Source: an uncultured Candidatus Saccharibacteria bacterium (lineage in GTDB: Bacteria > Patescibacteriota > Minisyncoccia > Phycocordibacterales > UBA9973). Taken from it: DNA of 64,000 nt. Positions 1 through 64,000 of this stretch are shown piece after piece. The first letter of the stretch is position 1. Every line of letters begins with the position of its first letter. The position numbers were made by a program, and so were the translations under genes. The stretch lies in assembly GCA_964450735.1 (NCBI GenBank), contig CAYVDC010000001.1, positions 69,577 to 133,576 on the forward strand, read 5' to 3'. The notes beneath the pieces were generated by a model that ran no database searches, was not told the DNA's origin, and saw nothing but the letters and a program-made list of their open reading frames with translations.

Positions 1-1
1 C

Positions 2-1108
2 AACAACGCCACAGCCTCAGTGACAGGAACTGTAAGTTCAGGCTCATGGGCAAACGTATTTTTGAATTCAAGTTTGTCAGCTTCTGCTGCTGCTAATGAA
101 ATCAAAAAAGTGACAGTGGCTGTTTCAGGATTGGCTGATTATGATGTTCAAGGTGTTCGTGCATTTACATTGTCAGGTTCAGGTATTCTTCCTGCTAACG
201 TATTGAATGCTTACACTGATGCAGATGGAACTAATGTTTATTTCTTCGTAACAGGTTCAAGTGGAACTGTTGTAACAGGTACAACCCTTTGCACATATGT
301 TAAACAAACAAAAGATAATTTTAGAAGTGACTTTGAAGACCGTACAGGCTCATTGACAATTCCTGAATTCAATCTTGACCCACGTTCAGAAACCGTTAAT
401 GCTAAAACTCGTAAGTTGAAAGCAAAATGGACATTTGAAGCAATGCAAGATTACAAGGCTTACTTGTCAATTGATGTGGAACAAGAGATGACACAATTCA
501 TTTCTGATTACGTTGCCACTGAAATTGATTTGGAAGTGTTGGATATGTTGATTTTGAATACTAAATCTACTGAATATTGGACTGCTGATAACAACTTGCA
601 AATCAATGCTGCTAAAACTGCATTTGTACCAATGACAAGTGGTTATTACAATTCACAAGGACAGTGGTTTCAAACACTTGGCACTAAAATGCAAAAAGTG
701 TCTAATGCAATTCACCAAAAAACATTACGTGGTGGTGCAAACTTCATGGTGGTAAGTCCAACAGTGGCAACATTGATTGAATCTATTCCAGGATATGCTG
801 CTGATACAGATGGTGAAAAATGGGAATATGCAATGGGTGTTCAAAAAGTAGGTACGTTAAACTCACGTTTTAAAGTGTTCAAGAATCCTTATTTCACAGA
901 AAACATCATCTTGATGGGTTTCAAAGGAAATAACTTCTTGGAAACAGGTGCAGCTTATTGTCCTTATATTCCATTGATGCTCACTCCTTTAGTGTATGAC
1001 CCTAACACCTTCTCCCCAAGTAAGGGCCTTATCACCAGATATGCTAAGAAGGTTGTACGGGGTGAATTCTACGGTAAGATTGTTGTTGGTGGCTTGAACA
1101 CTATATAA
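2..1108 (+). CDS. gp23: Major capsid protein, T4 gp23-like (5' end lies upstream of the window)
   Basis: The reading frame is open from nt 2 with no upstream stop. The C-terminal block GGANFMVVSP...AYCPYIPLMLTPLVYDPNTFSPSKGLITRYAK aligns with T4 gp23 GEGNFIIASR...IYYAPYVALTPLRGSDPKNFQPVMGFKTRYGI. About 160 N-terminal residues are missing relative to T4 gp23. Confidence 0.9.
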   Translation, partial: NNATASVTGTVSSGSWANVFLNSSLSASAAANEIKKVTVAVSGLADYDVQGVRAFTLSGSGILPANVLNAYTDADGTNVYFFVTGSSGTVVTGTTLCTYVKQTKDNFRSDFEDRTGSLTIPEFNLDPRSETVNAKTRKLKAKWTFEAMQDYKAYLSIDVEQEMTQFISDYVATEIDLEVLDMLILNTKSTEYWTADNNLQINAAKTAFVPMTSGYYNSQGQWFQTLGTKMQKVSNAIHQKTLRGGANFMVVSPTVATLIESIPGYAADTDGEKWEYAMGVQKVGTLNSRFKVFKNPYFTENIILMGFKGNNFLETGAAYCPYIPLMLTPLVYDPNTFSPSKGLITRYAKKVVRGEFYGKIVVGGLNTI

Positions 1109-1134
1109 TTAATAATTTATTTTGTTAATTTCTT

Positions 1135-1170
1135 AAAAGAGAGGGAACTATTCCTTCTCTTTTTTGTTTT
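1135..1170 (+). terminator. Rho-independent terminator after the capsid gene
   Basis: A 13-bp stem aaaagagagggaa / ttccttctctttt (one mismatch) with loop cta is followed by a T-run tttttgttttt, 27 nt after the capsid stop. Confidence 0.65.
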
Positions 1171-1194
1171 TCATGGATAAACTAAATAAATATT

Positions 1195-1812
1195 ATGGCT
1201 TTTTGTAAAAATTGTGGAAAAGAATTGGGAAAAAGACAAACGTCTTTCTGTTCAAACAATTGTAAATTAACTAATAAAGAAAATATTCAATTAAGAACTC
1301 GTAAAAATAAAACAAACGAGAAAAACATTGCATTAAAATCTAAAATTGATGGAAAAATAATTAAAGATGTTAATAATATATCAGGATATGTGACAAGATA
1401 TTTATTAAAACATGGAATTGATGTTGGACAGAATTATCAAGAATATTTTGATATTATTCAATTAGAAGAAGTTCCTGTTTATAAGTCTAAATATTCAGAT
1501 TGGACTACAAAAGATGTTACTAATAAAAGTGGATGGATTACTGTTGAAGTGAAAAAGTACACCACTATTGACGAACATATTAAGAATTATCCAGAAGAAG
1601 CTCATTTATTTAAGACTGATATAAGAGCTATTGAAAGGGCTAATGATGGAAAACATAGACTCGAATGTAAAGTGTGTGGAGAGAAACTTGAATTCATATC
1701 AGAACTTCATCTTAGAAAACATGGAATGACAACGTTTCAATATAAATTAAAATACGGATTTCCTGAAATATTCGGAAGAGATGTCATAGCTAAATTAAAA
1801 AAAAAACTATGA
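1195..1812 (+). CDS. Hypothetical zinc-finger protein (N-terminal CxxC...CxxC ribbon; C-terminal CxxC...HxxxH Ros/MucR-like finger)
   Basis: Motifs CKNCG...CSNNC at the N-terminus and CKVCGEKLEFISELHLRKHG at the C-terminus. The function is not recognised. Confidence 0.5.
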   Translation: MAFCKNCGKELGKRQTSFCSNNCKLTNKENIQLRTRKNKTNEKNIALKSKIDGKIIKDVNNISGYVTRYLLKHGIDVGQNYQEYFDIIQLEEVPVYKSKYSDWTTKDVTNKSGWITVEVKKYTTIDEHIKNYPEEAHLFKTDIRAIERANDGKHRLECKVCGEKLEFISELHLRKHGMTTFQYKLKYGFPEIFGRDVIAKLKKKL

Positions 1813-1813
1813 A

Positions 1814-2383
1814 GTGAATGATAATATAAAAAAAATGAATCATAGGTCTAAACCTGAGATTGAAATTGAAAATTTTTTAAAAGAAAATGGAATTGAATAT
1901 TTCAATAATAGCAGAGATTTTACAGATGGACATGAAGTTGATTTTTTAATTCCTGATTTCAATTTAGCTATTGAATATAATGGAATATACTATCATTCTG
2001 AGATAATGGGAGGAAAAGATAAAAGTTATCATTTAGACAAATTAAATACTTGTTCAAAATATGGAATACGGCTTATTACTATTTTTGAAGATGAATGGCT
2101 TTTGAATAAAGAAATTGTTCTTTCTAAACTTAGGAATTTATTAAATTTATCTTCTGAAAAAATATATGCGAGGAAATGTATTATAACAGAAATTGATTCT
2201 GCTACTTCTAATTCATTTTTAGAAAAAACTCATTTACAGGGAAAATGTAGCTCTACTGTAAAATTAGGAGCATTTTTGAATGAAGAATTGATTGCTGTGA
2301 TGACATTTTCGACAGGAAGAATTGCACTTGGGGCTAAAAACATAGAAAATGAGTATGAATTAGTCAGATATTCAACAAATTAA
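1814..2383 (+). CDS. PD-(D/E)XK nuclease-like protein (Vsr/DUF559-type), homing-endonuclease-like
   Basis: EVDFLIPDFNLAIEYNGIYYHS matches the D...(I/V)E.DG..H core of Vsr/DUF559 restriction-endonuclease-fold proteins. It sits right after the capsid gene, where T4 carries the free-standing endonuclease segD. Confidence 0.45.
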   Translation: MNDNIKKMNHRSKPEIEIENFLKENGIEYFNNSRDFTDGHEVDFLIPDFNLAIEYNGIYYHSEIMGGKDKSYHLDKLNTCSKYGIRLITIFEDEWLLNKEIVLSKLRNLLNLSSEKIYARKCIITEIDSATSNSFLEKTHLQGKCSSTVKLGAFLNEELIAVMTFSTGRIALGAKNIENEYELVRYSTN

Positions 2384-2400
2384 ATGCAAATTGCGTAGGG

Positions 2401-2730
2401 TTGTTTTCTAAAATGTTAAATTATTTTATTAAAACATATTCTCCAAATATTATTAATTCTTATGGAGATTTAAGATGGACTGATTTGAAAAATAATGTTT
2501 ATTTGAAAAATGGATTTGAATTAATATCAATTAGTCGTCCTAATTATTGGTACACTCATAAACATAAGAATAGAATTCATAGATATAATTTCAGAAAACA
2601 TAAATTGATTGAAATGGGTGCTGACAAAAATAAATCAGAATGGGAGATTATGAAGGAATTTAATTATGATAGAATTTGGGATTGTGGGAATGGAAAATAT
2701 TCCCTTATAATTAATAGAAATTTAAAATGA
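2401..2730 (+). pseudogene. Possible 3' remnant or partner ORF of the upstream endonuclease (split gene?)
   Basis: It starts 18 nt after the previous stop with a non-ATG start (TTG at 2401; first ATG at 2413). It is a basic, Tyr/Trp-rich putative DNA-binding segment (NYWYTHKHKNRIHRYNFRKHKL). Its arrangement is consistent with a frameshifted two-domain homing endonuclease. Confidence 0.3.
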
Positions 2731-2824
2731 ATATAATGGTGGTTATCAAATAGTTCGTCGATTGTGGGGCAAATTTGGTGGCTTAAATTCGATTTTAAGA
2801 AGCATTTGATTTAATTTTGTTCTT

Positions 2825-2837
2825 ATTTATATAAAAC
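2825..2837 (+). promoter_or_regulatory. Late-promoter-like motif ATTTATATAAAAC, 12 nt upstream of phoH
   Basis: A member of the recurring TATTTATATAAAA family (see findings). It resembles the T4 late promoter TATAAATA. Confidence 0.45.
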
Positions 2838-2849
2838 AACATTAAAATT

Positions 2850-3509
2850 ATGTCTTCCACAGAAATTATCAAAGCGAAACGTATTCCAAAACAACCTGTA
2901 TCCTTCAAAGTTACTCTTACAGATGAACAAAAAGAAGGAAAGCGAAAAATATATGAAAATAAAGTGACAGCATTGTGGTCTCCCGCAGGAACATCAAAAT
3001 CATTTTTAGCTGTTCATACAGCGTTAGATTTATTTTTCAAAAAAGAGGTGGATAAAATATATATTTTGAGACCTGCTGTTGCAATGGAAGATTTGGGTTA
3101 TCAAAAAGGAAGTTTACAGGAAAAATTACAATATTATTTTGTTCCTCTCATGCACAATTTCTATCAGAATTATGATAAAATGAAAATTGATAAAATGGTG
3201 GAGAAAGGAGAGATAGAAATTGTTGCATTAGCTTTTATTCAAGGTGTCACTATTCATAATGCCATTTTAATTTGCGATGAAGCTGAGAATATCACAGAAA
3301 AACAAATGAGAATGATATTAACTCGACTTGGAAAAGGTTCTAAAATTATTTTCACAGGTGATGTTGACCAAATTATGTTAAAAGATGTTAAATCTTCTGG
3401 ATTTAAGAAATTAATTGATTTAGATGGTCGTTTAAATGGATTTGGAACATTTGAATTGAAACAAAATTACAGAGATGAGTTTGTACAAGAAATTTTAAAA
3501 TTATATTAA
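2850..3509 (+). CDS. phoH: PhoH-like ATPase
   Basis: P-loop-like SPAGTSKS; ILRPAV...ILICDEAENIT (Walker B) ...IIFTGDVDQI. This is the typical phage PhoH core. Confidence 0.8.
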   Translation: MSSTEIIKAKRIPKQPVSFKVTLTDEQKEGKRKIYENKVTALWSPAGTSKSFLAVHTALDLFFKKEVDKIYILRPAVAMEDLGYQKGSLQEKLQYYFVPLMHNFYQNYDKMKIDKMVEKGEIEIVALAFIQGVTIHNAILICDEAENITEKQMRMILTRLGKGSKIIFTGDVDQIMLKDVKSSGFKKLIDLDGRLNGFGTFELKQNYRDEFVQEILKLY

Positions 3510-3513
3510 TAAA

Positions 3514-4188
3514 GTGAATATTATTCTTTCAGATGGAACGCTACATTCGTTAGACACTTCCATCCCGTTCATTCGTGAACATTTTTCAAATCCAATTAAT
3601 CATGCTGTAACAATTCTCAATCAAATAAATGAGGGAATGTATAGCGACTTCATTGAAGAAAATGATGTTGTTGTTGATTGTGGAGCTAATATTGGATTGT
3701 TTTCTATTTACGCAAGTGGAATTGCTAAACAAGTGATAAGTGTCGAACCCACTCCTTCTCATTTTGCTATTCTTCAACAATTAACAAATGTATTTGAAAA
3801 TATTTTTCCTATTAATTGTGCCATTGGTGCTAATATGGGAAAAACTAAATTTTATTTTTCAAATTCAAATACAACAATGAATTCTTTAATTCAAAGAGAT
3901 GGGGAAGAAATTGAAGTAGATTGTTTTGATTTAAAAGGAATTATTTCAGAATTTAACCTCGATGGAATAGATTTTCTTAAAATTGATATAGAAGGAAGTG
4001 AAAAATATTTTTTAAATGAAAATAATTTGTTATATTTGCAAAATAAAGTGAAAAAGTTCTTTATTGAATTCCATGAAGTAGATGGAAAATCTTATTCTCA
4101 AATGAGAGAAGAATTTATCCCAATATTTTCTTCTTTAGGGTTTGATGTCAATAAAATTAGTGTGGATGCTTTATTTTGTAGAAAATAA
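3514..4188 (+). CDS. FkbM-family SAM-dependent methyltransferase
   Basis: VVDCGANIGLFSIYAS is the FkbM glycine-rich SAM-binding motif. The size (224 aa) fits that family. Confidence 0.65.
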   Translation: MNIILSDGTLHSLDTSIPFIREHFSNPINHAVTILNQINEGMYSDFIEENDVVVDCGANIGLFSIYASGIAKQVISVEPTPSHFAILQQLTNVFENIFPINCAIGANMGKTKFYFSNSNTTMNSLIQRDGEEIEVDCFDLKGIISEFNLDGIDFLKIDIEGSEKYFLNENNLLYLQNKVKKFFIEFHEVDGKSYSQMREEFIPIFSSLGFDVNKISVDALFCRK

Positions 4189-4190
4189 TT

Positions 4191-4529
4191 ATGGATAATA
4201 TCAACTATTCACTTCTCGTAAACGAATTGGGAGCTAATTTAGAACATGAATACGATGTTGAAATAGATATTCATTATATTAAATCAACAAATTCAGTTGA
4301 ACTGAGTAAAATTGTTGTACCAAAAGACAAAAGGAATCGCGGAATCGGTAAATTTGTTATGGATAAAATATGTGAATTTCTTGATAAATATTCACTTAGA
4401 ATGACCTTAACCCCAGCAAGTGATTTTGGTGGAAACAAACCCCGTTTAAAATTATTTTACAAAAAATTTGGAGTTATTCCATATAAAGGATTTGAATTTA
4501 AAAATACAATGATTAGAAATCCAAAATAA
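4191..4529 (+). CDS. Small GNAT-like acetyltransferase (tentative)
   Basis: RNRGIGKFVMDKICEF fits the GNAT motif A (R/Q-x-x-G-x-G/A). The protein is only 112 aa. Confidence 0.35.
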   Translation: MDNINYSLLVNELGANLEHEYDVEIDIHYIKSTNSVELSKIVVPKDKRNRGIGKFVMDKICEFLDKYSLRMTLTPASDFGGNKPRLKLFYKKFGVIPYKGFEFKNTMIRNPK

Positions 4530-4531
4530 TT

Positions 4532-4801
4532 ATGTACATGGTAAATGAAGTTCCAGTAGTGACAGCCCCAACATTTGAAGATTGGATAAATAGAAAATAT
4601 GATTGTAATATTTCTATTAAATATGATTATAATAATTTCGGAAACACCCTACTTGTTAATTATGTTGATGGAATTGAAAAGGTTATAGGTGATTTACAAA
4701 AATATTGTGATAACTTAAACATGAAACTTTCAATAGAAAGAGCATGTGTAAATAAAAGAGTTCCATTATACATAAAACCTCTTAGTGAATATGAATTTTA
4801 G
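4532..4801 (+). CDS. Hypothetical protein
   Basis: An 89-aa ORF packed into the operon, overlapping the next gene by 17 nt. Confidence 0.4.
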   Translation: MYMVNEVPVVTAPTFEDWINRKYDCNISIKYDYNNFGNTLLVNYVDGIEKVIGDLQKYCDNLNMKLSIERACVNKRVPLYIKPLSEYEF

Positions 4802-5552
4802 TGTAGCTTTTTGTTCCCATGTTTCTGATGATTGGTATTATTCAGTGGGTGCTGATAAATTACAAAAATCAATGAAATATTTTCATCCTGATATTCCATT
4901 TTTCTTATTTGGAGATAAGGAATTGAATTATTTATTTGGTTTACATCCTAATATCAATTGGAACACCGTCAATCCATTTGTAATCTCTCTATTGAAGGAA
5001 AAATATGATGTTGTCTATCATTTTGATGCCGATAGTATGGTGTTTGGAAAGATGGATGAACTTCTATCTCCTTCTATTTTAGAATATGATGTTATTGGGG
5101 TTAGAAATAACAATGATATTGATAGAGCAGGAAAAGACAATCCGATTACACATGGAAATATTCCTGTTCAAAAATATCTAAATGCAGGGCTTGTTGGTGT
5201 TGTTAATAATGATTTTTTAGAAGATTGGAAAAAGAATAATATTGAAATTGCTAATAGACTTCCTTTTCAAGAACAGAGTGTTTTAAATATGTTATGTTAT
5301 GAAACAGATAGCTATAAAACGCTAATTGTTGACCCAATGGATAGCAATGTTCATTATGGAATATCAGGTCTTTATGGAATAAATACCCATTGGGACAGTT
5401 GGAAAAACATGAGACTTGAAGGGGAGAATGTGATGTTAAAAGATAAAATTGTAAAAGTGGTACATCATGCAGGAGGACATAATTCAAATAAACTTTCTTT
5501 TGATATGTTTTCAGAAAATATACAATCTAAATTGAATGAAATTATTAATTAA
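4785..5552 (+). CDS. Glycosyltransferase, GT8-like (nucleotide-diphospho-sugar transferase fold)
   Basis: DXD motif HFDADSMVF; YLNAGLVGVVN matches the GT8 N(A/S)G-hydrophobic motif; C-terminal HHAGGHNSNK matches the GT8 H..G..K motif. Confidence 0.55.
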   Translation: MNMNFSVAFCSHVSDDWYYSVGADKLQKSMKYFHPDIPFFLFGDKELNYLFGLHPNINWNTVNPFVISLLKEKYDVVYHFDADSMVFGKMDELLSPSILEYDVIGVRNNNDIDRAGKDNPITHGNIPVQKYLNAGLVGVVNNDFLEDWKKNNIEIANRLPFQEQSVLNMLCYETDSYKTLIVDPMDSNVHYGISGLYGINTHWDSWKNMRLEGENVMLKDKIVKVVHHAGGHNSNKLSFDMFSENIQSKLNEIIN

Positions 5553-6201
5553 GCAACCATTTGGGTTAGGAGATATAATGTTTTGTTCTCCATTAGTAAA
5601 CCTTTTTGATAAACAACATGAATATATTTGGAAAGTGGAAGACCAATTTTTATGGCTCAAAGATTATATTCAATTCGATGAAAATGTTAAATTAGTAGGA
5701 CTTTCTGAAAATGTAGAGACGAAAGGAATTATTAATTTACAAGATGCTCAACAAACATTTGGTGGAGATTGTATGTCTGCTAAATATAGAATGTTCAATT
5801 TAGATTTTAATATTTGGAAAACACTTAAATTTAAAGTGAATTTACAAAGATGTAATAATTTAGCAAAAAAATTAAAAATAGATTTGAATAAAAAAGAACA
5901 TATTGTTCTTAATTATAACTTTGCCAATCCATCTCTTAAATACAAATACTCAGGACAATTTGATATTTCTCCAAAAAGTAGAGTAGTGAATATGGAATAT
6001 GTCAATGGATATACAATGTTCGATTGGTATTTGATTTTAAAATATGCTAAAGAAATCCATACAGTAAGCACTTCGACATTTTATTTAATATCCTTGATTG
6101 ATACAATAGGAACTTGTCATCTTTATCCAAGACTTCCAATGGAGAATAATTTAGATGCTATTCGTCCTATTATAACAGAAAAATGGAAACTCCATGAGTA
6201 A
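5536..6201 (+). CDS. Hypothetical protein with GT9 (heptosyltransferase)-like N-terminus
   Basis: MKLLIKQPFGLGDIMFCSPLVNLF resembles the GT9 N-terminus MKILIIR.s.lGDvvlttP. At 221 aa it is shorter than typical GT9 enzymes. Confidence 0.3.
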   Translation: MKLLIKQPFGLGDIMFCSPLVNLFDKQHEYIWKVEDQFLWLKDYIQFDENVKLVGLSENVETKGIINLQDAQQTFGGDCMSAKYRMFNLDFNIWKTLKFKVNLQRCNNLAKKLKIDLNKKEHIVLNYNFANPSLKYKYSGQFDISPKSRVVNMEYVNGYTMFDWYLILKYAKEIHTVSTSTFYLISLIDTIGTCHLYPRLPMENNLDAIRPIITEKWKLHE

Positions 6202-6913
6202 AATTCATGTTCTTTTAAGACATAATGTTAATTCAATTAATAGAAAGCAAAACGTTAGACCTGAGTGGTTTTCGTATCAATCTTGTTTCGATTCATTATT
6301 ATTGACACATTCAAAAGATGTCACTTTTGATATTCTTTTGGATGGAGGAAATGTAAATTCCCACCATGTAAATTTTAGAAATATCAATAATGTTTATGAA
6401 GTGCAATGTGGAACAGACGCTTCTTCATTTTTAGAATTATTATATTTTGTTAAAAAGAATTATTTAGATGGAAAATGGGGACTTAATGATGTTGTTTATT
6501 TTGTAGAAGATGATTATTTACATTTGAATAAATGGGATGTTATTCTTTCAGAAGGAATACAGTTGAATAAAAATGGATATGTTTCATTGTATGACCACCC
6601 TGATAAATATTTTCTTCCCATGTATTCAGAATTAAAATCCAAATTATACATTGGGAATTATTCTCATTGGAGGGAGACCCCCTCTTGCTGTAACACCTAT
6701 GCGTGTAGAATAGAAACTCTTATTAGAGATTTTGACATACATGAACATTATTCTCTTCCTGAACATACATTTGATGGATATGACCATCATAAATTTCTTT
6801 CATTAAATAAAAAAGGGAGTTTTTTAATATCTCCTATTCGAGCATTTAGTACACATTGTGAAAATAATTTTCTTAGTCCATTTGTAAATTGGGAAAGACA
6901 TGCAAAAAATTAA
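6194..6913 (+). CDS. Hypothetical protein in the carbohydrate cluster (possible DxD transferase)
   Basis: VVYFVEDDY is DxD-like. There is no firm family assignment. Confidence 0.3.
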   Translation: MSKIHVLLRHNVNSINRKQNVRPEWFSYQSCFDSLLLTHSKDVTFDILLDGGNVNSHHVNFRNINNVYEVQCGTDASSFLELLYFVKKNYLDGKWGLNDVVYFVEDDYLHLNKWDVILSEGIQLNKNGYVSLYDHPDKYFLPMYSELKSKLYIGNYSHWRETPSCCNTYACRIETLIRDFDIHEHYSLPEHTFDGYDHHKFLSLNKKGSFLISPIRAFSTHCENNFLSPFVNWERHAKN

Positions 6914-7547
6914 ATATGATGTAAAGAGATTTGATTGGAGTGGAATAATATCTGATGTTTTAGGTGTTAAAGGAATTGAATTATCTGAACTTAGAAGAGA
7001 TGGAATAGATGTTTTTAGAAGAGAAAATGACCAATCAACCATCTATCATAAATTGTTTTATGAATTCACTTCTAATATTACGTTCAAATCGCTCTATACA
7101 TCTTTTATTAAAGAAGTAGTTAGACCTTTATATGACGAATCCATGATTTATCAGACCATTCCCACCTTTAGAATTTGTTTTCCCGAAAATATAGCTGTTG
7201 GAGAATTTCATAGAGATAAATGGTATAGAGATGGAAAATGGGCTGATAAAGTGAAAGAAGATAATTTCTTTCTTCCATTTACACATGCTTTCGGAACTAA
7301 TACGATACAAGTAGAGAGCGAAGAAGGTAAATGTGATTATTCACCAATGGAATGTGCATATGGATGTCTTATAAAATGGGATGGTAGTAATTTAATGCAC
7401 GGGAATTACATTAATAAAACTGGAAAATGTAGAGTGAGTGTTGATTTTAGAGTGATTAAATTTTCCAATTATATTCCAAGTGAGCATGGAAGTATTAACA
7501 TGAAAACTAAATTTAAACTTGGAAATTATTACTCATTTATGCAATGA
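6900..7547 (+). CDS. 2OG-Fe(II) oxygenase / PhyH-like protein (tentative)
   Basis: GEFHRDKWY (H-x-D) plus a distal LMHGNY histidine fit a 2-His-1-carboxylate facial triad, at the spacing seen in PhyH-like hydroxylases of sugar clusters. Confidence 0.35.
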   Translation: MQKIKYDVKRFDWSGIISDVLGVKGIELSELRRDGIDVFRRENDQSTIYHKLFYEFTSNITFKSLYTSFIKEVVRPLYDESMIYQTIPTFRICFPENIAVGEFHRDKWYRDGKWADKVKEDNFFLPFTHAFGTNTIQVESEEGKCDYSPMECAYGCLIKWDGSNLMHGNYINKTGKCRVSVDFRVIKFSNYIPSEHGSINMKTKFKLGNYYSFMQ

Positions 7548-8308
7548 AAATATCTGTTATTATTCCCACTTATAAAAGCCCCCAAATTCTTGATTTGTGC
7601 CTACTTTCTGCCATAGATGGACAATGTAATCAAAATGAAATCATCGTCGTCGTAGATGGCTTCTATGAGCTAAATAAGGCTATATTAGAAAAACATTCTC
7701 AACATATAAAAATTTTAAACTTAATGGAGAATGTTGGAACAATCAAAGCTACTAATTTAGGAATATATTCGGCTTCACATGAATATATTTTAGTAGTGAA
7801 TGATGATAATATTTTTCCAAAGAATTGGGATGTTCGTCTAAATGCTTCTATTGACAATTATAAAAATAATTTTATATTAAGTCCCAATCAAATTGAACCA
7901 TTTCCTTCTATTTTCAAAGAATTTGTTATTAAAGATTTTGGAAGAAATGAAGAAACATTTGATAAACATTCATTTGATGAATTTTGTTTAACATTAAATG
8001 GAGACGTGAAGGAAAATGGTGCAAGTTTTCCATTCTTTATGAAGAAATTAGATTATTTACGAGTGGGTGGATTGGAACAATATCCATCTCCTTCGGGATT
8101 TGTTTCTGATTGGGAGTTTTTTATCAAATGTGAAATGAATGGATTGAAAATGTTAAGAGATTTTGGACTTCACTTCTATCATTTTGTTTCTGTTTCCACT
8201 AAAAATGAGGAACAAATAGCAAAATCAAGAATATTTGAGGCTAATTGTCATAAATATTTTGAATATAAATGGGGATTTAGAGCCTATAATAAACTATTAT
8301 CTAATTAA
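7544..8308 (+). CDS. Glycosyltransferase family 2
   Basis: MKISVIIPTYKSPQILDLCLLSAIDGQ...EIIVVVDG is the canonical GT2 N-terminus, and VVNDDNIF supplies the DxD. Confidence 0.8.
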   Translation: MKISVIIPTYKSPQILDLCLLSAIDGQCNQNEIIVVVDGFYELNKAILEKHSQHIKILNLMENVGTIKATNLGIYSASHEYILVVNDDNIFPKNWDVRLNASIDNYKNNFILSPNQIEPFPSIFKEFVIKDFGRNEETFDKHSFDEFCLTLNGDVKENGASFPFFMKKLDYLRVGGLEQYPSPSGFVSDWEFFIKCEMNGLKMLRDFGLHFYHFVSVSTKNEEQIAKSRIFEANCHKYFEYKWGFRAYNKLLSN

Positions 8309-8315
8309 GCATAAT

Positions 8316-8345
8316 TTCCAATATTTATATAAAAGAATATTGGAA
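8316..8345 (+). promoter_or_regulatory. Inverted repeat (ttccaatat / atattggaa) bracketing the late-promoter motif ATATTTATATAAAAG (8321-8335) and ending on the next ATG
   Basis: A 9-bp perfect inverted repeat; the loop contains the promoter-like motif; the 3' arm overlaps the ATG at 8345. Confidence 0.45.
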
Positions 8346-9517
8346 TGAATATAGATATTTGGAACGGCAGTTCTTCATTTTCCGCAGGACAAACATCATT
8401 TGGTTACTTTGATAGCGATGCTTCATTTATAGCAGATGCTGACAAGGTAGCCATTTTTTGTGCTAATTCTCTTGGATTTCCAATGGTTCAAGTGGAACTT
8501 GATTCGGGTTCTTTCTACAAAGCATTTGAACAAGCTGTTATGGATTATGCCAATGAGGTGTATGGACAACAGTTAGTAGATAATTTCTATTCCCTTCAAG
8601 GAACTCCCACAGGAAGTAATTTAAACAACGTTCTTGTCACCCCTTCTCTTGGGTCGATTATCAGGATTTCCAAAACATACGGAGCAGAAGCAGGAAGTGG
8701 TGGAGATATAAATGTATATTCGGGTTCTATCAAATTACATCCAAACGTTCAAGTGTATAATTTGAATGAATGGGCGGCAAATTCAGCTTCATTAACAGTA
8801 GGAGATTCAATTGAAATTAAAAGAATCTATTATCAACGTCCCCCATCAGTAGTTCAATACTATGACCCATTAGCGGGAAGTGGACTTGGAATGACTTCAT
8901 TAATGGATAGTTTTGGATTTAACGGCTACACTCCTGCAATAAATTATACATTGTTTCCATTGAATATGGACGCACTTAGAATTCAATCTATTGAATTGAA
9001 TAATGATATAAGACGTTCAGGATATTCCTTTGAATTAATGGGAAATGTTCTTAGAATTTTTCCTATCCCCACCGTTGAAACTTCTCTTTGGATTAATTAT
9101 ATTAAACAATCGGAACGCAATTCAAGCATTCTCACCACATCAGGTTCAGGTCTTGGAAGTGGACAGAGTGGACTAATCACCAATCCATCCAACGCTCCTT
9201 ATGCTAACATCACCTACTCCACAATCAATTCATTAGGAAAGTCGTGGATATTCAGATACACATTAGCATTATGTAAAAGGAAATTGGGATATGTGAGAGG
9301 AAAGTATTCAAGCATACCAATTCCAAATTCAGATGTAACATTAAATCAAGGAGATTTACTAAGTGGTGCTGATAATGAAATTACACAATTATTAGACCAA
9401 TTGAGAGATATGTTGGATAAGACATCCCGTAAATCTCAAATAGAATTACAAAATCAACAAGTGAATTATGTTAGAGACACCCTTTCAAATGTACCAATGG
9501 TAATTTATGTAAGATGA
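8345..9517 (+). CDS. Virion structural protein (baseplate/neck candidate)
   Basis: A 390-aa ORF preceded by the late-promoter motif. It heads a translationally coupled operon (ATGA overlaps) that leads into the fibre genes. Confidence 0.5.
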   Translation: MNIDIWNGSSSFSAGQTSFGYFDSDASFIADADKVAIFCANSLGFPMVQVELDSGSFYKAFEQAVMDYANEVYGQQLVDNFYSLQGTPTGSNLNNVLVTPSLGSIIRISKTYGAEAGSGGDINVYSGSIKLHPNVQVYNLNEWAANSASLTVGDSIEIKRIYYQRPPSVVQYYDPLAGSGLGMTSLMDSFGFNGYTPAINYTLFPLNMDALRIQSIELNNDIRRSGYSFELMGNVLRIFPIPTVETSLWINYIKQSERNSSILTTSGSGLGSGQSGLITNPSNAPYANITYSTINSLGKSWIFRYTLALCKRKLGYVRGKYSSIPIPNSDVTLNQGDLLSGADNEITQLLDQLRDMLDKTSRKSQIELQNQQVNYVRDTLSNVPMVIYVR

Positions 9518-9822
9518 TAAATGAAGCCTTAGACAATTTATATTATATTGAAATAATAATGAAATCAGATTTTGATTACAATAAAACAGATATTGTTAAT
9601 CAAATTAGAGCTATTGAAAATGTAGTGGTGGTGACACCTGTTGATATGGAGAGATTGAGGAGACTTTCTAATGATAGATATGAATATTCATTTTTAAAGA
9701 TGAAGTTTTTAGCAAAAGGAGACTCACCTAAAGATGAATTAAAATATGTAAAAAATAAAGCTCTTGGTCTTCAAGGAATCATCCACTTTAAACCATTATA
9801 TACATCCTTTAACAAACAATAA
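9514..9822 (+). CDS. Hypothetical structural-operon protein
   Basis: 102 aa, with stop-start overlaps on both sides. Confidence 0.45.
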   Translation: MINEALDNLYYIEIIMKSDFDYNKTDIVNQIRAIENVVVVTPVDMERLRRLSNDRYEYSFLKMKFLAKGDSPKDELKYVKNKALGLQGIIHFKPLYTSFNKQ

Positions 9823-10313
9823 TGGCATTATTTGGAGCGCAAAGAGATGTTAATTTAATTCTCTCTATTAACAGAGAATTATTACAACGCGTTATTCAGC
9901 AAAAAGTTGGATATTATAAAATCAATTTAGAAGAAACTAAGAGTAACATCTATGGGGAATCTTCTGATAAGTTTTATCATGCTCCTGTTTTATTAGATTG
10001 TTTGATTGATTTGGAAGGACAATCTTCAAAGAATCAAAATGGACTTCCCACTGTAACAAGAAAAACAACATTTAGTTTTTTAAGAGACATTCTTAAATCA
10101 GCAGATTTAGTTCCTGAAAGGGGAGATGTCATCGTTCATAATGATATTTTCTACATCGTTGATAATGTTGTGGATAATCAATATTTTGTTGGAAAATATC
10201 CTGAATATTCTTATTCAACAGACACAGATGGATTTGGCGAGAGTATTTCATTGGTGTTAGAAGCATCTATGACAAGTGCAGAGAAATTAAACATTAAAAG
10301 AGAAAGACTTTAA
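9822..10313 (+). CDS. Hypothetical structural protein (baseplate wedge candidate)
   Basis: 163 aa, coupled within the operon. Confidence 0.45.
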   Translation: MALFGAQRDVNLILSINRELLQRVIQQKVGYYKINLEETKSNIYGESSDKFYHAPVLLDCLIDLEGQSSKNQNGLPTVTRKTTFSFLRDILKSADLVPERGDVIVHNDIFYIVDNVVDNQYFVGKYPEYSYSTDTDGFGESISLVLEASMTSAEKLNIKRERL

Positions 10314-10315
10314 GA

Positions 10316-11509
10316 GTGGCTAAAGAATTAGTAAAGATAAATGAACCTATTCCTAATGATTATGTGGTTGAAAAAACAATCCCTATTAGAAATAGAGTAT
10401 TAGATATTTCTAATAAAGATGAACAAATAAAGAATTATAACATAGGTATTGAAGACCATGATAAAGCGGTATTATGGCATATCAAGAATATAATTAAACC
10501 TATTATTTATCAAAATTCTCAATTAATAGAAGTACCTGTATTTTTAGGAAATAGAGAAATTTGGAGTTCAATTCAAGAATATGGATATTACAGAGATAAG
10601 GAGGAAAAACTCCTACTTCCTGTTATTTCTATTATAAGAACCAATATCAAGAAAAATTCAGAGATGAATAATAAATTGGATGCAAATTCTCCACATTTAT
10701 TTCGAGTCTTTGAAAAAACATATACAAGTAAAAATAAATACAGTAGATTTAGTGTATTAGAGAATACAATTCCCACTAAAGAATTATATGCCATAACAGT
10801 TCCTGATTATGTCACCATCAGTTATTCAGGTGTTATAATGACCAATTTCACAGAACATATGAATAAATTGGTTGAAGGATTTAATTATGCTTCTAATTCA
10901 TATTGGGGCGAAAAGAATGGGCTTAAATTTTTAGTTAAAATTGATGGATTCGACGATGCAAGTGAGGTGGATATTGGAGAAGAACGAGTTATCAAATCGG
11001 AATTTACAATTGAGTTAAATGGATATTTACTCCCCGAAACTATTAATAAAGAGTTAAATGATATTGGTAAGTTTTATTCTAAGTCTAAAATTGTTATTCA
11101 AAATGAATTAGAAAGAGGGGATGTAAATTTAATAGAATTTAATAATAGAACAATTAGGGGAAGTGAGTCTCTTAATTCCAATCCAAATTTTAAAAGACCA
11201 TCTCTTTATTTTGACGATATATTAGGAAAACCGACAACAATTAGTGGATATGGAATAGTAGATGCCTACACCAAAGATGATGTTAATAATTTAATAAATC
11301 AATCCATTCGTAGATATACCACTACATTTAGTGATATTTTAACGTTTTCTATTTTACAATCTACTCATTTAATAGATGATATAAAAGATGTAACAGTGTT
11401 GGATAGTAACAATATAAAGATGTTTCCTAATATTGAAATAAATCTATCAAATCAAACGGTTACAATAACATCATTGACACCTATAACCGGTACGATTATT
11501 ATATATTAA
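10316..11509 (+). CDS. Hypothetical structural protein (baseplate candidate)
   Basis: 397 aa, immediately upstream of the fibre genes. Confidence 0.45.
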   Translation: MAKELVKINEPIPNDYVVEKTIPIRNRVLDISNKDEQIKNYNIGIEDHDKAVLWHIKNIIKPIIYQNSQLIEVPVFLGNREIWSSIQEYGYYRDKEEKLLLPVISIIRTNIKKNSEMNNKLDANSPHLFRVFEKTYTSKNKYSRFSVLENTIPTKELYAITVPDYVTISYSGVIMTNFTEHMNKLVEGFNYASNSYWGEKNGLKFLVKIDGFDDASEVDIGEERVIKSEFTIELNGYLLPETINKELNDIGKFYSKSKIVIQNELERGDVNLIEFNNRTIRGSESLNSNPNFKRPSLYFDDILGKPTTISGYGIVDAYTKDDVNNLINQSIRRYTTTFSDILTFSILQSTHLIDDIKDVTVLDSNNIKMFPNIEINLSNQTVTITSLTPITGTIIIY

Positions 11510-11511
11510 CC

Positions 11512-14355
11512 ATGAATTTTTATCACCACTTAGTATTAAATAAAGCTGCTGAATTACAAAATGCCCTCTTACATAAAGTGAGTGGGTCATCTTCTATTGA
11601 TACAAGTGGACAAATTGCATATGATGTTGTAACAAATAAACCTGAAATATTTGATGGAACTGCTGTTAGGACATTTATTCTTAGTAATGATGTTTTAAAT
11701 GACACCACAATTAGTGGGTCTTCTATTTATTTTCCTCCTTCTCAAAATTCTGTTAAAACTTATATAAGTTCTTGGACGGGGAGTGTTAATATAATAAAGG
11801 TGGGAACTATAACAACGGGAACATGGAACGGAAATGTTATAGTTGATGCTTATTTAAGCAGTGCTTCATTTTGGAATACGGCATACGCAAATAGAATATC
11901 AAGTTTCACAACATCAGGAAGCTCAGGAAGTGCAACATTTTCTTCAAATGTTTTAAATATTCCTACCTACACATTAGCAGGATTAGGAGGTGTTCCATAT
12001 ACAGGGGCAACAGCTAATGTTAATTTAGGGGTGTACACATTAATAGCAGGAAACGTAAATTCATCAGGAAGTTTCATTTCTTCAAAAACATCTCTTGCCA
12101 CTTGGGGAATATCCAATGCGGGGAGTTCTGCTGTTTATGGTGGATTTGATGGGTCTTCTATCACAGGAGGATATTTTCAGTTATTTGGAGCAAGTTCAGG
12201 TGGAAGTGGAATAACACCGGGAGGTGGTGGAGAATTTGTGATTAATTCTTCTAATAGCGGCACTACTAAATTTAATATTTTAAATTATAATGGGTCGGCA
12301 TATTCTACATTATTTTCAATAAATTCAAGTGGAACTGTCACTTTAAATTCCTTAGCAAGTGGTATTGTAAAATCAACTTCCGGTGTATTGAGTGCTGCCA
12401 CATCATCTGTCGATTATATAGCAGGAGGGGTAGGAACAGCCAATTATGTTACAAAATTTAGTGGCAGTGGTGTTTTGAGTAACAGTGTTATTTATGATGA
12501 TGGAACAAATGTTGGAATTAGTAACACTGCTCCTCTTTCCAAATTACACATATCAGGTGGTTTTATTAGAGTTGATAATAATAATAGCAATACAGGATTT
12601 ACACATTTCATATATAATAATGAATTATTTAGAGTTGATAGTAGCTACAACGGACTATCCTATTACAGTAGTTTGAGATTTTATTACAGAGTTTCTTCTA
12701 CATATGTTGAAAGAGGAAGACTCTCTATCTATGATGATTCCTTTATTAATACGATAGGAGGTAATTTCGGAATCGGTACAGTTTCACCATCATATTCATT
12801 AGATGTTTCTGGTACTGGTAGATTTGCAAATTCGTTATATGTAACGGGAAGTTTATCAATTTCAGGAAGTGTCCGTTCCAATGGAAATATAATCAGTACA
12901 GGGAGTGTTTCGATAGAAAATAATAATTCAGATAGAATAAATTTAACAGGTAGCGGAGTTCATTTGAGATTGACTAATCAATATGGGGCAGGTGCTGAAA
13001 ACGTATTTGGAAGTTATTTGAATGATACCTATTTGATTGGTAAATGGAGAAGTGATTTTACAGGAAATAATTTTTGGATTGCAGGAAGTGGAAGCTATGG
13101 ACTCGGAAAACATTATTTTGTAACAAATAATGATACAAGCACAGGTGGAAATATACGAATGACCATTTTCGGAAATGGAAATGTTTTAATTGGTAGTAGT
13201 TCTGTTGAACAAAATACTTCAACAAACGACGCGGGGTATAAATTAGATGTAAGTGGAAGTATAAGAGGAAGAAATAATTTATATATAACAGGTAGTGGAA
13301 ATTTTAATTCCACTGTTAGTGCAAGTGACTTTTATTATCTAAACACTTCTGTATCACAATCTATTAATAATAGAATTAGATACCAAGACACACTTTCTTC
13401 AAGTATTGATATTTTAACTAATAGTAAATTAATATCATTCAGAGATAGTGATGCTTATAATTCATATTTTCATCTTAATTTAAAAAGTGCTAATTCAGAA
13501 TTAAGTTCTTATATATACAAAAATAGTAGTCAAGTGGAATATGGACTACTTGATGTTTTATATGATTATGTTGAGCTATCATTGAATAAAGCAAGTGGAG
13601 AATATACGTCTAAATTAACACTTAATTCTCTAACAAATAATTCATCAAGTGTAAATGCTTATTTACAAGGGGGAAATTCATCAATTTATGTTGGATATGA
13701 TGGGATAAAAATAGGGGGAATAAAGAATAATACAGTGGGAACTTATAATATATTAATAAGTTCTGGTAGCAATAATGTCATTTCCTCCATTCAATCTATT
13801 CCAAATTCTATTTTAAGTAACAATTCGATAGCTTTTGTAACATCAAGTGCTAATGGACTTATCATTACAGGGAGTGCTGTGTCGCTTGGAGCAACAATGT
13901 CCTTGAATTTAGCACAAGATATTAATTCAAGTGCATCTCCAACATTTAATAATTTAACATTAAATGGAAATGTGACTGTTGGTGGAAACGTCACTGTAAA
14001 TGGAACTGTCACTCAAATCAATTCAACACAAGTAGAGATAGGGGATAATATAATCCTTCTTAATAGAGCAGCAAGTGTAGCGGATGCAGGAATTTATGTT
14101 TTAGACGCACTATCAACGACAGGAACAGGTAGTTTATTGTGGGATGCCACTAATAATTATTGGAAAGGCGGATGGAAAGATAGTGAATATAGAATGTCAC
14201 AATTTAGTGGAAGTTTAGTGACAAATTCATTTGTTTCATTAAATTCAAGTGGATATTTAATAAGTAATACAGCCCCTACAACGATAGGTGATATTTATCA
14301 ATGGGGGGGAAGTGAATGGAGTGTCAGTAATATAATAGATGGAGGAAGTTATTAA
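11512..14355 (+). CDS. Tail fibre protein (947 aa) with PSYSLDVSGTGRF-type repeats
   Basis: It is Ser/Gly/Thr/Asn-rich. Module VDYIAGGVGTANYVTKFSGSGVLSNSVIYDDGTNVGISNTAPLSKLHISG and SPSYSLDVSGTGRF repeats recur in the next gene. Confidence 0.7.
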   Translation: MNFYHHLVLNKAAELQNALLHKVSGSSSIDTSGQIAYDVVTNKPEIFDGTAVRTFILSNDVLNDTTISGSSIYFPPSQNSVKTYISSWTGSVNIIKVGTITTGTWNGNVIVDAYLSSASFWNTAYANRISSFTTSGSSGSATFSSNVLNIPTYTLAGLGGVPYTGATANVNLGVYTLIAGNVNSSGSFISSKTSLATWGISNAGSSAVYGGFDGSSITGGYFQLFGASSGGSGITPGGGGEFVINSSNSGTTKFNILNYNGSAYSTLFSINSSGTVTLNSLASGIVKSTSGVLSAATSSVDYIAGGVGTANYVTKFSGSGVLSNSVIYDDGTNVGISNTAPLSKLHISGGFIRVDNNNSNTGFTHFIYNNELFRVDSSYNGLSYYSSLRFYYRVSSTYVERGRLSIYDDSFINTIGGNFGIGTVSPSYSLDVSGTGRFANSLYVTGSLSISGSVRSNGNIISTGSVSIENNNSDRINLTGSGVHLRLTNQYGAGAENVFGSYLNDTYLIGKWRSDFTGNNFWIAGSGSYGLGKHYFVTNNDTSTGGNIRMTIFGNGNVLIGSSSVEQNTSTNDAGYKLDVSGSIRGRNNLYITGSGNFNSTVSASDFYYLNTSVSQSINNRIRYQDTLSSSIDILTNSKLISFRDSDAYNSYFHLNLKSANSELSSYIYKNSSQVEYGLLDVLYDYVELSLNKASGEYTSKLTLNSLTNNSSSVNAYLQGGNSSIYVGYDGIKIGGIKNNTVGTYNILISSGSNNVISSIQSIPNSILSNNSIAFVTSSANGLIITGSAVSLGATMSLNLAQDINSSASPTFNNLTLNGNVTVGGNVTVNGTVTQINSTQVEIGDNIILLNRAASVADAGIYVLDALSTTGTGSLLWDATNNYWKGGWKDSEYRMSQFSGSLVTNSFVSLNSSGYLISNTAPTTIGDIYQWGGSEWSVSNIIDGGSY

Positions 14356-14361
14356 AATAAT

Positions 14362-17300
14362 ATGGCTCAAATAGTTCAATTAAAAAGAAATAGTGTAACA
14401 GGACAAATCCCAACAACAAGCAGTTTGGTAATGGGAGAATTGGCTATGAATACTTATGATGGACGTATTTTTTATAAACGTTCAGGAAGTGTTATAGCAA
14501 TAGAATCATTATTAAGTCCATCTATTAATAGTTCGTATCCAATATGGAATACAGGTAGCTTATATTTAAGTGGAAGTGGAATTGTAATTGAAGGAGCTAA
14601 TACTAATTTAGCTTTAAAAATAAAAGGTAGTAATACACAAGGAAGTGGAGTTGGAATTCAATTAGAAAATAATTATAGTACAGGAAAAACTTATCAAATT
14701 GTTTCTTATGATGATGGAACATTTGTTTTAAGGGATACTTCGGGAAACAATTTCTTTTATTTTAGTGGAAGTTTGTCATTAGTAAAAGATGGTGGAAATG
14801 TAGTGATTGGTGGAATTTCTAATACAAGTAATTCAAAATTAAAAGTGAGTGGAAGTGCAGAATTCACATCAAATGTTGTGATTTTTGGTAGTTTGACAAC
14901 TAATATAATATCAACATTATTAAAGACAACAAGTGGAGGCGTTATAACGTCATCTATTGCAGGTGTAGATTATATTGCTGGAGGGGTTGGTACTACGAAT
15001 TATCTTCCTAAATTTAGTGGAAGTGGTGTTTTAACCAATAGCGGAATTTACGACAACGGTACAGGTGTTGGGGTTGGAACTTCCGTCCCATTAGCACCCC
15101 TCCATGTTAAAGTAACTTCATCGGGTATAACGACAAACCCATTGGGGTCAGTGGGAATAATAGAATCATCAGGAGATGCTTATATAAGTATATATTCTCC
15201 AACATCAAGAGAAAAGGGATTGATATTTGGAGATAATACAAGTGAATATACAGGTGGTATATTCTACAATAGTTCAGGCGTTACTAATGGTTTAAATTTT
15301 AGAGTGAATGGGAATAATACCAAGTTAGTAATTACATCGGCAGGTAATGTTGGAGTAAACAATTCATCTCCTTCATATAGTTTGGACGTTTCGGGGACTG
15401 GTAGGTTCACAGGAGCGTTAACATTAACAACACCATTATCAGTTTCAAGTGGAGGAACAGGGACAGGAAGTTTTTATTCAAGCAGTTTATTAATTGGAAA
15501 TGGAACAGGTTCTTTAATACATAGTAGTAATTTAATATGGGATAATGTAAATGGATATTTAGGTATTAATAAAAATGGGGGTCAATTATATTCAGCAATT
15601 GATGTAAATGGAAATATTAGAATTAGAAAAGGTGATGCCTTATGGATGCCCGATTCTAATGATTCGATTAGAGTTGATGATGCACCATCATGGTATTCGG
15701 GGAATAGTAATGTTTTTACATTTTTAGGCTATGCAGGAACTTGGATATTTAGAACAAGTGATAGTTTGAGAAATGTAATGATAATAGATTCAAATATATC
15801 TAATGTTTTAAAAGTAAGCGGTTCTATTAGTAGTAGTGTTGATTTTTATTTTGGAACAACATCTGTTTCAGCTTCACTTGCTTTAAAAAATCCTTTATTA
15901 TCAGGTAGTGGATTCTTAAAACTGACATTGGGAGTCCCATCATATGTGACGGGGAGTAGTGTTCAATTTGTTAAAGGAGATGGAACTTTAGATTCTTCTA
16001 CTATTATATCAGGAAGTGGAATAAGCAACTATATTGCTAAATGGAATGGAAATTATTTAACAAGTAGTTTGATATATGATGATGGAACAAATGTTGGTGT
16101 TGGAACAACAAGCCCATTAAGAAAGTTTCATGTTGAAATAGGTTCTAACACTTATGCCTTTAGAATAGGTGTGGGGGGAACAAATTCAATTGAAATGGGA
16201 AATGAAGGAGCAGCAGGTAATTCTGTTATATCTTTTCAAGGAACAAACTTCTTCATGGGAGGAAATGGTGGAAAGGGTCTCGGAATTGGTGCAGGAGTAG
16301 TCAATGCAAATGTTCCAACAACATCAAGTTATACAAATATTGTTGGAAGTTTAGGAATTAATCAGTCAGCACCTTCATATTCGTTGGATGTAACAGGTGC
16401 GGGTAGATTTACGAGCGCATTAAAAGTTGATTCTACAACAGCAAGTACAAGTAGAAGTACAGGTGCTTTAATTGTAAGTGGAGGGTTAGGGGTTGGCGGA
16501 GCAGGATATTTTGGTGGAAGCATTATAATAACGGGGAGTGGAGGGTATTATGCACCAAATAATACAGCTTTTAGTTTTAGAAATGCAGCTAATTCAGCAT
16601 ATTTAAGGGCTTTTACACTCGCATCCGATGATAACTTAAAAATAGGTGAAGATTCAAATATATCTTATATTTTATCTAACTATATAGGTTTAGGTACATC
16701 CGCAATTTGGTCTAAAGTTACAATTGGGGGAGGTAATGTCACTTTATTAAATAATATAGATATACAGGGAGTTGTAGCAGCAAATAACACATTTTTACCT
16801 ATTATAAAACTAAATATATCAGACCAAGTATCTATTGCAAGTGGTGGGGCTGTTACAATTTTCGGTGGAAAAGTTGGTTTAGGGGTTACTGCAACAAGTG
16901 TTTTACATATTAAAGCAGGAACAGCCGCAGCAAATACTGCACCAATTAAATTAACAGCCGGAACAAATTTAACAAGTCCCGAATCGGGGTCAATAGAGTT
17001 TGATGGTACGGATTTGTTTTTCACACCATCTTCTACTCGTCGCACCTTTGCATTTTTAAATGGTAATCAAACTTTTAGTGGTGTAACAACCTTTTCAAAT
17101 ACAACCACCTCAACCTCAACCACCACAGGTGCTTTGACTGTTGCGGGGGGACTTGGTATTGTTGGAACATCTTACTTCGGAAACACTATCAATTCAGCGA
17201 CTTCCACCTCTAAAAAATTATCATTAAATAGTACGGGAAGTGAACAATTTCTCATTGCTAATAATTTTCTTAGATTGCAATATGATAATGGAAGTGCAAC

Positions 17301-20300
17301 AGGATGGCAAGGAGCAGGTGGTGGATTTGAAGTGGGAATGAATGATGCTGCTACGGTGTTCTTCCAAATGTATAATAGAACATCAAATGCACCTATTGCT
17401 TCGAGTTGGTTAACAAGTGGAATAATTGTTAATGATAATAGTGGAGGAGGTATCACACCAAGTTCAACTCAATTATTAACAGCAAGAACTTACACCACTA
17501 CAAAAGTTCCGTTTACAGTGATAGGAGCTACGTCCCAAAGCGCAGATTTATTGCAAATACAAAATGCTTCTTCTATTGCGTTAGCAGTGTTTAATAAAGA
17601 TGGATATTTAGGACTTGGAACAACGATTCCAACTCATTCATTGAGTTTTGGGATGAGTGGCTATTCAGATACTAAAACAATAGCATGGCAAAATTCAAGT
17701 TCAACAAATAGAGCAGCATATATACAAGCTGTGGGTATTGGAAATTACACTCACTACTTAGCATTTGGTGTAAATACGACAACAGCAGATGTCAATGCTG
17801 TCGAAGTGATGAGAATTGGTACTGATGGTACAGTGGCTGTTGGTACAACTACGACAGGAGGTGCTAAATTCACAATAGCTAATACAGGTTCAGGTGAAGT
17901 TGGACTTCTTCTTTTGAAAAACAGTGGAGCAAATGGAGATTCAGGAAAAATTATATTTGGAACAACAGCAGGTGGAGCAAATGGGGCGGAAATAGTTTCT
18001 AAAAGAACAGCAGGTGATTTTTCTGTTGATTTGTTTTTTAGAACAACGGATTCGGGTGGAATTCAAAATGAAGTGTTAAGGATGACTTCTACAAAATATG
18101 TTGGGATAAATAATTCTTCTCCTTCATATACATTAGATGTTAGTGGCTCTGTCAGAATTCCAAATAACACTTCTATTTATGGAAATAACATTTCAGGAAC
18201 TCCTGTTTCTTTAATCTCAATAAATACCAATAATAGAATAGTGTTATCTCAAACAGGATACACTGTTACTTTTAGTAATTTATTATTTTCCGATAATTCA
18301 ACAGAAGCAAGAATTCAAGCAGGAAATAGTGGTGGAATCAGATTCATGGCTTCAAATGCTTCCGATTTAGGAAAAATGTTTGAAAATGGAAACTATTCAT
18401 GGGGAAGTATCGTAGATAGTGGATATAAATTTGATGTTAGTGGTTCAACCCGCATCACTTCTACATTAAGTGTAACGGGAAGTGTATTCCTTTCAGGAAT
18501 AGGAAATGTTACATCAGGTTCAATAAATATTTTAATTAGTAGTGGCAGTGATTATAAAGTAAATGCTCTTTCAAGTAGTCAATTTATTTCTAATTTAGGA
18601 ATTGTAAGTGGAAGTGGAACTGCTCGTTATTATTCAGTATTCTCATCATCAGGAGTGATTGGTAACGGTGGAATGTATGATAATGGGGTGGGAAGTGGTG
18701 TTGTTAGCATGGATTATAATATTCTATATCTTGGTAACACGGCTACAAATAACACATTAAACGTTAATAGAACAGGGGCTTCTCCATCATCAATAAGTGT
18801 AACTGCTGGGGTGGCGAATCCTTCTATTACATTTGTTAGTGGATATGGTCTTGGTGGAAGATTGAGTATAGGAAGTGCTTCATTAGAAATAATGTCATTT
18901 TGGGGAGATGGAAATGTTTCCATTAACAATGCTTCCAATGCAGGATATAAGTTAGATGTTTCGGGAAGTGGTAGATATATAGGTGACTTATTTATTTCAA
19001 GTTCAACAGCTTCAACAAGTGTCACGACAGGTGCTTTAACAATTAGAGGTGGGCTGGGGGTGAGTGGTTCAATATATGGTGGAACAACTCTATCTATTAT
19101 ATCTTCGGGAAGTGCTTCTGTTAATGGAGGAATATATGTTGGAACAGGGGCTACCTTCGCTTCAAATGCAGATAATTTATTGACAGTTAGAGGAACAGGT
19201 AATTCAGCATCTTCTTGGAAGGGAAGAATAACGGCTGGAGGTGATAATTATGCCTTTTTGATGGGGGAATTTAATTCACATGCTTGGTTAGGTGGACATA
19301 ATGCGGCTCTTAATGCTTGGGCAGATTTATACATTAATCCCGAAGCAAGTGGTGCGAAAAAAGTTTTTATAGGGGCAGTAAGCGCAAGAGAGAATGCTAT
19401 ATTAACAATAGATAATGCAACAGGATATAGCACGTTTAGTGGCTCTGTCTATGCTTCTGTTGGTGCTATATATGCAAAAGCAGGAGTAAATTTAACTTCA
19501 ACATCATCATATACATTTGACGGCTATGCAAATTATGGACATTATTTAGACCTTAATAGTGGATATATTCAATTTGTTGGAAATGGAACAAAAATAGGAG
19601 GATTTTATACAGGTGCTACTAAGGGGTTTGGATTTAATAACAGTTCAATTTTGGCTTGGAATGGTGCATCTGAAACTGCGCCTGATATTTCAATAGAAAG
19701 AGTTGCTACTAATACTATTTCAGTTGGCACTGCATTAGGTGGTTCTAATAATGGAACTTTATCTGCGGGGATGATTGGTGTTGCGACCATCTCTCCATCA
19801 TATTCATTAGATGTATCAGGAAGTGGTAGGTTTACAGGAAATTTAATAATAAGTGGTGGACTTACAGGGTCTTTATTTGGCAATGCTTCTACTGCAACGG
19901 TATTACAAAGTGCGAGAACTATTAACGGAACTTTATTTGATGGTTCTGCTAACATAACAATATCCATATCAGGAAGTGCCTTATTAGGAACAACTTTAGC
20001 TTCAAATATAGTCAGTAGTTCATTAACAACTTTAGGAACTATTGGTACAGGCTTATGGAATGCAACGAAGATAAGTGAAGTGTATGGGGGAACTAATCAA
20101 TCTACATATACTGTCGGTGATATGCTTTATTCAAGCGGAAGTAATACATTGAATAAATTGGCGATTGGTTCTTCGGCTCAAATGTTAATTGTAAATAGCG
20201 GCATTCCGTCTTGGCAAACTGTTAGTGGAGATATTACAATTACCAATGCAGGTGTAACGGCTATTGGTTCAAGCAAAGTTACTAATACAATGCTTTCTGG

Positions 20301-21453
20301 TTCTATTGCAAGTTCTAAATTAATTGGAACTGATATTACAACAATAGGAACGATAACATCAGGAACTTTAGGTACAGGAGCAGTAATAGCAGGTGTTACA
20401 ATAACATTGGGTTCTGATGCAAGTTATGATTTACATTATAGAAATAGTAGCGGTATCTTAACAAGATTGGCTAATGGAACGACAGGTCAAGTTTTAACCT
20501 CAACTACAAATGCCGCCCCTTCTTGGGCATTAGCTAATGCAGGATTGTTGACAGGGTTTGCGAGCGCAGCAGGAACATTGAGTGCATCGGATACTATATT
20601 ACAGGCAATCAGTAAATTAGATGGAAACTTAAATGCACAATCTATCACCGCTTATACTGCCACAGGTTCTAATAGTTACACAATGCCAACGGGAGCTAAG
20701 TCATTTATTATAGTTTGTGTAGGAGCAGGTGGAGGTGGAGGAAGTGGAAGGAAAGATGCCAATAACACCAATAGATATGGCGGAGGTGGAGGCGGTTCAG
20801 GTGCAATTAGTATTGTCCATATCAGAGCTACCGATGTAAGCGGAAGTACATTGACTTGTTCAGTAGGAGCAGGAGGTGGAGGTGGAGCAGCAAGGTCAAC
20901 CTCAGTTGATGGTGCAACAGGAACTGCTGGAGGTGATACTACTGTCACCAATAACTCCGTAACTATATGCAAGGCTTCTGGGGGTTCGGGTGGAATTGGT
21001 GGAACAAGTGCAGCAGGAACAGGTGGAGCAGGTGGCACTGTTGGAGATTTTGTTGGTCTATCGGGAGGTAGTAGTTCAGTTTCAGGAACTGCTGGCGCGG
21101 GGACAAGTTCAGTGAATAAAGTTGCAGGTGGAGGTGGAGCAGGTGGAGGTTCAGATTCATCCGAAAACTGGAGAAATGGTGGAGCAGGTGGTAGTGGTTA
21201 TTTTGGTTTAATTACAGGGGGGACAGGTGGTGTTGCTGCAACTTCATCTGGTACTAATGGAACTGCACCAAGTAATGCTCAATTAGTAGGCTCAGGTGGT
21301 GGTGGAGGAACATTAGGTTCAGGTACAACCACAGGAAAAAACGGAGCAAGAGGAGCAGGAGCAGGTGGAGGTTCTGCGGGTAACGCTACCACCAATTCAG
21401 GTGCAGGTGGCACAGGTGGAAATGGATACGTTTTAATATTTGCTTATTTTTAA
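14362..21453 (+). CDS. Giant tail fibre protein (2363 aa) with repeated modules and a Gly-rich C-terminus
   Basis: N-terminal IVQLKRNSVTGQIPTTSSLVMGELAMNTYDGRIFYKRSG fits the conserved phage tail-fibre N-terminal motif (QL+R...GEl..n.dG+l). At least 5 copies of (S/A)PSY(S/T)LDV(S/T)G.GR(F/Y) occur, each followed by TGALT(V/I).GGLG. The last ~250 aa are 50% Gly or more and end in GNGYVLIFAYF. Confidence 0.75.
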   Translation: MAQIVQLKRNSVTGQIPTTSSLVMGELAMNTYDGRIFYKRSGSVIAIESLLSPSINSSYPIWNTGSLYLSGSGIVIEGANTNLALKIKGSNTQGSGVGIQLENNYSTGKTYQIVSYDDGTFVLRDTSGNNFFYFSGSLSLVKDGGNVVIGGISNTSNSKLKVSGSAEFTSNVVIFGSLTTNIISTLLKTTSGGVITSSIAGVDYIAGGVGTTNYLPKFSGSGVLTNSGIYDNGTGVGVGTSVPLAPLHVKVTSSGITTNPLGSVGIIESSGDAYISIYSPTSREKGLIFGDNTSEYTGGIFYNSSGVTNGLNFRVNGNNTKLVITSAGNVGVNNSSPSYSLDVSGTGRFTGALTLTTPLSVSSGGTGTGSFYSSSLLIGNGTGSLIHSSNLIWDNVNGYLGINKNGGQLYSAIDVNGNIRIRKGDALWMPDSNDSIRVDDAPSWYSGNSNVFTFLGYAGTWIFRTSDSLRNVMIIDSNISNVLKVSGSISSSVDFYFGTTSVSASLALKNPLLSGSGFLKLTLGVPSYVTGSSVQFVKGDGTLDSSTIISGSGISNYIAKWNGNYLTSSLIYDDGTNVGVGTTSPLRKFHVEIGSNTYAFRIGVGGTNSIEMGNEGAAGNSVISFQGTNFFMGGNGGKGLGIGAGVVNANVPTTSSYTNIVGSLGINQSAPSYSLDVTGAGRFTSALKVDSTTASTSRSTGALIVSGGLGVGGAGYFGGSIIITGSGGYYAPNNTAFSFRNAANSAYLRAFTLASDDNLKIGEDSNISYILSNYIGLGTSAIWSKVTIGGGNVTLLNNIDIQGVVAANNTFLPIIKLNISDQVSIASGGAVTIFGGKVGLGVTATSVLHIKAGTAAANTAPIKLTAGTNLTSPESGSIEFDGTDLFFTPSSTRRTFAFLNGNQTFSGVTTFSNTTTSTSTTTGALTVAGGLGIVGTSYFGNTINSATSTSKKLSLNSTGSEQFLIANNFLRLQYDNGSATGWQGAGGGFEVGMNDAATVFFQMYNRTSNAPIASSWLTSGIIVNDNSGGGITPSSTQLLTARTYTTTKVPFTVIGATSQSADLLQIQNASSIALAVFNKDGYLGLGTTIPTHSLSFGMSGYSDTKTIAWQNSSSTNRAAYIQAVGIGNYTHYLAFGVNTTTADVNAVEVMRIGTDGTVAVGTTTTGGAKFTIANTGSGEVGLLLLKNSGANGDSGKIIFGTTAGGANGAEIVSKRTAGDFSVDLFFRTTDSGGIQNEVLRMTSTKYVGINNSSPSYTLDVSGSVRIPNNTSIYGNNISGTPVSLISINTNNRIVLSQTGYTVTFSNLLFSDNSTEARIQAGNSGGIRFMASNASDLGKMFENGNYSWGSIVDSGYKFDVSGSTRITSTLSVTGSVFLSGIGNVTSGSINILISSGSDYKVNALSSSQFISNLGIVSGSGTARYYSVFSSSGVIGNGGMYDNGVGSGVVSMDYNILYLGNTATNNTLNVNRTGASPSSISVTAGVANPSITFVSGYGLGGRLSIGSASLEIMSFWGDGNVSINNASNAGYKLDVSGSGRYIGDLFISSSTASTSVTTGALTIRGGLGVSGSIYGGTTLSIISSGSASVNGGIYVGTGATFASNADNLLTVRGTGNSASSWKGRITAGGDNYAFLMGEFNSHAWLGGHNAALNAWADLYINPEASGAKKVFIGAVSARENAILTIDNATGYSTFSGSVYASVGAIYAKAGVNLTSTSSYTFDGYANYGHYLDLNSGYIQFVGNGTKIGGFYTGATKGFGFNNSSILAWNGASETAPDISIERVATNTISVGTALGGSNNGTLSAGMIGVATISPSYSLDVSGSGRFTGNLIISGGLTGSLFGNASTATVLQSARTINGTLFDGSANITISISGSALLGTTLASNIVSSSLTTLGTIGTGLWNATKISEVYGGTNQSTYTVGDMLYSSGSNTLNKLAIGSSAQMLIVNSGIPSWQTVSGDITITNAGVTAIGSSKVTNTMLSGSIASSKLIGTDITTIGTITSGTLGTGAVIAGVTITLGSDASYDLHYRNSSGILTRLANGTTGQVLTSTTNAAPSWALANAGLLTGFASAAGTLSASDTILQAISKLDGNLNAQSITAYTATGSNSYTMPTGAKSFIIVCVGAGGGGGSGRKDANNTNRYGGGGGGSGAISIVHIRATDVSGSTLTCSVGAGGGGGAARSTSVDGATGTAGGDTTVTNNSVTICKASGGSGGIGGTSAAGTGGAGGTVGDFVGLSGGSSSVSGTAGAGTSSVNKVAGGGGAGGGSDSSENWRNGGAGGSGYFGLITGGTGGVAATSSGTNGTAPSNAQLVGSGGGGGTLGSGTTTGKNGARGAGAGGGSAGNATTNSGAGGTGGNGYVLIFAYF

Positions 21454-21471
21454 TTTTTAAAATTTTACTAA

Positions 21472-23289
21472 ATGGACATGTCATTAGTTTCAATAGATAC
21501 ATTAAATGAATTTAGAACTCTAAATCCACTTGATACCAATTTATATTTCTTAAAAGAAGAAGGTAAACAAGGAATATTTTATTCCAATCCCAACGATGCT
21601 GTTTCGATTGATAACATCGGCACAATTATAGTAGCTTCTAATAAGAGAATGTATAGAATGTTCGACACTTTTATCAGACCGGAATGGTTTGGTGCTGTTG
21701 GGGATGGAATTACAGATGATAGAGCAGCTATCCAAGCAGCTATTGATAGTTTGTCAAATGGAGGTACTATTTTATTTTCAGCGAAGAATTACAAAATAAA
21801 TTCAACATTATTTGCTAATTCAAATACTAATTTTATAGGAACAAGTTTATCAGCAACCATTGTCAATAGCAATAACACCTTTCATAGTTTCACTTGTGTT
21901 AATAAAGATAGAGTGAATTTTAATAATTTAAGTTTCACTTTAAGCAACAGTCCTTCTAATGTTAATGTAGTGAGTCATATTTTATTTCAATCTACAAAAA
22001 ACAGTTCAGTGACTAATTGTAATTTTATTAAATCGAATTGGTGTGCTGTTTATGTATTGGGTGTTGCGGGAAATTATTCAAGAAACATTGACATATTAAA
22101 TAATAAAATTGACGAACTGGCTATTGATGGTGGAAGCGGTAATTCCCCATCAGGAATAAATGTGGAAGGTGGTTCTGTTAACATCAAAGTAAATGGTAAT
22201 AGTATAGATGGATTAACAGGTGCGATTGGTATTAGAATTTTATGTACAAGCAACGGATTGGAAATTTCTTCTGTTGAAGCTAATGGAAATGAGATTGCTA
22301 ATAAGCAGACTTATGGTATTATTTTATATGATTATAATGGTGTTGGGGCTGTAAAAAATATCAAAGTCACTGATAATAACATTAGTAATATTGATGGAAG
22401 TCCAATTTCAGGCAACTCGGGTGCAGGTATTTATTTAGCTTCTGTTGGTAATGTTGATATTATCAATAACACATTAACAAGAACTAATCAAACAACATCA
22501 GGACTATCATTAACTCCTGCAAGCATAGGATTGAACACCACTTATAAAGTGAATGTACTTGGTAATAGAATTTATGATTCTGGTTATCATGGTATTTCAG
22601 TTAAAAATTCTAATAACATAACAATTAATGCTTCCAATCAAATTCACAATCCTAAACATATTGGATTGGAAATTGTAAATACAACAAAATTATCACTTGA
22701 TGATAATATATTTGAAGGAGGAAGTTTAACAGAACAAGTGATTAGCTTGAAAAGTAGCTCTAAATTGATAATAGCTAATAACCAAGTTAATTCTATCGGA
22801 ACATATAGGTTGTTAGACATGGACATTTCTTCAATTTGTTCTGATGTTTTGTTTGATACAAATAGATTTACTTATGCAGGAACAGCTAATGTAGATGCCA
22901 CAGTGTTCATTGGAGATGAAATAATTGTTTTAAACAATACAATTAAGAATGTTTCGTCAAATGTAAATAAGAAAACAGCTTATATCTATAATGTGACTAA
23001 TTCTGAATTTAAAGGAAATAAATTCATTGGTGCGAACGGAATAACATCTGTTAATATTTTAGGAACTAATACGAATTCCATCTTTGAAAAGGATAATAAG
23101 ATAACTGGAAATTTGGTTGTAAGTACCGCTACGTTAGGTATAAAAATTAATAGATTTGCAGTAACATACCCCGTTACAAATGGATATGCACAAGGCTCAG
23201 AATTTTTTAATAGCAATCCAACAATAGGACAGCCATACGGATGGGTTAATGTTGGGTCTAATATATGGAGAGCTTTGCCTAATTTGTAA
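21472..23289 (+). CDS. Right-handed beta-helix (pectate-lyase fold) polysaccharide depolymerase/tailspike-like protein
   Basis: ERFGAVGDGITDDRAAIQAAID is the hallmark pectate-lyase-superfamily N-cap motif. Later Asn/Gly-rich repeats with a ~22-residue periodicity (NGNSI.G, GNRIYDSG) are typical of parallel beta-helix coils. Confidence 0.7.
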   Translation: MDMSLVSIDTLNEFRTLNPLDTNLYFLKEEGKQGIFYSNPNDAVSIDNIGTIIVASNKRMYRMFDTFIRPEWFGAVGDGITDDRAAIQAAIDSLSNGGTILFSAKNYKINSTLFANSNTNFIGTSLSATIVNSNNTFHSFTCVNKDRVNFNNLSFTLSNSPSNVNVVSHILFQSTKNSSVTNCNFIKSNWCAVYVLGVAGNYSRNIDILNNKIDELAIDGGSGNSPSGINVEGGSVNIKVNGNSIDGLTGAIGIRILCTSNGLEISSVEANGNEIANKQTYGIILYDYNGVGAVKNIKVTDNNISNIDGSPISGNSGAGIYLASVGNVDIINNTLTRTNQTTSGLSLTPASIGLNTTYKVNVLGNRIYDSGYHGISVKNSNNITINASNQIHNPKHIGLEIVNTTKLSLDDNIFEGGSLTEQVISLKSSSKLIIANNQVNSIGTYRLLDMDISSICSDVLFDTNRFTYAGTANVDATVFIGDEIIVLNNTIKNVSSNVNKKTAYIYNVTNSEFKGNKFIGANGITSVNILGTNTNSIFEKDNKITGNLVVSTATLGIKINRFAVTYPVTNGYAQGSEFFNSNPTIGQPYGWVNVGSNIWRALPNL

Positions 23290-23300
23290 TATAGATGGCT

Positions 23301-23315
23301 CATATTTATATATGA
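23301..23315 (+). promoter_or_regulatory. Variant late-promoter-like motif CATATTTATATATGA upstream of the 1492-aa fibre gene
   Basis: A TATTTATATA core; the downstream half diverges. Confidence 0.3.
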
Positions 23316-23336
23316 GTAAACATCCCACCATATTAT

Positions 23337-26300
23337 TTGAAAACTAAAAATAAATACAATTTTACTTCTTCTGTTAATAATTATGTAACAGAATCTATTT
23401 CTCAATATTATACAAGTAGTTATAATATTGTAACAGAATCTATTGTTCTTAAAAATAAAGATTCTGTTATAATAGAAGGGTCTGCTTCTATTTCAATTAG
23501 TGGAAGTTTGTTTTATAAAGACTTGGGAGAACTAAGTGATTTTTATTATTCTACTCCTGTTGTAAACATTAGAGATGTTAAAAATATAAGTTCATCAAAA
23601 TATGGAGATGGCTTAGTGGGAACATCTTCTTTGTGGGATTTGAATTCTCCTATATTTTATATCTCCACTCCTGAAAAGAAATATGATGGAATAGATGGGA
23701 GTTATTTTCCTATTGGAAAAATATATAGAGGAATACTTCCCCCCTCCTATTCTTATGATGTTTATGGAGACACATTAACTGACCTTCCCTTTTATGCTGA
23801 ATATGAAAAATCATTATATACATTAAGACCAGAAGGAAATGACCGTCTCGATTTAACAGGAAACATTTATAAAAGAAACATTTCTCCCTCTAACATTAGT
23901 AGTAGTGGATTTGTTTCTGCTTCCAATTTATATATTACAGGAGCTTCATTTCAATATTACATCACTTCTTCTCACGTCACTGTTGGAAATCTCATCCCTT
24001 ATTATGCTGTTTTTGCCGATGTTACAAGTTCTTTAGTAAGTGGAAATTTAAGATATAGCGGAAGTGCATTGATAATTGATGGGGGGTCTTTTAATTTAAT
24101 AAATTCTACATTTAATATATCGGGAAGCACTTTATATATCAGTTCTTCCACTATATTACAAAATAATGTTACTAATAATTTTACAAACAATTCATTTAAT
24201 TATGTAAACAATTCCATTGTTTATTCAAGTAGTAGTATAAACTTATTAAATGGAACTACGTTAATTGTTCCGAGTGGAAGTTCATTAATAGTGAGTGGAA
24301 CATTATTAGTGAATAATATACAAAGTATTTACAATAACAATACAGTAGTTTATTCAGGCAGTTATATTGGAGATGGAAGTGGACTCTATAATTTAAAAAT
24401 TGGCTTAACTGTATCGGCAAGTGGATTGACAGAAACAGCAGGACAGCTTCTTCTTTCCGATGAACCATTTAGATTTAAAACTAATATTTCTTCTGGACTT
24501 GATGTTTCATTTTCTGACGTGAGCAATGAGTTGTATATTGGAGCATTTGATGCTACTTATACAATGAAAGGGGTGAGTTATTACGAAAGTAAATCTTTTG
24601 ATGTAAAAGCGGGATTTGTTAAATTAATAACATCTTCTCTTTCCATTAGACTTAATTTAGGAAATAGTTTAAGTGGAAGTGGACTCACCTCTATTAAAAT
24701 AGGAGATACGGGTAGCTTAGATACTATTCAAGATATTAGAATTACAGCTACACCTACATTTAATCAATTAATTCTTTCTTCACAAGCGGTTTCAAGTAGT
24801 AATGCTGTAAGGGCTGATAGGAGTTTATCATTTATTACATTTCCACAACAAATAGATGTAAGTTCAAACGGAAGTTCCTATTCAGATTTAGTAACATTCA
24901 ATCTCACTTCTGATAGAAGTGTTTATTTGAAATTAGAAGATAATGTTTACATTTCAGGAAGTATTACAAGTAAGACAGGTAGTTTTCAATATGTAACAGG
25001 CAGTTTTTATGGAGATGGAACTAATTTATTAAATGTTCCTTCAAAAATAGCAATTTCAGCAAGTGGACTTACTAATACTAATACATTATTAAACATTCCT
25101 TCTCAATCTCTCTCTGTTTACACAAATACATCAACAGGAATAAATGTTATTTATACAAATTCGCGTCTTGAATTTAATAACATTTCAAGTAGTTATTCAC
25201 AATTAGGTGTTAGTTATTATGACAGTGGCGCATTTATAGTTTCACAGGGATTTGTGACAATAGATACGGGAAGTTTAAGAAATTCTGTAAGAATAAATGT
25301 TGGAAATAGTTTAAGTGGAAGTGGACTGACATCATTAAAACTTGGTGCTACGGGGAGTATTGATACTGTTCAAGATATTAGAACCACTGCATTTCCAACA
25401 TTTGCACAGATAGATCTATATAATTCAGCGAGTAGCAGTTTAAATGCTGTGCGGGCAGATAGAACAGTGGCGGTTTATGTACAACCAAACCAATTGGAAA
25501 TAAGTAATTCTGGTAGTTATGGAGGTACATTTGGAAACGTTTATACTTACGATTTAACTAATAACAGAGAATATTCAATAAGACTTTCTAATGATGTTAG
25601 AATTTCAGGGAGTTTTACCGCAGCAACAGCTTCCATCACTAATTTAACAGTGATAAATTCAGCATCAATCAATGGTAACTTAGTAGTTTCGGGAAACCTT
25701 TCTGTTTTAGGAACATCTTCCATTATAGATTATACCACCATCAATAGTAGTGGAAGTACAATCGTTCTACATTCAACATCTTCTTTAATAAATGGTGGAA
25801 TAAAAATATATGAAAGTGTTGGAACACCAACGACAGGTTCATTAATTTATGATGTAACCAATCACTTTTGGAAAGCGGGGATAGAGGGAAGTGAGAAAAG
25901 AATTGTATTACAATCAGGTATTGACCCACTCACTCCATATGCTATTGTTTACGCTGATATAAGTGGCAGTTTAACATCATCTATTGCTCCTATTTTAAAC
26001 GTAGATTATACAATTCCTTCTTGGAATGGAGCGTATTGGGATGTTACTAACACTGTTAATGGTGGATTTTATGGTATAACAACAGGAAGTTTACATTTAA
26101 GACTTAAACATAGTAATAGTGGAAGTGTGAGACCATCCACTTCTGATTTAAGAAGGGCTGAACTTGCTTATAATACCATTTTAGGAAAATTATGGATTTT
26201 AAAAGAGAATGGAGTAAGTTCTGTTGAAGAAATATTTGTAACCAATTCGGGTACAACAGGTAGTTTGTATTTAAGTGGAAGTGGGCATAATGTTACAGGA

Positions 26301-27815
26301 GTTTGGAGTCAAACGGGAAGTGTTTATTTAACACAATTAACAGGAAGCACTCTTGATTTATTGACAATTGATTCTACAACATTAGTTGGAAGAAAATCTG
26401 TTATTTCTCTTTCTTCTTCATTTGACACCATCTACTATAAACAAGGAGGAAATACATTCACTCCATCGGGAACATTAGGATTATTGGGAAATGTGGATTT
26501 ATCCATTATTACAAATAATGTTGAAAAACTAAGGATAAAAAATACAGGAACTTTTCTTTTTAACACTGTAAATGAATATGGAACACTTACGATAAAAAGT
26601 GCAACAGGAAGCCTTCCAACAAAAATAACATTAGAATCTCGTAACGACGATAGTGTAATTTCATTTAGAAATACCTCTAATTCCGAAATATATAAAATTT
26701 CACAATATGGTGGAAGTGCATATATGAAGCATGAGGCATCTTCTGATTTATATATGCTCCTTCCTAATAAATTATATATTGTTGGGAGTGGGTCTATCGA
26801 ATCATTAGATACACAAGAAGCAGATGGACTTGTAATTAATTCCACAGAAACTCTAAGAGCAGGTATTAGTTTTTCAAGTAATGTGGCAACGGGAAGTGAT
26901 ACAATATTTCCAAGTTTTCCAATGTGGAATATTGGTACGAATCACAACGGACATATGTTATTTTCGGGCGCGAGAAAGAATAAATATCTTTATATATTTA
27001 CCACTCCAAATAATACAGCAGCCAATAACAAAACGGAAATGATATTGGGAACTGAATATCTTGGAGAAGCAGTTTCAGGTAATGCTATTTCATTATTGAA
27101 TGATAAAGCAACGGGATTTTATATAAAAGATTATGTAAATGATAAAAACCTATTATTTTATGATTTTACAAATAGCATACAAAGTGTTTCGGATTCAAAA
27201 ATAACAACGTTAAATTTACAAAGCCCTAACATCTATCTCAACACCATGTCAGCAAGTAGAGATGATGTTTTGATGTTAAGAACAGATGGAAAATTAATAA
27301 GAAGTACAACAGGAAGTTTATTTTTAACAAGTTCTATTGATGGAGTTTTTCACAAACAAGGAGGAAATAGTTATACATCTTCTTTGGTTATAGGTAGTTT
27401 GAATAATTATGGAGTGACGATTGTAGCTAACTCAAACACCACAGTTGCAACTTTAGCAACATCAAGTATAAGTTTATATGCAAATACATTTATAAGTGGA
27501 ACTTTATTAGTAACCAATGATGTAACAGCATATTATAGTTCAGATGAAAGATTGAAAGATGACGTTAGAGTAATTTCATCGCCATTAGAAAAAATTCATC
27601 AAATAAGTGGTGTTAATTTCAAATGGAATGAACTTTCAGGAAAAGAAATGGTAAGAGATTACGGGGTGATAGCCCAAGAAGTTGAAAAAATAATGCCTGA
27701 ATTGGTTGTTAATAGAGATAATGGATATAAAGCTGTTAGATATGAAAAACTCATTCCATTATTAATAGAATCTATAAAAGAATTATCAAATAGAGTTAAA
27801 AGATTGGAGGGATAA
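23337..27815 (+). CDS. Tail fibre/spike protein (1492 aa) with C-terminal peptidase S74 intramolecular-chaperone domain
   Basis: C-terminal SDERLKDDVRVISSPLEKIHQISGVNFKWNELSGKEMVRDYGVIAQEVEKIMPELV...YEKLIPLLIESIKELSNRVKRLEG matches the autoproteolytic chaperone of endosialidase and T5 L-shaped fibres (Ser nucleophile in S-D-x-x-x-K). The ORF has no in-frame ATG for ~400 codons, so the 5' end is uncertain (TTG at 23337). Confidence 0.75.
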   Translation: MKTKNKYNFTSSVNNYVTESISQYYTSSYNIVTESIVLKNKDSVIIEGSASISISGSLFYKDLGELSDFYYSTPVVNIRDVKNISSSKYGDGLVGTSSLWDLNSPIFYISTPEKKYDGIDGSYFPIGKIYRGILPPSYSYDVYGDTLTDLPFYAEYEKSLYTLRPEGNDRLDLTGNIYKRNISPSNISSSGFVSASNLYITGASFQYYITSSHVTVGNLIPYYAVFADVTSSLVSGNLRYSGSALIIDGGSFNLINSTFNISGSTLYISSSTILQNNVTNNFTNNSFNYVNNSIVYSSSSINLLNGTTLIVPSGSSLIVSGTLLVNNIQSIYNNNTVVYSGSYIGDGSGLYNLKIGLTVSASGLTETAGQLLLSDEPFRFKTNISSGLDVSFSDVSNELYIGAFDATYTMKGVSYYESKSFDVKAGFVKLITSSLSIRLNLGNSLSGSGLTSIKIGDTGSLDTIQDIRITATPTFNQLILSSQAVSSSNAVRADRSLSFITFPQQIDVSSNGSSYSDLVTFNLTSDRSVYLKLEDNVYISGSITSKTGSFQYVTGSFYGDGTNLLNVPSKIAISASGLTNTNTLLNIPSQSLSVYTNTSTGINVIYTNSRLEFNNISSSYSQLGVSYYDSGAFIVSQGFVTIDTGSLRNSVRINVGNSLSGSGLTSLKLGATGSIDTVQDIRTTAFPTFAQIDLYNSASSSLNAVRADRTVAVYVQPNQLEISNSGSYGGTFGNVYTYDLTNNREYSIRLSNDVRISGSFTAATASITNLTVINSASINGNLVVSGNLSVLGTSSIIDYTTINSSGSTIVLHSTSSLINGGIKIYESVGTPTTGSLIYDVTNHFWKAGIEGSEKRIVLQSGIDPLTPYAIVYADISGSLTSSIAPILNVDYTIPSWNGAYWDVTNTVNGGFYGITTGSLHLRLKHSNSGSVRPSTSDLRRAELAYNTILGKLWILKENGVSSVEEIFVTNSGTTGSLYLSGSGHNVTGVWSQTGSVYLTQLTGSTLDLLTIDSTTLVGRKSVISLSSSFDTIYYKQGGNTFTPSGTLGLLGNVDLSIITNNVEKLRIKNTGTFLFNTVNEYGTLTIKSATGSLPTKITLESRNDDSVISFRNTSNSEIYKISQYGGSAYMKHEASSDLYMLLPNKLYIVGSGSIESLDTQEADGLVINSTETLRAGISFSSNVATGSDTIFPSFPMWNIGTNHNGHMLFSGARKNKYLYIFTTPNNTAANNKTEMILGTEYLGEAVSGNAISLLNDKATGFYIKDYVNDKNLLFYDFTNSIQSVSDSKITTLNLQSPNIYLNTMSASRDDVLMLRTDGKLIRSTTGSLFLTSSIDGVFHKQGGNSYTSSLVIGSLNNYGVTIVANSNTTVATLATSSISLYANTFISGTLLVTNDVTAYYSSDERLKDDVRVISSPLEKIHQISGVNFKWNELSGKEMVRDYGVIAQEVEKIMPELVVNRDNGYKAVRYEKLIPLLIESIKELSNRVKRLEG

Positions 27816-30553
27816 TGCTTCAACTATCAGGTGCGATAAGCATTAGTGATATATGGAATGAAGTTCAAATGTCCATTACTCAATCAAATTTTAGTGGGCT
27901 TGAAACTTCACAATATTTTACATTAAATCAAAATTCATTTTATAAACCAAGTCAAGCTATTCCAAGTGCTTTGACTGAGTGGTATGGATATTGCCATTTT
28001 TGTACAGGAAGTGGTAGCACAACAACTACATCTACAACATCTCCTGCTTGTAATTACGGAACAATAACTCCTGATACCGGTTGTTATCTTGGGGGAACTT
28101 TATATATTGTCACATCAAATAATGTAAGCAGTTTACAGGCAAGTATTGATGGCGGTGCTACATGGATTGATGGACTTTTTATGTTCACAAATGCGTATAG
28201 ATTTACGGTGGGAAGTGGATTTTTTAACGTTTACATGAGAATTAATAGTTCATGTCCTGCTACTTACTTAGGATTTTATCAAGTTTGTGCCACTACAACC
28301 ACAACAACAACATCTCCTGCTTGTAATTACGGAACATTAACATTTACAAGTGCTTCTTGTCAAAATGGAGGTAGTTTATTTTTCAAAACATCTATTTCCA
28401 CATCCACATTACAAATTTCAACAAACAATGGAGCAACATGGGTAAGTGGTGTTTTAAATGCAAATGGCAGATTCAGATTCACCGTTGGTAGTGGATTTTT
28501 TAACGTTTACATGAGAATTAATAGTTCATGTCCTGCTACTTACTTAGGATTTTATCAAGTTTGTGCCACCACCACTACAACAACAAGTACATCTACATCA
28601 ACTACATCTACAACCTTAGCACCATCAACTACAACAACAACAATTGCCGCAACTACAACCACCACTCAACCGGGAACGACCACTACCACCACTGTTCCAT
28701 CATATTGTAATTTTGGAACAATAACTCCTGATACCGGTTGTTATCTTGGGGGAACTTTATATATTGTCACATCAAATAATGTAAGCAGTTTACAGGCAAG
28801 TATTGATGGCGGTGCTACATGGATTGATGGACTTTTTATGTTCACAAATGCGTATAGATTTACGGTGGGAAGTGGTAATTTACATGTTTATTTGAGAGTG
28901 GATGAAGGATGTCCCCCAACAGACATTGGATATTTCACAGTTTGCGGAGCATCTACTACAACCACAACAACAACTGGTAGTCCAACCACTACACAACCAC
29001 CTACGACAACAACGCTTCCTCCATTTACCACTACGACGACAACGTTAAGTGGAACGACTACTACGTTAGCTCCAACAACTACAACCACCACTGTATTTAC
29101 AGGAACTACCACTACATCTACTACACAAGCACCAACCACCACTACAACAACGGTGAATTGTAATATATCAACTAATAATGTTACAGCAGATTGTGTCGGT
29201 GGAGGTAGTATTCATATTTATACATCAAATTCACCTGTTTCGTTACAAATTTCATTCGATGGAAGTACGTGGTATAGCTGTTCTAATCAGGGTGGTGGTT
29301 TATTCTCAGCAACAGTTCCACCCGGAACATATGGAAGTGTATATGCAAGGGTGAATAGTTCATGTGGTGCTACCCAAATTTGGGGAAATATTGTAATATG
29401 TGTTGCCACTACAACTACGATTGTTACTACAAGCACAACATCAACAACAAGCACAACAACTCTCTCTCCTGCTACGTTAGATTTCACACTTAATTCTGAT
29501 TGTGTAGATGGAAGAAATCCATTAGGTGCTATTTCTGTATCGGGAGTTGTAAATAATGTGGGAAGTGTTCAATATAGTATTGATGGTGGGGCTTATCAAG
29601 GAAGTAATGTCTTCTTAGATTTACCAAATGGTCTTCATAGTGTCACTGTAAAAGATTCTGCTAATAACACTAAAACTAAATCCATCACTGTTAGTTGTAC
29701 GGTTGTCACTACATCTACTACAAGTACGACATCTACAAGTAGTACCACCACCCAAGCACCTGCTACAACAACGACAACACAAGCACCAATCACTACATCT
29801 ACAACGTCAACAACGAGTACAACAACACTCTCCCCTGCAACATTAGACTTTGCTGCAAACGCAGATTGTGTTGATGGACGAAATCCGAAAGGAGCAGTGT
29901 CTGTTACAGATGTTGTGAATAATGTTGGAGCAGTTGAGTATCAATTAGATTTTGGTTCATTTCGAGGAAGTAATGTATTTTTAGATGTTCCGAATGGGAC
30001 ACATTCTGTTACAGTGAGAGATAGTGTCGGAAACACTAAAACAAAAGGTGTCACTGTAAGTTGTACAAATCCTACAACCACCACATCTACTACACAAGCA
30101 CCAACAACCACTCTTGCGCCAACTACTACGTTAGCTCCAACGACAACATTAGCCCCCACCACTACAACCACAATAGCGATTCCTCCTGGTGTTGGTGATT
30201 TAGCGATAGATGTTTCTATTTCAAACAGTAATCCTTGTATTGACACTGTGATAAGTGTAACATGTACAGTGACTAATCTGGGCCCAAATACTCAACATAA
30301 TGTAACATTTGCTAATTATCTTCCTGTTTCATTAACTTATGTTTCAGGAAACGGTGTGAATTCAGGAGGAACTGTATCTAAAACAGCAGGAACATTAGCT
30401 AATGGGGCAAGTGACACTCTTTCTTATAATGTCTATGTTAATAATCACGCTGTTAATAATATTGTTATTTCCGAAATAACAGGATATAGTGTGGCAGACC
30501 CCGATAATTCAAATAATCATAAAAATGCAGCATTTACTTCTAAATATTGCTAA
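27815..30553 (+). CDS. Thr-rich mosaic surface/adhesin-like protein with SprB-type Cys-bounded repeats (912 aa)
   Basis: Three copies of C-N-(Y/F)-G-T-(I/L)-T...SIDGGATW(I/V)...FTVGSG...C domains are separated by poly-Thr (mucin-like) linkers. Two copies of DCVDGRNP.GA(I/V)SV...V.Y..D.G....SNVFLD.PNG.HSVTV.DS.(N/G)NTKTK..TVSCT resemble the SprB repeat consensus. The C-terminal domain is DUF11-like (CIDTVISVTCTVTNLGPN). Confidence 0.6.
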   Translation: MLQLSGAISISDIWNEVQMSITQSNFSGLETSQYFTLNQNSFYKPSQAIPSALTEWYGYCHFCTGSGSTTTTSTTSPACNYGTITPDTGCYLGGTLYIVTSNNVSSLQASIDGGATWIDGLFMFTNAYRFTVGSGFFNVYMRINSSCPATYLGFYQVCATTTTTTTSPACNYGTLTFTSASCQNGGSLFFKTSISTSTLQISTNNGATWVSGVLNANGRFRFTVGSGFFNVYMRINSSCPATYLGFYQVCATTTTTTSTSTSTTSTTLAPSTTTTTIAATTTTTQPGTTTTTTVPSYCNFGTITPDTGCYLGGTLYIVTSNNVSSLQASIDGGATWIDGLFMFTNAYRFTVGSGNLHVYLRVDEGCPPTDIGYFTVCGASTTTTTTTGSPTTTQPPTTTTLPPFTTTTTTLSGTTTTLAPTTTTTTVFTGTTTTSTTQAPTTTTTTVNCNISTNNVTADCVGGGSIHIYTSNSPVSLQISFDGSTWYSCSNQGGGLFSATVPPGTYGSVYARVNSSCGATQIWGNIVICVATTTTIVTTSTTSTTSTTTLSPATLDFTLNSDCVDGRNPLGAISVSGVVNNVGSVQYSIDGGAYQGSNVFLDLPNGLHSVTVKDSANNTKTKSITVSCTVVTTSTTSTTSTSSTTTQAPATTTTTQAPITTSTTSTTSTTTLSPATLDFAANADCVDGRNPKGAVSVTDVVNNVGAVEYQLDFGSFRGSNVFLDVPNGTHSVTVRDSVGNTKTKGVTVSCTNPTTTTSTTQAPTTTLAPTTTLAPTTTLAPTTTTTIAIPPGVGDLAIDVSISNSNPCIDTVISVTCTVTNLGPNTQHNVTFANYLPVSLTYVSGNGVNSGGTVSKTAGTLANGASDTLSYNVYVNNHAVNNIVISEITGYSVADPDNSNNHKNAAFTSKYC
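28058..28218 (+). repeat. Intragenic direct repeat A copy 1 (~161 bp, near-identical to 28714-28874)
   Basis: The string ggaacaataactcctgataccggttgttatcttgggggaactttatatattgtcacatcaaataatgtaagcagtttacaggcaagtattgatggcggtgctacatggattgatgg...tacggtgggaagtgg occurs twice, apparently identically. Confidence 0.8.
28213..28291 (+). repeat. Intragenic direct repeat B copy 1 (~79 bp, identical to 28491-28569)
   Basis: gtggattttttaacgtttacatgagaattaatagttcatgtcctgctacttacttaggattttatcaagtttgtgccac occurs twice. Confidence 0.8.
28491..28569 (+). repeat. Intragenic direct repeat B copy 2
   Basis: See copy 1. Confidence 0.8.
28714..28874 (+). repeat. Intragenic direct repeat A copy 2
   Basis: See copy 1. 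Confidence 0.8.
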
Positions 30554-30560
30554 TGATATA

Positions 30561-30573
30561 TATTTATATAAAA
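30561..30573 (+). promoter_or_regulatory. Late-promoter-like motif TATTTATATAAAA, 18 nt upstream of ORF 30592
   Basis: An exact copy of the recurring motif, preceded by ATATA. Confidence 0.45.
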
Positions 30574-30591
30574 CAAAACATCTCATAAAAC

Positions 30592-31017
30592 ATGAAACTC
30601 ACATTAGATGAAATTTTAAAATTAGATTTTGAATTGAATGGTCTTCCTTCTGACACTGAAAAGAGAGGAATAAATTCATTGAAACTTTCTTTGAAAGTAA
30701 AATACAGACTTTTTGAATTGAATAAAATTATCAAGGAAACAAAGGAAACGTTTGAAACTTTGAAAAATGAATTGATTATGAAATATGGAAAGGAAGTGGA
30801 AGGTGGAGGATATTCTATTGAACAATTTGTTGATGAAGATAGAACTGTTTTGAATGGAGATTTTATAAATTTTGTAAATGAACTTAGTACACTTTCAAAA
30901 GAAGAAAAGGAATTTACATTTAAAAAACTTTCCATTAATGACTTAGGTGATTTGGAAACCGAAGAAGATATTCAGGTGTTCTTTAAATTAATTGAGGATG
31001 AAGACCTTGAAGGTTGA
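30592..31017 (+). CDS. Hypothetical acidic protein
   Basis: A 141-aa Lys/Glu-rich ORF on the + strand with its own late-motif promoter. The competing minus-strand ORF 30564-30935 reads as its Ser/Phe-rich antisense artefact. Confidence 0.5.
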   Translation: MKLTLDEILKLDFELNGLPSDTEKRGINSLKLSLKVKYRLFELNKIIKETKETFETLKNELIMKYGKEVEGGGYSIEQFVDEDRTVLNGDFINFVNELSTLSKEEKEFTFKKLSINDLGDLETEEDIQVFFKLIEDEDLEG

Positions 31018-31249
31018 GCCTAATTTAATTGATAAATTACTATCAATTAGAAATGAACTCAACACCCACCTTGCTGAAATAGGAAAAATTGAAATTCAAA
31101 TTGATTATTTAAAAGAAAAAAAGAAAGAGGTGTTAAATTCTTTCTATCAATTTGAAAACAAAGATTCTGACGTGGTAAATGAGATAGTAAGTAAATATGG
31201 GGAGGGTAAAATCAATTTTTCAACGGGAGAAATTGAACTTTTCCAATAA
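30992..31249 (+). CDS. Hypothetical small protein
   Basis: 85 aa, overlapping the previous gene by 26 nt; the start is uncertain. Confidence 0.35.
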   Translation: MRMKTLKVEPNLIDKLLSIRNELNTHLAEIGKIEIQIDYLKEKKKEVLNSFYQFENKDSDVVNEIVSKYGEGKINFSTGEIELFQ

Positions 31250-31276
31250 AAATGATAGATATTCTTTGAAATATTC

Positions 31277-31289
31277 TATTTATATAAAA
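31277..31289 (+). promoter_or_regulatory. Late-promoter-like motif TATTTATATAAAA, 7 nt upstream of the sheath gene
   Basis: An exact motif copy. Confidence 0.5.
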
Positions 31290-31296
31290 ATAAAAA

Positions 31297-33009
31297 ATGG
31301 CAGGATACTATAAATCAGCAGGGGTCTATATCAATGAACAAGACCTATCGGTATATTCAAGGGGGAATGTTGAAGTAGGAGCAGCTATTGTCGGGCCGAC
31401 AGTGAAAGGTGCTGCTTTATTTCCAACAGTGGTTACTAATTATGATGAATATTTAACTTTATTTGGTTCTACTTTTCAAAGTGGGTCTGATTATTATGAG
31501 TATTTAACATCAATTACAGCACGAGAATATTTTAATAATGGTGGAAAATCATTGTTAGTTGTTCGTGTTATGTCGGGGTCATACGCTAATGCTACAAGCA
31601 CCATCACCACTCCAACAGGTTCTACCGCCTTCATGTTAGAAGTGCTTACAGATGGGACGATAATGAATAACAGTGGTTCTGAAATTGCTAACAGTTCAGG
31701 GTCGTTAACAAGTGGCTCTGTGAACAATGTTCGTTGGGAAGTTGGTAATGTGAACACACAAACAGGAACATTTTCATTGTTATTGAGACGTGGAGATGAT
31801 AACCACAGACGTAAAGTGGTGTTGGAAACTTGGAACAATCTTTCATTAGACCCAAATTCTCCTGATTATATTTCTGCAAGGATTGGTGATGCCAATTATC
31901 AATTCGTTTCGTCAGATAATATTCTTCAAATTACAGGTAGTTTCTTGAATAAATCTGCTTTTGTGAGAGTATCTTCTGTGACGGCTAAAACTCCTAATTA
32001 CTTAGATAATTACGGAACAGCTAAATCACAATATACATCAAGTCTTCCTGCAAGTGGTAGTGGTAGTTTTACAGGCGGTTCAGATGGAACGATAAATCAT
32101 CCAATGAATTTCTTTCAAAACATTAGTTCAACTAATTCACAAGGATTCACTCCTAATACAAGTGCATATGATTCAGCCCTTTCTTTAATTAGTAATAAGG
32201 ATGAATATCAATTTGATTTGTTGTTAATTCCGGGAATCACTTCTACCACCCACCCACTTGTTGTTCAAAAGGCATTGGCTGTTGTTGAAGATAGACAAGA
32301 TTGTTTATTGATAATAGACCCAACTCGTTACGGAGATAGTCCAACAGATGCAACAGGACAAGCGACAGGATTCAATAGCAATTATGCTGCCATGTATTAT
32401 GGATGGGTACAATTGAAGAACAGCAATTTGAATAATGCTGTTTGGTGTCCACCTTCTACGGTTATCGGGGGTGTTATTGCATACAATGACAGTGTTTCGG
32501 AGGCATGGTTTGCTCCAGCGGGTTTCAATAGAGGAGGACTTCCAAATGTAATCCAAGTGGAGCGTAAACTCTCACAAACTGTTAGAGATACACTTCAAGA
32601 AAGTAATGTGAATCCAATTGCAACATTTCCTAATAATGGAGTGGTTGTTTGGGGACAGAAAACATTGCAACGCCAAGCAACTTCAACAGATAGAATCAAC
32701 GTGAGACGTTTATTGATTAAAGCTAAACGTTTTGTAGCAAGTGTAGCTAATGGATTGGTGTTTGAACAAAATACTAACACCACTCGTAACTTATTCCTCT
32801 CTCGTGTAAATCCATTCTTTGAAAATGTTCAACAAAAACAAGGACTTTATGGATTCCAAGTGATAATGGATGATAGTAATAACAGCCCAGATACAGTGGA
32901 TAGAGGTGTTCTTTATGGACAAATTTTCATTAAACCAACTCGTACTGCTGAATTCATCTTAGTTGACTTTACCATCACACCATCAGGTGCAGTGTTTGGA
33001 AATGCTTAA
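31297..33009 (+). CDS. gp18: Tail sheath protein (gp18-like)
   Basis: N-terminal YKSAGVYINEQDLSV is the classic sheath PGVY(I/V)-E-D start. The 570-aa size and the position immediately before the tube gene fit. The C-terminal RINVRRLLIKAKRFV matches the conserved sheath C-domain. Confidence 0.85.
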   Translation: MAGYYKSAGVYINEQDLSVYSRGNVEVGAAIVGPTVKGAALFPTVVTNYDEYLTLFGSTFQSGSDYYEYLTSITAREYFNNGGKSLLVVRVMSGSYANATSTITTPTGSTAFMLEVLTDGTIMNNSGSEIANSSGSLTSGSVNNVRWEVGNVNTQTGTFSLLLRRGDDNHRRKVVLETWNNLSLDPNSPDYISARIGDANYQFVSSDNILQITGSFLNKSAFVRVSSVTAKTPNYLDNYGTAKSQYTSSLPASGSGSFTGGSDGTINHPMNFFQNISSTNSQGFTPNTSAYDSALSLISNKDEYQFDLLLIPGITSTTHPLVVQKALAVVEDRQDCLLIIDPTRYGDSPTDATGQATGFNSNYAAMYYGWVQLKNSNLNNAVWCPPSTVIGGVIAYNDSVSEAWFAPAGFNRGGLPNVIQVERKLSQTVRDTLQESNVNPIATFPNNGVVVWGQKTLQRQATSTDRINVRRLLIKAKRFVASVANGLVFEQNTNTTRNLFLSRVNPFFENVQQKQGLYGFQVIMDDSNNSPDTVDRGVLYGQIFIKPTRTAEFILVDFTITPSGAVFGNA

Positions 33010-33028
33010 TTAGAATTTTTTCTTTGAG

Positions 33029-33062
33029 AAAGCCCATTGAATATTTCTTTGGGCTTTTTTTA
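33029..33062 (+). terminator. Rho-independent terminator after the sheath gene
   Basis: An 8-bp stem aaagccca / tgggcttt with a 13-nt loop is followed by ttttttt. It abuts the next late motif at 33071. Confidence 0.65.
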
Positions 33063-33070
33063 TTTCCTTA

Positions 33071-33083
33071 TATTTATATAAAA
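33071..33083 (+). promoter_or_regulatory. Late-promoter-like motif TATTTATATAAAA upstream of the tube gene
   Basis: An exact motif copy, 19 nt before ATG 33103. Confidence 0.5.
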
Positions 33084-33102
33084 AGAAACTAATTATTTTA
33101 AA

Positions 33103-33588
33103 ATGGCTATTATAGATTCTAACCAAATATTTTGGACTGCATTTGAACCTGTTCAAACAAATAGATTCATAGTCTATTTGGATGGAATTCCTTCATATAC
33201 AATTAAGAAAATTTCTCTCCCAACAGTTGAAAGTGGTGAAGTGGTGATTGACCACATTAACATTCAGCGTTATGTGAAAGGAAAAACTAAATGGAGTACA
33301 TTTAATATTGAATTATATCAACCCATCGTTCCAAGTGGAGCGCAAGCTGTAATGGAATGGGTGAGACTTTCACATGAATCAGTGACAGGTAGAGATGGAT
33401 ATTCAGATTTTTACAAAAAAGACTTGACATTTAATGTGTTAGACCCCGTTGGAGCTATTATTTCTGAATGGGTGTTTAAAGGATGTTGGATAACAGCAAG
33501 TAATTTTGGAGAATATGATTATGGAAATGAGGGAATGGTGAACATTCAACTCACCATCAGACCAGACTACGCTGTTCTAAATTATTAA
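33103..33588 (+). CDS. gp19: Tail tube protein (gp19-like)
   Basis: At 161 aa it matches T4 gp19 (163 aa). It lies immediately after the sheath gene and has a beta-rich composition. Confidence 0.7.
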   Translation: MAIIDSNQIFWTAFEPVQTNRFIVYLDGIPSYTIKKISLPTVESGEVVIDHINIQRYVKGKTKWSTFNIELYQPIVPSGAQAVMEWVRLSHESVTGRDGYSDFYKKDLTFNVLDPVGAIISEWVFKGCWITASNFGEYDYGNEGMVNIQLTIRPDYAVLNY

Positions 33589-33664
33589 CATTCATTGTTG
33601 TTTTGTGGTTCGATTGAAAGGGCAGTTTTTCTGAAATTGCTCTTTTTTGTTTATGAATTATATA

Positions 33665-33677
33665 TATTTATATAAAA
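33665..33677 (+). promoter_or_regulatory. Late-promoter-like motif TATTTATATAAAA upstream of ORF 33685
   Basis: An exact motif copy, 7 nt before the ATG. Confidence 0.5.
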
Positions 33678-33684
33678 GAACCAA

Positions 33685-34449
33685 ATGTTAACAACAGATT
33701 ATAAATTTCCCACCGAAATAGTAGAACTTCCAAGTAAAGGGCTGATATATCCAAGCACATCTCCATTAAGTTCAGGAGAGATTGAAATGAGATTTATGAC
33801 AGCAAGGGAAGAGGATATTCTCACCAATCCAAATTATCTTCAAAAAGGAATTGGTTTTATGTTAGACCAATTACTAAAATCACTTATTGTTTCCAAAATT
33901 GATGTTGACGAATTAATTGATGGAGATAAATCAAAGGTGATATTAGCCGCACGTATTCTTTCCTATGGAAAGGACTATACGTTCAAGATGACTTCTCCAT
34001 TTACAGGAAAAGAAGTGACAGTAACGGCAGATTTACAATTATTAGAAGATAAAGAACTTGTTGAATTTGAAAAAGGAAAGAATGAATTTTCATTTATATT
34101 TCCAACAAGTAAAATTCCTGTTACATTTAAACTATTAAATGGATACGACAATAAGAAAATTGATGAAGAATTGAAAGGATTGAAAAAGATATATCCAAAT
34201 GAGAGTTTTGATAATACAGTGAGGTTGAAACACACCATCACATCAGTTGATGGTTCTACTGATAATGCTACTATTAGAAGTTTTGTTGATAATAAACTAT
34301 TAGCAATGGATTCTCGTGCATTAAAAAGACATATCAAAGAAATTTCACCTGATGTAATTACTAAATTTACTTATAAAGAGGATGGTGACACTGAGGAGGG
34401 TGTTGAGATTCCGTTCAATTTATTCGATATGTTTTTTCCACAGTCCTGA
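33685..34449 (+). CDS. Tail assembly protein (possible tape-measure chaperone)
   Basis: The position between tube and tape measure matches the conserved myovirus sheath-tube-chaperone-TMP order. An overlapping +1-frame ORF follows. Confidence 0.4.
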   Translation: MLTTDYKFPTEIVELPSKGLIYPSTSPLSSGEIEMRFMTAREEDILTNPNYLQKGIGFMLDQLLKSLIVSKIDVDELIDGDKSKVILAARILSYGKDYTFKMTSPFTGKEVTVTADLQLLEDKELVEFEKGKNEFSFIFPTSKIPVTFKLLNGYDNKKIDEELKGLKKIYPNESFDNTVRLKHTITSVDGSTDNATIRSFVDNKLLAMDSRALKRHIKEISPDVITKFTYKEDGDTEEGVEIPFNLFDMFFPQS

Positions 34450-34459
34450 GTATAAAAAA

Positions 34460-34717
34460 ATGGTGTTTGAAGAGATACATGAAATATGTTTCTTTTCAAA
34501 TGGAGCTTATTCTTTCAATGAAATTTATAATATTCCAATTTACATACGGAAGTTTCTTAGAAATGAATTGAAAGAATGGTATGAAAAGAATAGACAAAAG
34601 GAATCAAATGTAATTGATACTAATACAGGAGCAGATGAAATAAAGAACATTTCCTCTGTTTACAAAAATAAATTAGCAGACACTCCATTTGCTTACCAAG
34701 TGAAGAAGCCACAATGA
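34460..34717 (+). CDS. Small protein downstream of, or +1-fused to, the tail assembly protein
   Basis: The ATG at 34460 lies 10 nt after the upstream stop. The same frame is open back to 34382, overlapping the upstream gene by 68 nt, so a gpG/gpGT-like +1 frameshift product is possible. Confidence 0.35.
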   Translation: MVFEEIHEICFFSNGAYSFNEIYNIPIYIRKFLRNELKEWYEKNRQKESNVIDTNTGADEIKNISSVYKNKLADTPFAYQVKKPQ

Positions 34718-34728
34718 GTGGCTTTTCA

Positions 34729-34741
34729 TATTTATAATAAA
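34729..34741 (+). promoter_or_regulatory. Variant late-promoter-like motif CATATTTATAATAAATG upstream of the tape-measure gene
   Basis: The core has two substitutions relative to the TATTTATAtAAaA family. Confidence 0.3.
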
Positions 34742-34748
34742 TGATATT

Positions 34749-37061
34749 ATGACTATTGACGAAGAAGCCAGACGACAGCTAAAATCAAATATAGAACGAA
34801 TTGATAATACTCTTTATACTGATAAAGAGTTTGATAAGATTTTATCAAAAAGTAAGAAGTATAAAACTCTTTTGACAGAAATAAAAAATGAGTTATTAGA
34901 AACGACTGATACTTACGGAAAAATATCGTCTGAAATTAGAAAAATAGAAGACCTTTTAAAAAAAGGAAGAACTAAATCTAATGAATGGAATGATGTTAAT
35001 AATAAAATATTAGGCACTTTTAAATCAATATCTTCGATTAATAATACTTTATTAAGTAATACAGATGCTCTTTTAACAGGAGATTTGGAACTCAAAAAAG
35101 TAAAAAGTGATATTAATAAATTAAGTGGAATTCAAATTTCTCTTACATCGCAGCGAGATGAGATTCAGAATGTTGTGTTGAAAGGTATATCCGATGAGAG
35201 AGCCGAATTGGATTTATCATTAGCTGCTGATAAAAAAAGAAATACTGAATTAAGATTACAAGAACATCAGTATAGAAAAATAATAAAGGCTATTGACGAT
35301 GAAAGAGCAGGACTTACATTAGCAGAAACCACACTGAGAAATCAAAAGGAACAAGTTAAGTCTATAAGTGACCAAATGGGGATATTTGGAAAATTAATGA
35401 GCAGTTTAAAGAATTTTCCCGTACTTTCGAGCATAGTTGACTTAGAAGTAGTGGAAGATAGTATGCAAAGTTTTATAGTATCTGAGAGGGGGGCTGCTTC
35501 TTGGTTGGGTGTTTTGGGTAGAGGTGCAAGCACATTCGGGACGGAATTAGCTGCGGCATTTGGCCCAGCAACAGCACTTTTTCTCGCTGTCGAAGGAATA
35601 GTTGGATTGTTCAGAGCATTCATGGCTTCTGATGATAGAATCACGAGGATTCAAAGAAATTCATCAATGAATGTTAAAGATGCTACTAAACTTAGAAACA
35701 TAAATACGCAAATAGCCAATGAAAGTAAATTAACTTATGAACAAATTCAAACATCAAGAGAAAAGGTAAATGAATTGACAGGACTTTCTATTGTTCTTAA
35801 TAATAGAAATATTGAACAATTTGGATTAATGGCTGAAAATTTAAAACTTTCAGAAGAATCTTTAGCGGGACTTTTATCAAACAGCTTTCTTTTAAATGGA
35901 AGTGTTGAAAATACAATTGATAGTATTTTAGGAACAAGTGAATTGTTACAACATCAAAGCAAATTGTATTTAGATGATAAGAAGGTGTTGGAAACTGTCC
36001 TGAAAACAAGTGGAGGAATTAGAGCTAATTTTAAAGGAAATGTTACTGAATTGACAAAATCTGTTACACAAGCACAAAGTTTAGGTGTGACATTAGAGCA
36101 AATTAGTTCATTTGGAGAAAAATTATTAGATTTTGAATCTTCTATTTCATCAGAATTACAAGCTGAACTAATAACAGGAAAGCAATTAAATTTAGAACGT
36201 GCAAGGTATTATGCACTAACAGGTGATACTAATTCATTGATGAAAGAAATGTTAGCTAATACAGGTGATATTGATGAATTCACAAAGATGAATGTAATTC
36301 AACAAAAATCCTTAGCAGAAGCATTTGGTATGTCGAGAGATGACCTATCTGATATGTTATTTAGAACAAAACAATTAGCTTCAATGAATAGAGCTAATTA
36401 TTCAGAAAGAGCTAAAAAGGAATTTATAGAAGGAAAGTCTATTGAAAAACAAATAGAACAATTAAAATTGTTAGGAAAAACTAACGATGAGATTGTTACA
36501 GCATTAGGAAAAGGTGTTAGAGGTAATTTGGAACAATTAAAGATTGATGAAGAATTTGCTAAGAGAGTGGATGATTTGAAAAGCTCATTTTTAAGTAATT
36601 TTGGGATTGAGACTATTAGAAGTTTTTTTGCTGTTCTAAATAGAGGAATGATTTTCATAAATAAATTAGTAGCGGTTAAAGATAATATTGGATTGGGGAT
36701 GGAATCTGCAACTGAAATGGCTAATAGAGCTACAAATAGAATGAGTTTATCTGGACTTATTTATAATACAATACACCCTGTCAACGACAGCGTAATTTCT
36801 CCAAAAGGAAGAATTCAAATATCAACCCCCGAAGGAATGATAACTCCGAATATTAAAGATAGCATCATCACCACAACTAACCCACAAGCATTATTGAATG
36901 GAGGTGGAACTGATGTTAGAAAGGAGCTTCAACAACTAACACAAGAGGTGAAAAGGGGAAATGATATGATAACAAGTGCTATTAATCAGAACAAAAACAT
37001 CTATATCAATTCCACTAAATTGACGGAAACTATAAATAAGTATAATAACAAGCTCACTTAA
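34749..37061 (+). CDS. Tail tape measure protein
   Basis: A 770-aa, highly alpha-helical coiled-coil-type sequence with a central hydrophobic Gly/Ala segment (AASWLGVLGRGASTFGTELAAAFGPATALFLAVEGIVGLF). It follows the sheath, tube and chaperone genes. Confidence 0.7.
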   Translation: MTIDEEARRQLKSNIERIDNTLYTDKEFDKILSKSKKYKTLLTEIKNELLETTDTYGKISSEIRKIEDLLKKGRTKSNEWNDVNNKILGTFKSISSINNTLLSNTDALLTGDLELKKVKSDINKLSGIQISLTSQRDEIQNVVLKGISDERAELDLSLAADKKRNTELRLQEHQYRKIIKAIDDERAGLTLAETTLRNQKEQVKSISDQMGIFGKLMSSLKNFPVLSSIVDLEVVEDSMQSFIVSERGAASWLGVLGRGASTFGTELAAAFGPATALFLAVEGIVGLFRAFMASDDRITRIQRNSSMNVKDATKLRNINTQIANESKLTYEQIQTSREKVNELTGLSIVLNNRNIEQFGLMAENLKLSEESLAGLLSNSFLLNGSVENTIDSILGTSELLQHQSKLYLDDKKVLETVLKTSGGIRANFKGNVTELTKSVTQAQSLGVTLEQISSFGEKLLDFESSISSELQAELITGKQLNLERARYYALTGDTNSLMKEMLANTGDIDEFTKMNVIQQKSLAEAFGMSRDDLSDMLFRTKQLASMNRANYSERAKKEFIEGKSIEKQIEQLKLLGKTNDEIVTALGKGVRGNLEQLKIDEEFAKRVDDLKSSFLSNFGIETIRSFFAVLNRGMIFINKLVAVKDNIGLGMESATEMANRATNRMSLSGLIYNTIHPVNDSVISPKGRIQISTPEGMITPNIKDSIITTTNPQALLNGGGTDVRKELQQLTQEVKRGNDMITSAINQNKNIYINSTKLTETINKYNNKLT

Positions 37062-37068
37062 CGCTTTA

Positions 37069-37081
37069 TATTTATATTAAA
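37069..37081 (+). promoter_or_regulatory. Variant late-promoter-like motif TATTTATATTAAA abutting ATG 37082
   Basis: One substitution from the consensus. Confidence 0.35.
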
Positions 37082-37306
37082 ATGTCTCTAATAACACTTT
37101 TAAAATCAGGAAAATCGCCATTTAGTTATAATGGGAACACACCACCACCATATATGGGTGGAAGCAAAGATAGCAAGCTACATAACACCTATTCAATCAA
37201 TGGTACACCTAATTTAGCGGGCTATCCTAAACCTTCTATATTAGATACGAATGGTGTAACACCACCTAAATATAAAAATCCAGAAACAGGACAAACCTAT
37301 CCTTAA
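37082..37306 (+). CDS. Hypothetical Pro-rich small protein
   Basis: 74 aa, with the stop overlapping the next start (TAATG). Confidence 0.4.
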   Translation: MSLITLLKSGKSPFSYNGNTPPPYMGGSKDSKLHNTYSINGTPNLAGYPKPSILDTNGVTPPKYKNPETGQTYP

Positions 37307-39021
37307 TGGGAATTTTAAAATTAAAAACTACACTTACCGATATTCCTTATGGGAATGATAGAGCAGGTGGTGGTTCTTCACACGAACCTTATATTAAATC
37401 CACCAATTCTAACACCTTAATCACCACTCCAAACGAAACGGTGAGAGGTGGGGCTATTATTAGAACCAAACGAATAGCAGAGGATGTAGAAAGAATTAGT
37501 AAATTTCTTGTTGATTTTCCAAAAGGAGAAGTGTTTATTGCTAAACAAATTGCTCTCCAAAGAACCAATCCTAAATTAGAATCCATTAACATGTCAGATG
37601 TTGGAGGAAGACTTGGATTGGAATTAGATAGACTTGGTTGGGAGGAAAGCAGAACATATAGTCCTACAAGTTTATTAGCACAACTTGGTTCTAATCTATT
37701 AGAAATTCATTTGAAGAGACATGGACTTAATCCATTTTCAAGTGTAAACAGTAGTTATGAAAAGAAAAAGAGACTTGAAGTTGAAAGTAATAATAGTGAC
37801 ACCAATCGTCTTGTTTCTCTTTTTAATAATTTAATTGTTAAAAATAAAGAAGAAAACGTTATTTCAACGTATAATGGTGGGGCAGGTTCTACATTTGGTA
37901 TTGGGAAAACTGTTATCAAAAGAACAGAATTTACTAATTTACAATCTTCTGAAAACACTCTTTCTTATGATATTATTTCTAAAAAAGAAAAGAATATTTC
38001 CCACCAAATTGATGAAAACTTTACTTCCACCACCGATTATGGATTGTATAATATTGAGAAAAGAATCAATTTAAACAATCCTGCTGACCCCTCATTAGAT
38101 AGGAAAGATGTTGGAAATAAAAGTGAAAAAACAGTTGATTTAATAAATAAATTGACGGTTTTCTATGCAAATGATATTGTCAATCCTGATAAGAATAAAT
38201 CTGTTTTCATTCATCCTGTAAAGGAAATTCCATTACATCCTGAAAGTGGAGAACTTTCTAAATTAACGCGGGATTTAATTAAATTTAGAATTGAGGTGAT
38301 GGACTTGGATAATCCTAATTTTAGCTATTATATTGTGATGAGAGCTAATATAACAGGATTGCAAGATGGGTATTCAAATGCCACTGAAAATATTTCATAT
38401 AATGGTAGGGGAGATGATTTATATTTATACGCAGGTGGATTTAAACGGGAAGTGAATTTTACATTTCTCTCTGTTCCTCAATCAAGAGGGGAGATGAAAT
38501 CAATTTATCAAAAATTAAACTATCTCACATCTGTATTAGCTCCTAATTATAAAAATCAACAAATGAGGGGAAATATCGTAAAACTTACAGTGGGGGATTA
38601 CATTTATAGACAACCTGCTGTTATAAAAGGATTGACATTAGCCCCTATTCCTGATTCAACATGGGAAATCGCTATGGATGACCCTGAAAATGGAGTGGAT
38701 AGTGAAATGTATGAACTTCCTCATGTGATAGAAGGGAATATTTCTTTCCAAATGATTCACAACTTTCTTCCTCAAACATCATTACACAAGTCCGGATTTG
38801 TTATTCCAATAAATGATAGTAAGAAATGGTTGGATGAAATTAAAGACCTTCCGAATAAAAAGATAGAAAAGGTGGACAATAAAAAGGGAAATGATGGACT
38901 TGAAGAAAATTTAAAACAAAGAGATAAAGATGCCCTTAAAAGAAACATCAACACCACCTCAATAGTTAATTCTAATAGTTATGCTAATTTCAACAAGAAA
39001 CCGATAGTGTTAAATGGATAA
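37306..39021 (+). CDS. Baseplate/tail hub candidate protein
   Basis: A 571-aa ORF immediately after the tape-measure gene, where contractile-tail phages place hub components. No specific motif was recognised. Confidence 0.4.
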   Translation: MGILKLKTTLTDIPYGNDRAGGGSSHEPYIKSTNSNTLITTPNETVRGGAIIRTKRIAEDVERISKFLVDFPKGEVFIAKQIALQRTNPKLESINMSDVGGRLGLELDRLGWEESRTYSPTSLLAQLGSNLLEIHLKRHGLNPFSSVNSSYEKKKRLEVESNNSDTNRLVSLFNNLIVKNKEENVISTYNGGAGSTFGIGKTVIKRTEFTNLQSSENTLSYDIISKKEKNISHQIDENFTSTTDYGLYNIEKRINLNNPADPSLDRKDVGNKSEKTVDLINKLTVFYANDIVNPDKNKSVFIHPVKEIPLHPESGELSKLTRDLIKFRIEVMDLDNPNFSYYIVMRANITGLQDGYSNATENISYNGRGDDLYLYAGGFKREVNFTFLSVPQSRGEMKSIYQKLNYLTSVLAPNYKNQQMRGNIVKLTVGDYIYRQPAVIKGLTLAPIPDSTWEIAMDDPENGVDSEMYELPHVIEGNISFQMIHNFLPQTSLHKSGFVIPINDSKKWLDEIKDLPNKKIEKVDNKKGNDGLEENLKQRDKDALKRNINTTSIVNSNSYANFNKKPIVLNG

Positions 39022-39319
39022 TTATTCAAATAGTAAGATATTAAAAACATCGGAGGGTAGGAGATATTATTCTACCCTTTTCTATCCTGAATTGATGGAT
39101 GGGGATGATAATTACTATGTCATCACTGAAAACGGGGATAGATTGGATAAGATGGCATATCAATTTTATAATGACGTTTCGTTATGGAGAATCATCGCTG
39201 CTAATAATCCACATATAAGAAAAGATAGACTCGCATTAGACGCAGGTATTCAATTGAAAATACCCATTGATGCTACAAGATATATAGATGAATTGAGATT
39301 TCTTAATAACAAACGATGA
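39014..39319 (+). CDS. LysM-like tail protein (P2 gpX-like)
   Basis: YYVITENGDRLDKMAYQFYNDVSLWRIIAANNPHIRKDRLALDAGIQLKIP fits the LysM pattern (Y.V..GDtL..IA..y......I...N......L..Gq.L.IP). Confidence 0.5.
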   Translation: MDNYSNSKILKTSEGRRYYSTLFYPELMDGDDNYYVITENGDRLDKMAYQFYNDVSLWRIIAANNPHIRKDRLALDAGIQLKIPIDATRYIDELRFLNNKR

Positions 39320-42015
39320 GTATATTTAAAAAGACATTTCATAAATTTGTTCAAAAACAAATAAAGCTACGCGAATCTATTTTTGGTGGAAGAGATAACC
39401 ATGATGATAATGCTATGGTTTATATGAACTCTAAAACAGCATGGGTGAGACTCACATCATCAGTTGATATTAAGAGTGAAAGATTGGCTAAATTATTAAA
39501 TGTATCTGTTGGGAACGAATTAGCTAAGAAGTTTGTATTACAATCGGGAACACTTCATTATAATAAGGACAAAAACACTTACGCACTTAGGTATGGGCTT
39601 GGTGATGGAGGTGGAGCTTACGGAGATAGTGAAATATATAGTAGAAATGAATTTGGACTAAGACCCATGCCCGGAATAACAGAGGTTTCTGTTCAATCAC
39701 AAGGGGCTTATGGTTCACTTAGAACTGCCACTGTTAATTTTAAATGTTGGACTAAGCAAGAATTGGATGCACTTGAATTATTGTATATGAGAAATGGATA
39801 TACAATGTTATTGGAATTCGGTTGGAGTTTATATTATGATAATGGAGGAAAATTAATAAACACTCCCTCCTATTATAACATTTTAGATAGTAAATTAGAA
39901 AAAGAACAAATATTCAATGATTTATATTCGGTGGCGGAAGAATATGTTGATGAAAAAGGAACTGTTGGAAGGGTGGAGAAGAGTTCAGGGAATTACGATG
40001 CACTCTTTGGATATGTAAAGAACTTTTCTCATAAGAGAAATTCATTTAATGGATACGATTGTTCTGTTGAAATTGTTACTATTGGGGAAGTTTTAAATTC
40101 TTTAAAGATAAATTATACATCAAAAGATACTCCTGAAAGAATAACTAATAACGGAGATATTTCATATGAATCTAAAAAATCATTCTATTCTTCCAAGTTA
40201 GTTGGTATATTAGATTATATTAAGAAACAAGAAAAGGATATACATGCCATTACATATATTAGTAGAGTAAATGATGGTAACGCCCCTCTCTACACATATT
40301 CAGATATTATAAAATTTAATTCTAATACAAATGATTCTTTTCAAACATTCATTAGAATAAAAGACTTGGTTAAAATATTGAATGAAAAGATATTACTATC
40401 AGATGGGGGTGGAAAACCGTTTGTTAAATTATCAACCAGAAGCGGAACTAAAAAAGGACAATTTCCATCTACTGAACAAATTAGTCCAAATTTATGTTAT
40501 GCTCATTATTTACAATTTTCAACAAATCCTTCCGTCTGTTTAATAAAACCATGTGATAATAAAAATCTTCTACCCGAATATTTGAAATATAAATTTTTAA
40601 ATGAAGATGTTTCGTTTTTAGAAATTGATAATAGTGAATATCATTATTTCCAATCCGACACTTATAGAAGGGGAGTGATAGAGAATATTTTTGTCAATAT
40701 CGACTTTATAAAGAAATGTTTGAAGTCTTCTGAAAAGAATAATACGGTGATGTTGGATGATTTTTTGAGAACTATGTTAAAGGGAATTCAAGAATCATTG
40801 GGGAATATAAATAATTTTGATTTAATTGTTGAACATAATACAGGAACGATTCAAATTGTTGATTTGAAATATTTAGAAGATGATAAATTCAATATTGAAA
40901 ATGATAGATTTGTTATAAATGTTTCGGGACTTTCTTCTATTGTTAGAGAAATGTCATTAGAATCTTCAATCTTTCCAAATCAATCCTCAATTATAAGCAT
41001 AGCCGCTTCCAATTTAAAAACATCAGGAGAAACAGGTGTTAATACAATGATGTTTGACACGATGAATGTTGGACTTGCAGATAGAATAATTCCTAATAAA
41101 TTAGAACCAAGTGTTTCAAAAAATAATAACAACGATGAAAATATAACACAAGTGGCGGCTAACATAGGACTATCCTCTGTAACAGCTTTGAGAGATTATG
41201 TCAGTAAATTGAACTCAAATTCTCCTTTCATTGTTGAAGAACTACCGCCAACAGAAGCATTAAATAATTTAATTTCATATGAAATAACATTACAAGATAG
41301 AATAAATGGAATAAAACATTATGCTTCTAAAGCAATTCTTCCATTAGTTCTTTCACTCACAGTGGAAGGAATAGCGGGGATTCAAATTGGTCAAATATTT
41401 AGACTTCCTATTTCTGAACTTCCTCTTTCATTTCAAGATTTTGAAAATTCATCATTTAAAACAGGATTCATCGTAACAAGAGTGGGGTCTCATATAAGAG
41501 GAAATGATTGGACTACTACCATTGAAGCACAAACTTGCATATTAGATGATTTTGAAAGAAAACCATCAAAGAAACAAAAAGTGGACAGAGCTATTATATT
41601 TGATTATGTTTCAGATTTAGAAGCGCAAACATCAAGTGGACAACTTTCTGAGCAATATCATCAGCAACAGCAGCTAATAGATGCTAATTCAGGGGCAGTG
41701 AATCTTAATTCAGTTCAATATCGAGAACAATTTGAAATAATTCAAAAATATATTGAGAGTATTAAGTTGTCTAATTCAACAATAGATAGTGCTGATGTGA
41801 CAGAATTTGTCACTTATTTGAATTCTCTTTCAAGAGATGAATATATTGGAATAAGCGAATACATTCAAAAAACAACAAGAAGAGCCACTTTGAAAGAATA
41901 CATCGGAATTGAAATAAATAATGATGTAAATTTAAAATGGAAGTTGGAATTTATAAAAACATCAGGTAACTTTGTAGCCACAAGAGAATATTTTGTCAGA
42001 GCAATAACAAAATAA
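39316..42015 (+). CDS. Large baseplate protein candidate (899 aa)
   Basis: Its position after the hub and LysM genes supports this call. No specific motif was recognised. Confidence 0.4.
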   Translation: MSIFKKTFHKFVQKQIKLRESIFGGRDNHDDNAMVYMNSKTAWVRLTSSVDIKSERLAKLLNVSVGNELAKKFVLQSGTLHYNKDKNTYALRYGLGDGGGAYGDSEIYSRNEFGLRPMPGITEVSVQSQGAYGSLRTATVNFKCWTKQELDALELLYMRNGYTMLLEFGWSLYYDNGGKLINTPSYYNILDSKLEKEQIFNDLYSVAEEYVDEKGTVGRVEKSSGNYDALFGYVKNFSHKRNSFNGYDCSVEIVTIGEVLNSLKINYTSKDTPERITNNGDISYESKKSFYSSKLVGILDYIKKQEKDIHAITYISRVNDGNAPLYTYSDIIKFNSNTNDSFQTFIRIKDLVKILNEKILLSDGGGKPFVKLSTRSGTKKGQFPSTEQISPNLCYAHYLQFSTNPSVCLIKPCDNKNLLPEYLKYKFLNEDVSFLEIDNSEYHYFQSDTYRRGVIENIFVNIDFIKKCLKSSEKNNTVMLDDFLRTMLKGIQESLGNINNFDLIVEHNTGTIQIVDLKYLEDDKFNIENDRFVINVSGLSSIVREMSLESSIFPNQSSIISIAASNLKTSGETGVNTMMFDTMNVGLADRIIPNKLEPSVSKNNNNDENITQVAANIGLSSVTALRDYVSKLNSNSPFIVEELPPTEALNNLISYEITLQDRINGIKHYASKAILPLVLSLTVEGIAGIQIGQIFRLPISELPLSFQDFENSSFKTGFIVTRVGSHIRGNDWTTTIEAQTCILDDFERKPSKKQKVDRAIIFDYVSDLEAQTSSGQLSEQYHQQQQLIDANSGAVNLNSVQYREQFEIIQKYIESIKLSNSTIDSADVTEFVTYLNSLSRDEYIGISEYIQKTTRRATLKEYIGIEINNDVNLKWKLEFIKTSGNFVATREYFVRAITK

Positions 42016-42341
42016 TGCAAGAGAAAATCACCCATGACATTCCTTCCTATTTTCCAATGCCTAATGAGAGAGATTATAAATTAGGAAAGATGGATAGATG
42101 GTTTTGTATAAAAAACAATATAATTCCTTCAATAATAAAAGAAATAAATGGAGAAGATTTTGAAGAATTGAACAATAAAACAGAAAAGTTTTCGTTTTCA
42201 TTGTACACGTGGTTTAAAATAGAATGGATAATTTCCAACGTTCCAAAGGAATATGCCATTAAAAGAAATTCATTGCAATTCATTTCCCATCCTGAAATAA
42301 AAACAATTATACATTCACCACTACAATTTTTTAAAAATTAA
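42015..42341 (+). CDS. Hypothetical protein
   Basis: A 108-aa ORF. Confidence 0.4.
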   Translation: MQEKITHDIPSYFPMPNERDYKLGKMDRWFCIKNNIIPSIIKEINGEDFEELNNKTEKFSFSLYTWFKIEWIISNVPKEYAIKRNSLQFISHPEIKTIIHSPLQFFKN

Positions 42342-42343
42342 AA

Positions 42344-43588
42344 ATGGTAGATACAATAGAGGTTTTAAATGGTTTAGAAATAAACTATAAAGAATTTTAT
42401 TATATTAAATTAATAGTTTCTAACGATAGATTTCACCCTTCACTACTAACCAATGAGGATAATCTACTTGCTATATATCTTTATAATGTTAAGGATAAAA
42501 CCTCGAAAGTGATAAATATTTGTCACAGAGACTATCTTCCTATTGACATTGATGCTGTTGAAATATTTCTTTCTAAGTTTAAAAACTTAATAACGGAGGA
42601 TAGAAAATATATAAAATATTTTTTAAACATAGACGTTAAATCTCTTAGACATTATAACAAAGATTTTGATATTGAATATAGATTTGACTATTCTAATTAC
42701 AAAAGAATCAATCAAAGAATCTCTCTTTCTAAAATAAAAGAGTGTATTGATAGAAGTGTTAGTAAAATTAATTTTGATTTTGTTTATGGAAAATATTATT
42801 CTTTTTACGATGGATTAGAAGATATTTTGTTTGAATTAGAAAAAACTCCCATTAAAATAAACAAAGAGATGATTGGAACTCATTTCAAACACACCTTGTT
42901 TAATGTAGAGGGAGAATATTTACATCAATATCACACTTTAAATAGATACCGTCCGTCAAATAGTTTTAATAACATTAACTTATACGCTTTAAATAAACAC
43001 ACAGATGTCAGAAAATGTATTATTCCTGAGAATGATGTATTGATTAATTTAGATTACAAGGCATGTCACATCTCTTTATTGTTCAATTTATTGAAAACAG
43101 AGCTAAGAGGAGATGTATATGAACTCCTTTCGGAAGAATTATATGGAACGAGAAACAGAAGAGAAGACATTAAATCAATAATATTTAAAATATTTTTTTC
43201 AGAAGACTTGTATTTCTCAGAAAAAAGTGGTTACTTTGAAGATATTTTGAATTTCAAGAAAAAATTGATTTCCGAAATAGATTCTAATTCAGTTTATTTA
43301 CCAATAGTTAATGAAGAAGTAGATTTTTTAACAAAAGTTTCTGATTATTTTCAATTATACGAAACGCTTAACAATGTTTCAAAAATGAAGGAAGTGTTGT
43401 CTTATATCAAAGGGTATAAAACTAAACTAATCATGTACACTTACGATTCATTTTTGTTTGATTTTGATAAATCGGAGTTGTTTCTTGTGAAAGGGATAAA
43501 AGATATTTTGGAAGAAATGAACTTAAAAGTTTCATTGAGTGTTGGATATAATTACTTGGAATTAACACCATACACTAAAAACCCATAA
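42344..43588 (+). CDS. Hypothetical protein with faint family-A DNA polymerase palm motifs
   Basis: LINLDYKACHISLL resembles motif A (DYSQIELR); RNRREDIKSIIFKIFF resembles motif B (RRxxKxxNFGxxYG); IMYTYDSFLFDF resembles motif C (VHDE). They occur in that order at roughly PolA spacing. This is weak and needs profile searches. Confidence 0.3.
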   Translation: MVDTIEVLNGLEINYKEFYYIKLIVSNDRFHPSLLTNEDNLLAIYLYNVKDKTSKVINICHRDYLPIDIDAVEIFLSKFKNLITEDRKYIKYFLNIDVKSLRHYNKDFDIEYRFDYSNYKRINQRISLSKIKECIDRSVSKINFDFVYGKYYSFYDGLEDILFELEKTPIKINKEMIGTHFKHTLFNVEGEYLHQYHTLNRYRPSNSFNNINLYALNKHTDVRKCIIPENDVLINLDYKACHISLLFNLLKTELRGDVYELLSEELYGTRNRREDIKSIIFKIFFSEDLYFSEKSGYFEDILNFKKKLISEIDSNSVYLPIVNEEVDFLTKVSDYFQLYETLNNVSKMKEVLSYIKGYKTKLIMYTYDSFLFDFDKSELFLVKGIKDILEEMNLKVSLSVGYNYLELTPYTKNP

Positions 43589-43592
43589 AAAA

Positions 43593-43985
43593 GTGATTTA
43601 TGATTTTGAATCAAATTATAATGGCATGAACAAATTGTTCTGTACATTTTCTACCCCCGAATTATTAGATGATACAATTGAGAGTTTAAGAAATAAATAT
43701 GACATATTATATAAGAAAATATTCGTCTTTAGTTCAGATAATACAAAAGACTATATTTGTAGTTATAATATTGAATATGGAAATATTCATAAACTTCTCC
43801 CATTTACCATTTCGGTTCATAGAAAAAAGAAATTTAACACCATCTACACTATCAATGCCCTAAATCTAATTACAAAAAACGATTCAGATATTGAATGGGA
43901 CATCTATTCTAATTCAATATTGCTAACACAGAAGAATATTTTAAAAGTTCTTCCAACAAAAATAGAAAAAATAGTTCAACTTTAA
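43593..43985 (+). CDS. Hypothetical protein
   Basis: A 130-aa ORF just upstream of gp32. Confidence 0.4.
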   Translation: MIYDFESNYNGMNKLFCTFSTPELLDDTIESLRNKYDILYKKIFVFSSDNTKDYICSYNIEYGNIHKLLPFTISVHRKKKFNTIYTINALNLITKNDSDIEWDIYSNSILLTQKNILKVLPTKIEKIVQL

Positions 43986-43997
43986 ACCCCAAATAGC

Positions 43998-44834
43998 ATG
44001 ATTTCGTTAGAAAAACTGCAAGCAAAACTTGACAAATTTCAGTCAAAGAAAAAGAACACGGATTATGTCTCTATCAAAGACCATTTATGGAAGCCTTCAC
44101 GTGAGGGAAAGTTTAAAATCCGCCTACTCCCCAATAAATTTGATGAAGAAGTACCTATTATGAATCTACAATTTCATGGTGATTGGACTCGATATGGTAC
44201 ATTGACATTAAATAATTTTGGCGAGGAAGACCCCGTTCTCCAATATCGTCGTGAAAATTATAAGGAACTTTCAGAAAGTATCGAGAAGAAACTTCGTCCT
44301 AAAAATGAGTTTTATGCTTATGTGTTAGATAGAAGTGATGATACTAATACGCCAAAGATTTGGAGAATGTCTAAATCTACGGCTGAAATGCTTTCTAAAC
44401 TTTTTGTCGATGAGGATGGAGACCTAATCAATTACGTTGACCCCGAAAAAGGATATGATTTGGTGGTGGATGTGGTGGAAGAGGAGAATAAACTCCATAT
44501 GAGTGATAAGAAAGTTCCTGCCACTTATATGAAAGTGTCAAATATTACACTCACCACTAAAGGTTCAACCCCTATTGCCAAAACTCCTTCGGAGATAAGC
44601 AGGATTTTGGATGCCGAAATTGATATTTTCAGTTTTTACACTAAATATTCGTTTGAAGATTTACATGGATTTTTAGGAAAATTCATTACAAATCTATCTG
44701 ACGATGAGGATGAAGTGGATGAAAATGGAAAATTTCAAAAACCAACTGCCACTACAACCAAAACACCGTCTAAAACCACTGATATTTTCGCTGAGTTGGA
44801 CGAAGAGTTAGAGGCTGATAAATTACCGTTCTAA
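43998..44834 (+). CDS. gp32: Single-stranded DNA-binding protein, T4 gp32-like
   Basis: GKFKIRLLPNKFDEEVPIMNLQFHGDW aligns with T4 gp32 [27 protein letters not shown]. The acidic C-terminal tail DIFAELDEELEADKLPF matches the gp32 interaction tail. Confidence 0.85.
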   Translation: MISLEKLQAKLDKFQSKKKNTDYVSIKDHLWKPSREGKFKIRLLPNKFDEEVPIMNLQFHGDWTRYGTLTLNNFGEEDPVLQYRRENYKELSESIEKKLRPKNEFYAYVLDRSDDTNTPKIWRMSKSTAEMLSKLFVDEDGDLINYVDPEKGYDLVVDVVEEENKLHMSDKKVPATYMKVSNITLTTKGSTPIAKTPSEISRILDAEIDIFSFYTKYSFEDLHGFLGKFITNLSDDEDEVDENGKFQKPTATTTKTPSKTTDIFAELDEELEADKLPF

Positions 44835-44839
44835 TAATT

Positions 44840-44872
44840 TGGTGCGCTTAGAAGCCAAATTTGAGCGCACCA
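44840..44872 (+). promoter_or_regulatory. GC-rich hairpin between gp32 and the recombinase gene
   Basis: tGGTGCGCT-15 nt-AGCGCACCa is a 9-bp perfect stem in otherwise AT-rich DNA, with no T-run after it. Confidence 0.5.
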
Positions 44873-44887
44873 CAACCCTTCTACATA

Positions 44888-45934
44888 ATGGCTAAAAAAA
44901 TATCAATAGGTGGTGCTGTTTCATCGGCAATTAACACTAAAGATTTTAATTTACATGAATATAAAAAGAGTAATAATTTAGTAACAAATACTAAATTTAA
45001 ACCTCAAACTTACATCCCTGTTAGTAAAGCATTTACAGATGCCATCTCTGTTGATGGAATTCCTATGGGACAAATTACCATTTTGAGGGGACAATCTGAT
45101 ACAGGGAAGACAAGTGCATTACTTGAAACAGCTATTTCGTGCCAAAAAAATGGAATACTTCCCGTTTTAATTGTCACTGAAATGAAATGGAGTTGGGAAC
45201 ACGCTATTACAATGGGATTGGATGTGACAGAACATTTTGATGATGATGGAGTTGCTTATTACGATGGGTTTTTTGTCTATGTTGATAGGAGTAGTTTAAA
45301 TACAATTGAAGACGTTGCTGCATTTATTAACAATAGATTAAAGGAGCAAAGAGAAGGGAAACTTCCATATTCATTATGTTTTCTTTGGGACAGTATTGGT
45401 TCAATTCCATGTAGGCTTTCTGTTGAATCTAATAATAATAATAACGAATGGAATGCAGGAGCAATGTCCGCCCAATTTAAAAATCACATCAATCAACAAA
45501 TTATTCTCTCTCGTAAAGAGGGCTATCCATACATTAATACATTGGTTTGCACTAATAAAATTTGGGTTCAAAAAGGAATGACTTATGGTGAACAGCCTAA
45601 ATTGAAAAATGCAGGGGGAGAATCTATGTTTTCTGATGCGGCATTGGTCATAACTTTTGGTAATGTTATGTCTTCGGGTACATCAAAAATCAAAGCTACT
45701 AAAAATGGCAGAGAAATTGAATTTGCCAAGAGAACTAAAATCAGTGTTGATAAAAATCACATCACAGGTATTACAACATCAGGTAGAATTATTGCCACTT
45801 CTCATGGATTTATTGCTGACGAAAAGAAAGATATTGACCGATATAAAAAGGAATATAGTTCTACGTGGGCTAAACAATTAGGGAGTGATGATTTTGACAT
45901 CGTAGAAGAAGACTACACATCAGATGACGAATAG
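44888..45934 (+). CDS. uvsX: RecA-family recombinase, UvsX-like
   Basis: Walker A GQSDTGKTS; Walker B-like CFLWDSIGSI (T4 UvsX has VVFIDSLGNL). Its position before rnh and the gp41 helicase echoes the T4 uvsX-40-41 order. The listed ORF began at TTG 44861; ATG 44888 (MAKKISIGG) is preferred. Confidence 0.6.
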   Translation: MAKKISIGGAVSSAINTKDFNLHEYKKSNNLVTNTKFKPQTYIPVSKAFTDAISVDGIPMGQITILRGQSDTGKTSALLETAISCQKNGILPVLIVTEMKWSWEHAITMGLDVTEHFDDDGVAYYDGFFVYVDRSSLNTIEDVAAFINNRLKEQREGKLPYSLCFLWDSIGSIPCRLSVESNNNNNEWNAGAMSAQFKNHINQQIILSRKEGYPYINTLVCTNKIWVQKGMTYGEQPKLKNAGGESMFSDAALVITFGNVMSSGTSKIKATKNGREIEFAKRTKISVDKNHITGITTSGRIIATSHGFIADEKKDIDRYKKEYSSTWAKQLGSDDFDIVEEDYTSDDE

Positions 45935-46940
45935 AGAATATTTATTAAGCAGACTTCAAGGAATTGAAAATAAGAAAAACCGACCAGAATCTAAGAAATT
46001 ATTGGTGGTAGATGGCACTAATGCTTTTATTAGAAGTTTTAGTGTTAATAAAACAATGAATCCAAGAGGAAAACATGTTGGAGGATTGGTTGGATTCTTA
46101 TTTTCTCTTTCTTCTGCTATTAAAGCCACCAATCCCACGAAAGTTGTTATTGTTTTTGATGGAGATTCCAATTCAGAAAAACGAAAAAACATCTATCCTG
46201 ATTACAAATCTAATAGAGTTGGGGGGAGACAAACCAATTATGGAATGTTTTCTTCATTAGATGAACAAGAAGATTCTGAAACCTATCAAATCGTAAGACT
46301 TATCGAATATTTAAAATGTCTTCCTGTTGCATTATTATCAGTTGATATGGTGGAGGGGGATGATGTGATTGGATATATTTGTAAAACTTACAGGGAACAT
46401 TATGAAAGGATAGTGGTATGTTCTACTGATAAGGATTTTGTGCAATTGATTAATGAAAATACATTTGTTTATAATCCAAAAACAAAGGATTTTATTGGAA
46501 ATCATAAAGCATTTAATTTATATGGAATCTATCCAAGTAATTGGATTCTTTATCGAGCGATTTGTGGGGATAAGTCCGACAATATTCCTAACGTTAGTGG
46601 AATTCAAATAGGAACTTTGAAAAAACTGTTTCCTCATTTTGAATATGAAGATAAAATTGAATTAGAAGACCTTCTTTCTTTCATAGAAGAAAATAATGTA
46701 AAGGGGAAGAAGATAAATTTGTTTTTATCACAGCAATTCCAAATAAAAATTAATCAAAAGTTAATTAATTTAGACAATGATTTTCTTCTTCCCGAAGAAC
46801 AAGAATTGATTAGAAATGTTGTTCAACAGGAAAATGTTTCTAATATAGGGAAACTTATTACATTATGTCAGCATGATTTGTTGGGGGATATTATTAGAGA
46901 CCCACATAGTTTTTTCACCAAGTTTCAATATCTAAAATAA
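45924..46940 (+). CDS. rnh: RNase H / 5'-3' flap endonuclease (T4 rnh-like)
   Basis: LLVVDGTNAFIRS (T4 has ICLIDFSQIAL); VVIVFDGDSN (T4 has IVLCIDNAKS); GDKSDNIPNVSGIQIGT (T4 has KGDKKDNVASV). These are FEN-family acidic clusters. Confidence 0.8.
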   Translation: MTNREYLLSRLQGIENKKNRPESKKLLVVDGTNAFIRSFSVNKTMNPRGKHVGGLVGFLFSLSSAIKATNPTKVVIVFDGDSNSEKRKNIYPDYKSNRVGGRQTNYGMFSSLDEQEDSETYQIVRLIEYLKCLPVALLSVDMVEGDDVIGYICKTYREHYERIVVCSTDKDFVQLINENTFVYNPKTKDFIGNHKAFNLYGIYPSNWILYRAICGDKSDNIPNVSGIQIGTLKKLFPHFEYEDKIELEDLLSFIEENNVKGKKINLFLSQQFQIKINQKLINLDNDFLLPEEQELIRNVVQQENVSNIGKLITLCQHDLLGDIIRDPHSFFTKFQYLK

Positions 46941-46947
46941 AAAAATT

Positions 46948-48321
46948 ATGACATTAAATTCATTGTCAGAATATACTTTTGCTTTCACCAACAAAGTTAT
47001 TGGCGTTCTTCTAACAGATAAAGATTACTTGAATACAATTCAAGATGCTTTAAATGCAGAAGATTTTGAAAATGAAAATCACAAATGGATTATTAATAAA
47101 ATATTAGAATATCATGCTAAATATCACGCCACCCCTTCATTAGATTTTATAAAAATTGAACTTAATAAATTAAAATCTGACGAAAATAGAAAACCTTTTG
47201 CTAAAGAAACTATTGAGATTTTAAAAGAAATCTATTCAAATGTAGATGCAGGGGATTCGGAATACATTAGAGAAGAATTTAGAAATTTCTGTAAAAATCA
47301 AGCTGTTAAACAAGCTATTTTCACCTCCGTCGATTTAATCAGAACGGGGAACTACGAAGATATTAGGCGTTTGTTTGAAAATGCTTTAAAAGTGGGGGAT
47401 GGAAGTTTAATTGGACATAGCTATAAAGATGACATTGATAGTAGATTTAGAGAAGATTTTGTTAAGAAAGTTCCGTTTAAATGTGAAGATTGGAATTTAA
47501 GAACAGATGGGGGTCTTCCAAGCGGACTTACATTAATTTTTGGCAGTCAGGGTGGAGGAAAATCTTGGTTTGTTATTGACCTCGCTTCCCATTTAGTTAA
47601 ATTAGGCTATAATGTTTTACATTATACATTGGAATTGGATGAAGATTATGTTGCACGAAGATATGATGCCAACCTTCTCGATATTCCTGTTAATAATGTC
47701 AAGTCTCATAGAGATGATGTTGAAAGTTTTTCTGAAACTTTAAAAGGAAAACTCATTATTAAATCTTTAATGAGACGTGAAAAGACAGTTGCTTATATCG
47801 AATCACATAAAAGACTTTTAAAATCCAATCACAATTTTGAACCTGATTTAATTGTTATAGATTATATTGACCTGTTAAAACCTGCTAAAAGTATCTATAA
47901 AGATAAGACAGAAGCATCTGAGGATTTATTTACAGAGATAAGAGATTTGGGGAGAGAGTGGAACATTCCTATTATTTCACCATCTCAGGTGAATAGAGCA
48001 GGGGCAAGAGATATGGTGGTGGAGGCAGACAAAATGGCAGGGTCTTATGCAAAAGGAATGATTGCAGATATTTCTCTTTCACTTTCTCGTTTAAAGAAAG
48101 ATAAACTAAATGGAACGTGTAGAATTCATTGGATGAAGAATAGACATGGATTTGATGGGATGACGGATAATTTTCAATTTGATAGTGCAACAGGAACATT
48201 TAATTATTTAGGAGAATATGTTGAAGAAGTTGAAGAAGCATTTGAAAAGAAAAATCCAAATACAGTTTCAAGAAAAGAAAAAACTGTGTTGTTAGAAAGA
48301 TTTCACCAACTTGGACTATAA
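46948..48321 (+). CDS. gp41: Replicative DNA helicase, DnaB family (gp41-like)
   Basis: Walker A GSQGGGKSWFVIDLA; Walker B LIVIDYIDLL; SQVNRAGA arginine-finger region. These are the DnaB motifs H1, H2 and H4. Confidence 0.85.
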   Translation: MTLNSLSEYTFAFTNKVIGVLLTDKDYLNTIQDALNAEDFENENHKWIINKILEYHAKYHATPSLDFIKIELNKLKSDENRKPFAKETIEILKEIYSNVDAGDSEYIREEFRNFCKNQAVKQAIFTSVDLIRTGNYEDIRRLFENALKVGDGSLIGHSYKDDIDSRFREDFVKKVPFKCEDWNLRTDGGLPSGLTLIFGSQGGGKSWFVIDLASHLVKLGYNVLHYTLELDEDYVARRYDANLLDIPVNNVKSHRDDVESFSETLKGKLIIKSLMRREKTVAYIESHKRLLKSNHNFEPDLIVIDYIDLLKPAKSIYKDKTEASEDLFTEIRDLGREWNIPIISPSQVNRAGARDMVVEADKMAGSYAKGMIADISLSLSRLKKDKLNGTCRIHWMKNRHGFDGMTDNFQFDSATGTFNYLGEYVEEVEEAFEKKNPNTVSRKEKTVLLERFHQLGL

Positions 48322-48332
48322 TTATTTATGAG

Positions 48333-48473
48333 ATGGAAGAATTAGACGAAGTGATAAAATCTATAATTGAAGAAACAGGTTCTATGGAAAAATTAGAATT
48401 TGATGAAATGGAACGAGTTTTAAATTCCATTTTAGAAAAGATTCTTCCCACCAATGAAGAAGATAGGAGTTGA
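48333..48473 (+). CDS. Possible small acidic ORF (46 aa) in the helicase-downstream gap
   Basis: MEELDEVIKSIIEETGSMEKLEFDEMERVLNSILEKILPTNEEDRS. It fills a 132-nt gap and is below the ORF-track length cutoff. Confidence 0.25.
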   Translation: MEELDEVIKSIIEETGSMEKLEFDEMERVLNSILEKILPTNEEDRS

Positions 48474-48855
48474 TGTTCTCTATGGAAAGTTAGGGAATTA
48501 TTTGGGAGTGAGATGTGAAATAAAATTTTTGAAAGAGAATTTTAAAGTGCATTGTGTGGAAAAGAAAGTTTTCAATAGAGGGGATTTAACAGTGGACTAT
48601 ATTGATTTTATTCGTTGGCTTTCTTCCACATATCAAACAACAGAAGTGATTCATGGAAAACGATTTATGAATTTATTTTCCAATAATGAATATAAATTCA
48701 TTTTTGTTAATCATAAAAAAGAAAATGAAATTGTTGAAAATGTTTATGATGTTTTTGAAAAAGCATTTCACCTCACTCCCTATCCAATAAAAAAAGAATA
48801 TAGAATTGAAACTTTTGCCGATATGTTGCTGTTATATAAACGATTAATAAAATGA
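48454..48855 (+). CDS. Hypothetical protein
   Basis: A 133-aa ORF. Confidence 0.4.
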   Translation: MKKIGVDVLYGKLGNYLGVRCEIKFLKENFKVHCVEKKVFNRGDLTVDYIDFIRWLSSTYQTTEVIHGKRFMNLFSNNEYKFIFVNHKKENEIVENVYDVFEKAFHLTPYPIKKEYRIETFADMLLLYKRLIK

Positions 48856-49277
48856 AATTTCTCTCTTTCCTATTTAAAAATAACACTTTATCTGATGCAA
48901 AAGGAATGTTAGGATATGTAGTTTTGATTTTGTTTTTAATAATTAGTGGATTTATCGTTTATAAAGTGTTAAACAAACCAAAGATTCCGACAATTATAGT
49001 GCAGAAACCAAGTATCACCACCATGCAGTCGGACAGTGTTATTAAAAAATATTTTGAACTTTCGGGACAAAATGATAGTTTAAAAATAGCTAATCTATAT
49101 TTGGAAAAAGATGTTATGAATTTAAACAAAGAACATGATAAATTGATAAAACAAATAAAACAACAGAAATATGAACCAATCAAGCCTTTTGTTCAAACTA
49201 AGAACACTAATCAAATTAATGACAATAATGTTGATTCCCTCATTTTGTCTATCTCAAAATTTACCCAACAATTTTAA
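48852..49277 (+). CDS. Hypothetical membrane-anchored protein
   Basis: An N-terminal TM helix GYVVLILFLIISGFIVYKVL followed by a coiled-coil. Confidence 0.4.
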   Translation: MKFLSFLFKNNTLSDAKGMLGYVVLILFLIISGFIVYKVLNKPKIPTIIVQKPSITTMQSDSVIKKYFELSGQNDSLKIANLYLEKDVMNLNKEHDKLIKQIKQQKYEPIKPFVQTKNTNQINDNNVDSLILSISKFTQQF

Positions 49278-49695
49278 AGGAGCATACTCTATCAATCGTG
49301 AAAAGAAAGTGGTGGAAGTACCCTATGATGAAATGGGAAGAATAGGAAGTGTTATCAGCAATTATCAAAATATTGTCAAATATAACAAAACCCTTGTTGA
49401 TAGAAATGATAGTTTGAGGCTTAGTTTATTTATGTGCGTAAAAGCGGATTCATTATGTTCTTCTTCAAATGAAAAAAGTGAATATAGGATTCGTAATTTA
49501 ATAGAAATTAATGAAAATAATGAGTCTAAACTAATATTCATGGAAAATGAAAATAGGAATATGGTGAAGGATAAAAAGAATAGTGATGATAGATTTTTTA
49601 TTGAAAGTAAAAATAAGAAAACTTGGAGAACAACTTCTTTAATAGGAATTCCCGTCGCTTTTTTTGTAGGAATTATTATTAACTCTTTAAAATAA
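49171..49695 (+). CDS. Hypothetical protein with C-terminal TM helix (start uncertain; ATG 49333 also possible)
   Basis: C-terminal LIGIPVAFFVGIIINSL. The ORF-track start overlaps the upstream gene by 107 nt. Confidence 0.35.
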   Translation: MNQSSLLFKLRTLIKLMTIMLIPSFCLSQNLPNNFKGAYSINREKKVVEVPYDEMGRIGSVISNYQNIVKYNKTLVDRNDSLRLSLFMCVKADSLCSSSNEKSEYRIRNLIEINENNESKLIFMENENRNMVKDKKNSDDRFFIESKNKKTWRTTSLIGIPVAFFVGIIINSLK

Positions 49696-49702
49696 CAAAA
49701 CA

Positions 49703-49894
49703 ATGAGCTATTACTTGGTAAAAGTAAAACAAATGATTGAGACCGAAAAAGGCTTGAAAGCCCATAATTCTCAATATCTTGTAAAATCTGAATCAGTCTT
49801 AGAGGCTGAGAAGAAAACAATGGAACAATTCAGCATCACGGATGCCGAAGTAACAGATGTTTTGAAATCTAAAATTGTAGATATATTTATGTAA
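49703..49894 (+). CDS. Hypothetical small protein
   Basis: 63 aa. Confidence 0.35.
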   Translation: MSYYLVKVKQMIETEKGLKAHNSQYLVKSESVLEAEKKTMEQFSITDAEVTDVLKSKIVDIFM

Positions 49895-49915
49895 AAGACG
49901 TAAATATTCTTCAAA

Positions 49916-50167
49916 ATGGACGATAAAATATATTCTTCTCCCTCCGAAGGACTCGGAGATACAGTGGCAAAATTCTTACATTTTACAGGTGTTGATAAAA
50001 TAGTGAACACCGTAGCAGAAGCCCTTGATATTGAAGATTGTGGGTGTAATGCAAGAAGAGAACAACTCAATCAGGCATTTTCTTATAAGAAAAGAGAACC
50101 CCCTGTCATTGAAATGGGAGAAGGATATATTTCTAAAAATGGTAGAAAAATAAAAGTTTATAGTTGA
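49916..50167 (+). CDS. Hypothetical small protein
   Basis: 83 aa. Confidence 0.35.
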   Translation: MDDKIYSSPSEGLGDTVAKFLHFTGVDKIVNTVAEALDIEDCGCNARREQLNQAFSYKKREPPVIEMGEGYISKNGRKIKVYS

Positions 50168-50442
50168 TGGAAACTAAAATAAAAGAGATTTTGTTGAAAG
50201 GACAGGTGGATTTAAACGATGCACTCACAATAATCAATTCGTATTTATATGACATAAAGAGTGAATTTAATTTTAATACATTTTTGCAAATTCCTGATAA
50301 TTATTTTATGTTTCGTCACCATACAACAAAAAACGATTGCATTTCGTTAGCTTTTGAGGTGGCAAAACAATACTATTCTTCTAAATTTACACTAACAAAA
50401 GTGGTGAATGAAAAGAATGAACTGCTGATGCAATTTTTTTAA
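50164..50442 (+). CDS. Hypothetical small protein
   Basis: 92 aa. Confidence 0.35.
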   Translation: MMETKIKEILLKGQVDLNDALTIINSYLYDIKSEFNFNTFLQIPDNYFMFRHHTTKNDCISLAFEVAKQYYSSKFTLTKVVNEKNELLMQFF

Positions 50443-50587
50443 AAACAAATTTCCCAATACAAATGAAATTAAGGTTATGGAACGATGATGAGATAGAATT
50501 CATCTGCTACAATTTACTCGATGTTACGCTACATTATTATAAGAATGGACGGCATTTGTATAGCTGTTCAGGCACTATTATTGATGT

Positions 50588-50615
50588 AATAGTAAAATTT
50601 ATTCATTACTATTAA
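50588..50615 (+). promoter_or_regulatory. Hairpin ending 3 nt before the DNA polymerase start codon (candidate translational operator)
   Basis: taatagtaa-aatttattca-ttactatta is a 9-bp perfect stem ending 3 nt upstream of ATG 50619. T4 gp43 represses its own translation through a hairpin operator at the same place. Confidence 0.4.
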
Positions 50616-50618
50616 TTT

Positions 50619-53222
50619 ATGTACCAAGCTATTCATTATAACAAATATAAGAACAAATGTTCTCTGAGAGATGATGTGAAGGGGTGGGTGGAATTTGAAT
50701 ATTTTCCCACTTATTATAAATTAGACCCAAATGGGACTAAACAGAATATTCTTGGACAAAATGTATCAGAAGTAGATAGTTATGATGAAAAAAACATTCG
50801 TGACTATTTTGAAGTGGACATTGACAATAATTTAAGAATCCTTTCAGATGTTTATTTGAATCAGGAAAATGTTCCTTCTTTTCATAACATTGTATTTTTT
50901 GATATTGAAATTGAAATGGGAGGGGCTTTGACCCCCGACTACATTAAACAAGCTCCAAGTAAATTCACATCTGTCGCTTTATTTGATAAAAACAAGAATA
51001 GATATTATTGTTTAATATTGGATGAAAATGATTCAATTGAAAGAATAATTGAAAAGGAAAGAGTGGTAGTTCCATTTAAAACCGAAAAGGAATTATTATT
51101 TTCGTTTGTAGAACTATGGAAAAAATTAGACCCCACTATTGTAATTGGATGGAATAGTAATTATTTTGATATTCCTTACATGTATCACAGAATATGTAAA
51201 ATATTGGGAAAAAGTAAAGCAAATGAACTTTCCCCGTTAAATTACATTAGAGAACAGGATTGGTCTGAAAAACAACCAATCAAAATAGCAGGAATTTCTT
51301 CATTAGACTATTTACTTCTTTATAAGAAATTTATTCCAAAAACTCAACCCTCTTATAAATTAGACTATATCGGGACTAAAGAAGTGGGAATTGGAAAAAT
51401 AAAATATAAAGGAAATCTTAACACTTTATTTAAAAGTGATGTAAATGCTTTTATTGAGTATAATTTACGAGATGTTGAGATAATGGTGAAATTAGATGAA
51501 AAGAAGCGTTTCATTGATTTAACCACAATGGTGTGTCATATAGCTCATACCGAATATGAAAATATCTATTATTCTTCTATTGTTTTAGATGGGGTGATTT
51601 ACACGCATCTAAAAAGAATGGGTATTGTTTCTTTGAATAAACCTGTTACAAATAATCCTGAATTAAGAAAATCTAAGGACGAAGAGGAAGAAGATGAAAA
51701 ATTTACAGGAGCTTATGTAAAAGCCCCCATTGTTGGACTGCACGATTGGTTATGTGATGAAGATTTAAAATCCCTATATCCATCTATTATTAGAAGTTTA
51801 AATATTTCATATGAAACTATCATTGGGAGATTTTTCCCTATTGGATGGGAATTAGAAGGGCTTAAAAGTTCTGAATTAACAAAGGAATATCTGAATAGAG
51901 ATGGGGATGTTATTTTAGAACTTGTTAATGGAAAAACTAAACAAGTGAGTTCTAAAAAACTTCTATCCTACATTATATCTAAAAATTATAATGTTTCAGG
52001 AAATGGTGTTATTTTTGATTCAGAGCGAACTTCTGTTCTAAAACAAGTGTTAGATGATTGGACAAGTAAAAGAGACTATTATAAAAATTTAATGAAAGAT
52101 GCTCGTAAAGCATTGGATTTTAAATTATCTGATTTTTATGACATTTACCAAAGTGTTTTTAAAGTGTTTAACAATTCTATTTACGGATGTCTTTCTCTCC
52201 CATCATTTAGATATACAGATGAGAATAAATGGCTTTCTACTTCTACGACATTGAGTGGACAAGCTATTATTAAGAATAGCATTGATTATATCAACGAAAA
52301 ACTTTCAAATGAAATTGGTGTTGAAGATGATTATGTAGTAGCATCTGATACGGATTCGATGTTTATTAAATGTTGGGAGATTGTTAAAAAAAGATTTCCC
52401 AATTTGGAACTTTCTGACGAAGATGATGTTATTATACCAAGAGTGAGGGAGATAGCTTATGAATTGTCAGATGAAATAAATGAATATTATGATAAGATAG
52501 CTAATAATTTCTTTAACATTTCTTCTCATTTCTTTGAAATAAAAAATGAATACATTATTAAAAAGGCATATTGGAGTGATAAAAAGAAATATGCTTGTTT
52601 TTTAGTTGAAAAGGAAGGAACTCCTATTGAAAAAGGAAAGGAATTTGACTTTAAAGGACTTGATTTAATGAAATCCAATTTTCCTCCGAAGTTTAAAGAA
52701 TTTTCAGAACAAATAATAAAGGATGTTATTACATCAAAGGGGAAGGAATATATTGATAAAAAGTTATTAGATTTTAAACAATATACTAAGACATGCCCAA
52801 TTCAAGAAGTGTCTCTCCCTGTGGGAATAAAAGAATTGAGAAATAAAGTGGAATCTAAACCAAGAATAGGGAAGATATTTAGTAAGCCTGTAAAGGGATG
52901 TTCTATCCACATTAAGTCTGCCATTTTTTATAATGACTTATTGACATTTAAAGGACTCCATAAAGAATATTCAATATTTCAAGAAGGAGATAGTTTATAT
53001 TACACTTATTTGAAACAAAATCCATATAACATAGAAACCATTGCTTTTAACGGATATGATGACCCACCATTTATTACAGAATTTATTGAGAAATATGCAG
53101 ATAGAAATGAAAATTTCAATTCAATTATTGTAAAGAAATTTGAAAAATTATATGATAATTTGGGATGGGGAACACCAATATATAATCCATTTGTTAATGT
53201 ATTATTAAATAGGATGAAATGA
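50619..53222 (+). CDS. gp43: DNA polymerase, family B (T4 gp43-like)
   Basis: Exo I FFDIEIEM; Exo II IGWNSNYFDIPY; PolB motif A DLKSLYPSII (DxxSLYPS); motif C VVASDTDSMFI (YGDTDS class). Confidence 0.9.
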   Translation: MYQAIHYNKYKNKCSLRDDVKGWVEFEYFPTYYKLDPNGTKQNILGQNVSEVDSYDEKNIRDYFEVDIDNNLRILSDVYLNQENVPSFHNIVFFDIEIEMGGALTPDYIKQAPSKFTSVALFDKNKNRYYCLILDENDSIERIIEKERVVVPFKTEKELLFSFVELWKKLDPTIVIGWNSNYFDIPYMYHRICKILGKSKANELSPLNYIREQDWSEKQPIKIAGISSLDYLLLYKKFIPKTQPSYKLDYIGTKEVGIGKIKYKGNLNTLFKSDVNAFIEYNLRDVEIMVKLDEKKRFIDLTTMVCHIAHTEYENIYYSSIVLDGVIYTHLKRMGIVSLNKPVTNNPELRKSKDEEEEDEKFTGAYVKAPIVGLHDWLCDEDLKSLYPSIIRSLNISYETIIGRFFPIGWELEGLKSSELTKEYLNRDGDVILELVNGKTKQVSSKKLLSYIISKNYNVSGNGVIFDSERTSVLKQVLDDWTSKRDYYKNLMKDARKALDFKLSDFYDIYQSVFKVFNNSIYGCLSLPSFRYTDENKWLSTSTTLSGQAIIKNSIDYINEKLSNEIGVEDDYVVASDTDSMFIKCWEIVKKRFPNLELSDEDDVIIPRVREIAYELSDEINEYYDKIANNFFNISSHFFEIKNEYIIKKAYWSDKKKYACFLVEKEGTPIEKGKEFDFKGLDLMKSNFPPKFKEFSEQIIKDVITSKGKEYIDKKLLDFKQYTKTCPIQEVSLPVGIKELRNKVESKPRIGKIFSKPVKGCSIHIKSAIFYNDLLTFKGLHKEYSIFQEGDSLYYTYLKQNPYNIETIAFNGYDDPPFITEFIEKYADRNENFNSIIVKKFEKLYDNLGWGTPIYNPFVNVLLNRMK

Positions 53223-53425
53223 AATATTTTGAAATATTAACGGAAGATGATAAAGTTCTTTATGGAGGATATAGTGAAGAACCTTTTCAAAAATTACATG
53301 AATTAAAGAGAAAAACATTTGCCGATGTCGTTGATAAAGAATTTAGAAATAGTTTTTTGAGAAAATATTTGAAAATGATTTTAAACGATGGCGGTGTAAT
53401 AAAAATAAAAATCAATGAAACTTAA
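53219..53425 (+). CDS. Hypothetical small protein
   Basis: 68 aa, overlapping the polymerase stop (ATGA). Confidence 0.35.
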   Translation: MKYFEILTEDDKVLYGGYSEEPFQKLHELKRKTFADVVDKEFRNSFLRKYLKMILNDGGVIKIKINET

Positions 53426-53639
53426 TAAAAATCTTTCTCTTTGTGATTTGATAGCACTTAGGGATATTCTTGAAAGAGAACTTAAAAGAAAGGAAGATTG
53501 GATGAATCAGCCACTTGGATTGAATTATGAAGATTGGGAGAAAAGAGCTAATATGTTTCATCAAGATATTTTACATGAAAAATTAAAAACAGTGAATAGA
53601 GAAATTGATGAAATAATTGATTGCTGTTTTGAAAATTAA
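53415..53639 (+). CDS. Hypothetical small protein
   Basis: 74 aa. Confidence 0.35.
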   Translation: MKLNKNLSLCDLIALRDILERELKRKEDWMNQPLGLNYEDWEKRANMFHQDILHEKLKTVNREIDEIIDCCFEN

Positions 53640-53683
53640 AAAATTAATAGTAATTTTGTTCAATAATTAAACACAAACAAACA

Positions 53684-54016
53684 ATGGAAGATGAAAAACC
53701 AATTGGTGCGTTTATTCAATCGTTAAAGCGCAACAACACACAAATTAAATCAGACAGAGCCACTGCAATCTCGGAAGATGCTGAAATGGCTTATAAACGA
53801 ATGGTGGAAGATTTTGAGATGGAAATGAAACGTCTCCTTCGAGAACGCAGTAATATGCTTGACCTCTCTCCATCAAACACGCAAAGTTTGATGTTAGCCA
53901 ATGATTTCGACGCACGTAAATTTGCAGAAAAGGATTTGGAAATTGGTGTTAAGATTCGCAATCTTGAAATTAAAATCGACGTGGCTAAAACCCGTTATAA
54001 CGAACTTTTTTCTTAA
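53684..54016 (+). CDS. Hypothetical coiled-coil protein (locally higher GC)
   Basis: 110 aa. Its codons (cgc, acg, ctc, gac) look more GC-rich than the neighbours, from visual inspection only. Confidence 0.4.
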   Translation: MEDEKPIGAFIQSLKRNNTQIKSDRATAISEDAEMAYKRMVEDFEMEMKRLLRERSNMLDLSPSNTQSLMLANDFDARKFAEKDLEIGVKIRNLEIKIDVAKTRYNELFS

Positions 54017-54022
54017 AAAAAC

Positions 54023-54880
54023 ATGGGATATACAAGCTATTCGGTTGATAACCGACTTACAAGAGCAACTTCTTTAAATTACACAAAAGCGTCAGTTGAC
54101 ACTTTATTTAGTCAAAATATTAAACGAAAGGCGCACGAATCAATGCTCCCTATCAATTCTAAATTGAGAGAGTGTAGAGATTCAGATGCACATCCACGAA
54201 CAATTCCCATTATTTTAGGTCTTGATGTGACAGGAAGTATGAGAAAAATTCCTGAAAATCTAATCAGAGAAGGGTTGCCTAAATTAATGTCAAAGCTGAT
54301 TCAAAAAGGTGCTGACGATGCTTCTGTCTTGTTTTTAGCAATTGGAGACCATATCCACGATAGCTTTCCATTACAAGTGGGGCAATTTGAATCGGGAGAC
54401 GAAGAACTCGATATGTGGCTCACTCGTACCTATTTAGAGGGGAATGGTGGTAGAAATCAACAAGAAAGCTATTTATTAGCTTATTATTATGCCGCTTTTC
54501 ACACTGCAACAGACGCATTTGATAGATGGGGAAAAAAAGGAACACTTATCACTGTTGGCGATGAACCATCAATAAAGAGTTTGCCTAAGAGTGCAATTAA
54601 GGAAATATTTGGTGACGATGTGGATAGGAGTTATTCATTTGAAGAACTTTATCAAAAAGCATCTGAAAGATATGACATCTATCATATTCACATCACACAC
54701 ACTTCTCTCATTTCTCAAACAGGATGGAAATCTTGGAAAGAAGCTATTGATGAAAAATGTATTATTCTCACCGATTATACATTGATTCCCGATACTGTGG
54801 CAGATTTGGTGATTGGAAATGTTTCCACCGAATCAATTATTTCGCAACCAAAAACACAGGAGGAAGAAATCTTTTTATAA
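54023..54880 (+). CDS. von Willebrand factor A (vWA) domain protein
   Basis: IPIILGLDVTGSM carries the MIDAS D-x-T/S-x-S motif; the later GG..Q and TLITVGDEP strands fit the vWA beta-sheet order. Confidence 0.5.
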   Translation: MGYTSYSVDNRLTRATSLNYTKASVDTLFSQNIKRKAHESMLPINSKLRECRDSDAHPRTIPIILGLDVTGSMRKIPENLIREGLPKLMSKLIQKGADDASVLFLAIGDHIHDSFPLQVGQFESGDEELDMWLTRTYLEGNGGRNQQESYLLAYYYAAFHTATDAFDRWGKKGTLITVGDEPSIKSLPKSAIKEIFGDDVDRSYSFEELYQKASERYDIYHIHITHTSLISQTGWKSWKEAIDEKCIILTDYTLIPDTVADLVIGNVSTESIISQPKTQEEEIFL

Positions 54881-54883
54881 AAA

Positions 54884-56005
54884 ATGGATAAATCTGCTAA
54901 GATAGTTTTAGGCACGATTTGGGGAGATGAAGGAAAAGGGAAAATGGTTAATTCTCTATCAAATTCATCTCCCAATCCAATTGTTATTCGCTTTAGTGGT
55001 GGACAACAAGCGGGACATTGTGTTATTGAAAATAATATAAAACATGTTTTTTCTTCATACGGAGCAGGAACATTACATGGAATTGAAACATATTTAACAG
55101 AAGATTGTACATTCTATCTTCCTTCTATTTTAATAGAAAATAAAGTGTTAAAGGAAAAGAATGTTTATGTTCCAAAATTAAAAATTCATCCATTAGCTAA
55201 AATTACCACTCCATACGATGTAGCCTATAATAGACTAATGAGTGGAAAAGGTTCAACTTGTGGACTTGGTGTAGGAGCTACGATGAAACGTCATTTAGAA
55301 ACTCCATATAAGCTCCATGCTATTGATTTGAAATATCCCTCTATTTTAAATGCTAAAATGGAGGAAATAAGAAAATACTATGAAGAAAAAATCATAGCAG
55401 AAACAAACTATTTTATTCGTGATTTTGTTGAATTATATCAAGATGAATTAACCGTGTTTTTTTGCGTTCTAAGCGACGTTCTCTCGTTGGTTGATATAAT
55501 TCCCTATTCATACTTAGAACGCTTCTCTACGTTGATATTTGAGGGGTCTCAGGGCATTCTATTAGATATGCACTTTGGTATTTTTCCAAATGTTACATTT
55601 GCGAACACTCATTCGATAAATGCTATTAAAATTTGCAAAGAATTGGGAATAGAAAATATTGAAACTTTTTATATTTCTCGTTGCTATTTAACAAGACATG
55701 GTAGGGGGTGGATGGGTAATGAAATTTTAGAATCTGAATTGAAAAACAATGACGAAGAAATCAATGTCTATAACAAATATCAAGGAGAATTTAGAGTGGG
55801 TACATTTGATTATGATTTACTAAATTATGCAATTGAAGTGGATAGAATTTTCAATCTTGATTCAAAGATGACTTTAGTAATTAATTGTTTAGACCAATTA
55901 GACGATTTTACATTAGATGAATCCAAGTTAAAGTTTCAGTTTAATAACATTTTATTGGGGGATAGTCCAAATACATTTTTAAATTTATATGAAAAAGCAA
56001 TTTGA
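54884..56005 (+). CDS. Adenylosuccinate synthetase family protein, short form (PurA-like; PurZ candidate)
   Basis: GTIWGDEGKGKMV matches PurA GTQWGDEGKGKIV; FSGGQQAGHCV matches YQGGHNAGHTL; FEGSQGILLDMHFG matches FEGAQGTLLDIDHG; NCLDQLDD matches TKLDVLDG. At 373 aa it is closer to archaeal PurA and phage PurZ lengths than to bacterial PurA (~430 aa). The IMP-site GTTGRGIGP is replaced by GSTCGLGVG, and TTGRRRRTGW by LTRHGRGWM. Confidence 0.8.
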   Translation: MDKSAKIVLGTIWGDEGKGKMVNSLSNSSPNPIVIRFSGGQQAGHCVIENNIKHVFSSYGAGTLHGIETYLTEDCTFYLPSILIENKVLKEKNVYVPKLKIHPLAKITTPYDVAYNRLMSGKGSTCGLGVGATMKRHLETPYKLHAIDLKYPSILNAKMEEIRKYYEEKIIAETNYFIRDFVELYQDELTVFFCVLSDVLSLVDIIPYSYLERFSTLIFEGSQGILLDMHFGIFPNVTFANTHSINAIKICKELGIENIETFYISRCYLTRHGRGWMGNEILESELKNNDEEINVYNKYQGEFRVGTFDYDLLNYAIEVDRIFNLDSKMTLVINCLDQLDDFTLDESKLKFQFNNILLGDSPNTFLNLYEKAI

Positions 56006-56177
56006 ATTACAGAAAGACGTTAATTTTTTTGGAAGAATGATTCCAAAAGGAACAATTTACACAGAGTTGGGGAATAGAGATTTATATCAACCACAATTCA
56101 ATGGTTCTAAACATCCCAACTTAGAACTTAGTTTCATGGTTGTTCTTGCAAATGAAGAATATTTTAAACAAATCTAA
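55989..56177 (+). CDS. Possible small ORF between purA-like and the methyltransferase
   Basis: A 62-aa ORF filling a 180-nt gap. Confidence 0.25.
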   Translation: MKKQFELQKDVNFFGRMIPKGTIYTELGNRDLYQPQFNGSKHPNLELSFMVVLANEEYFKQI

Positions 56178-56187
56178 TCGTTTAATT

Positions 56188-57027
56188 ATGACTATTTTTG
56201 GTATATGTGATGGTATTTCTTGTGGACAATTGGCTTTAGAAAGAGCAAATATTAATTATGATGTCTATTATGCTTCTGAAATTGATAAATTTGCTATTGG
56301 TAACACTCAACAAAAATTTCCAAATACAATTCAATTAGGGGATGTTGGTGAAATAGATGGAAAAGGTCTTCCTAAAATAGACCTGCTTCTTGGAGGTACA
56401 CCCTGTCAATCATTTAGCAATGCTGGACTTGGTGGTGGATTTCGAGGGAAAAGTGGATTGTTTTGGGAATATGTTAGGCTTTTAGAGGAAACTTCTCCTA
56501 CTTATTTTCTTTTAGAGAATGTAAGGATGAAAAAAGAATGGAAAAATATTATTTCTAATGCTCTTGGGGTAGAACCCATCTCGATTAATTCATCCACAGT
56601 TTCGGCTCAAAATAGACCAAGACTATATTGGACAAATATTCCAAATGTTTCTGTTCCATTTGATAGGGGGATTATGTTAAAAGATATTATTGAAAAGGAT
56701 GTTGAGTTTAAATTTCCAAGTGAGAGAAGAATTGGCTACACTGTTGGGAGAATGAATAAAGGATTTAGTAAAGGAATCATTTACGATTTGAATGTAAAAG
56801 CTCCATGTTTAACAGCCCAAATGTATAAAGCTCTTAACAATCATATCATTTTAGACCCAAATATTAATAAAATAAGATTTCTATCTCCTGTTGAGGCTGA
56901 ACGTCTCAAAACAATTCCTGATAATTATACGGATACAATGAGTGCCACTCAACGCTATAAATCATTAGGAAATGGTTGGACAGTGGACGTGATTTCACAT
57001 ATTCTTTCCTTTATACCCAATTTATGA
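56188..57027 (+). CDS. DNA (cytosine-5)-methyltransferase (orphan, no cognate nuclease seen)
   Basis: Motif I-like IFGICDGISCG, motif IV GGTPCQSFSNAG (PCQ) and motif VI LLENV are all present. The ORF track starts at 56140; ATG 56188 places motif I at the N-terminus, as in C5-MTases. Confidence 0.75.
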   Translation: MTIFGICDGISCGQLALERANINYDVYYASEIDKFAIGNTQQKFPNTIQLGDVGEIDGKGLPKIDLLLGGTPCQSFSNAGLGGGFRGKSGLFWEYVRLLEETSPTYFLLENVRMKKEWKNIISNALGVEPISINSSTVSAQNRPRLYWTNIPNVSVPFDRGIMLKDIIEKDVEFKFPSERRIGYTVGRMNKGFSKGIIYDLNVKAPCLTAQMYKALNNHIILDPNINKIRFLSPVEAERLKTIPDNYTDTMSATQRYKSLGNGWTVDVISHILSFIPNL

Positions 57028-57719
57028 AAAAAGATGTATTGAGAAAACTTCTTTCTAAATATTATTTAGGGGGGAGAATAGAAGAGAACACAATAATTGT
57101 AAATGAAAATGGTGTTCTTATTCCATTTCACACAGATGATGTTCAAATGGGGGGAATTATTTCCTATCCACAAAAACTATTTTCTCAAAATCTTCCCATT
57201 TATAATACAGGATTTTTCCTAAAAAACATTAATCTCCTTTCAGATGAAGTTGAAGTTGAATACAAAGATAATTTCATTAACGTTAGTGATGATAAGTTCT
57301 TAGTTCAAATTCAATTAGCTGATGGAGAATCTATCAATAGTTATGAAAGTATGCTTGCTTATAAAGAGGAAGAATATATCTTTAACTTTGATATTGATGA
57401 ATTCTTTATTAAAGATTTTCTATCCATGTGTGACATTTATAAATCATTAAAAGATAATAATTTTTCAATAAAGAATAAGAAGAGAGAAATATCTTTCACT
57501 TTTGGGGACTATTCAAAGATAAGTTTTAAAAAGAATATTGAAACAAATATTGTTAGAAGTTTTGAAAATCATTATAAAAGTGATATATTTGCAGATATTT
57601 TAAGAGTAAATAAAGAATTTGATAGTGGACGTTTCTTTATGTCCGAAAATACAATCAAACTCAATTTCATTTCAGAAAACATTAATTCAACCTATTATAT
57701 TGTTAAACAAGATGTATAG
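57024..57719 (+). CDS. gp45: Sliding clamp, T4 gp45-like
   Basis: A ~230-aa two-domain layout. FTFGDYSKISFKKNIETNIV aligns with T4 gp45 LTLGDYDGENTFNFIINMANM. ATG 57024 overlaps the MTase stop (ATGA). Confidence 0.65.
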   Translation: MKKDVLRKLLSKYYLGGRIEENTIIVNENGVLIPFHTDDVQMGGIISYPQKLFSQNLPIYNTGFFLKNINLLSDEVEVEYKDNFINVSDDKFLVQIQLADGESINSYESMLAYKEEEYIFNFDIDEFFIKDFLSMCDIYKSLKDNNFSIKNKKREISFTFGDYSKISFKKNIETNIVRSFENHYKSDIFADILRVNKEFDSGRFFMSENTIKLNFISENINSTYYIVKQDV

Positions 57720-58005
57720 TATTAAACCAATGAATGATAAGGTGGTGTTAGTTGAAAAACAATTAAACACACAAACGTATGGAGCTATTGTTAGACCTGA
57801 TATGGGAAAAGAAAAACCTATTGTTGGACAGGTTGTACAAACTAATGATGGATATTATTTAGGAGATAATTTTGTGAATTCTTCTGTTAGTGTTGGTGAT
57901 TTAGTTCTTATCCCTTTATTTGGTACAGTGAAAACAGTGATAGATAAGCAGGAATATTTAATTTGTGCTGAAAATAACATTCTTGGAAAACTAATTGAGC
58001 AATGA
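57711..58005 (+). CDS. groES: Co-chaperonin GroES / T4 gp31-like
   Basis: MYSIKPMNDKVVLV matches GroES MNIRPLHDRVIV. It is ~98 aa with a mobile-loop region followed by a beta-barrel (VGDLVLIP...EYLICAENNILGKL). Confidence 0.75.
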
Positions 58006-58346
58006 TATATAATGTTCTTTTGTCGGATTTAAAAAAGTTTTCAGATGTTGATTTAGAAAAAGTTCAAGAATCAATATCTCGAATCACATATCCTTTATTT
58101 GGAGAATTGGGACATTCTTCTAAACCAACCATCAATCTAAATAATGTTTCACATGAAATCAAAAATGTTAGAATTGAAAATGATAAAGTTTATGGAGACA
58201 TTCTTTTTACAAAAAATAATGGAAAGAGGGCTTCTGAATATTATGAAAAGGGAATAGCTAAGTTTGAAATGAGAGATGTAATATTCATTCAAAACGATAA
58301 ATGTGTAACAGAGATAATTTCATTTGATTTAGTAAACAAACAATAA
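58002..58346 (+). CDS. Hypothetical protein between groES and groEL
   Basis: 114 aa. Confidence 0.4.
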   Translation: MIYNVLLSDLKKFSDVDLEKVQESISRITYPLFGELGHSSKPTINLNNVSHEIKNVRIENDKVYGDILFTKNNGKRASEYYEKGIAKFEMRDVIFIQNDKCVTEIISFDLVNKQ

Positions 58347-58349
58347 TTT

Positions 58350-59981
58350 ATGAAAAAAGACGTAGTATTTTCAGGAGCAGGTCGTAAGAGATTATTCTCA
58401 GGAATTGAAAAAGTGAGTAGAAGTGTTATTTCTACAATGGGAGTTGGTGGAAGGAATGTTGTATTTAAAGATGAATATGGAAATTTACGTTCCACCAAAG
58501 ATGGAGTGACAGTTGCTAAAAATCTTTCTAATTTAAAAGACCCTGTTGAAAATTTTGGAGCAATGTTGATTAAACAGGCTTCTGTTAAAACAGCAGAGCA
58601 AGCAGGTGATGGGACAACCACTTCTACATTATTAGCCTATCATCTTATTTCCAAATCTCTTAATCATCTCGATACAGGAGCTAATTCTGTTGAACTAAAA
58701 AATGGAATTGAATTTGGAGCATCGGAAATTATAAAGGCTCTTTCTGAAATTAAAACAGAAATCAATTCTTCTGAACAGATTAAACAAGTGGCTACACTTT
58801 CTGCTAATGGGGATGAAACCATTGGTGATTTGATTACAGAGGGAATTAACTATGTAGGGGCTGATGGAATCGTCGTTGTTGAGGAATCAAAGACAGGAGA
58901 GACTAAGTTAGAAAAGGTGGAAGGAATTCAGTTTGATAGGGGATATAAATCCCACTATTTTGTTACAGACCAAAGTAAAATGACATGTGATTTTAGCGAT
59001 GCTTACATTTTAATGGTGGATGAACGTATTTCATCAGCAAATGACCTTCTTCCTATATTAGAATTCATTTCATCTGAACAAAAACCATTAGTTGTTGTGG
59101 CAGAAGAAGTGGAAGGAGAGGCAATTGCCACATTAATTGTTAATCATAGCAGAGGAATAATCAAAGCATGTGCTATTAAAGCTCCTGAATTTGGTGATAG
59201 AAGAACATTATTTTTGGAAGATTTAGCCATTATTACAGGAGGAAAAGTATTTAATAAGAATAAAGGACTTCCTCTTTCCGATTTCGACCCACAATTATTG
59301 GGGAAATGTAGGACAATTAATGTAAAAGCATCAAAAACCACAATTGTAGATGGTGCAGGAGATTCAGAAGAAATCAAATCTCGCATTTTAGATATTAAAT
59401 CACAGATTGATTCATGTGAATCCAATTACGAAAAAGAGAAATTACAACAACGTCTTGGTAAATTAGTCGGAGGTGTTGCTATTGTTTCCATTGGTGGACG
59501 AACAGATGTCGAGATAAAGGAACGTAAAGACAGAGCAGAAGATGCGTTATACGCCACATATGCGGCTATTGAAGAGGGAATATTAGTTGGAGGAGGATGT
59601 TCTTTTATGAAAGCTCTAACAACAATAAATAACACAGCTATAATTTCCGATAATATGTCTGATTCGTATTGGACAGGATTTAAGATTCTTCTATCATCTG
59701 TAAAAGAACCTTTCTTTCAAATTTTAAGAAATGCAGGATATGGAGAATCAGATATTTACGGCTATGTGCCTTCAATCTCGAATGGAGATTCTTCAATTGT
59801 AAATCCTCTCAGTGGAGAAGTGGTTGATGCGTTTGAATTAGGTGTAATTGACCCATTCAAAGTGACACGTACAGCATTGGAAAATGCAGTGTCGGTAGCA
59901 GGTACTGTTATCCTAACAGAATGCGTAATCTTTGACGAAGATGAAGAAAAACAAGAACCATCTCCTTATAACTTTCAATAG
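58350..59981 (+). CDS. groEL: Chaperonin GroEL (Hsp60) homolog
   Basis: TKDGVTVAKNL, AGDGTTTSTLLA and GGG motifs are present. At 543 aa it is collinear with bacterial GroEL, but the C-terminus is acidic (DEDEEKQEPSPYNFQ) instead of GGM repeats. Confidence 0.95.
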   Translation: MKKDVVFSGAGRKRLFSGIEKVSRSVISTMGVGGRNVVFKDEYGNLRSTKDGVTVAKNLSNLKDPVENFGAMLIKQASVKTAEQAGDGTTTSTLLAYHLISKSLNHLDTGANSVELKNGIEFGASEIIKALSEIKTEINSSEQIKQVATLSANGDETIGDLITEGINYVGADGIVVVEESKTGETKLEKVEGIQFDRGYKSHYFVTDQSKMTCDFSDAYILMVDERISSANDLLPILEFISSEQKPLVVVAEEVEGEAIATLIVNHSRGIIKACAIKAPEFGDRRTLFLEDLAIITGGKVFNKNKGLPLSDFDPQLLGKCRTINVKASKTTIVDGAGDSEEIKSRILDIKSQIDSCESNYEKEKLQQRLGKLVGGVAIVSIGGRTDVEIKERKDRAEDALYATYAAIEEGILVGGGCSFMKALTTINNTAIISDNMSDSYWTGFKILLSSVKEPFFQILRNAGYGESDIYGYVPSISNGDSSIVNPLSGEVVDAFELGVIDPFKVTRTALENAVSVAGTVILTECVIFDEDEEKQEPSPYNFQ

Positions 59982-60152
59982 TGAAGAACAAAGATAAATT
60001 GAAAGTAACAACAACGAGTGAAACTCCTATTGTTACAAACACGACAATTATGCTCCATCCTGAGAAAATAAAAATAGAGTTGGAGGCTTCTAAGATGTCT
60101 ATTTGGACTAAAATTATTAATTTTTTCAAAAACTACAATAAAATTTACTAAA

Positions 60153-60422
60153 ATGGCAAAAAAGAAACAAGTGACATTAGAATCCTTTGAAGAAAAGGTT
60201 GAACCATTAGTGGTGGAAGAAGAAATTGATGATATTGTTGTCATTGCATCAGAAGCGATAAATAAGATTTATCAAATCAAAACTATTGAGCGATGGAAAT
60301 TGAACAATGCTGTTGATTTAGTTTCACAGGGAAGAAATGATGAGGCTGTTAAATTGTTAATGCAAATTCAAACAATTGATAGAAATCTTCTTAGTGAAAT
60401 CATTAATCTCCTTAATAAATGA
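60153..60422 (+). CDS. Hypothetical protein upstream of the clamp loader (gp62-position ORF)
   Basis: 89 aa, overlapping the clamp-loader start. Confidence 0.35.
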   Translation: MAKKKQVTLESFEEKVEPLVVEEEIDDIVVIASEAINKIYQIKTIERWKLNNAVDLVSQGRNDEAVKLLMQIQTIDRNLLSEIINLLNK

Positions 60423-61318
60423 AAACTCTTTGGGTAGAGAAATACAGACCCAACAATATTGAGGAATACTTATGTAATGAAGAATTTAAAAATAACATTT
60501 TAAAGAAATTCATTGATGAACAAAGTATTCCTCATATTATTTTACATGGGTCTGCTGGACAAGGTAAAACGAGTTTGGCTAAAATATTAATCAAAGAATT
60601 AAATGCCACTCATTTATATATTAATGCAAGTGAGGAAAATGGAATAAATGTAATTAGAGAAAGGGTGAAAGAATTTGCTAAATCTTCTTCCCTATCTCCA
60701 ATTAAAATCGTCTTCTTCGATGAAGGAGATAGACTTTCAGCAGAAGCCCAAGATAGCTTAAAGAACATGATGGAATCTTATTCTAACAAAACAAGATTCA
60801 TTTTCACAACAAATAAGCTACATGGATTCATCGAACCCATCATCAGTAGATGTGCTGTTTTTGAAATAAAAGCACCTTCTAAAAGAGAAGTGGCTAAAAG
60901 AATGGTGCAGATTTCCAAATCAGAAAATATATTGCTATCAATGGACACGTTAGCAATGATTGTTAATGATAACTATCCCGATATTAGAAGATGTATTGAT
61001 GAGATGGAAGTGAACATTAAAGATGGTAGATGTATATATGTTAATAAATCTTTAAAATTTATTGATAATTTATTTGAAATTATTGATAAAAGTGTTAATT
61101 TTGCTTTGAAATTCAAAGAAATCAAAGACTTGATATATCAACAAGATTTTAATTACAACCATCTTTATTCAGAGTTATTTGATAAGTTGGAAAGTAAGGA
61201 TAAATTGGAAATGTCAATCCTTATTGTCGGAGAATATTCATATTACAATTCAGTAGTGATGGATAAGAGAATCAATTTTTTAACTTGTATAACTAAATTA
61301 ATTAATTTATGGAATTAA
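60419..61318 (+). CDS. gp44: Clamp loader AAA+ subunit, gp44/RFC-small-subunit-like
   Basis: LWVEKYRPNNIEE (RFC box II KYRP); Walker A LHGSAGQGKTS; Walker B IVFFDEGD; SRC motif IISRCAVFE. Confidence 0.85.
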   Translation: MKTLWVEKYRPNNIEEYLCNEEFKNNILKKFIDEQSIPHIILHGSAGQGKTSLAKILIKELNATHLYINASEENGINVIRERVKEFAKSSSLSPIKIVFFDEGDRLSAEAQDSLKNMMESYSNKTRFIFTTNKLHGFIEPIISRCAVFEIKAPSKREVAKRMVQISKSENILLSMDTLAMIVNDNYPDIRRCIDEMEVNIKDGRCIYVNKSLKFIDNLFEIIDKSVNFALKFKEIKDLIYQQDFNYNHLYSELFDKLESKDKLEMSILIVGEYSYYNSVVMDKRINFLTCITKLINLWN

Positions 61319-61548
61319 ATAAGGGAAAAGTGACAGTGGATTTGAGGAAACATTCTAAACCAATGAAATGTCAAGCTATTGTGGATGGAATTAAATGCGA
61401 GAACACCACATTCATTCAAGGAGCGATGTTTAATAAAGTGTCTAAGTTTATAACAGGAAACCCACAAGATACCATTCTATCCATTCCTGTTTTTTTATGT
61501 ACAAAATGTAACACTCCTCTCAAAGAATTTCTTCCAGAAGATGTTTAA
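61309..61548 (+). CDS. Hypothetical small Cys-containing protein (possible clamp-loader accessory)
   Basis: 79 aa with CQAIVDGIKC...CTKC. Confidence 0.35.
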   Translation: MELNKGKVTVDLRKHSKPMKCQAIVDGIKCENTTFIQGAMFNKVSKFITGNPQDTILSIPVFLCTKCNTPLKEFLPEDV

Positions 61549-61846
61549 ATTTATTGACTATTTAACAAAGGAGAAGAAAAAATGGAAGAATTTAACAGAA
61601 GAAGAAAAGAATGAATATTCACCTTTTGTTATTAATTCTTTTCTTTCCAACTCAGAAGAATTAGTTGAAATAATAAATTTCCTTAACATCTATTATAAGA
61701 TTCCAAAAAAAGAACATTATAATTTCTTATTGAAAACCCTTCCTAAAAAGAAAATGTTTATTGGCTTTTCTAAAAAAGAAAAGAAAATTGATAAAGTTGA
61801 AACTAATTCTAAATCAATTCAGTTTATAAAGAAAAAGAAAAAATGA
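61541..61846 (+). CDS. Hypothetical Lys-rich small protein
   Basis: 101 aa. Confidence 0.35.
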   Translation: MFKFIDYLTKEKKKWKNLTEEEKNEYSPFVINSFLSNSEELVEIINFLNIYYKIPKKEHYNFLLKTLPKKKMFIGFSKKEKKIDKVETNSKSIQFIKKKKK

Positions 61847-63084
61847 ATTTAATAGGAATCGCGGGGAAAGCCCAAGCTGGAAAAAACTTAACAGCATCTA
61901 TTATTCAAAAATTAACATCTCCTCATTACAATGATGTTGATATAGATTGGAATAATCTATCGAAATATAATTTTACTAATAGCGAATGGGAACAAAAATG
62001 TTTTGCAGATAAGCTGAAAGACATAGTTTGTATTTTGATTGGATGTACTCGCAAACAATTAGAAGATGGAGCATTTAAAGAAACTGAATTAGGAGAAGAA
62101 TGGTGGATATATGATGTCAATGAATTTCAACAACCATATGAAGAAGGAGATTGTGAACCTATACCTGTTATAAAATTAACACCAAGAAAATTATTACAAA
62201 CTATTGGTACTGATTTATTTAGAAATAGGTTACATCCTGATATTTGGTGTAACTCTCTTTTTTCAGATTACAATGAGGATACTGAAAAATGGATAGATGT
62301 TGTAAATTATGAAGGTAGTTATCAAATTTCTTCTTTTGGTAGAATAAAAAGTTTAGATAGAAAAATAGTTTATGGAGAAGGTATTGGTCAATATCATACT
62401 AAAAAAAGTCAATTTTTAAAACCTACTCTAAGTGGTGGATATGAAACAGTATCTTTAAGTGGTAAAACTTTTACTCTACATTCTTTAGTAGCTAAACATT
62501 TTGTAAAAGGTTATCAAGAAGGGTTTGTTGTAAATCACATTGATTACAATAAAACAAATAATTTTTATAAAAATCTTGAGTGGATAACCCAAGAAGATAA
62601 TATAAAACATAATAAAACTACTCTTAGGGGTAATTTTGGAGAATCTCAAAAAGATGCTAAATTAGATTCTGATAAAGTATTAGCAATAAAAAAACTTATT
62701 GAATATAATACTTTATCTCAAAATAAAATAGCAAAATTATTTAATGTTTCTCCAACTACAATTTCAGGTATTAAAAAAGGTAAAAAGTGGAATCATGTAG
62801 GTAAAGATATTGATAAAATAGAACCTATATTACCTGTATTTGCACCTAAATGGATTATCACAGATGTTCGATTTCCAAACGAGTGTAAGAAAATAAAAGA
62901 AAAAGGTGGAATTATAATTAATGTGGTGAGAAATCATTCTATTAATAAAAATGAACATGTCTCAGAAAGAATGTTAGATGGATATAGTTTCGATTACCAA
63001 ATAAATAATTTTGGAACGATTGAAGAATTGGTTAAACTTGTAAAAGAAATTTTGATTAAAGAAAATATTTTAGAAAATGATTGA
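61843..63084 (+). CDS. gp1: dNMP kinase (T4 gp1-like) with an in-frame NUMOD4-HNH-HTH homing-endonuclease domain insertion
   Basis: N-terminal MNLIGIAGKAQAGKNLTA matches T4 gp1 MKLIFLSGVKRSGKDTTA; LLQTIGTDLFRNRLHPDIW matches LMQALGTDLIVNNFDRMYW; C-terminal WIITDVRFPNE...GGIIINVVR...FGTIEEL matches YYIVPDTRQDHE...GATVIHVVR...DGSLEEL. Between them (aa ~146-335, nt ~62280-62850) lie a NUMOD4-like box (EGSYQISSFGRIKS), an HNH box (HSLVAKHFVKGYQEGFVVNHIDYNKTNNFYKNLEW) and an IENR/NUMOD1-like HTH (LSQNKIAKLFNVSPTTISGI). Confidence 0.75.
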   Translation: MNLIGIAGKAQAGKNLTASIIQKLTSPHYNDVDIDWNNLSKYNFTNSEWEQKCFADKLKDIVCILIGCTRKQLEDGAFKETELGEEWWIYDVNEFQQPYEEGDCEPIPVIKLTPRKLLQTIGTDLFRNRLHPDIWCNSLFSDYNEDTEKWIDVVNYEGSYQISSFGRIKSLDRKIVYGEGIGQYHTKKSQFLKPTLSGGYETVSLSGKTFTLHSLVAKHFVKGYQEGFVVNHIDYNKTNNFYKNLEWITQEDNIKHNKTTLRGNFGESQKDAKLDSDKVLAIKKLIEYNTLSQNKIAKLFNVSPTTISGIKKGKKWNHVGKDIDKIEPILPVFAPKWIITDVRFPNECKKIKEKGGIIINVVRNHSINKNEHVSERMLDGYSFDYQINNFGTIEELVKLVKEILIKENILEND

Positions 63085-63526
63085 AAAAATAAAACATTGG
63101 AGAGAAGTTTTTGGACTTCCTAACAGAACAGTTCCGCAAATACCCAGTGATAAAGAAATGGCTTTGTCTTTTAAATTGATTCTTGAAGAAACAGAGGAAT
63201 TGAAATTAGCTATTGAAAACTATTCTCTGAATGACATTGCTGACGCAATAGGTGATTTATACTTCGTAGTTACGCAGATGGCTATGGTGTGTGGATTAGA
63301 CCCAAAAGAACTTGTTGAAAAGGTCTATGATTCCAATATGAGTAAACTCTGTTTAACAATAGAAGAATCGTTAGATAGTGTCTTTGAATATAAAAGAAAA
63401 GGAATAGATGTTTATGCTGAAAAATTCAATGAATATTATATTTTGAAAAGACTAAGTGATGGTAAAGTATTGAAATCTATTAACTTCAAAGAACCAAATT
63501 GGAATTATGATAATGATAGGCAGTAA
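63077..63526 (+). CDS. MazG-like all-alpha nucleoside triphosphate pyrophosphohydrolase (T4 gp56 dCTPase-like or MazZ-like)
   Basis: LILEETEELKLAIEN...DAIGDLYFVVTQMAMVCGLDP fits the MazG/HisE EExxE...DxxxD metal-binding helices. Size is 149 aa. Confidence 0.55.
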   Translation: MIEKIKHWREVFGLPNRTVPQIPSDKEMALSFKLILEETEELKLAIENYSLNDIADAIGDLYFVVTQMAMVCGLDPKELVEKVYDSNMSKLCLTIEESLDSVFEYKRKGIDVYAEKFNEYYILKRLSDGKVLKSINFKEPNWNYDNDRQ

Positions 63527-64000
63527 AGCCATAAAAAGATGGTTTGAAGATTTCCCAAGAACTCCCAAAGATGTTGATTACATTGTTGATTATAAAACAA
63601 AAGGTTCGAGCGAAATAGAATTATTATACAACCCAATTCTTTACAAATTCATTAAAGAAGAATTTCCATATTGGGAAGTGGCAAGTCCTGATGTTTTATA
63701 TACATTAAAAATGTCACATGTTGTTGGATGGGATATAAATTGGGAAAAACATTTATTTGACATTCAATTCTTAAAAAAGAAAGGATGTAAATTAATCTCT
63801 GAATTGTTTTATGAATTGTATGAATTTTGGAACACTGTTCACCAGAAAAATAAAAGAAGTGAATTGAATATGTCTTCTGAAATGTTTTTTGATAATGCTA
63901 TTAAATATCCTGTTCCACATGATATTATTCATACTTTTATAAAAAATCCTCCCACATTTACTAAAGTGTTGGTTGGGGAAGTGGAGGTGAGTGAATCATT
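63514..64000 (+). CDS. Nucleotidyltransferase-fold protein (3' end beyond the window)
   Basis: MIGSKAIKRWFEDFPRTPKDVDYIV fits the minimal NTase signature GS-x(n)-D-x-D. The frame stays open to the window end. It is not in the ORF track because no stop is reached. Confidence 0.35.

Follow-up and report, generated by a model that had tools for sequence, protein, structure and literature searches.

Which acceptor receives the glycan that a compact block of carbohydrate genes would build when it lies between phoH and the head-completion gene of a phage? Positions 3514-8308 of the window, the 64,000-nucleotide stretch of DNA analysed here, are filled exactly by eight plus-strand ORFs (A to H; Table 1), separated by at most 2 nt or otherwise overlapping by 4-17 nt, and an independent gene caller made identical calls on a public contig. 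Coordinates and flanks agree with an earlier note on this DNA, which had placed eight adjacent plus-strand genes between phoH and the structural block. Gene A begins 4 nt after the phoH stop codon, and this spacing and the overlapping ORFs suggest an operon-like arrangement. The gp13-like protein is 40-42% identical to its counterparts in immuto and Mel-JY01; in these relatives gp13 follows phoH directly or with one small gene between them. We interpret the block as an accessory cassette for glycan assembly in a T4-like myovirus whose host probably belongs to the Bacteroidota.

Table 1. Positions in the window of the cassette genes, their flanks, two motif copies and a candidate acceptor.
Feature	Position	Strand	Basis or remark
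Late-type motif TATTTATATAAAA	2824..2836	+	13 nt upstream of phoH start codon; one of six exact copies
phoH	2850..3509	+	First gene of unit; PHROG PhoH-like 4e-60; Pfam PhoH
A, FkbM-family SAM methyltransferase	3514..4188	+	Pfam Methyltransf_21 1.7e-14; TIGR01444 2.2e-25
B, 112-aa mini-GNAT-like protein	4191..4529	+	Acetyltransf_7 5e-5, below curated cut-off
C, 89-aa ORF specific to this phage	4532..4801	+	ORF packing and public gene call
D, GT8-like GT-A glycosyltransferase	4785..5552	+	DxD motif D81-A82-D83; NF011718 4e-4
E, compact GT-B glycosyltransferase, GT9-like fold (predicted)	5536..6201	+	AF2 model and Foldseek
F, GT-A-fold glycosyltransferase (predicted)	6194..6913	+	AF2 pLDDT 93.1; family without Pfam model
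G, 2OG-Fe(II) oxygenase of carbohydrate-cluster type	6900..7547	+	TIGR04324; H104, D106, H167 and R178 invariant
H, soluble GT2 glycosyltransferase	7544..8308	+	Pfam Glycos_transf_2 5.3e-16
Late-type motif, second exact copy	8322..8334	+	10 nt upstream of gp13; end of cassette unit
gp13-like head-completion gene	8345..9517	+	Downstream flank; Pfam Phage_T4_gp13; PHROG head-tail adaptor
912-aa poly-Thr protein	27815..30553	+	Cys-containing repeat modules connected through poly-Thr linkers

Four of the genes (D, E, F and H) encode soluble glycosyltransferases; the cassette also supplies an FkbM methyltransferase (A) and a polysaccharide-cluster-type 2OG-Fe(II) oxygenase (G), and a hydrophobic-segment check found no membrane-like segment in any of its proteins. 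The gene content described earlier was thus borne out and proved slightly richer, with four glycosyltransferases rather than three plus a fragment. The profile of D aligns, DxD motif included, with the C-terminal part of WbbM (residues 355-579, 1.7e-7), which we take to be its GT8 domain, and NF011718 is the NCBIfam model for LPS 3-alpha-galactosyltransferase; together these matches give moderate support to the previous call of a GT8-like DxD enzyme. The invariant residues of the family alignment are present in D, whose start codon is probably the ATG at 4791 (253 aa in the public gene call). The GT2 assignment of H was strongly confirmed. By sequence it is closest in the PDB to PglI (4e-7) and GalT1 (1e-5), and it contains no hydrophobic segment, unlike GtrB, which has membrane helices.

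Structure prediction was the main guide for E and F. The AF2 model of E (pLDDT 96.4) finds its best solved folds exclusively among GT9 enzymes (3tov, WaaC, WaaF and TibC; Foldseek against the PDB), and its BFVD matches, with TM scores up to 0.76, include proteins of phage S-T4, PBCV-1 and Bodo saltans virus. E is a member of a large protein family for which Pfam has no model; the family counts 1323 cluster representatives and frequently occurs in fusion with GT2, DUF5672 or methyltransferase domains. Residues Q7, G12, D13, K83, W94 and D163 are invariant. E is a complete compact GT-B enzyme; the GT9-like character proposed for it earlier has moderate support, and its description as a fragment does not hold. 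F, which had gone unnamed, is by its predicted GT-A fold the fourth glycosyltransferase of the cassette. Its Foldseek matches comprise GnT-I, POMGNT1, the glycosyltransferase domain of LH3, Mimivirus R699 and TarP, and E105-D106-D107 is invariant. F has 387 homologues.

Among the tailoring enzymes, A is a probable sugar O-methyltransferase, and Pfam and TIGR01444 strongly support its assignment to the FkbM family. G had been called a 2OG-Fe(II)/PhyH-like oxygenase, a call with moderate support: TIGR04324 matches 21 of 21 members of the G family, the best at 1.3e-14 (below the cut-off), and there are 336 homologues at ~60% identity. The acetyltransferase call for B holds up weakly. Besides its sub-threshold Acetyltransf_7 match, B gives phrog_10691 (6e-15), a PHROG acetyltransferase (4e-3) and a PDB match at 0.05, and its RNRGIGK stretch reads like an acetyl-CoA-binding motif, so that B is a possible acetyltransferase. 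It has no match in the sister phage L106 or in 80 viral loci. C matches no family in any library searched, is missing from L106 and other related loci, and is putatively coding on the two grounds given in Table 1. The mini-GNAT gene and the 89-aa ORF are therefore additions seen in this phage only.

When would these enzymes be made? The 13-mer TATTTATATAAAA has six exact copies in the window, against ~0.07 expected by chance, all on the plus strand and 7-19 nt upstream of start codons. Among the genes that the copies precede are those for gp13, sheath, tube and baseplate hub, and from these genes we read the 13-mer as a putative late promoter; the replication-gene half of the window has no exact copy. 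The late-type promoter reported to follow the cluster is thus real as a motif, and this copy is exactly kept in L106. The copy ahead of phoH likely marks the start of a phoH-plus-cassette transcription unit. Late co-expression of the cassette with the sheath, tube, hub and gp13 genes is likely because the same 13-mer precedes all of them, which places late expression on firmer ground than in the earlier note.

The six genes A-D-E-F-G-H form a core module with conserved synteny, and their sequence divergence indicates purifying selection (dN/dS 0.07-0.23, from comparison with one sister phage). That phage, L106, has the module at the corresponding place between phoH and gp13, with A 91% (dN/dS 0.07) and D 89% identical. 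The core gene order recurs in uncultured viral contigs and partly in Microcystis and Synechococcus phages, and across metagenomes the D-E-F-G-H order is kept with 36-60% identity. Complete nucleotide-sugar pathways, as typical of O-antigen loci, occur in related phage islands, which also encode up to ~ten glycan enzymes together with rare-sugar, sulfo- and methyl-transfer steps. The cassette is a carbohydrate island of the kind already known in T4-like aquatic phages. Such clusters are not new: T4-like cyanophages carry them, with function unproven and "LPS/cell-wall" as the default reading (PMC12801897).

We favor, at a probability of roughly 40%, a model in which the acceptors are the phage's own virion proteins, glycosylated before or during assembly. 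phoH and the cassette would be transcribed together from the late-type promoter that would also drive the sheath, tube, hub and gp13 genes. Since the cassette has no sugar-activation genes, its enzymes would draw on host nucleotide sugars and, acting sequentially in the cytoplasm, could assemble an oligosaccharide only some four sugars long, which would be methylated, oxidised and perhaps also acetylated. Targets could include the poly-Thr linker protein or the fibres rich in Ser and Thr. This scenario resembles the virion glycosylation of mycobacteriophages and chloroviruses. E domains fused to GT2 or methyltransferase domains are reminiscent of the multidomain capsid-glycan enzymes of PBCV-1, which act in the cytoplasm (PMC7826918). 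Fold relatives of E occur in PBCV-1 and other giant viruses, where there is no LPS to modify, and the conserved D-E-F-G-H order suggests a phage-defined product rather than adaptation to strain-specific host glycans. Also in favor are the 13-mer shared with virion genes, the slot kept in L106, a homologue of G just upstream of the sheath gene in L022, the lack of membrane-like segments in the cassette proteins and the lack of lipid-carrier machinery among the Pfam-annotated genes.

Ser/Thr-rich late proteins are encoded downstream of the cassette. The composition of the 912-aa protein agrees with its earlier description as Thr-rich (Ser and Thr make up 35% of it, and 32 of 40 residues where they are most concentrated). 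It has weak PHROG virion and tail matches; a point against it is that cultured phages with parts of the module have no homologue of this protein. We regard it as a candidate acceptor, and its link to the cassette is speculative. Also against a virion acceptor, the major capsid protein lacks a Ser/Thr-rich extension at its C terminus. The general O-glycosylation system of Bacteroidota, which the cassette had been suggested to extend, transfers its glycan in the periplasm, whereas virions assemble in the cytoplasm; that system is therefore topologically unlikely to serve virions.

Genomic position, from which virion decoration had first been argued, is a weak guide, as most other phages carry the module elsewhere than among their structural genes: in Mel-JY01 it sits at 83-90 kb beside nucleotide-metabolism genes, and gp13 is found within 10 kb of it in 0 of 80 IMG/VR loci. 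This placement counts against a virion acceptor, as do the lack of detectable mycobacteriophage homologues of D, E, F and G, the typical LPS and O-antigen character of the GT8, GT9 and GT2 families and the classical surface-polysaccharide locus that holds the nearest cellular homologue of G.

Several of these features raise the possibility, tentative but deserving of weight, that the enzymes remodel the host envelope. The glycosyltransferases would then work on the cytoplasmic side of the inner membrane, modifying lipid-linked intermediates of the host (the LPS core, or an O-antigen, capsule or general O-glycan unit attached to undecaprenyl-PP), and so change the cell surface, for example blocking superinfection or adsorption of progeny to debris. 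The closest cellular homologue of G (54% identity) belongs to a Ferruginibacter locus with Acyl_transf_3, UDP-GlcNAc 2-epimerase, three GT2, three GT4, an epimerase and an FkbM methyltransferase; D is similar to LPS and O-antigen GT8 enzymes and E to LPS heptosyltransferases, and PglI, the best sequence match of H, acts on an undecaprenyl-PP-linked glycan. The O-antigen-like pathways of related islands, the module's usual place outside structural blocks and the cyanophage literature, which reads such genes as envelope-directed (PMC12801897), point the same way. However, a late-type promoter in a lytic phage would leave little time to export a modified glycan. No priming phosphoglycosyltransferase, flippase or polymerase is listed among the Pfam-annotated genes of the window contig and of six related contexts, and no ligase is encoded among the annotated genes of the window contig and related islands. 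An order of five enzymes kept across many phages would also fit poorly with hypervariable host O-antigens, and homologues of E occur in Synechococcus phages as its fold relatives do in giant viruses. The hosts of these viruses are not known to have heptose-Kdo LPS cores, which makes a role of E as an LPS-core heptosyltransferase unlikely.

DNA is a quite improbable acceptor beside virion proteins. In this scenario a hydroxylated pyrimidine (5hmC, 5hmU or 5hoC) would be glycosylated late in infection for protection against nucleases. Many phage gene clusters have lately been shown to glycosylate DNA with LPS-like glycosyltransferases, among them GT-A enzymes resembling TarP and, for the second step, GT8-like ones, and clusters of this type may be located near structural genes (bioRxiv 10.1101/2023.12.21.572611); PMC13326640 describes group transfer onto DNA as often late, before packaging. 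TarP is indeed among the fold matches of F, a 2OG oxygenase is part of the cassette, and the window encodes a C5 cytosine methyltransferase (56188-57027). That methyltransferase, however, lies 48 kb from the cassette beside a gp45-like sliding clamp, not a dioxygenase, and G has no Tet_JBP or other Pfam match and groups with carbohydrate-cluster oxygenases, which favors the earlier view that the enzymes do not act on DNA yet falls short of proof. A thymidylate-synthase query, insensitive to distant homologues, found none in the 64-kb window; among ~100 related loci there was one match, probably a true ThyA (54% identity to the E. coli protein). Moreover, the sets of up to ~ten glycan enzymes in related islands, with their rare-sugar, sulfo- and methyl-transfer steps, far exceed the mono- to trisaccharides reported on DNA (bioRxiv 10.1101/2023.12.21.572611).

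The folds of the glycosyltransferases do not reveal their acceptor, and another cytoplasmic one, though unlikely, is conceivable: a host protein, or a soluble or lipid-bound glycoconjugate (glycolipid, small-molecule glycoside or modified nucleotide sugar) made as a metabolic or signalling product. In 45 of 80 viral loci G is found on its own or accompanied by a quite different set of carbohydrate genes, and in a Verrucomicrobia MAG a homologue of F is surrounded by housekeeping genes. Against this, the neighbours of the module in related contexts are consistently glycan-assembly and nucleotide-sugar genes.

The eight consecutive plus-strand ORFs that lie between phoH and the gene for a gp13-like head-completion protein (A to H in the table) specify a compact group of soluble enzymes belonging to types that build and modify oligosaccharides, and they are conserved as a unit. 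They occupy 3514-8308 exactly, with spacings of at most 2 nt or overlaps of 4-17 nt; 4 nt separate the phoH stop from the first ORF and 36 nt separate the last from the start of the gp13-like gene. An independent gene caller returned the identical gene set at the cassette on the public contig, and the gene calls of the earlier note proved accurate. A search of all cassette proteins for hydrophobic segments found none, and Pfam and NCBIfam recognized no nucleotide-sugar biosynthesis gene among the eight; such genes do occur in related islands (L009, L014-L016 and that of cyanophage S-SM2).

Coordinates and assignments of the cassette ORFs and of three further genes of the window phage
Feature	Position	Strand	Assignment and support
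A	3514-4188	+	FkbM methyltransferase; Pfam 1.7e-14, TIGR01444 2e-25
B	4191-4529	+	112 aa; weak GNAT signals
C	4532-4801	+	no family match
D	4785-5552	+	GT8-like; LPS galactosyltransferase model 4e-4; WbbM 1.7e-7
E	5536-6201	+	compact GT-B, GT9-like fold; pLDDT 96.4
F	6194-6913	+	GT-A fold; pLDDT 93.1
G	6900-7547	+	2OG-Fe(II) oxygenase; TIGR04324 matched by 21/21 members
H	7544-8308	+	GT2; Pfam 5e-16
Gp23 major capsid protein, 3' part	20-1108	+	
C5 cytosine DNA methyltransferase	56188-57027	+	Pfam 2.9e-38; overlaps next gene start by 4 nt
gp45-like sliding clamp, 231 aa	57024-57719	+	PHROG processivity factor 9.5e-5

Protein H is predicted to be a CAZy GT2 enzyme by a domain model above its cut-off (PF00535, 59.4 bits against 23.3), carries VVVDG and NDD motifs in its sequence, and finds PglI and GalT1 as its best sequence matches among solved structures. 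For A, a profile search against PDB sequences returned nothing. D has no match in Pfam and scores far under the cut-off of NF011718 (4e-4); a three-sequence profile of D and two homologues aligns over ~210 residues with WbbM residues 355-579, which we take to be its GT8 domain, and places D81-A-D83 of D on the D-S-D of WbbM (DxD motif). Profile searches against PDB sequences gave nothing for E and G and, for F, only summed matches to WD40 repeats that we judged spurious, so fold comparison was needed for these three proteins.

E, at 221 aa, is a complete member of a ~230-residue family with 1323 cluster representatives in an exhaustive profile search. Pfam GT9 does not match it. Compared with solved structures it is most like Veillonella GT9, WaaC, WaaF and the protein heptosyltransferase TibC, all of them GT9 enzymes, and GT9 enzymes fill the top six fold matches, yet at TM scores of 0.42-0.54 and with a GT9 length of ~320-350 aa against 221. 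The invariant G12-D13 of E presumably resembles the Asp13 catalytic motif of WaaC. Judged by its model, E would behave as a GT9-type GT-B enzyme, and the label GT9-like describes a fold, not a class assignment. The earlier note had called it a GT9-like fragment; the model of this complete protein is a confident one. Fold matches among viral models include Synechococcus phage S-T4, PBCV-1 and Bodo saltans virus, and longer relatives carry the E domain fused to GT2, DUF5672 or FkbM/MT24 methyltransferase domains, which ties it to glycan assembly. F, left unnamed by the earlier note, has 387 homologues, an invariant E-D-D at 105-107, and fold matches to GnT-I, POMGNT1, the LH3 glycosyltransferase domain, Mimivirus R699 and TarP; when Pfam was run on 45 of its homologues, one reached GT2. 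That E and F each represent a large enzyme family for which Pfam has no model is among the new points.

The oxygenase G has 336 homologues at ~60% identity and invariant H104, D106, H167 and R178, that is, the HxD...H iron triad and the 2OG-binding Arg. TIGR04324, the "sporadic carbohydrate cluster 2OG-Fe(II) oxygenase" model, matches G family members with scores as good as 1.3e-14, and all 21 lie under its curated cut-off (G itself, 27.8 bits against 150); on these scores G is best placed in a family related to TIGR04324, not within it. Pfam gave no match of G to Tet_JBP. ORFs lacking catalytic residues, which the earlier note had named as a refuting outcome, are not what we found, since the expected motifs are present in all cassette enzymes.

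The window phage is a T4-like myovirus. Within the window every large ORF is on the plus strand, G+C is ~30%, and the genes include T4-type virion genes (Gp23 major capsid, gp13-like head-completion, tail sheath, tail tube, baseplate hub) and those of a replisome (gp32-like, UvsX-like, DnaB-like helicase, family B polymerase, sliding clamp, clamp loader). By the gp13-like protein, its nearest relatives are Flavobacterium phage immuto and Microcystis phage Mel-JY01, both at 40-42% identity, and, distantly, Rhodothermus phage RM378. The sequence is present in four public sequencing runs (SRR12404947, SRR22317058, SRR8942304 and SRR8942298) and a 97-kb public contig carries an almost identical protein set; DNA similarity to deposited phages was limited to a 48-nt match, and a search of IMG/VR with gp13 as query found no close relatives. 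The relationship to immuto, the low G+C and a Ferruginibacter homologue of G make a Bacteroidota host plausible, and the phage looks lytic. In immuto and Mel-JY01 the major capsid gene is followed by one or two genes and then phoH, with no more than a single small gene before gp13, and from this near-adjacency of phoH and gp13 we conclude that the 4.8-kb cassette was inserted at a conserved junction. A sister phage (L106), whose major capsid protein and gp13 are 97% and 92% identical to those of the window phage, reads phoH-A-D-E-F-(two small ORFs)-G-H-gp13 at this slot, with B and C absent. Measured against L106, the dN/dS values of A, D, E, F, G and H fall at 0.07-0.23; the core genes are functional and not chance ORFs.

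The T4 late consensus TATAAATA occurs in the window at the count expected by chance. Its reverse complement TATTTATA, read on the plus strand, is the real signal and extends to the 13-mer TATTTATATAAAA, which has six exact copies, all on the plus strand, compared with ~0.07 expected and a maximum of two in 300 simulations. These copies sit 7-19 nt 5' of the start codons of phoH, gp13, a 141-aa gene, and the sheath, tube and baseplate hub genes; there is no exact copy in the replication-gene half of the window, and enrichment disappears when two mismatches are allowed. The copy preceding gp13 is kept exactly in L106. We infer that the 13-mer is the late promoter of this phage. A generic sigma-70 and terminator scan stayed at background level. 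From 3022 to 8308 there is no convincing terminator, and on that basis phoH and the cassette would form a single late transcription unit. Searching for the 13-mer in the modules of other phages is uninformative, since promoters differ there.

Homologues of the cassette enzymes are widespread among uncultured viruses, in which a conserved D-E-F-G-H module is newly recognized here. At least 125 IMG/VR viral contigs carry a homologue of G. Of the 80 such loci that we fetched, 35 also have H, mostly adjoining G, 32 have F, 10 have E, and 7 each have D and A; in 8 of them phoH is located 3-10 kb downstream, in 1 it is upstream, and in none does gp13 come within 10 kb. The order A..D-E-F-G-H is the same in three IMG/VR loci (L043, L046 and L064). 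Larger assemblages include a 152-kb metagenomic contig (L009) with A, a D paralogue, D, E, F and H alongside an epimerase, a split transketolase and further glycosyltransferases, and contigs of 115-166 kb in which F-G-H is accompanied by a dTDP-sugar isomerase, a DegT aminotransferase, a PglD-like acetyltransferase, a sulfotransferase and RgpF. Elsewhere the neighbors of G are carbohydrate genes in every case, with GDP-mannose dehydratase, DegT, a fucosyltransferase-like protein, methyltransferases and a radical-SAM enzyme among their products. Homologues in cultured phages are those of E in the nucleotide-sugar island of S-SM2, of F in the S-SRM01 island, and of E, F and H in three adjacent Mel-JY01 genes (39%, 44% and 50% identity, respectively) within a larger glycosyltransferase cluster at 83-90 kb that is distant from the structural genes; tblastn found no G homologue among 50,697 deposited phage genomes. 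Bacterial genomes yielded five G matches, three on contigs binned as Rhizobium and two in Ferruginibacter. The former (L017-L019, "uncultured Rhizobium sp." MAGs; contigs of 90-149 kb, 32-33% G+C, G homologues at 57-62% identity) are, by composition and content, probably phage contigs mis-binned into Rhizobium MAGs; one of the two Ferruginibacter homologues (54% identity) sits on a 3.97-Mb contig.

On a contig of a close relative (L022) a solitary G-type oxygenase (710-1348), with no neighboring glycosyltransferases, lies directly upstream of the tail sheath gene (1670-4033), and the sheath and tube proteins are 51% and 58% identical to those of the window phage. The coupling of G to F and H is thus not constant, and in L022 G adjoins tail genes. 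An F homologue of 40% identity lies on an 85-kb contig (L007/L008; GCA_013565575.1, contig JACCDM011503855.1) in a cluster with GT11, GT15, GT1, DUF5672, 2OG oxygenase and GDP-mannose-dehydratase-like genes. The contig numbering of that assembly hints at a very large, possibly eukaryotic genome, within which this contig may be giant-virus or large-phage sequence.

The cassette belongs to a known class, the carbohydrate islands of T4-like aquatic phages, and is a minimal representative of it. Like the islands of the cyanophages P-SSM2, S-SM2, S-SCSM1, S-SCSM2R and S-SRM01 and that of Mel-JY01, it joins several glycosyltransferases to a methyltransferase and sugar enzymes in a large aquatic myovirus, with direct homology to E, F and H in Mel-JY01, to E in S-SM2 and to F in S-SRM01. 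It differs from them in having no nucleotide-sugar synthesis genes, in a probable host among the Bacteroidota instead of the cyanobacteria, and in its position within the structural block, where it separates phoH from gp13 and follows a late-type promoter, a placement that is new and is shared by two sister phages. The cyanophage islands are described as serving "LPS / cell-wall synthesis and modification", a function unproven throughout (PMC12801897), and this standing interpretation, carried over to the cassette, would make remodeling of the host envelope glycan its purpose. We regard this as a serious possibility that falls short of even odds: the homology of the cassette points to enzymes of LPS, O-antigen and polysaccharide synthesis, the module usually lies outside structural blocks, and the bacterial homologue of G sits in a surface-polysaccharide locus.

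That Ferruginibacter locus (L020) encodes an acyltransferase, UDP-GlcNAc 2-epimerase, three GT2 and three GT4 enzymes, an epimerase and an FkbM methyltransferase around G. It is typical of the surface-polysaccharide (O-antigen, EPS) loci of Bacteroidota and shares with the cassette the set of 2OG oxygenase, GT2 and FkbM methyltransferase, and such a locus is the likely evolutionary source of the cassette. Unlike the cassette, it has GT4 enzymes, an acyltransferase that is an integral-membrane protein, and the 2-epimerase, and tblastn with D, E, F and H as queries gave no match (E <= 1e-3) within 10 kb on either side of its G homologue. The GtrABC-type O-antigen seroconversion modules of temperate phages share with the cassette a weak match of H to a GtrB-like PHROG (4e-3). 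However, H has no membrane segment, the window phage looks lytic and T4-like, and neither GtrA nor GtrC could be recognized among the eight cassette proteins by family matches or membrane segments; by these comparisons the cassette does not qualify as a Gtr seroconversion module.

We favor virion proteins as the acceptor, to which we give a probability of about 0.4. Several observations favor this choice: the late unit lies inside the structural block in two sister phages; lipid-carrier, flippase and polymerase functions are absent from those related islands that have Pfam-annotated gene lists; the constant order of the enzymes in diverse phages suggests that the phage itself specifies the glycan; Ser/Thr-rich late proteins are encoded downstream; and fold relatives of E occur in giant viruses with cytoplasmic glycosylation of their own capsids. 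In PBCV-1, a chlorovirus, and in the Megavirinae, virus-encoded cytoplasmic glycosyltransferases and methyltransferases make a virus-specific glycan (PMC7826918). PBCV-1 has an uncharacterized protein of the same size and fold as E (TM 0.76, rmsd 3.6), and its three-domain A064R is comparable to the fusions of the E domain with GT2 and methyltransferase domains. These are viruses of eukaryotes, however, and their likeness to the cassette enzymes is at the level of fold, at 11-20% identity.

Among phages, the model for the explanation we prefer is the virion glycosylation of mycobacteriophages, reportedly described by Freeman et al. in 2023: soluble phage-encoded glycosyltransferases could act on structural proteins in the cytoplasm. 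Queries with D, E, F and G (tblastn, four queries, 50,697 phage records) found no mycobacteriophage homologues. The window phage also differs from that type in that its major capsid protein has no C-terminal Ser/Thr extension, its C-terminus being plain. The most conspicuous candidate acceptor is a 912-aa protein (27815-30553) with 35% Ser+Thr and weak PHROG virion and tail matches, built of repeated Cys-containing modules of two sequence types with poly-Thr/Pro linkers of up to ~50 residues; the fibers have 25-26% Ser+Thr. A search for co-occurrence of this poly-Thr protein with the module in cultured phages yielded none, as the 50,697 phage genomes contained no homologue of it. Collagen-like acceptors, which would suit a pathway of hydroxylase and glycosyltransferase, were also considered and rejected, as no protein of the window has G-X-Y runs.

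From what is established about these families, each glycosyltransferase transfers a single sugar from a nucleotide-sugar donor, FkbM-type enzymes are O-methyltransferases, and 2OG oxygenases carry out hydroxylations or other oxidations. With virion proteins as the acceptor, an O-glycan would be made in the cytoplasm by the GT8-like, compact GT9-like, GT-A and GT2 transferases together with a sugar oxidase and the methyltransferase. Since the window phage has no sugar-activation genes, host nucleotide sugars would be used. The glycan would then be attached to virion proteins, the likely targets being the poly-Thr linkers of the 912-aa protein or the Ser/Thr-rich fibers. The proposal of virion decoration in the earlier note is in this light reasonable but unproven. 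The general O-glycosylation system of Bacteroidota, which the note had suggested such enzymes could extend, acts in the periplasm and is an unlikely route for virion proteins. One could go further and propose that a T4-like phage infecting Gram-negative bacteria (Bacteroidota) glycosylates its own virion proteins by a late, self-contained cassette, that D-E-F-G-H does likewise in many uncultured aquatic phages so that virion glycosylation is widespread among environmental myoviruses, and that a shared compact GT-B family links phage and giant-virus machinery; taken as a whole, we consider this joint proposal rather unlikely.

Sugar hypermodification of phage DNA is improbable in our view, and to some acceptor outside virion, envelope and DNA we would allow a marginally better but still small chance. 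The DNA-hypermodification clusters of phages (T4 alpha/beta-GT; C5-MT/5mYOX/GT; arabinosyl-5hoC in RB69 and DLP3) use glycosyltransferases whose relatives are enzymes of LPS and teichoic-acid synthesis. Recent work shows hypermodification of 5hmC and 5hoC by phage glycosyltransferases of LPS-like type, with TarP-like GT-A and GT8-like enzymes among them; transfer is late in some cases (PMC13326640), and some clusters lie near structural genes (bioRxiv 10.1101/2023.12.21.572611). The cassette lacks the neighbor that defines such clusters: no base-hydroxylating enzyme, whether a ThyA homologue or a TET/JBP dioxygenase, was detected adjoining it or in the 64-kb window, and G is not TET/JBP-like but an oxygenase of the carbohydrate-cluster type. 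The ThyA search, with a query of limited sensitivity, gave no match in these 64 kb of a roughly 185-kb genome and one, apparently genuine, in ~100 related loci. In addition, the C5 methyltransferase of the window lies 48 kb from the cassette and is followed by the sliding clamp, and the complexity of related islands goes well beyond that of any DNA glycan described so far. From this methyltransferase we expect that the phage DNA is probably 5mC-methylated at some motif. Its 231-aa neighbor shows an HxD...H pattern suggestive of a TET-like dioxygenase, but the protein matches a gp45-type processivity factor.

Large aquatic phages commonly carry glycosyltransferase islands, but the acceptor is experimentally known for none of these. 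With six core genes, no sugar-activation genes, synteny across many viral contigs and a link to a late-type promoter in the structural block of two sister phages, the cassette is a tractable minimal module with which to decide between virion, host-surface and DNA glycosylation and, though its kind is known, an unusually clean test case for the acceptor question. Should virions prove to be the target, glycan shields would be a feature of Gram-negative and environmental phages as well as of actinobacteriophages, and this would bear on host range, grazing, adsorption and immune recognition.

Several other features of the window merit mention. Three consecutive ORFs (205, 189 and 109 aa) at 1195-2730, between the capsid gene and phoH, match a PHROG homing/HNH endonuclease (1.6e-57) and correspond to a single intact 507-aa ORF in L106 (271-1794); this segment looks like a decaying homing endonuclease. 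At 61843-63084 one 413-aa ORF has segments of a deoxynucleotide monophosphate kinase as well as NUMOD4 and HNH_3 endonuclease domains and HTH motifs, apparently a kinase gene that is fused to, or has been invaded by, a homing endonuclease. A 2363-aa Gly/Ser/Thr-rich ORF at 14362-21453 (16% Gly, 25% Ser+Thr; G+C 0.33-0.40 against ~0.30) comes after a 947-aa fiber-like protein and is presumably a giant fiber or tail protein. Genes for a GroES-like (Cpn10) and a GroEL-like (Cpn60, 543 aa) chaperonin lie amid the replication genes at 57619-59981. The window also encodes a 373-aa adenylosuccinate-synthetase homologue (54884-56005; Pfam 6.6e-42) and, near this PurA-like gene, a MazG/PRA-PH-like pyrophosphohydrolase (63077-63526). 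A PurZ function, with a 2-aminoadenine genome, is unsupported, the best solved relatives being cellular PurA. Phage homologues at ~30% identity occur in Rhizobium T4-like phages and in cluster C mycobacteriophages, where they are named PurA-like or "2-aminooxy adenylosuccinate synthetase".

Follow-up and report, generated by a model that had tools for sequence, protein, structure and literature searches.

Bacteroidota SprB/Asp-box modules (PF13573), known from the T9SS-secreted gliding adhesin SprB, are ~80-aa units with an N-terminal Cys, a Gly-rich first hairpin, the motif (Y/Q)S(I/V)DGGxxW/Y and a 'G.Y.V.V.D' strand, and they are arranged in tandem arrays. The gene described here, located in a 64,000-nucleotide stretch of DNA (the window), encodes a protein whose modules share these features but, unlike those of SprB, stay below the Pfam threshold and are separated by long Thr-rich spacers rather than being contiguous. 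The protein also differs from the gliding adhesin in having neither a signal peptide nor a T9SS C-terminal domain, and in being encoded within a phage tail module. Its C-terminal end recalls the CLIPPER domains (PF01345; PDB 9IFR) that build the stalks of fibrillar adhesins (PMC12617251), likewise within a long, repetitive, adhesin-like protein, although here one terminal copy is present instead of a tandem series.

Among phage proteins, tandem small β-sandwich modules, presumed to bind weakly to glycans or surfaces, are found in Ig-like decorations such as T4 Hoc, the Ig-like domains of tails and fibres, and gut-phage adhesins (PMC13370021). The protein studied here shares this design but has no sequence relationship to these decorations, carries mucin-like Thr spacers, and has its putative docking domain at the N-terminus, linked to an S74 fibre. 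A further comparison is offered by gp38 of T2/S16-type phages, whose gene also lies directly 3' of a distal fibre gene and whose conserved N-terminal part is also followed by a variable, recombining C-terminal part; however, there is no homology, and gp38 is compact, contains poly-Gly motifs and sits on a fibre without an S74 chaperone. Sequence and gene context make it somewhat probable that the protein is a virion-borne, tail-fibre-associated beads-on-a-string adhesin of a T4-like myovirus, most likely one infecting Bacteroidota.

A mosaic, Thr-rich protein

The 912-aa product begins with a 68-aa N-domain, followed by four A modules, two B modules and a C-terminal DUF11/CLIPPER domain, with Thr-rich spacers between them (Table 1). 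Thr makes up 23% of the protein and 54–86% of its linkers, and the spacers range in length from 7 to 67 residues. Each of the six A/B modules is ~80 aa long and Cys-bounded, and the Cys-bounded modules, Thr-rich linkers and mosaic architecture reported in an earlier note on this DNA are all present in the sequence. That note had counted three A domains; we find four, the divergent A4 having been overlooked. A3 and A2 share 42% amino-acid identity. Pfam matched neither Por_Secre_tail nor CHU_C (T9SS C-terminal domain) in the protein. No signal peptide was found, the N-terminus MLQLSGAISISD not being signal-like, and the many cysteines of the protein would therefore need post-lysis oxidation. 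An exact-protein look-up found the same 912-aa protein absent from records.

Table 1 Features of the adhesin-like locus, in window positions
Feature	Position	Strand	Basis or remark
Upstream tail fibre, 1492 aa, C-terminal Peptidase_S74 intramolecular chaperone	23337..27815	+	Pfam PF13884, E 7.8e-16
Adhesin-like gene	27815..30553	+	912-aa ORF, modular, Thr-rich
N-domain (aa 1-68)	27815..28018	+	alignment with N-termini from other phage contigs
Module A1 (aa 77-160)	28043..28294	+	chimera: A2 5' edge, A3 core, A2 3' edge
Module A2 (aa 168-252)	28316..28570	+	ancestral first A module; AF2 β-sandwich
Thr-rich linker L2 (43 aa, 63% Thr)	28571..28699	+	
Module A3 (aa 296-379)	28700..28951	+	divergent paralogue of A2
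Module A4 (aa 447-531)	29153..29407	+	fourth A-type module, more divergent
Module B1 (aa 551-630)	29465..29704	+	AF2 model; hhalign to SprB modules 97.6%
Module B2 (aa 673-752)	29831..30070	+	71% amino-acid identity to B1
DUF11/CLIPPER, CnaA-like Ig (aa 790-912), C-terminal	30182..30550	+	Pfam PF01345
Remaining linkers	28019-28042, 28295-28315, 28952-29152, 29408-29464, 29705-29830, 30071-30181		Thr-rich
161-bp exact repeat, copy 1 (A1 core)	28058..28218	+	maximal exact direct repeats
161-bp exact repeat, copy 2 (A3 core)	28715..28875	+	maximal exact direct repeats
80-bp exact repeat, copy 1 (A1 3' edge)	28214..28293	+	maximal exact direct repeats
80-bp exact repeat, copy 2 (A2 3' edge)	28490..28569	+	maximal exact direct repeats
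30-bp exact repeat, copy 1 (linker end + A1 5' edge)	28034..28063	+	maximal exact direct repeats
30-bp exact repeat, copy 2 (A2 5' edge)	28307-28336	+	maximal exact direct repeats

The A and B modules are predicted β-sandwiches related to the SprB repeat

The proposal that this protein carries SprB repeats fails in Pfam but holds in profile comparisons, and the B model, though not the A model, finds an SprB-annotated protein as its best structural match. PF13573 matched neither the whole protein (E <= 1) nor any isolated module (E <= 10), and Pfam searches with the protein and its modules gave weak, sub-threshold matches to Big_9 and BNR only. Against a reference set of 13 SprB modules, 13/13 of which match PF13573, hhalign scored the A modules at 97.4% (E 9e-12) and the B modules at 97.6% (E 3e-12), with B reaching 97.9% against the SprB-positive protein P0007. 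Within the window, this ORF alone was matched by an HMM of those reference modules, at 6/6 of its modules. SprB-likeness had been assigned to the last two modules alone, yet the A modules are equally SprB-like and carry the Asp-box SxDGGxTW, while differing from SprB modules in having four Cys. Compared directly with one another, A and B reach only 64% in hhalign, which gave no direct demonstration of a common origin, although both match the SprB module profile.

AF2 models of A (from A2) and B (from B1) are both β-sandwiches, with pLDDT values of 92.2 and 94.4, respectively. The best BFVD match of the B model, on which it superposes at TM 0.78 (E 1.8e-4), comes from a phage and bears the annotation 'SprB repeat'; A0A6J5MUM3 is an example of the phage proteins so annotated in UniProt/BFVD. 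Also high among its BFVD matches is gp28 of Polaribacter phage P12002S, a virion structural protein encoded two genes after the tape measure. The A model matched generic Ig, FN3 and CBM56 folds only (E >= 0.012), with an SprB-annotated protein at rank 35 (E 0.16). Searches of the PDB brought up no solved structure of SprB, the sequence search with the B profile returning nothing significant; PHROG matches to the B region were marginal only, and for the B module INPHARED yielded nothing beyond a weak Polaribacter match. Together, the profile comparisons and the AF2 models indicate that the six A/B modules are Ig-like β-sandwiches of SprB-repeat/Asp-box type.

A terminal CLIPPER domain lacking the canonical lysine

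The DUF11-like end was correctly recognised in the earlier note: PF01345 matches it with E 3e-14 to 4e-16 and 53.7–60 bits, against a cutoff of 24.6, over positions 1–113 of the 114 in the model. The Lys that forms the bond in 9IFR stands eighth in the domain (PMC12617251). Here, Lys is absent throughout aa 753–855, so that the canonical β1 isopeptide lysine is lacking; with no Lys in the first ~60 residues of the domain, in contrast to CLIPPER, there is therefore no canonical Lys-Asn isopeptide. The isopeptide triad (β1 Lys, catalytic Asp, Asn) was judged here from the missing Lys, and it is not present in all DUF11/CLIPPER family members. Three Cys may stand in place of the isopeptide. A PDB sequence search with the DUF11 profile returned nothing significant and did not retrieve 9IFR.

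The N-domain defines a family encoded behind S74 tail fibres

The N-domain matched nothing in Pfam, PHROG, PDB or INPHARED and is without a characterised homologue; in IMG/VR, a single-protein scan gave no relatives, and an alignment-based scan gave N-domain relatives only. A homologous-protein search with the N-domain alone yielded no candidate, even though the orthologues P0001 and P0002 (see below) have its words in common. It does align with 34–66% identical N-termini from other phage contigs, sharing 14 invariant columns and the ~65-aa motif M.L.LSG.(I/L)S(I/M).DI(R/W).E(L/V)...IN..S...P....(S/T)EWYGY.H, and the N-domain HMM matches the window with E 6e-34. Behind this conserved N-terminus, the C-terminal parts of the family are highly variable, with unrelated domains.

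The gene immediately upstream in the window has PHROG matches to tail fibre and long-tail-fibre distal subunit. The S74 domain of this fibre extends to 27809, and the stop codon shares bases with the adhesin ATG (TAATG); the adhesin gene is placed between the S74 fibre and the sheath/tube genes. In most loci, among them the window and contigs L002-7, L009-13, L016, L018, L020 and L021, the N-domain begins 3–85 nt behind an S74 domain; the gene pair is kept in at least six lineages, including a prophage-like Chitinophagaceae contig. In L017, ~4 kb separate the N-domain gene from the S74 domain. As judged from these alignments and gene orders, the N-domain defines a family of variable surface proteins in Bacteroidota phages that lacks annotation and is encoded after a Peptidase_S74 tail-fibre gene; it is a putative virion or fibre docking domain.

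The phage itself has a capsid of T4-type Gp23 and a sheath 48% identical to that of Flavobacterium phage immuto. B-like domains are present in Polaribacter and crAss-like phages, and N-domain relatives lie on Chitinophagaceae and Sediminibacterium MAG contigs. Bacteroidota are most likely the host of this T4-like myovirus; the Flavobacteriia host suggested earlier agrees with the sheath, the B-like domains and the N-domain relatives as far as Bacteroidota are concerned, but not for that class specifically. Searches of INPHARED phages with the adhesin gene, at the nucleotide level and by tblastn, came back empty.

A putative tail-fibre-associated adhesin

We propose that the protein is attached to the tail through its N-domain, because its gene follows the S74 fibre gene, overlaps it at the start and stop codons, and keeps this pairing across lineages. 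The linkage is a property of the genes, from which we infer the physical attachment; gene order and the overlap of start and stop codons hint at a tail location but do no more than that. The module array would extend from the tail and bind surface polysaccharide or other polymers weakly at many points, and this binding could raise the encounter or adsorption rate. Ig-like domains of phage structural proteins, together with bacterial fibrillar adhesins, are the analogues that suggest this function.

The protein could instead be the primary receptor-binding adhesin at the fibre tip, comparable to gp38 of T2/S16-type phages, with the N-domain capping the mature S74 fibre tip and the variable C-terminal modules setting host range. 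We regard this as unlikely, although it accords with the gene's position directly 3' of a fibre assigned by PHROG to long-tail-fibre distal subunits, with the conserved S74/N-domain gene pair, with the contrast between constant N-terminus and changing C-terminal part in the family, and with an exchange of the cassette between otherwise identical genomes (see below), as for a host-range determinant. There is, however, no sequence similarity to gp38, and the C-terminal domains of family members are unrelated to each other. Long flexible low-complexity spacers with Ig-like strings typify accessory decorations, not rigid tip adhesins, and in S74 fibres a receptor-binding or enzymatic region of the fibre itself normally precedes the cleaved chaperone.

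A Hoc-like decoration of the capsid or tail had been put forward in the earlier note. If it sat on the capsid, or on the neck and whiskers, the protein would hold on to the capsid or collar by its N-domain, with the Ig-like string standing out from the head. Tandem Ig-like modules are indeed the design of Hoc (see also PMC9271167), and the phage has a T4-type Gp23 capsid. Against this, neither Pfam nor PHROG revealed homology to Hoc or fibritin, the capsid-binding domain of Hoc is C-terminal whereas the family-conserved domain here is N-terminal, and the coupling to the S74 tail-fibre gene is tight and conserved, extending to a prophage whose genome is of another type. On the T4 map, wac lies between the fibre gene and the neck/sheath genes; the place of the present gene after the fibre gene and before the sheath recalls this, and a variant of the decoration model would make it a positional analogue of wac. 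The conserved pair with a Peptidase_S74 gene points towards the tail rather than the capsid, and we consider decoration of the head or neck improbable.

Extending the tail-associated adhesin to the family as a whole, N-domain proteins might represent undescribed, widespread, exchangeable 'plug-in' adhesins of Bacteroidota phages, a speculative generalisation in which we place little confidence. A universal ~65-aa plug on S74 fibres would carry interchangeable payloads (SprB-type modules, CLIPPER or other small β-domains) on Thr/Pro/Ser low-complexity spacers, and phage glycosyltransferases might O-glycosylate these spacers to yield mucin-like virion filaments. Spacer glycosylation is raised because the structural region of the window encodes a GT2 (7544-8308) and an FkbM methyltransferase, and because a GT1-FkbM-methyltransferase fusion adjoins the N-domain gene in L017. 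The family marked by the S74/N-domain gene pair could help to pick out host-range or surface-binding determinants in phages known from metagenomes, and the combination of docking domain, spacer and payload could serve as a natural scaffold for module display on phage tails.

Two modules gained by recent duplication and gene conversion

The perfect intragenic duplications described earlier, at ~161 and ~79 bp, are borne out as exact repeats of 161 and 80 bp. The longest exact repeat in the shuffled gene was at most 16 nt in 200 codon shuffles and at most 14 nt in 200 base shuffles, which places the 161-, 80- and 30-bp repeats far above chance. Along the gene, the order is 161a, 80a, 80b, 161b, with 161a and 80a abutting in A1 through a 5-bp overlap; the repeats are thus not strictly interleaved, as had been stated, but the two first copies adjoin in a nested and adjacent layout. 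The 30-bp repeat is absent from the earlier list.

A three-way DNA alignment shows A1 to be a perfect chimera in which A2 edges flank an A3 core. The breakpoints are sharp, and the junctions fall in short motifs common to all three copies, GGAACA and AGTGG. In the syntenic orthologues P0001 and P0002 (657 and 639 aa), A1 and A3 are missing, the latter together with its flanking linkers; A2 is 53–55% identical in amino acids to their first module, and A4 is orthologous to their second (59–60% identity). The orthologues evolve under purifying selection, with dN/dS = 0.14–0.42. The exact A2/A3/A2 chimera and the lack of A1 and A3 in the orthologues support the recent intragenic recombination proposed for this locus: the gene gained two modules by recent internal duplication and gene conversion, and therefore has six modules compared with four in its relatives. 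The steps were a tandem duplication of A2 and the overwriting of the core of its upstream copy by a 155–161-bp tract from A3.

The two extra modules, A1 and A3, are known from one assembly, and strain variants or repeat-induced mis-joins might have inflated a four-module gene to six. Such an artefact would fit the 161- and 80-bp exact repeats, which exceed the usual assembler k-mer length, and the fact that this exact protein is unrecorded elsewhere, all relatives having two A modules only; it is nevertheless highly improbable. The A1 junction strings (A2-edge/A3-core and A3-core/A2-edge) are unique and overlap by only 5–6 bp, and since an assembler is unable to create them, the junctions must exist in the reads. 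Furthermore, nothing in the relatives corresponds to the 3' part of A3 or to the long linkers L2 and L3, all of them unique sequence, and the observed module order is, by reasoning, the sole linear path that uses each junction once. The locus, with its duplication and ~160-bp conversion patch perfectly preserved, offers a clean, datable view of module gain in a phage adhesin, in what is otherwise a well-documented, fairly ordinary case of phage adhesin evolution that does not overturn current understanding.

Exchange of the central cassette between relatives

Hypermutation directed by a diversity-generating retroelement or a similar system, which would suit the sharp confinement of variability to the inside of a putative binding protein, is effectively refuted: differences between relatives L007 and L002 lack adenine bias (21–26% of sites for every base), dN/dS in their central modules is low alongside high dS, indels occur within the ~1.4 kb over which the variation extends, the intragenic repeats show no A-mutation but are exact, the window holds no template repeat or copy outside the gene, and the subset of window ORFs scanned contained no reverse transcriptase.

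Between L007 and L002, kilobases of flank, the N-domain and DUF11 are all 100% identical, with dS = 0 in the N-domain and DUF11, whereas the central modules are only 46–89% identical, with dS of 0.35–1.46 and dN/dS of 0.13–0.25. Because identical flanks surround divergent central modules under purifying selection, these differences reflect cassette exchange by recombination, not hypermutation. On this comparison, the whole central cassette has been swapped between otherwise identical genomes, consistent with the earlier description of a fast-evolving locus; it was replaced by homologous recombination for which the conserved N-domain and DUF11 served as anchors.

A modular, threonine-rich phage protein

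The window is DNA of a T4-like myovirus, encoding a Gp23 capsid protein, gp32, a RecA/UvsX-like protein, PolB, DnaB and a GroEL-like chaperonin, together with sheath, tube and baseplate hub proteins. Its putative adhesin gene (ORF 27815–30553, + strand) specifies a product of 912 residues, 23% of them threonine, with 26 regularly placed cysteines. Self-comparison, alignment and local HMMs gave the layout tabulated below, in which the parts are joined by linkers of 7–67 residues (54–86% threonine). The threonine-rich linkers, the two B domains and the DUF11-like end had been described correctly in the earlier note, which counted three A-type domains instead of four.

Parts of the putative adhesin and exact direct repeats within its gene
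Feature	Residues	First copy (window)	Second copy (window)	Strand	Source
N-domain	1–68				layout
Module A1	77–160				layout
Module A2	168–252				layout
Module A3	296–379				layout
Module A4	447–531				layout
Module B1	551–630				layout
Module B2	673–752				layout
DUF11	790–912				layout
161-bp repeat		28058–28218	28715–28875	+	exhaustive repeat search
80-bp repeat		28214–28293	28490–28569	+	exhaustive repeat search
30-bp repeat		28034–28063	28307–28336	+	exhaustive repeat search

AlphaFold2 models of A2 (pLDDT 92.2) and B1 (pLDDT 94.4) are both beta-sandwiches of six to seven strands; A2 and A3 share only 42% amino-acid identity. The sole domain supported by Pfam is the C-terminal PF01345 (54–60 bits, cutoff 24.6). 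This family, recently renamed CLIPPER, has a CnaA-like Ig fold, occurs in fibrillar-adhesin stalks and frequently contains a Lys-Asn isopeptide bond (PMC12617251). Since residues 753–855 hold no lysine, the DUF11 of the window belongs to the CLIPPER subset without the canonical isopeptide bond.

A 20-residue lead-in, TTSTTSTTSTTTLSPATLDF, precedes both B1 and B2 (window 29426–29485 and 29792–29851). The protein copies are identical and 12 of the 60 nucleotides differ, all synonymously, AGC/TCT serine codons among them, which suggests that constraint acts even on part of a low-complexity linker.

Module A1 is an exact chimera of A2 and A3

An exhaustive search of the ORF for maximal exact direct repeats found three, of 161, 80 and 30 bp, against longest repeats of at most 16 nt in 200 codon-preserving shuffles and at most 14 nt in 200 base shuffles. 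Long exact repeats had been claimed from the sequence and are borne out, as is the size of the largest; the second measures 80 rather than 79 bp, and the copies do not interleave, their order (161a, 80a, 80b, 161b) being nested and adjacent.

The mosaic tracts were located by aligning the DNA of all three modules, A1, A2 and A3. A1 matches A2 exactly through the end of the linker and the first 30 bp, then A3 for 161 bp, and A2 once more for the closing 80 bp; beyond each identical tract, the third copy differs at 35–45% of positions. The switch points in A1 are short motifs, GGAACA and AGTGG, common to all three modules. Two syntenic metagenomic orthologues, P0001 (657 aa; seen on nine contigs of the collection) and P0002 (639 aa), run N, A2-like, A4-like, B, B, DUF11: they carry four modules against six in the window and are without A1, A3 and the linkers of both. 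The chimera and these missing modules uphold the proposal of recent recombination or domain shuffling.

The simplest history for A1 would be that A2 was duplicated in tandem and that its upstream copy then received a gene-conversion patch of 155–161 bp from A3; both steps are very recent, with zero substitutions since. Duplication and conversion have thus left an unusually clear trace, a point worth adding to the earlier note. The module order was seen in a single assembly and the exact protein is found nowhere else on record, as would fit extra modules that are an assembly artefact, but this is very improbable, since the chimeric junction strings of A1 are unique and an assembler cannot create them.

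Both module types are diverged kin of the SprB module

The Pfam SprB family (PF13573) had no match in the adhesin, even with isolated modules at E ≤ 10. The SprB-repeat assignment of the earlier note holds as remote homology (hhalign probability 97.4–97.9%), and three independent lines, namely profile searches, a reference profile and, for B, fold, tie the modules to the SprB-repeat/Asp-box module outside formal Pfam membership. A B profile retrieved P0007, a protein above the Pfam SprB threshold (45% identity to B, 97.9% hhalign probability). Exhaustive HMMER searching with an A profile returned 142 proteins, mostly giant multi-repeat proteins, one with 16 Pfam SprB repeats interspersed with Asp-boxes and others bearing T9SS sorting domains; the A modules themselves contain the Asp-box SxDGGxTW. 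A reference SprB profile, made from 13 modules of ~80 aa from such proteins (13/13 matching PF13573), aligned to A at 97.4% and to B at 97.6%, and within the window its HMM matched only the adhesin ORF, once per module (6/6). The A modules are thus as SprB-like as the B modules, to which the likeness had been restricted.

Among predicted viral structures, the top match of the B model was a phage protein annotated 'SprB repeat' (TM 0.78), followed by other phage proteins with an SprB annotation and by gp28 of Polaribacter phage P12002S; the A model matched generic Ig, FN3 and CBM56 folds only. Phage SprB-type repeat proteins are already annotated in public databases, and Ig-like virion decorations are known on phages. 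In a crAss-like phage, one structural gene likewise has a B-like module between poly-Thr/Ser stretches.

Central modules are exchanged as a cassette

Nucleotide identity between the window and contigs of the L002 type is 74–82% in the fibre and sheath genes on either side and 65–73% within the adhesin gene. Two closely related contigs, L007 and L002, are 100% identical in the fibre 3′ end, N-domain, DUF11 and >4 kb downstream, with dS = 0 in the N-domain and DUF11; over the A and B modules with their linkers, identity is 46–89% (dS 0.35–1.46, dN/dS 0.13–0.25). The locus is fast-evolving, in line with the hypervariability that had been supposed. The pattern carries the signature of a diverged cassette that would have come in by homologous recombination, with the conserved domains at either end as anchors; recombining fibre-module cassettes are already known. 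In situ hypermutation was rejected on the high dS with low dN/dS, a substitution spectrum without adenine bias, and a search of the window that found no template copy of the variable region; together these effectively exclude a DGR origin. Nor does the pattern bear the mark of positive selection.

A second divergent segment (L007 7590–8940; 65–95% identity to L002) is sharply bounded in a pair otherwise 98–100% identical. It sits in a 771-aa protein 3′ of the baseplate hub gene, orthologous to window ORF 34749–37061 (770 aa). This and a smaller divergent segment in the fibre (L007 750–1050) may be further tail-module recombination cassettes.

The N-domain gene is paired with an S74 tail fibre

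Immediately 5′ of the adhesin gene lies a tail-fibre gene, whose 1492-residue product carries a Peptidase_S74 chaperone domain; the fibre stop codon overlaps the adhesin ATG (TAATG). Local HMMs place an N-domain 3–85 nt past the S74 domain end in the window and in relatives' contigs L002–L007, L009–L013, L016, L018, L020 and L021; the exceptions are L017 (S74 domain 4 kb off) and L019 (a short contig). L013 also keeps the sheath gene 3′, and L021, which resembles a prophage and lies within a Chitinophagaceae MAG contig, carries a collar fibre, S74 fibre, N-domain protein and integrase-like gene. Alignment-guided scans of IMG/VR, JGI and GTDB contigs found the N-domain, at 34–48% identity, heading otherwise unrelated proteins whose low-complexity spacers differ (TPSI repeats, PTPTPLPATA), as do their small C-terminal domains. 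It had no match in Pfam, PHROG, PDB or isolate phages. The pair of S74-fibre and N-domain genes marks out an unannotated family, an addition to the earlier note.

The N-domain proteins of L020 and L021 have no low-complexity spacer. The longest ORFs (L020 5899–6771, L021 5920–6774; two MAG contigs) add a hydrophobic, signal-like 5′ stretch overlapping the fibre end; translation probably begins instead at an internal GTG immediately ahead of GLPTSG.

Overall, we lean towards a tail-fibre-associated modular adhesin, in which the N-domain would dock the protein onto the tail fibre or baseplate and the module string would act as a flexible, multivalent, low-affinity adhesin. A gp38-like primary adhesin at the fibre tip is unlikely, and a Hoc- or wac-like decoration of head or neck more unlikely still.

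Host and genomic surroundings

Several weak indicators support a host in Bacteroidota, among them the sheath, whose nearest relative is that of Flavobacterium phage immuto (48% identity); the class Flavobacteriia, as earlier proposed, is not established. A GGAGG Shine-Dalgarno-like motif lies 6–11 nt 5′ of the adhesin ATG, within the last codons of the fibre (window 27796–27817). Bacteroidota generally make little use of such sequences, so the motif would be unusual for a host in that group.

Genes for a GT2 glycosyltransferase (window 7544–8308) and an FkbM-type methyltransferase (3514–4188) lie between those for capsid and head-tail adaptor, and in L017 a GT1, FkbM and Methyltransf_24 fusion (6370–8931) lies directly 3′ of an N-domain protein with Pro/Thr-rich spacers. 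These genes hint that the adhesin spacers might be glycosylated.

Just 5′ of the fibre genes, ORFs 14362–21453 (2363 aa) and 11512–14355 (947 aa) had no PHROG match at E ≤ 1e-5; the former has a short poly-Thr/Ser stretch near residue 916. Besides the GroEL-type chaperonin already named (58350–59981), the window encodes adenylosuccinate synthetase (54884–56005), a C5 cytosine DNA methylase (56140–57027) and a deoxynucleotide monophosphate kinase (61843–63084) that has NUMOD4/HNH homing-endonuclease domains inserted in it or fused to it.

Follow-up and report, generated by a model that had tools for sequence, protein, structure and literature searches.

Complete chaperonin operons have been described in viral genomes. 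Among the GroEL-carrying virome contigs analysed by Marine et al. (2017, PMC5649160), 133 of 337 also carried GroES, in some cases with a short ORF splitting the operon, and in the immuto group of phages the GroEL and GroES genes adjoin the DNA polymerase gene (2024 paper, PMC11348598). In Flavobacterium phage vB_FspM_immuto itself, PolA is followed by annotated GroES and GroEL genes lying side by side. The co-chaperonins T4 gp31 and RB49 CocO lack the roof hairpin, and the chaperonin of phage EL functions without a co-chaperonin (both stated in PMC5649160). Passages in PMC7185714, PMC9598537 and PMC5934643 describe single-ring or ring-separating behaviour for EL gp146, OBP gp246 and AR9 gp228, and one in PMC9598537 proposes that the jumbo-phage chaperonins, which lack a co-chaperonin, form a separate chaperonin group.

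A sequence-only reading of the locus described here had called a self-sufficient chaperonin rare in phages and had named phage EL as the parallel. The first statement is contradicted by the annotated immuto pair, by the operons and the phage group cited above and by a tblastn search that matched 270 phage records (some of which look like host contamination), and EL makes a poor parallel, as its chaperonin needs no co-chaperonin. Since viral chaperonin operons are well documented, the locus is a diverged addition to a known phage lineage; complete phage GroES–GroEL operons are published and common in aquatic viromes, and the gene-content observation adds little. The locus does provide a well-resolved case of a T4-like phage that, instead of relying on gp31 and host GroEL, has a full chaperonin of old viral descent in its replication module, and its comparison with other chaperonins leads to a testable structural prediction, namely that the inter-ring interface is altered or absent and the lid co-adapted.

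The window, i.e. the whole 64,000-nt stretch of DNA analysed, derives from the genome of a T4-like myovirus carrying a Gp23-family capsid gene, in agreement with the earlier mention of a gp23-like capsid protein. The capsid ORF matches PF07068 (Gp23; E 1.5e-56) and phrog_138 (major head protein; E 1.1e-48), and could encode a gp24-type vertex protein instead of the major capsid protein. The chaperonin genes do lie beside clamp genes, as had been noted, in the order gp45-like sliding clamp, groES, a 114-aa ORF (ORF114), groEL and gp44-like clamp loader, all head to tail on the + strand (Table 1). The clamp is assigned as probable: in a PDB search with a profile built from 5 orthologues, its best matches were RB69 gp45 (E 0.0095) and T4 gp45 (E 0.084), both co-linear and of equal length, and it matched phrog_223 weakly (E 9.5e-5). 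The clamp loader matches phrog_168 (E 7e-71) and the Pfam families AAA, DNA_pol3_delta2 and Gp44_lid. The possible clamp-loader small subunit matches Phage_clamp_A below the cut-off (E 2.2e-4), and one related locus (L009) has a Phage_clamp_A gene at the corresponding place.

Table 1. Chaperonin genes, their neighbours and the capsid gene in the window
Feature	Coordinates	Strand	Length and evidence
groES-like co-chaperonin	57712..58005	+	97 aa; Pfam Cpn10, phrog_3188
114-aa ORF between groES and groEL	58002..58346	+	hhalign, AF2 + Foldseek
groEL	58350..59981	+	543 aa; TIGR02348, NF000592, PF00118, phrog_5725
Probable gp45-like sliding clamp, upstream	57024..57719	+	231 aa; PDB profile matches, weak phrog_223
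gp44-like large subunit of the clamp loader, downstream of groEL	60419..61318	+	phrog_168; Pfam
Possible gp62-like clamp-loader small subunit	61541..61846	+	Pfam Phage_clamp_A, sub-cut-off
Gp23-family (gp23/gp24-type) capsid protein	20..1108	+	Pfam PF07068, phrog_138

From the clamp to groEL, each stop codon overlaps or adjoins the next start codon: the clamp stop overlaps the groES start (57719 versus 57712), the ATG of ORF114 overlaps the groES stop (ATGA), and ORF114 ends 3 nt ahead of the groEL ATG. The groES gene had been recognized from the sequence, but its start had been put at 57711, one base before the ATG; similarly, the spacing of groES and groEL, given as 350 nt, is 344 nt, but the interval is occupied by ORF114 and is not intergenic. 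Between 53000 and 62000, promoter-like and terminator-like sites were not more frequent than in shuffled sequences. The virioplankton operons and immuto resemble the window in that GroES precedes GroEL in a large phage genome, the former sharing also the splitting of the two genes by a short ORF, and the immuto group the proximity of the chaperonin genes to DNA polymerase or replication genes. The window differs from them in that its inserted ORF encodes a putative gp21-fold protein, and from immuto in that its DNA polymerase is PolB, not PolA.

The groES product matches Cpn10 (PF00166; E 1.6e-16 and 60.5 bits, the cut-off being 21.1) over positions 2–92 of 93 and phrog_3188 (‘co-chaperonin GroES’), and solved GroES and Hsp10 structures match it at E 1e-11 to 6e-7, the best being Thermus thermophilus GroES (E 1.2e-11). 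No gp31 structure was found among its PDB matches (E ≤ 0.001). The earlier label ‘GroES/gp31 homolog’ was thus loosely worded, the Cpn10 match and the roof hairpin bearing out its first half and not its second. The roof β-hairpin is full-length, one residue shorter than that of E. coli (DGYYLGDNFVNSS), and as a true Cpn10 with this hairpin the protein differs from gp31 and CocO, while the Cpn10 fold with mobile loop and roof, as well as the gene order, are those of bacterial groESL. The sequence is strongly diverged, sharing 88% identity with one orthologue and 29–41% with every other GroES, and it falls below the NCBIfam naming cut-offs for GroES in all 14 of 14 models (best score, 59.3 bits against 96 for NF001531). 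The mobile loop is also divergent (YGAIVRPD; the window reads G-A-I-V-R-P-D). When aligned on the conserved Pro-Asp, G24 and L27 of E. coli GroES correspond to Ala and Arg, in the 88% orthologue as well, giving the tripeptide I-V-R, as opposed to the E. coli canon of Gly plus three hydrophobic residues (G24-I25-V26-L27) and to IVL or III in bacterial GroES. Replacement of G24 is also a trait of the virioplankton GroES>GroEL clusters (PMC5649160; Ala here, Asn or Ser in relatives), and 23% of viral co-chaperonins have a polar or charged residue at position 2 or 3 (Marine et al. 2017, PMC5649160); the Arg at position 27 sets the window apart from immuto and the virioplankton operons. According to a passage in PMC5575113, L27A or L27D in E. 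coli GroES abolishes GroEL binding.

Alignment and residue tables confirmed that the groEL product is a full-length 543-aa GroEL with the GDGTTT signature and an acidic tail instead of GGM repeats. It passes TIGR02348 narrowly (589.7 bits against 582.1) and NF000592 clearly (591.5 bits against 397), and matches PF00118 (E 1.5e-57, 195.9 bits against 34.3) and phrog_5725 (E 3.4e-145). The alignment with E. coli GroEL (1AON) is co-linear from end to end (residues 3–530 to 3–523, 416 bits), covering the three domains with their catalytic, nucleotide-pocket and apical residues, and the best solved match is a reconstructed ancestral FCB-group chaperonin (494 bits). EL gp146, OBP gp246 and AR9 gp228 are likewise phage-encoded GroEL homologues; the window protein differs from them in passing the bacterial GroEL equivalog model and in being paired with a GroES. 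The ATPase residues to which the sequence-only reading had drawn attention, D87 and D398, are kept, together with D52, T89–T91 and D495; in full, T30, G32, K51, D52, G53, G86–T91, S151, D398, G414–416, N479 and D495 are identical to E. coli. The ATP-site set among these (GDGTTT 86–91, K51, D52, D398, G414–416 and D495) is also identical in 35 of 35 cellular sequences, and the exceptions near the nucleotide pocket are P33V, K34G and A480P. On the apical domain, seven of nine residues (Y199, S201, Y203, F204, L234, L237 and V264) are unchanged, and the other two changes at the GroES/substrate-binding surface (L259I and V263I) are conservative.

Identity to bacterial GroELs is only 39–48%, and the differences extend to the ring–ring contacts and the tail. 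At the canonical inter-ring positions K105, A109, R452, E461, S463 and V464, the window GroEL reads N, T, F, G, S and D, respectively, with an insertion of 2–3 residues after position 464. R452 was found in 0 of 121 members of the phage clade described below and E461 in 5 of 121, compared with 79 cellular GroELs of which 76 had R/K452 and all 79 had E/D461. In the clade, position 452 carries mainly Glu or Met (Glu in 62 of 121), position 461 Thr or Ser, position 464 Asp or Glu (114 of 121) and position 109 Asn or Lys. The canonical contacts between the rings (R452, E461, V464, A109 and K105) have been replaced throughout the clade (121 members sampled, plus immuto). The residues mutated in the engineered single-ring GroEL SR1 (R452E/E461A/S463A/V464A) are the ones replaced in the clade, as seen in the counts at 452 and 464. 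The tail following the conserved TEC is VIFDEDEEKQEPSPYNFQ, with a net charge of −5 and without Gly/Met repeats; a short GGMGGMF-type motif is retained by most clade relatives and has been lost in the sub-lineage of the window.

In total, 14 substitutions in the window GroEL fall in columns with at least 98% conservation among 198 other sequences, compared with 0–6 in other clade members. These include P33V (nucleotide pocket), K327A, E386D and G477I, and the otherwise invariant P33, K327 and E386 are changed only in the sub-lineage of the window. In E. coli GroEL, the D83–K327 salt bridge favours the closed state; owing to K327A (residue 83 is Glu), no counterpart of this bridge can form here. 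The 14 substitutions could reflect an altered or partly impaired function.

We consider it highly probable that the locus encodes a functional group I chaperonin of long phage inheritance, in which GroEL is the ATPase and GroES its cognate lid. The two genes would be co-transcribed within a replication module of T4 type, flanked by the genes for the sliding clamp and the clamp loader. By the established mechanism of GroEL and GroES, non-native phage proteins would bind to the hydrophobic apical surface of heptameric GroEL rings; with ATP bound and the phage GroES as cap, the client would be enclosed for folding, and hydrolysis, in which D398 and D52 are key residues, would time its release. 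The main client may be the Gp23-family capsid protein, perhaps along with other large virion proteins, by analogy with the T4 gp23/gp31/GroEL system, and possession of both partners would make folding independent of the specificity and supply of the host chaperonin. Given the T4-like nature of the phage and its Gp23-family capsid gene, the capsid-folding role is a reasonable analogy: the phage shares with T4 and RB49 the T4-like myovirus type, a Gp23-family capsid and a phage co-chaperonin, presumably for capsid folding, and differs from T4 in supplying its own GroEL. A capsid-folding hypothesis for viral GroES>GroEL operons has already been put forward (PMC5649160).

The cycle of this chaperonin would be unlike that of E. 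coli, in view of the clade-wide replacement of inter-ring residues, the loss of K327 in the sub-lineage and the Arg in place of Leu27 in GroES. These changes point to altered ring–ring communication and to a co-adapted, possibly weaker, GroEL–GroES contact. As a tentative extension, the clade, whose GroES also has an altered mobile loop, may use a natural single-ring or ring-separating GroEL–GroES machine, a viral counterpart of mitochondrial Hsp60/Hsp10, which the sub-lineage of the window may have tuned further: K327A would remove the lysine of the closed-state salt bridge, and L27R would make the lid bind less tightly, allowing it to depart without signalling by a second ring. According to a passage in PMC5575113, single-ring systems require a weakened contact with GroES in order to function; the charged residue at position 27 of the phage GroES is a possible parallel. 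Alternatively, the replaced residues could form a different, still functional ring–ring interface. No mention of an interface change was found in the virioplankton chaperonin paper (PMC5649160), in which the word ‘ring’ occurs 0 times. If the predicted interface change and lid co-adaptation are borne out, the clade would be a natural model for the change from double-ring to single-ring chaperonins; it could also yield compact, self-contained folding machines for biotechnology.

It is improbable that the two proteins act apart, with the phage GroEL working lid-free like EL gp146 and the phage GroES serving host GroEL like T4 gp31. Lid-independent phage chaperonins exist (EL, cited in PMC5649160; passages in PMC7185714 and PMC9598537), phages with a co-chaperonin only are the commonest case in viromes (PMC5649160), and the GroES mobile loop is atypical. 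However, the two genes are adjacent and co-inherited throughout the clade, even with ORFs inserted between them; the GroES-binding residues known from the apical domain of E. coli GroEL are retained; by TIGR02348 the phage GroEL belongs to the canonical group I, and its Pfam, NCBIfam and PDB matches are of bacterial type; and L27R, if anything, should weaken contact with a standard host GroEL.

The locus is not an assembly artefact. The groEL ORF, for which disruption had been raised as a concern, is intact, and the identical 543-aa protein occurs in three other assemblies from separate sequencing runs, with 99.74–100% nucleotide identity over the shared region. In comparison with the 85% relative (L006), dN/dS was 0.074 for groES, 0.076 for groEL and 0.048 for the clamp loader, values that are approximate because dS between the two genomes (1.1–1.4) is near saturation, and both chaperonin genes were shown to be under strong purifying selection. 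It is therefore very unlikely that the pair is a decaying, non-functional copy, as could be read from the long branch, the 14 substitutions at nearly invariant columns, the Arg at GroES position 27 and the loss of the GGM tail: besides dN/dS values close to that of the clamp loader, the ORFs are uninterrupted in independent assemblies, the catalytic residues are all kept, and all 14 substitutions are common to the 85% relative and have thus been maintained through considerable divergence. Deletion of the C-terminal tail is tolerated by E. coli GroEL.

Phylogeny, which had been suggested for distinguishing host capture from a phage lineage, supports the latter. The window GroEL has one close known relative (85% identity), followed by homologues at 51–53% in the metagenomic clade and by immuto at 47%; the three 51–53% homologues inspected (L008, L009 and L010) are all on phage-like contigs of 150–174 kb. 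The order PolB, clamp-like ORF, Cpn10, Cpn60 and AAA clamp loader is common to the window, L006, L008, L009 and L010, the clamp-like ORF keeping its position and the clamp loader lying downstream of Cpn60 in all four related loci. In a neighbour-joining tree (the only method used; 200 bootstraps), the window protein grouped with P0002 in 200 of 200 replicates, the metagenomic phage clade was recovered in 192 of 200, and this clade plus immuto in 200 of 200; the Bacteroidota GroELs were placed elsewhere, the cellular sample being drawn by pattern scan from the matches listed. Like the virioplankton and immuto GroELs, the protein thus belongs to a phage-specific clade apart from cellular GroELs, and the pair very probably has a long history of inheritance among the phages of this clade, which are of ~150–185 kb and include immuto. 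Least likely of all is the recent capture of a host groESL operon as an auxiliary gene merely raising chaperonin dosage during infection, because, although the closest cellular GroELs (44–48% identity among the matches listed from GTDB genomes) are mostly from Bacteroidota, the best PDB match is an FCB-group ancestor and independent captures do occur (the GroEL of Bacteroides phage DAC16 nests among Bacteroidota GroELs), cellular identity does not exceed 48% and Helicobacter (46%) and Flavobacteriales are equally close among those matches, the phage-only clade has 100% bootstrap support, replication-module synteny is conserved among phage relatives, the roof of sampled Bacteroidota GroES is 5 residues shorter than the full-length phage roof, and the N-terminal motif and tail of GroEL are unlike those of all 79 cellular sequences.

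ORF114, which separates groES from groEL in the window, is missing from the 85% relative. Its family comprises 53 cluster representatives, mostly of 115–160 aa, in which no conserved Ser was found, and ORF114 is probably not a serine protease. In hhalign it matched residues 8–130 of the prohead protease of Tenacibaculum phage PTm1 (probability 98.6%, E 7e-16), and T4 gp21 (5JBL) was the top Foldseek match of its AF2 model (pLDDT 92.9; probability 1.00, TMq 0.67–0.69). By both comparisons, ORF114 is a miniature protein of gp21/assemblin fold.

Three plus-strand ORFs in a head-to-tail array encode GroES, a 114-aa protein (ORF114) and a full-length GroEL, and the presence of both chaperonin components proposed by the sequence-only reading was confirmed, by Pfam and PHROG for both proteins and also by NCBIfam and PDB alignment for GroEL. 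The groES gene is where that reading placed it, although the start assigned there, 57711, is one base early and the ATG lies at 57712. GroEL scored 591.5 bits against NF000592 (cut-off, 397) and narrowly passed the TIGR02348 equivalog model (589.7 bits; cut-off, 582.1). It is co-linear with solved GroELs, the top match being a reconstructed ancestral Fibrobacteres-Chlorobi-Bacteroidetes chaperonin (494 bits), with E. coli GroEL at 416 bits in the same comparison. The 350 nt between groES and groEL are no spacer but are occupied by ORF114, whose ATG overlaps the groES stop codon and whose end lies 3 bases before the groEL ATG. Clamp genes do flank the array, namely a probable gp45-type clamp gene on the 5′ side and a clear gp44-type clamp loader gene on the 3′ side. 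As a single sequence, the clamp candidate had no match in PDB; a profile of five orthologues retrieved RB69 gp45 (E 0.0095) and T4 gp45 (E 0.084) at the top, matches that are weak, yet co-linear and of equal length. Scanning for promoters and terminators around the locus gave the same result as shuffled sequence and resolved the transcription unit no further. Disruption of the groEL ORF on resequencing had been named as a point to check; the ORF was intact, with an identical protein, in three further assemblies built from other sequencing runs (99.74–100% nucleotide identity), and is thus no assembly accident.

Features of the window discussed in the text, with their coordinates
Feature	Coordinates	Strand	Remarks
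Gp23-family capsid gene	20..1108	+	PF07068, E 1.5e-56
HNH homing-endonuclease gene	1814..2383	+	phrog_3339, E 1.6e-57
2363-aa ORF	14362..21453	+	Tail/baseplate region; no PHROG match at E <= 1e-5
899-aa ORF	39316..42015	+	No Pfam or PHROG match; among cultured phages, homologues only in Flavobacterium phage immuto
Divergent adenylosuccinate-synthetase-family (purA-like) gene	54884..56005	+	Pfam, E 6.6e-42
62-aa ORF and C5 cytosine DNA methylase	55989..57027	+	PF00145, E 3.6e-38
Probable gp45-type sliding clamp	57024..57719	+	231 aa; upstream of groES; profile-versus-PDB match
groES	57712..58005	+	97 aa; Cpn10 domain over whole length; PF00166, E 1.6e-16; phrog_3188 'co-chaperonin GroES'
ORF114	58002..58346	+	114 aa; predicted gp21/assemblin-like fold
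groEL	58350..59981	+	543 aa; PF00118, E 1.5e-57; phrog_5725, E 3.4e-145
gp44-type clamp loader	60419..61318	+	Downstream of groEL; phrog_168, E 7e-71
413-aa ORF	61843..63084	+	dNMP-kinase-like, with endonuclease module
MazG/PRA-PH-like pyrophosphohydrolase gene	63077..63526	+

The window GroEL was aligned with E. coli GroEL, whose sequence was verified through the residues expected at numbered positions, and with a further 34 GroELs from cells and 18 from phages. In E. coli numbering, all nucleotide-pocket and catalytic residues checked are kept (T30, G32, K51, D52, G53, G86-T91, S151, D398, G414-416, N479 and D495); these include D87 and D398, whose loss on alignment had been raised as a possible objection. 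The apical hydrophobic residues for GroES and substrate binding are also kept (Y199, S201, Y203, F204, L234, L237 and V264), with L259 and V263 replaced by Ile. Compared with the locus of a relative whose GroEL is 85% identical (L006), dN/dS was 0.076 for GroEL, 0.074 for GroES and 0.048 for the clamp loader, ratios that are approximate because dS is near saturation. Both groES and groEL clearly appear to be under purifying selection. A pseudogene was rejected in view of the intact ORF in independent assemblies, the retained catalytic residues and the dN/dS of about 0.075. The best explanation of these sequence features is a functional phage GroEL–GroES pair that would be expressed with the replication module and fold phage proteins, by analogy probably the Gp23-family capsid protein. 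The interpretation given by the sequence-only reading holds in part: self-sufficiency of the pair stands and a role in capsid folding is plausible, but its view of such systems as rare is outdated.

As a kind, the phage groES–groEL operon is not new. A tblastn search with GroEL returned 270 phage records (among those named, Vibrio 88, Flavobacterium 73 and Cellulophaga 9), a few of which look like host contamination. In Flavobacterium phage immuto, a 'co-chaperonin GroES' and a 'chaperonin groEL' are annotated adjacent to one another after the DNA polymerase, and in Bacteroides phage DAC16 an 87-aa ORF directly 5′ of GroEL aligns as GroES, both proteins being annotated only as hypothetical. 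GroES was also found on 133 of 337 GroEL-bearing virome contigs, a 'GroES>GroEL' clade was reported in viromes, a short ORF interrupts some viral operons (e.g. in Cellulophaga phage phi38:1), and large phages were proposed to use the full complex for folding their major capsid protein (Marine et al. 2017, PMC5649160). Phage EL, to which the system had been likened, is not an apt comparison: its chaperonin acts without a co-chaperonin, whereas the GroEL of the window is paired with its own GroES.

Recent capture of the genes from a host was the alternative to a long phage lineage, and a phylogeny had been suggested for deciding between them. Among the matches listed, the 85% relative came first and the next 118 homologues showed 50–53% identity; the latter begin with a non-bacterial N-terminal sequence (MSKVIEFG... 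or MNKKIEFG...), and their Gly/Met tail is short or missing. The three of these that were inspected lie on contigs of 150–174 kb with phage replication genes, all in the order PolB, 240-aa clamp-like ORF, Cpn10, Cpn60 and AAA clamp loader. These relatives were found by a protein-database search; a pattern scan of viral contigs with the single GroEL protein retrieved none of them, its patterns being too specific. Among the matches listed in a scan of GTDB genomes (one for each species; a sample, not a census), cellular GroELs reached only 44–48% identity and were mostly from Bacteroidota, with Helicobacter (46%) equally close. In a neighbour-joining tree (55 sequences, 529 columns, Kimura distances, 200 bootstraps), the GroELs of the window and the 85% relative paired on a long branch (200/200) inside a phage-only clade (192/200 with metagenomic phages and 200/200 when immuto was included), and Bacteroidota GroELs grouped elsewhere. 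Support for the deeper nodes is low, and the cellular source group of the phage pair is therefore not singled out. The roof hairpin of GroES is full-length, and that of the Bacteroidota GroES sampled is 5 residues shorter. Tree, synteny and GroES roof together indicate that the pair is an old viral lineage; a recent host copy was rejected on the phage-only clade, the identity of at most 48% to the cellular GroELs listed and the full-length roof. The Cpn10 domain and roof hairpin also led us to reject a gp31-type co-chaperonin. The GroEL of DAC16 (L002:5724-7623 in our set of loci) nests among Bacteroidota GroELs and thus represents an independent capture, more recent than the lineage of the window.

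The GroELs of this phage clade differ from cellular GroELs at the inter-ring interface. The inter-ring residues are K/R105 in 79, A109 in 76, R/K452 in 76, E/D461 in 79 and V/I464 in 79 of 79 cellular GroELs, and they are replaced throughout the 121 clade members. At position 452, 62 members have Glu, 37 have Met and none has Arg; at position 461, 86 have Thr and 25 have Ser. Asp or Glu occupies position 464 in 114 members, and Asn or Lys occupies position 109 in 115. An insertion of 2–3 residues directly follows position 464. The window GroEL itself has N105, T109, F452, G461 and D464. The altered positions are those mutated for the single-ring SR1 variant. A chaperonin cycle that is naturally single-ring, or rewired in some other way, may operate in the phage clade; alternatively, the interface may have been remodelled.

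Further changes mark the sub-lineage of the window. At columns with at least 98% conservation across the 198 remaining sequences of a larger alignment, the window GroEL and that of the 85% relative have 14 substitutions in common, and other clade members have 0–6. Among the 14 are K327A, E386D and, in the nucleotide pocket, P33V, each at a position invariant in 198/198 other sequences. In E. coli GroEL, the salt bridges K327-D83 and E386-R197 stabilise the closed, low-affinity state, and it is reasonable to suppose that the allosteric equilibrium of GroEL is shifted in this sub-lineage. The tail of the window GroEL is acidic (VIFDEDEEKQEPSPYNFQ; net charge, -5) and lacks the short GGMGGMF-type motif kept by most of the clade. 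All cellular sequences have G/M-rich C-termini, the tail G/M count of 0 in nine of them being probably an artefact of the tail-finding pattern.

The mobile loop of GroES reads G-A-I-V-R-P-D, in which Leu27, anchored on the conserved Pro-Asp, is replaced by Arg. One study reports that L27A or L27D in E. coli GroES abolished GroEL binding and that single-ring GroEL was functional only once the GroES contact was weakened (PMC5575113). In viromes, the 'GroES>GroEL' clade has Asn or Ser in place of the mobile-loop glycine, and a polar or charged residue occurs within the hydrophobic tripeptide of 23% of viral co-chaperonins (PMC5649160). A word-indexed homology search with the window GroES returned only itself and an orthologue of about 88–89% identity.

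ORF114 had no match in Pfam or NCBIfam, and a word-indexed homology search returned only itself. An exhaustive representative search yielded a family of 53 cluster representatives, most of 115–160 aa. A profile of 32 members aligned with residues 8–130 of the gp21-type prohead protease of Tenacibaculum phage PTm1 (hhalign 98.6%, E 7e-16), and 27 of the 32 matched phrog_207 ('head maturation protease'). The AlphaFold2 model of ORF114 is confident (pLDDT 92.9), and its top Foldseek match was the T4 gp21 capsid assembly protease (5JBL; probability 1.00, TMq 0.67–0.69), followed by herpesvirus assemblins. As modelled, ORF114 is a miniature gp21/assemblin-fold protein in a family of free-standing phage proteins of about 120 aa. 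G34, E35, H51, G74, R91 and D109 are near-invariant in the family, in which a His is conserved and no Ser is; a Ser-His protease mechanism is therefore unlikely.

A role for ORF114 as a chaperonin-specific accessory was rejected. It is absent from the 85% relative, where GroES and GroEL are 49 nt apart; in another member of the clade (L009:6807-9614), Cpn10 and Cpn60 are separated by two ORFs unrelated to it, one Metallophos_2-like of 192 aa and one of 77 aa, so that the junction repeatedly accepts insertions; and its closest homologue resides among the ribonucleotide reductase genes of another phage, unlinked to chaperonins. We read ORF114 as a mobile accessory gene in a permissive junction and not as a chaperonin component.

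The window is part of a myovirus with T4-type modules, namely structural genes (tail sheath, tail tube and baseplate parts, in addition to the capsid gene) and replication genes (gp32-like SSB, UvsX-like recombinase, DnaB-like helicase and family B DNA polymerase). When 14 kb of the window was compared with cultured phages by megablast, no match was obtained, and there is thus no close cultured relative; the polymerase shows at most 35% identity to that of any cultured phage. The immuto counterpart of the 899-aa ORF is annotated 'carboxypeptidase' and shares 33% identity over the first 265 residues, suggesting kinship with the immuto group at the level of the genome. A 184.7-kb contig is on record as encoding the identical GroEL protein. 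[quoted passage not shown] Pfam searches with four large and three small ORFs of no known function gave no match, and no divPolA1 homologue was located in this way.

A single 205-aa ORF separates the capsid gene from the homing-endonuclease gene some 700 nt downstream, and the 2363-aa ORF is followed by a 1492-aa protein whose C-terminal matches are tail-fibre-like. Between the purA-like and clamp genes, the 62-aa ORF and methylase form a cassette that is missing from the 85% relative, where these two genes abut; the cassette is a recent indel between the two phages. The purA-like gene falls below the NCBIfam cut-offs for PurA (123 bits versus 402) and PurZ (39 versus 300). Together with the MazG/PRA-PH-like gene 7 kb downstream, it may belong to a 2-aminoadenine pathway of the PurZ type or have some other role related to purines. 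The 413-aa ORF has a P-loop, a dNMP-kinase-like N- and C-terminus and, in the middle, a NUMOD4/HNH_3 homing-endonuclease module (Pfam), and could represent a kinase gene into which an endonuclease has inserted in frame; the 85% relative has different genes at this position.
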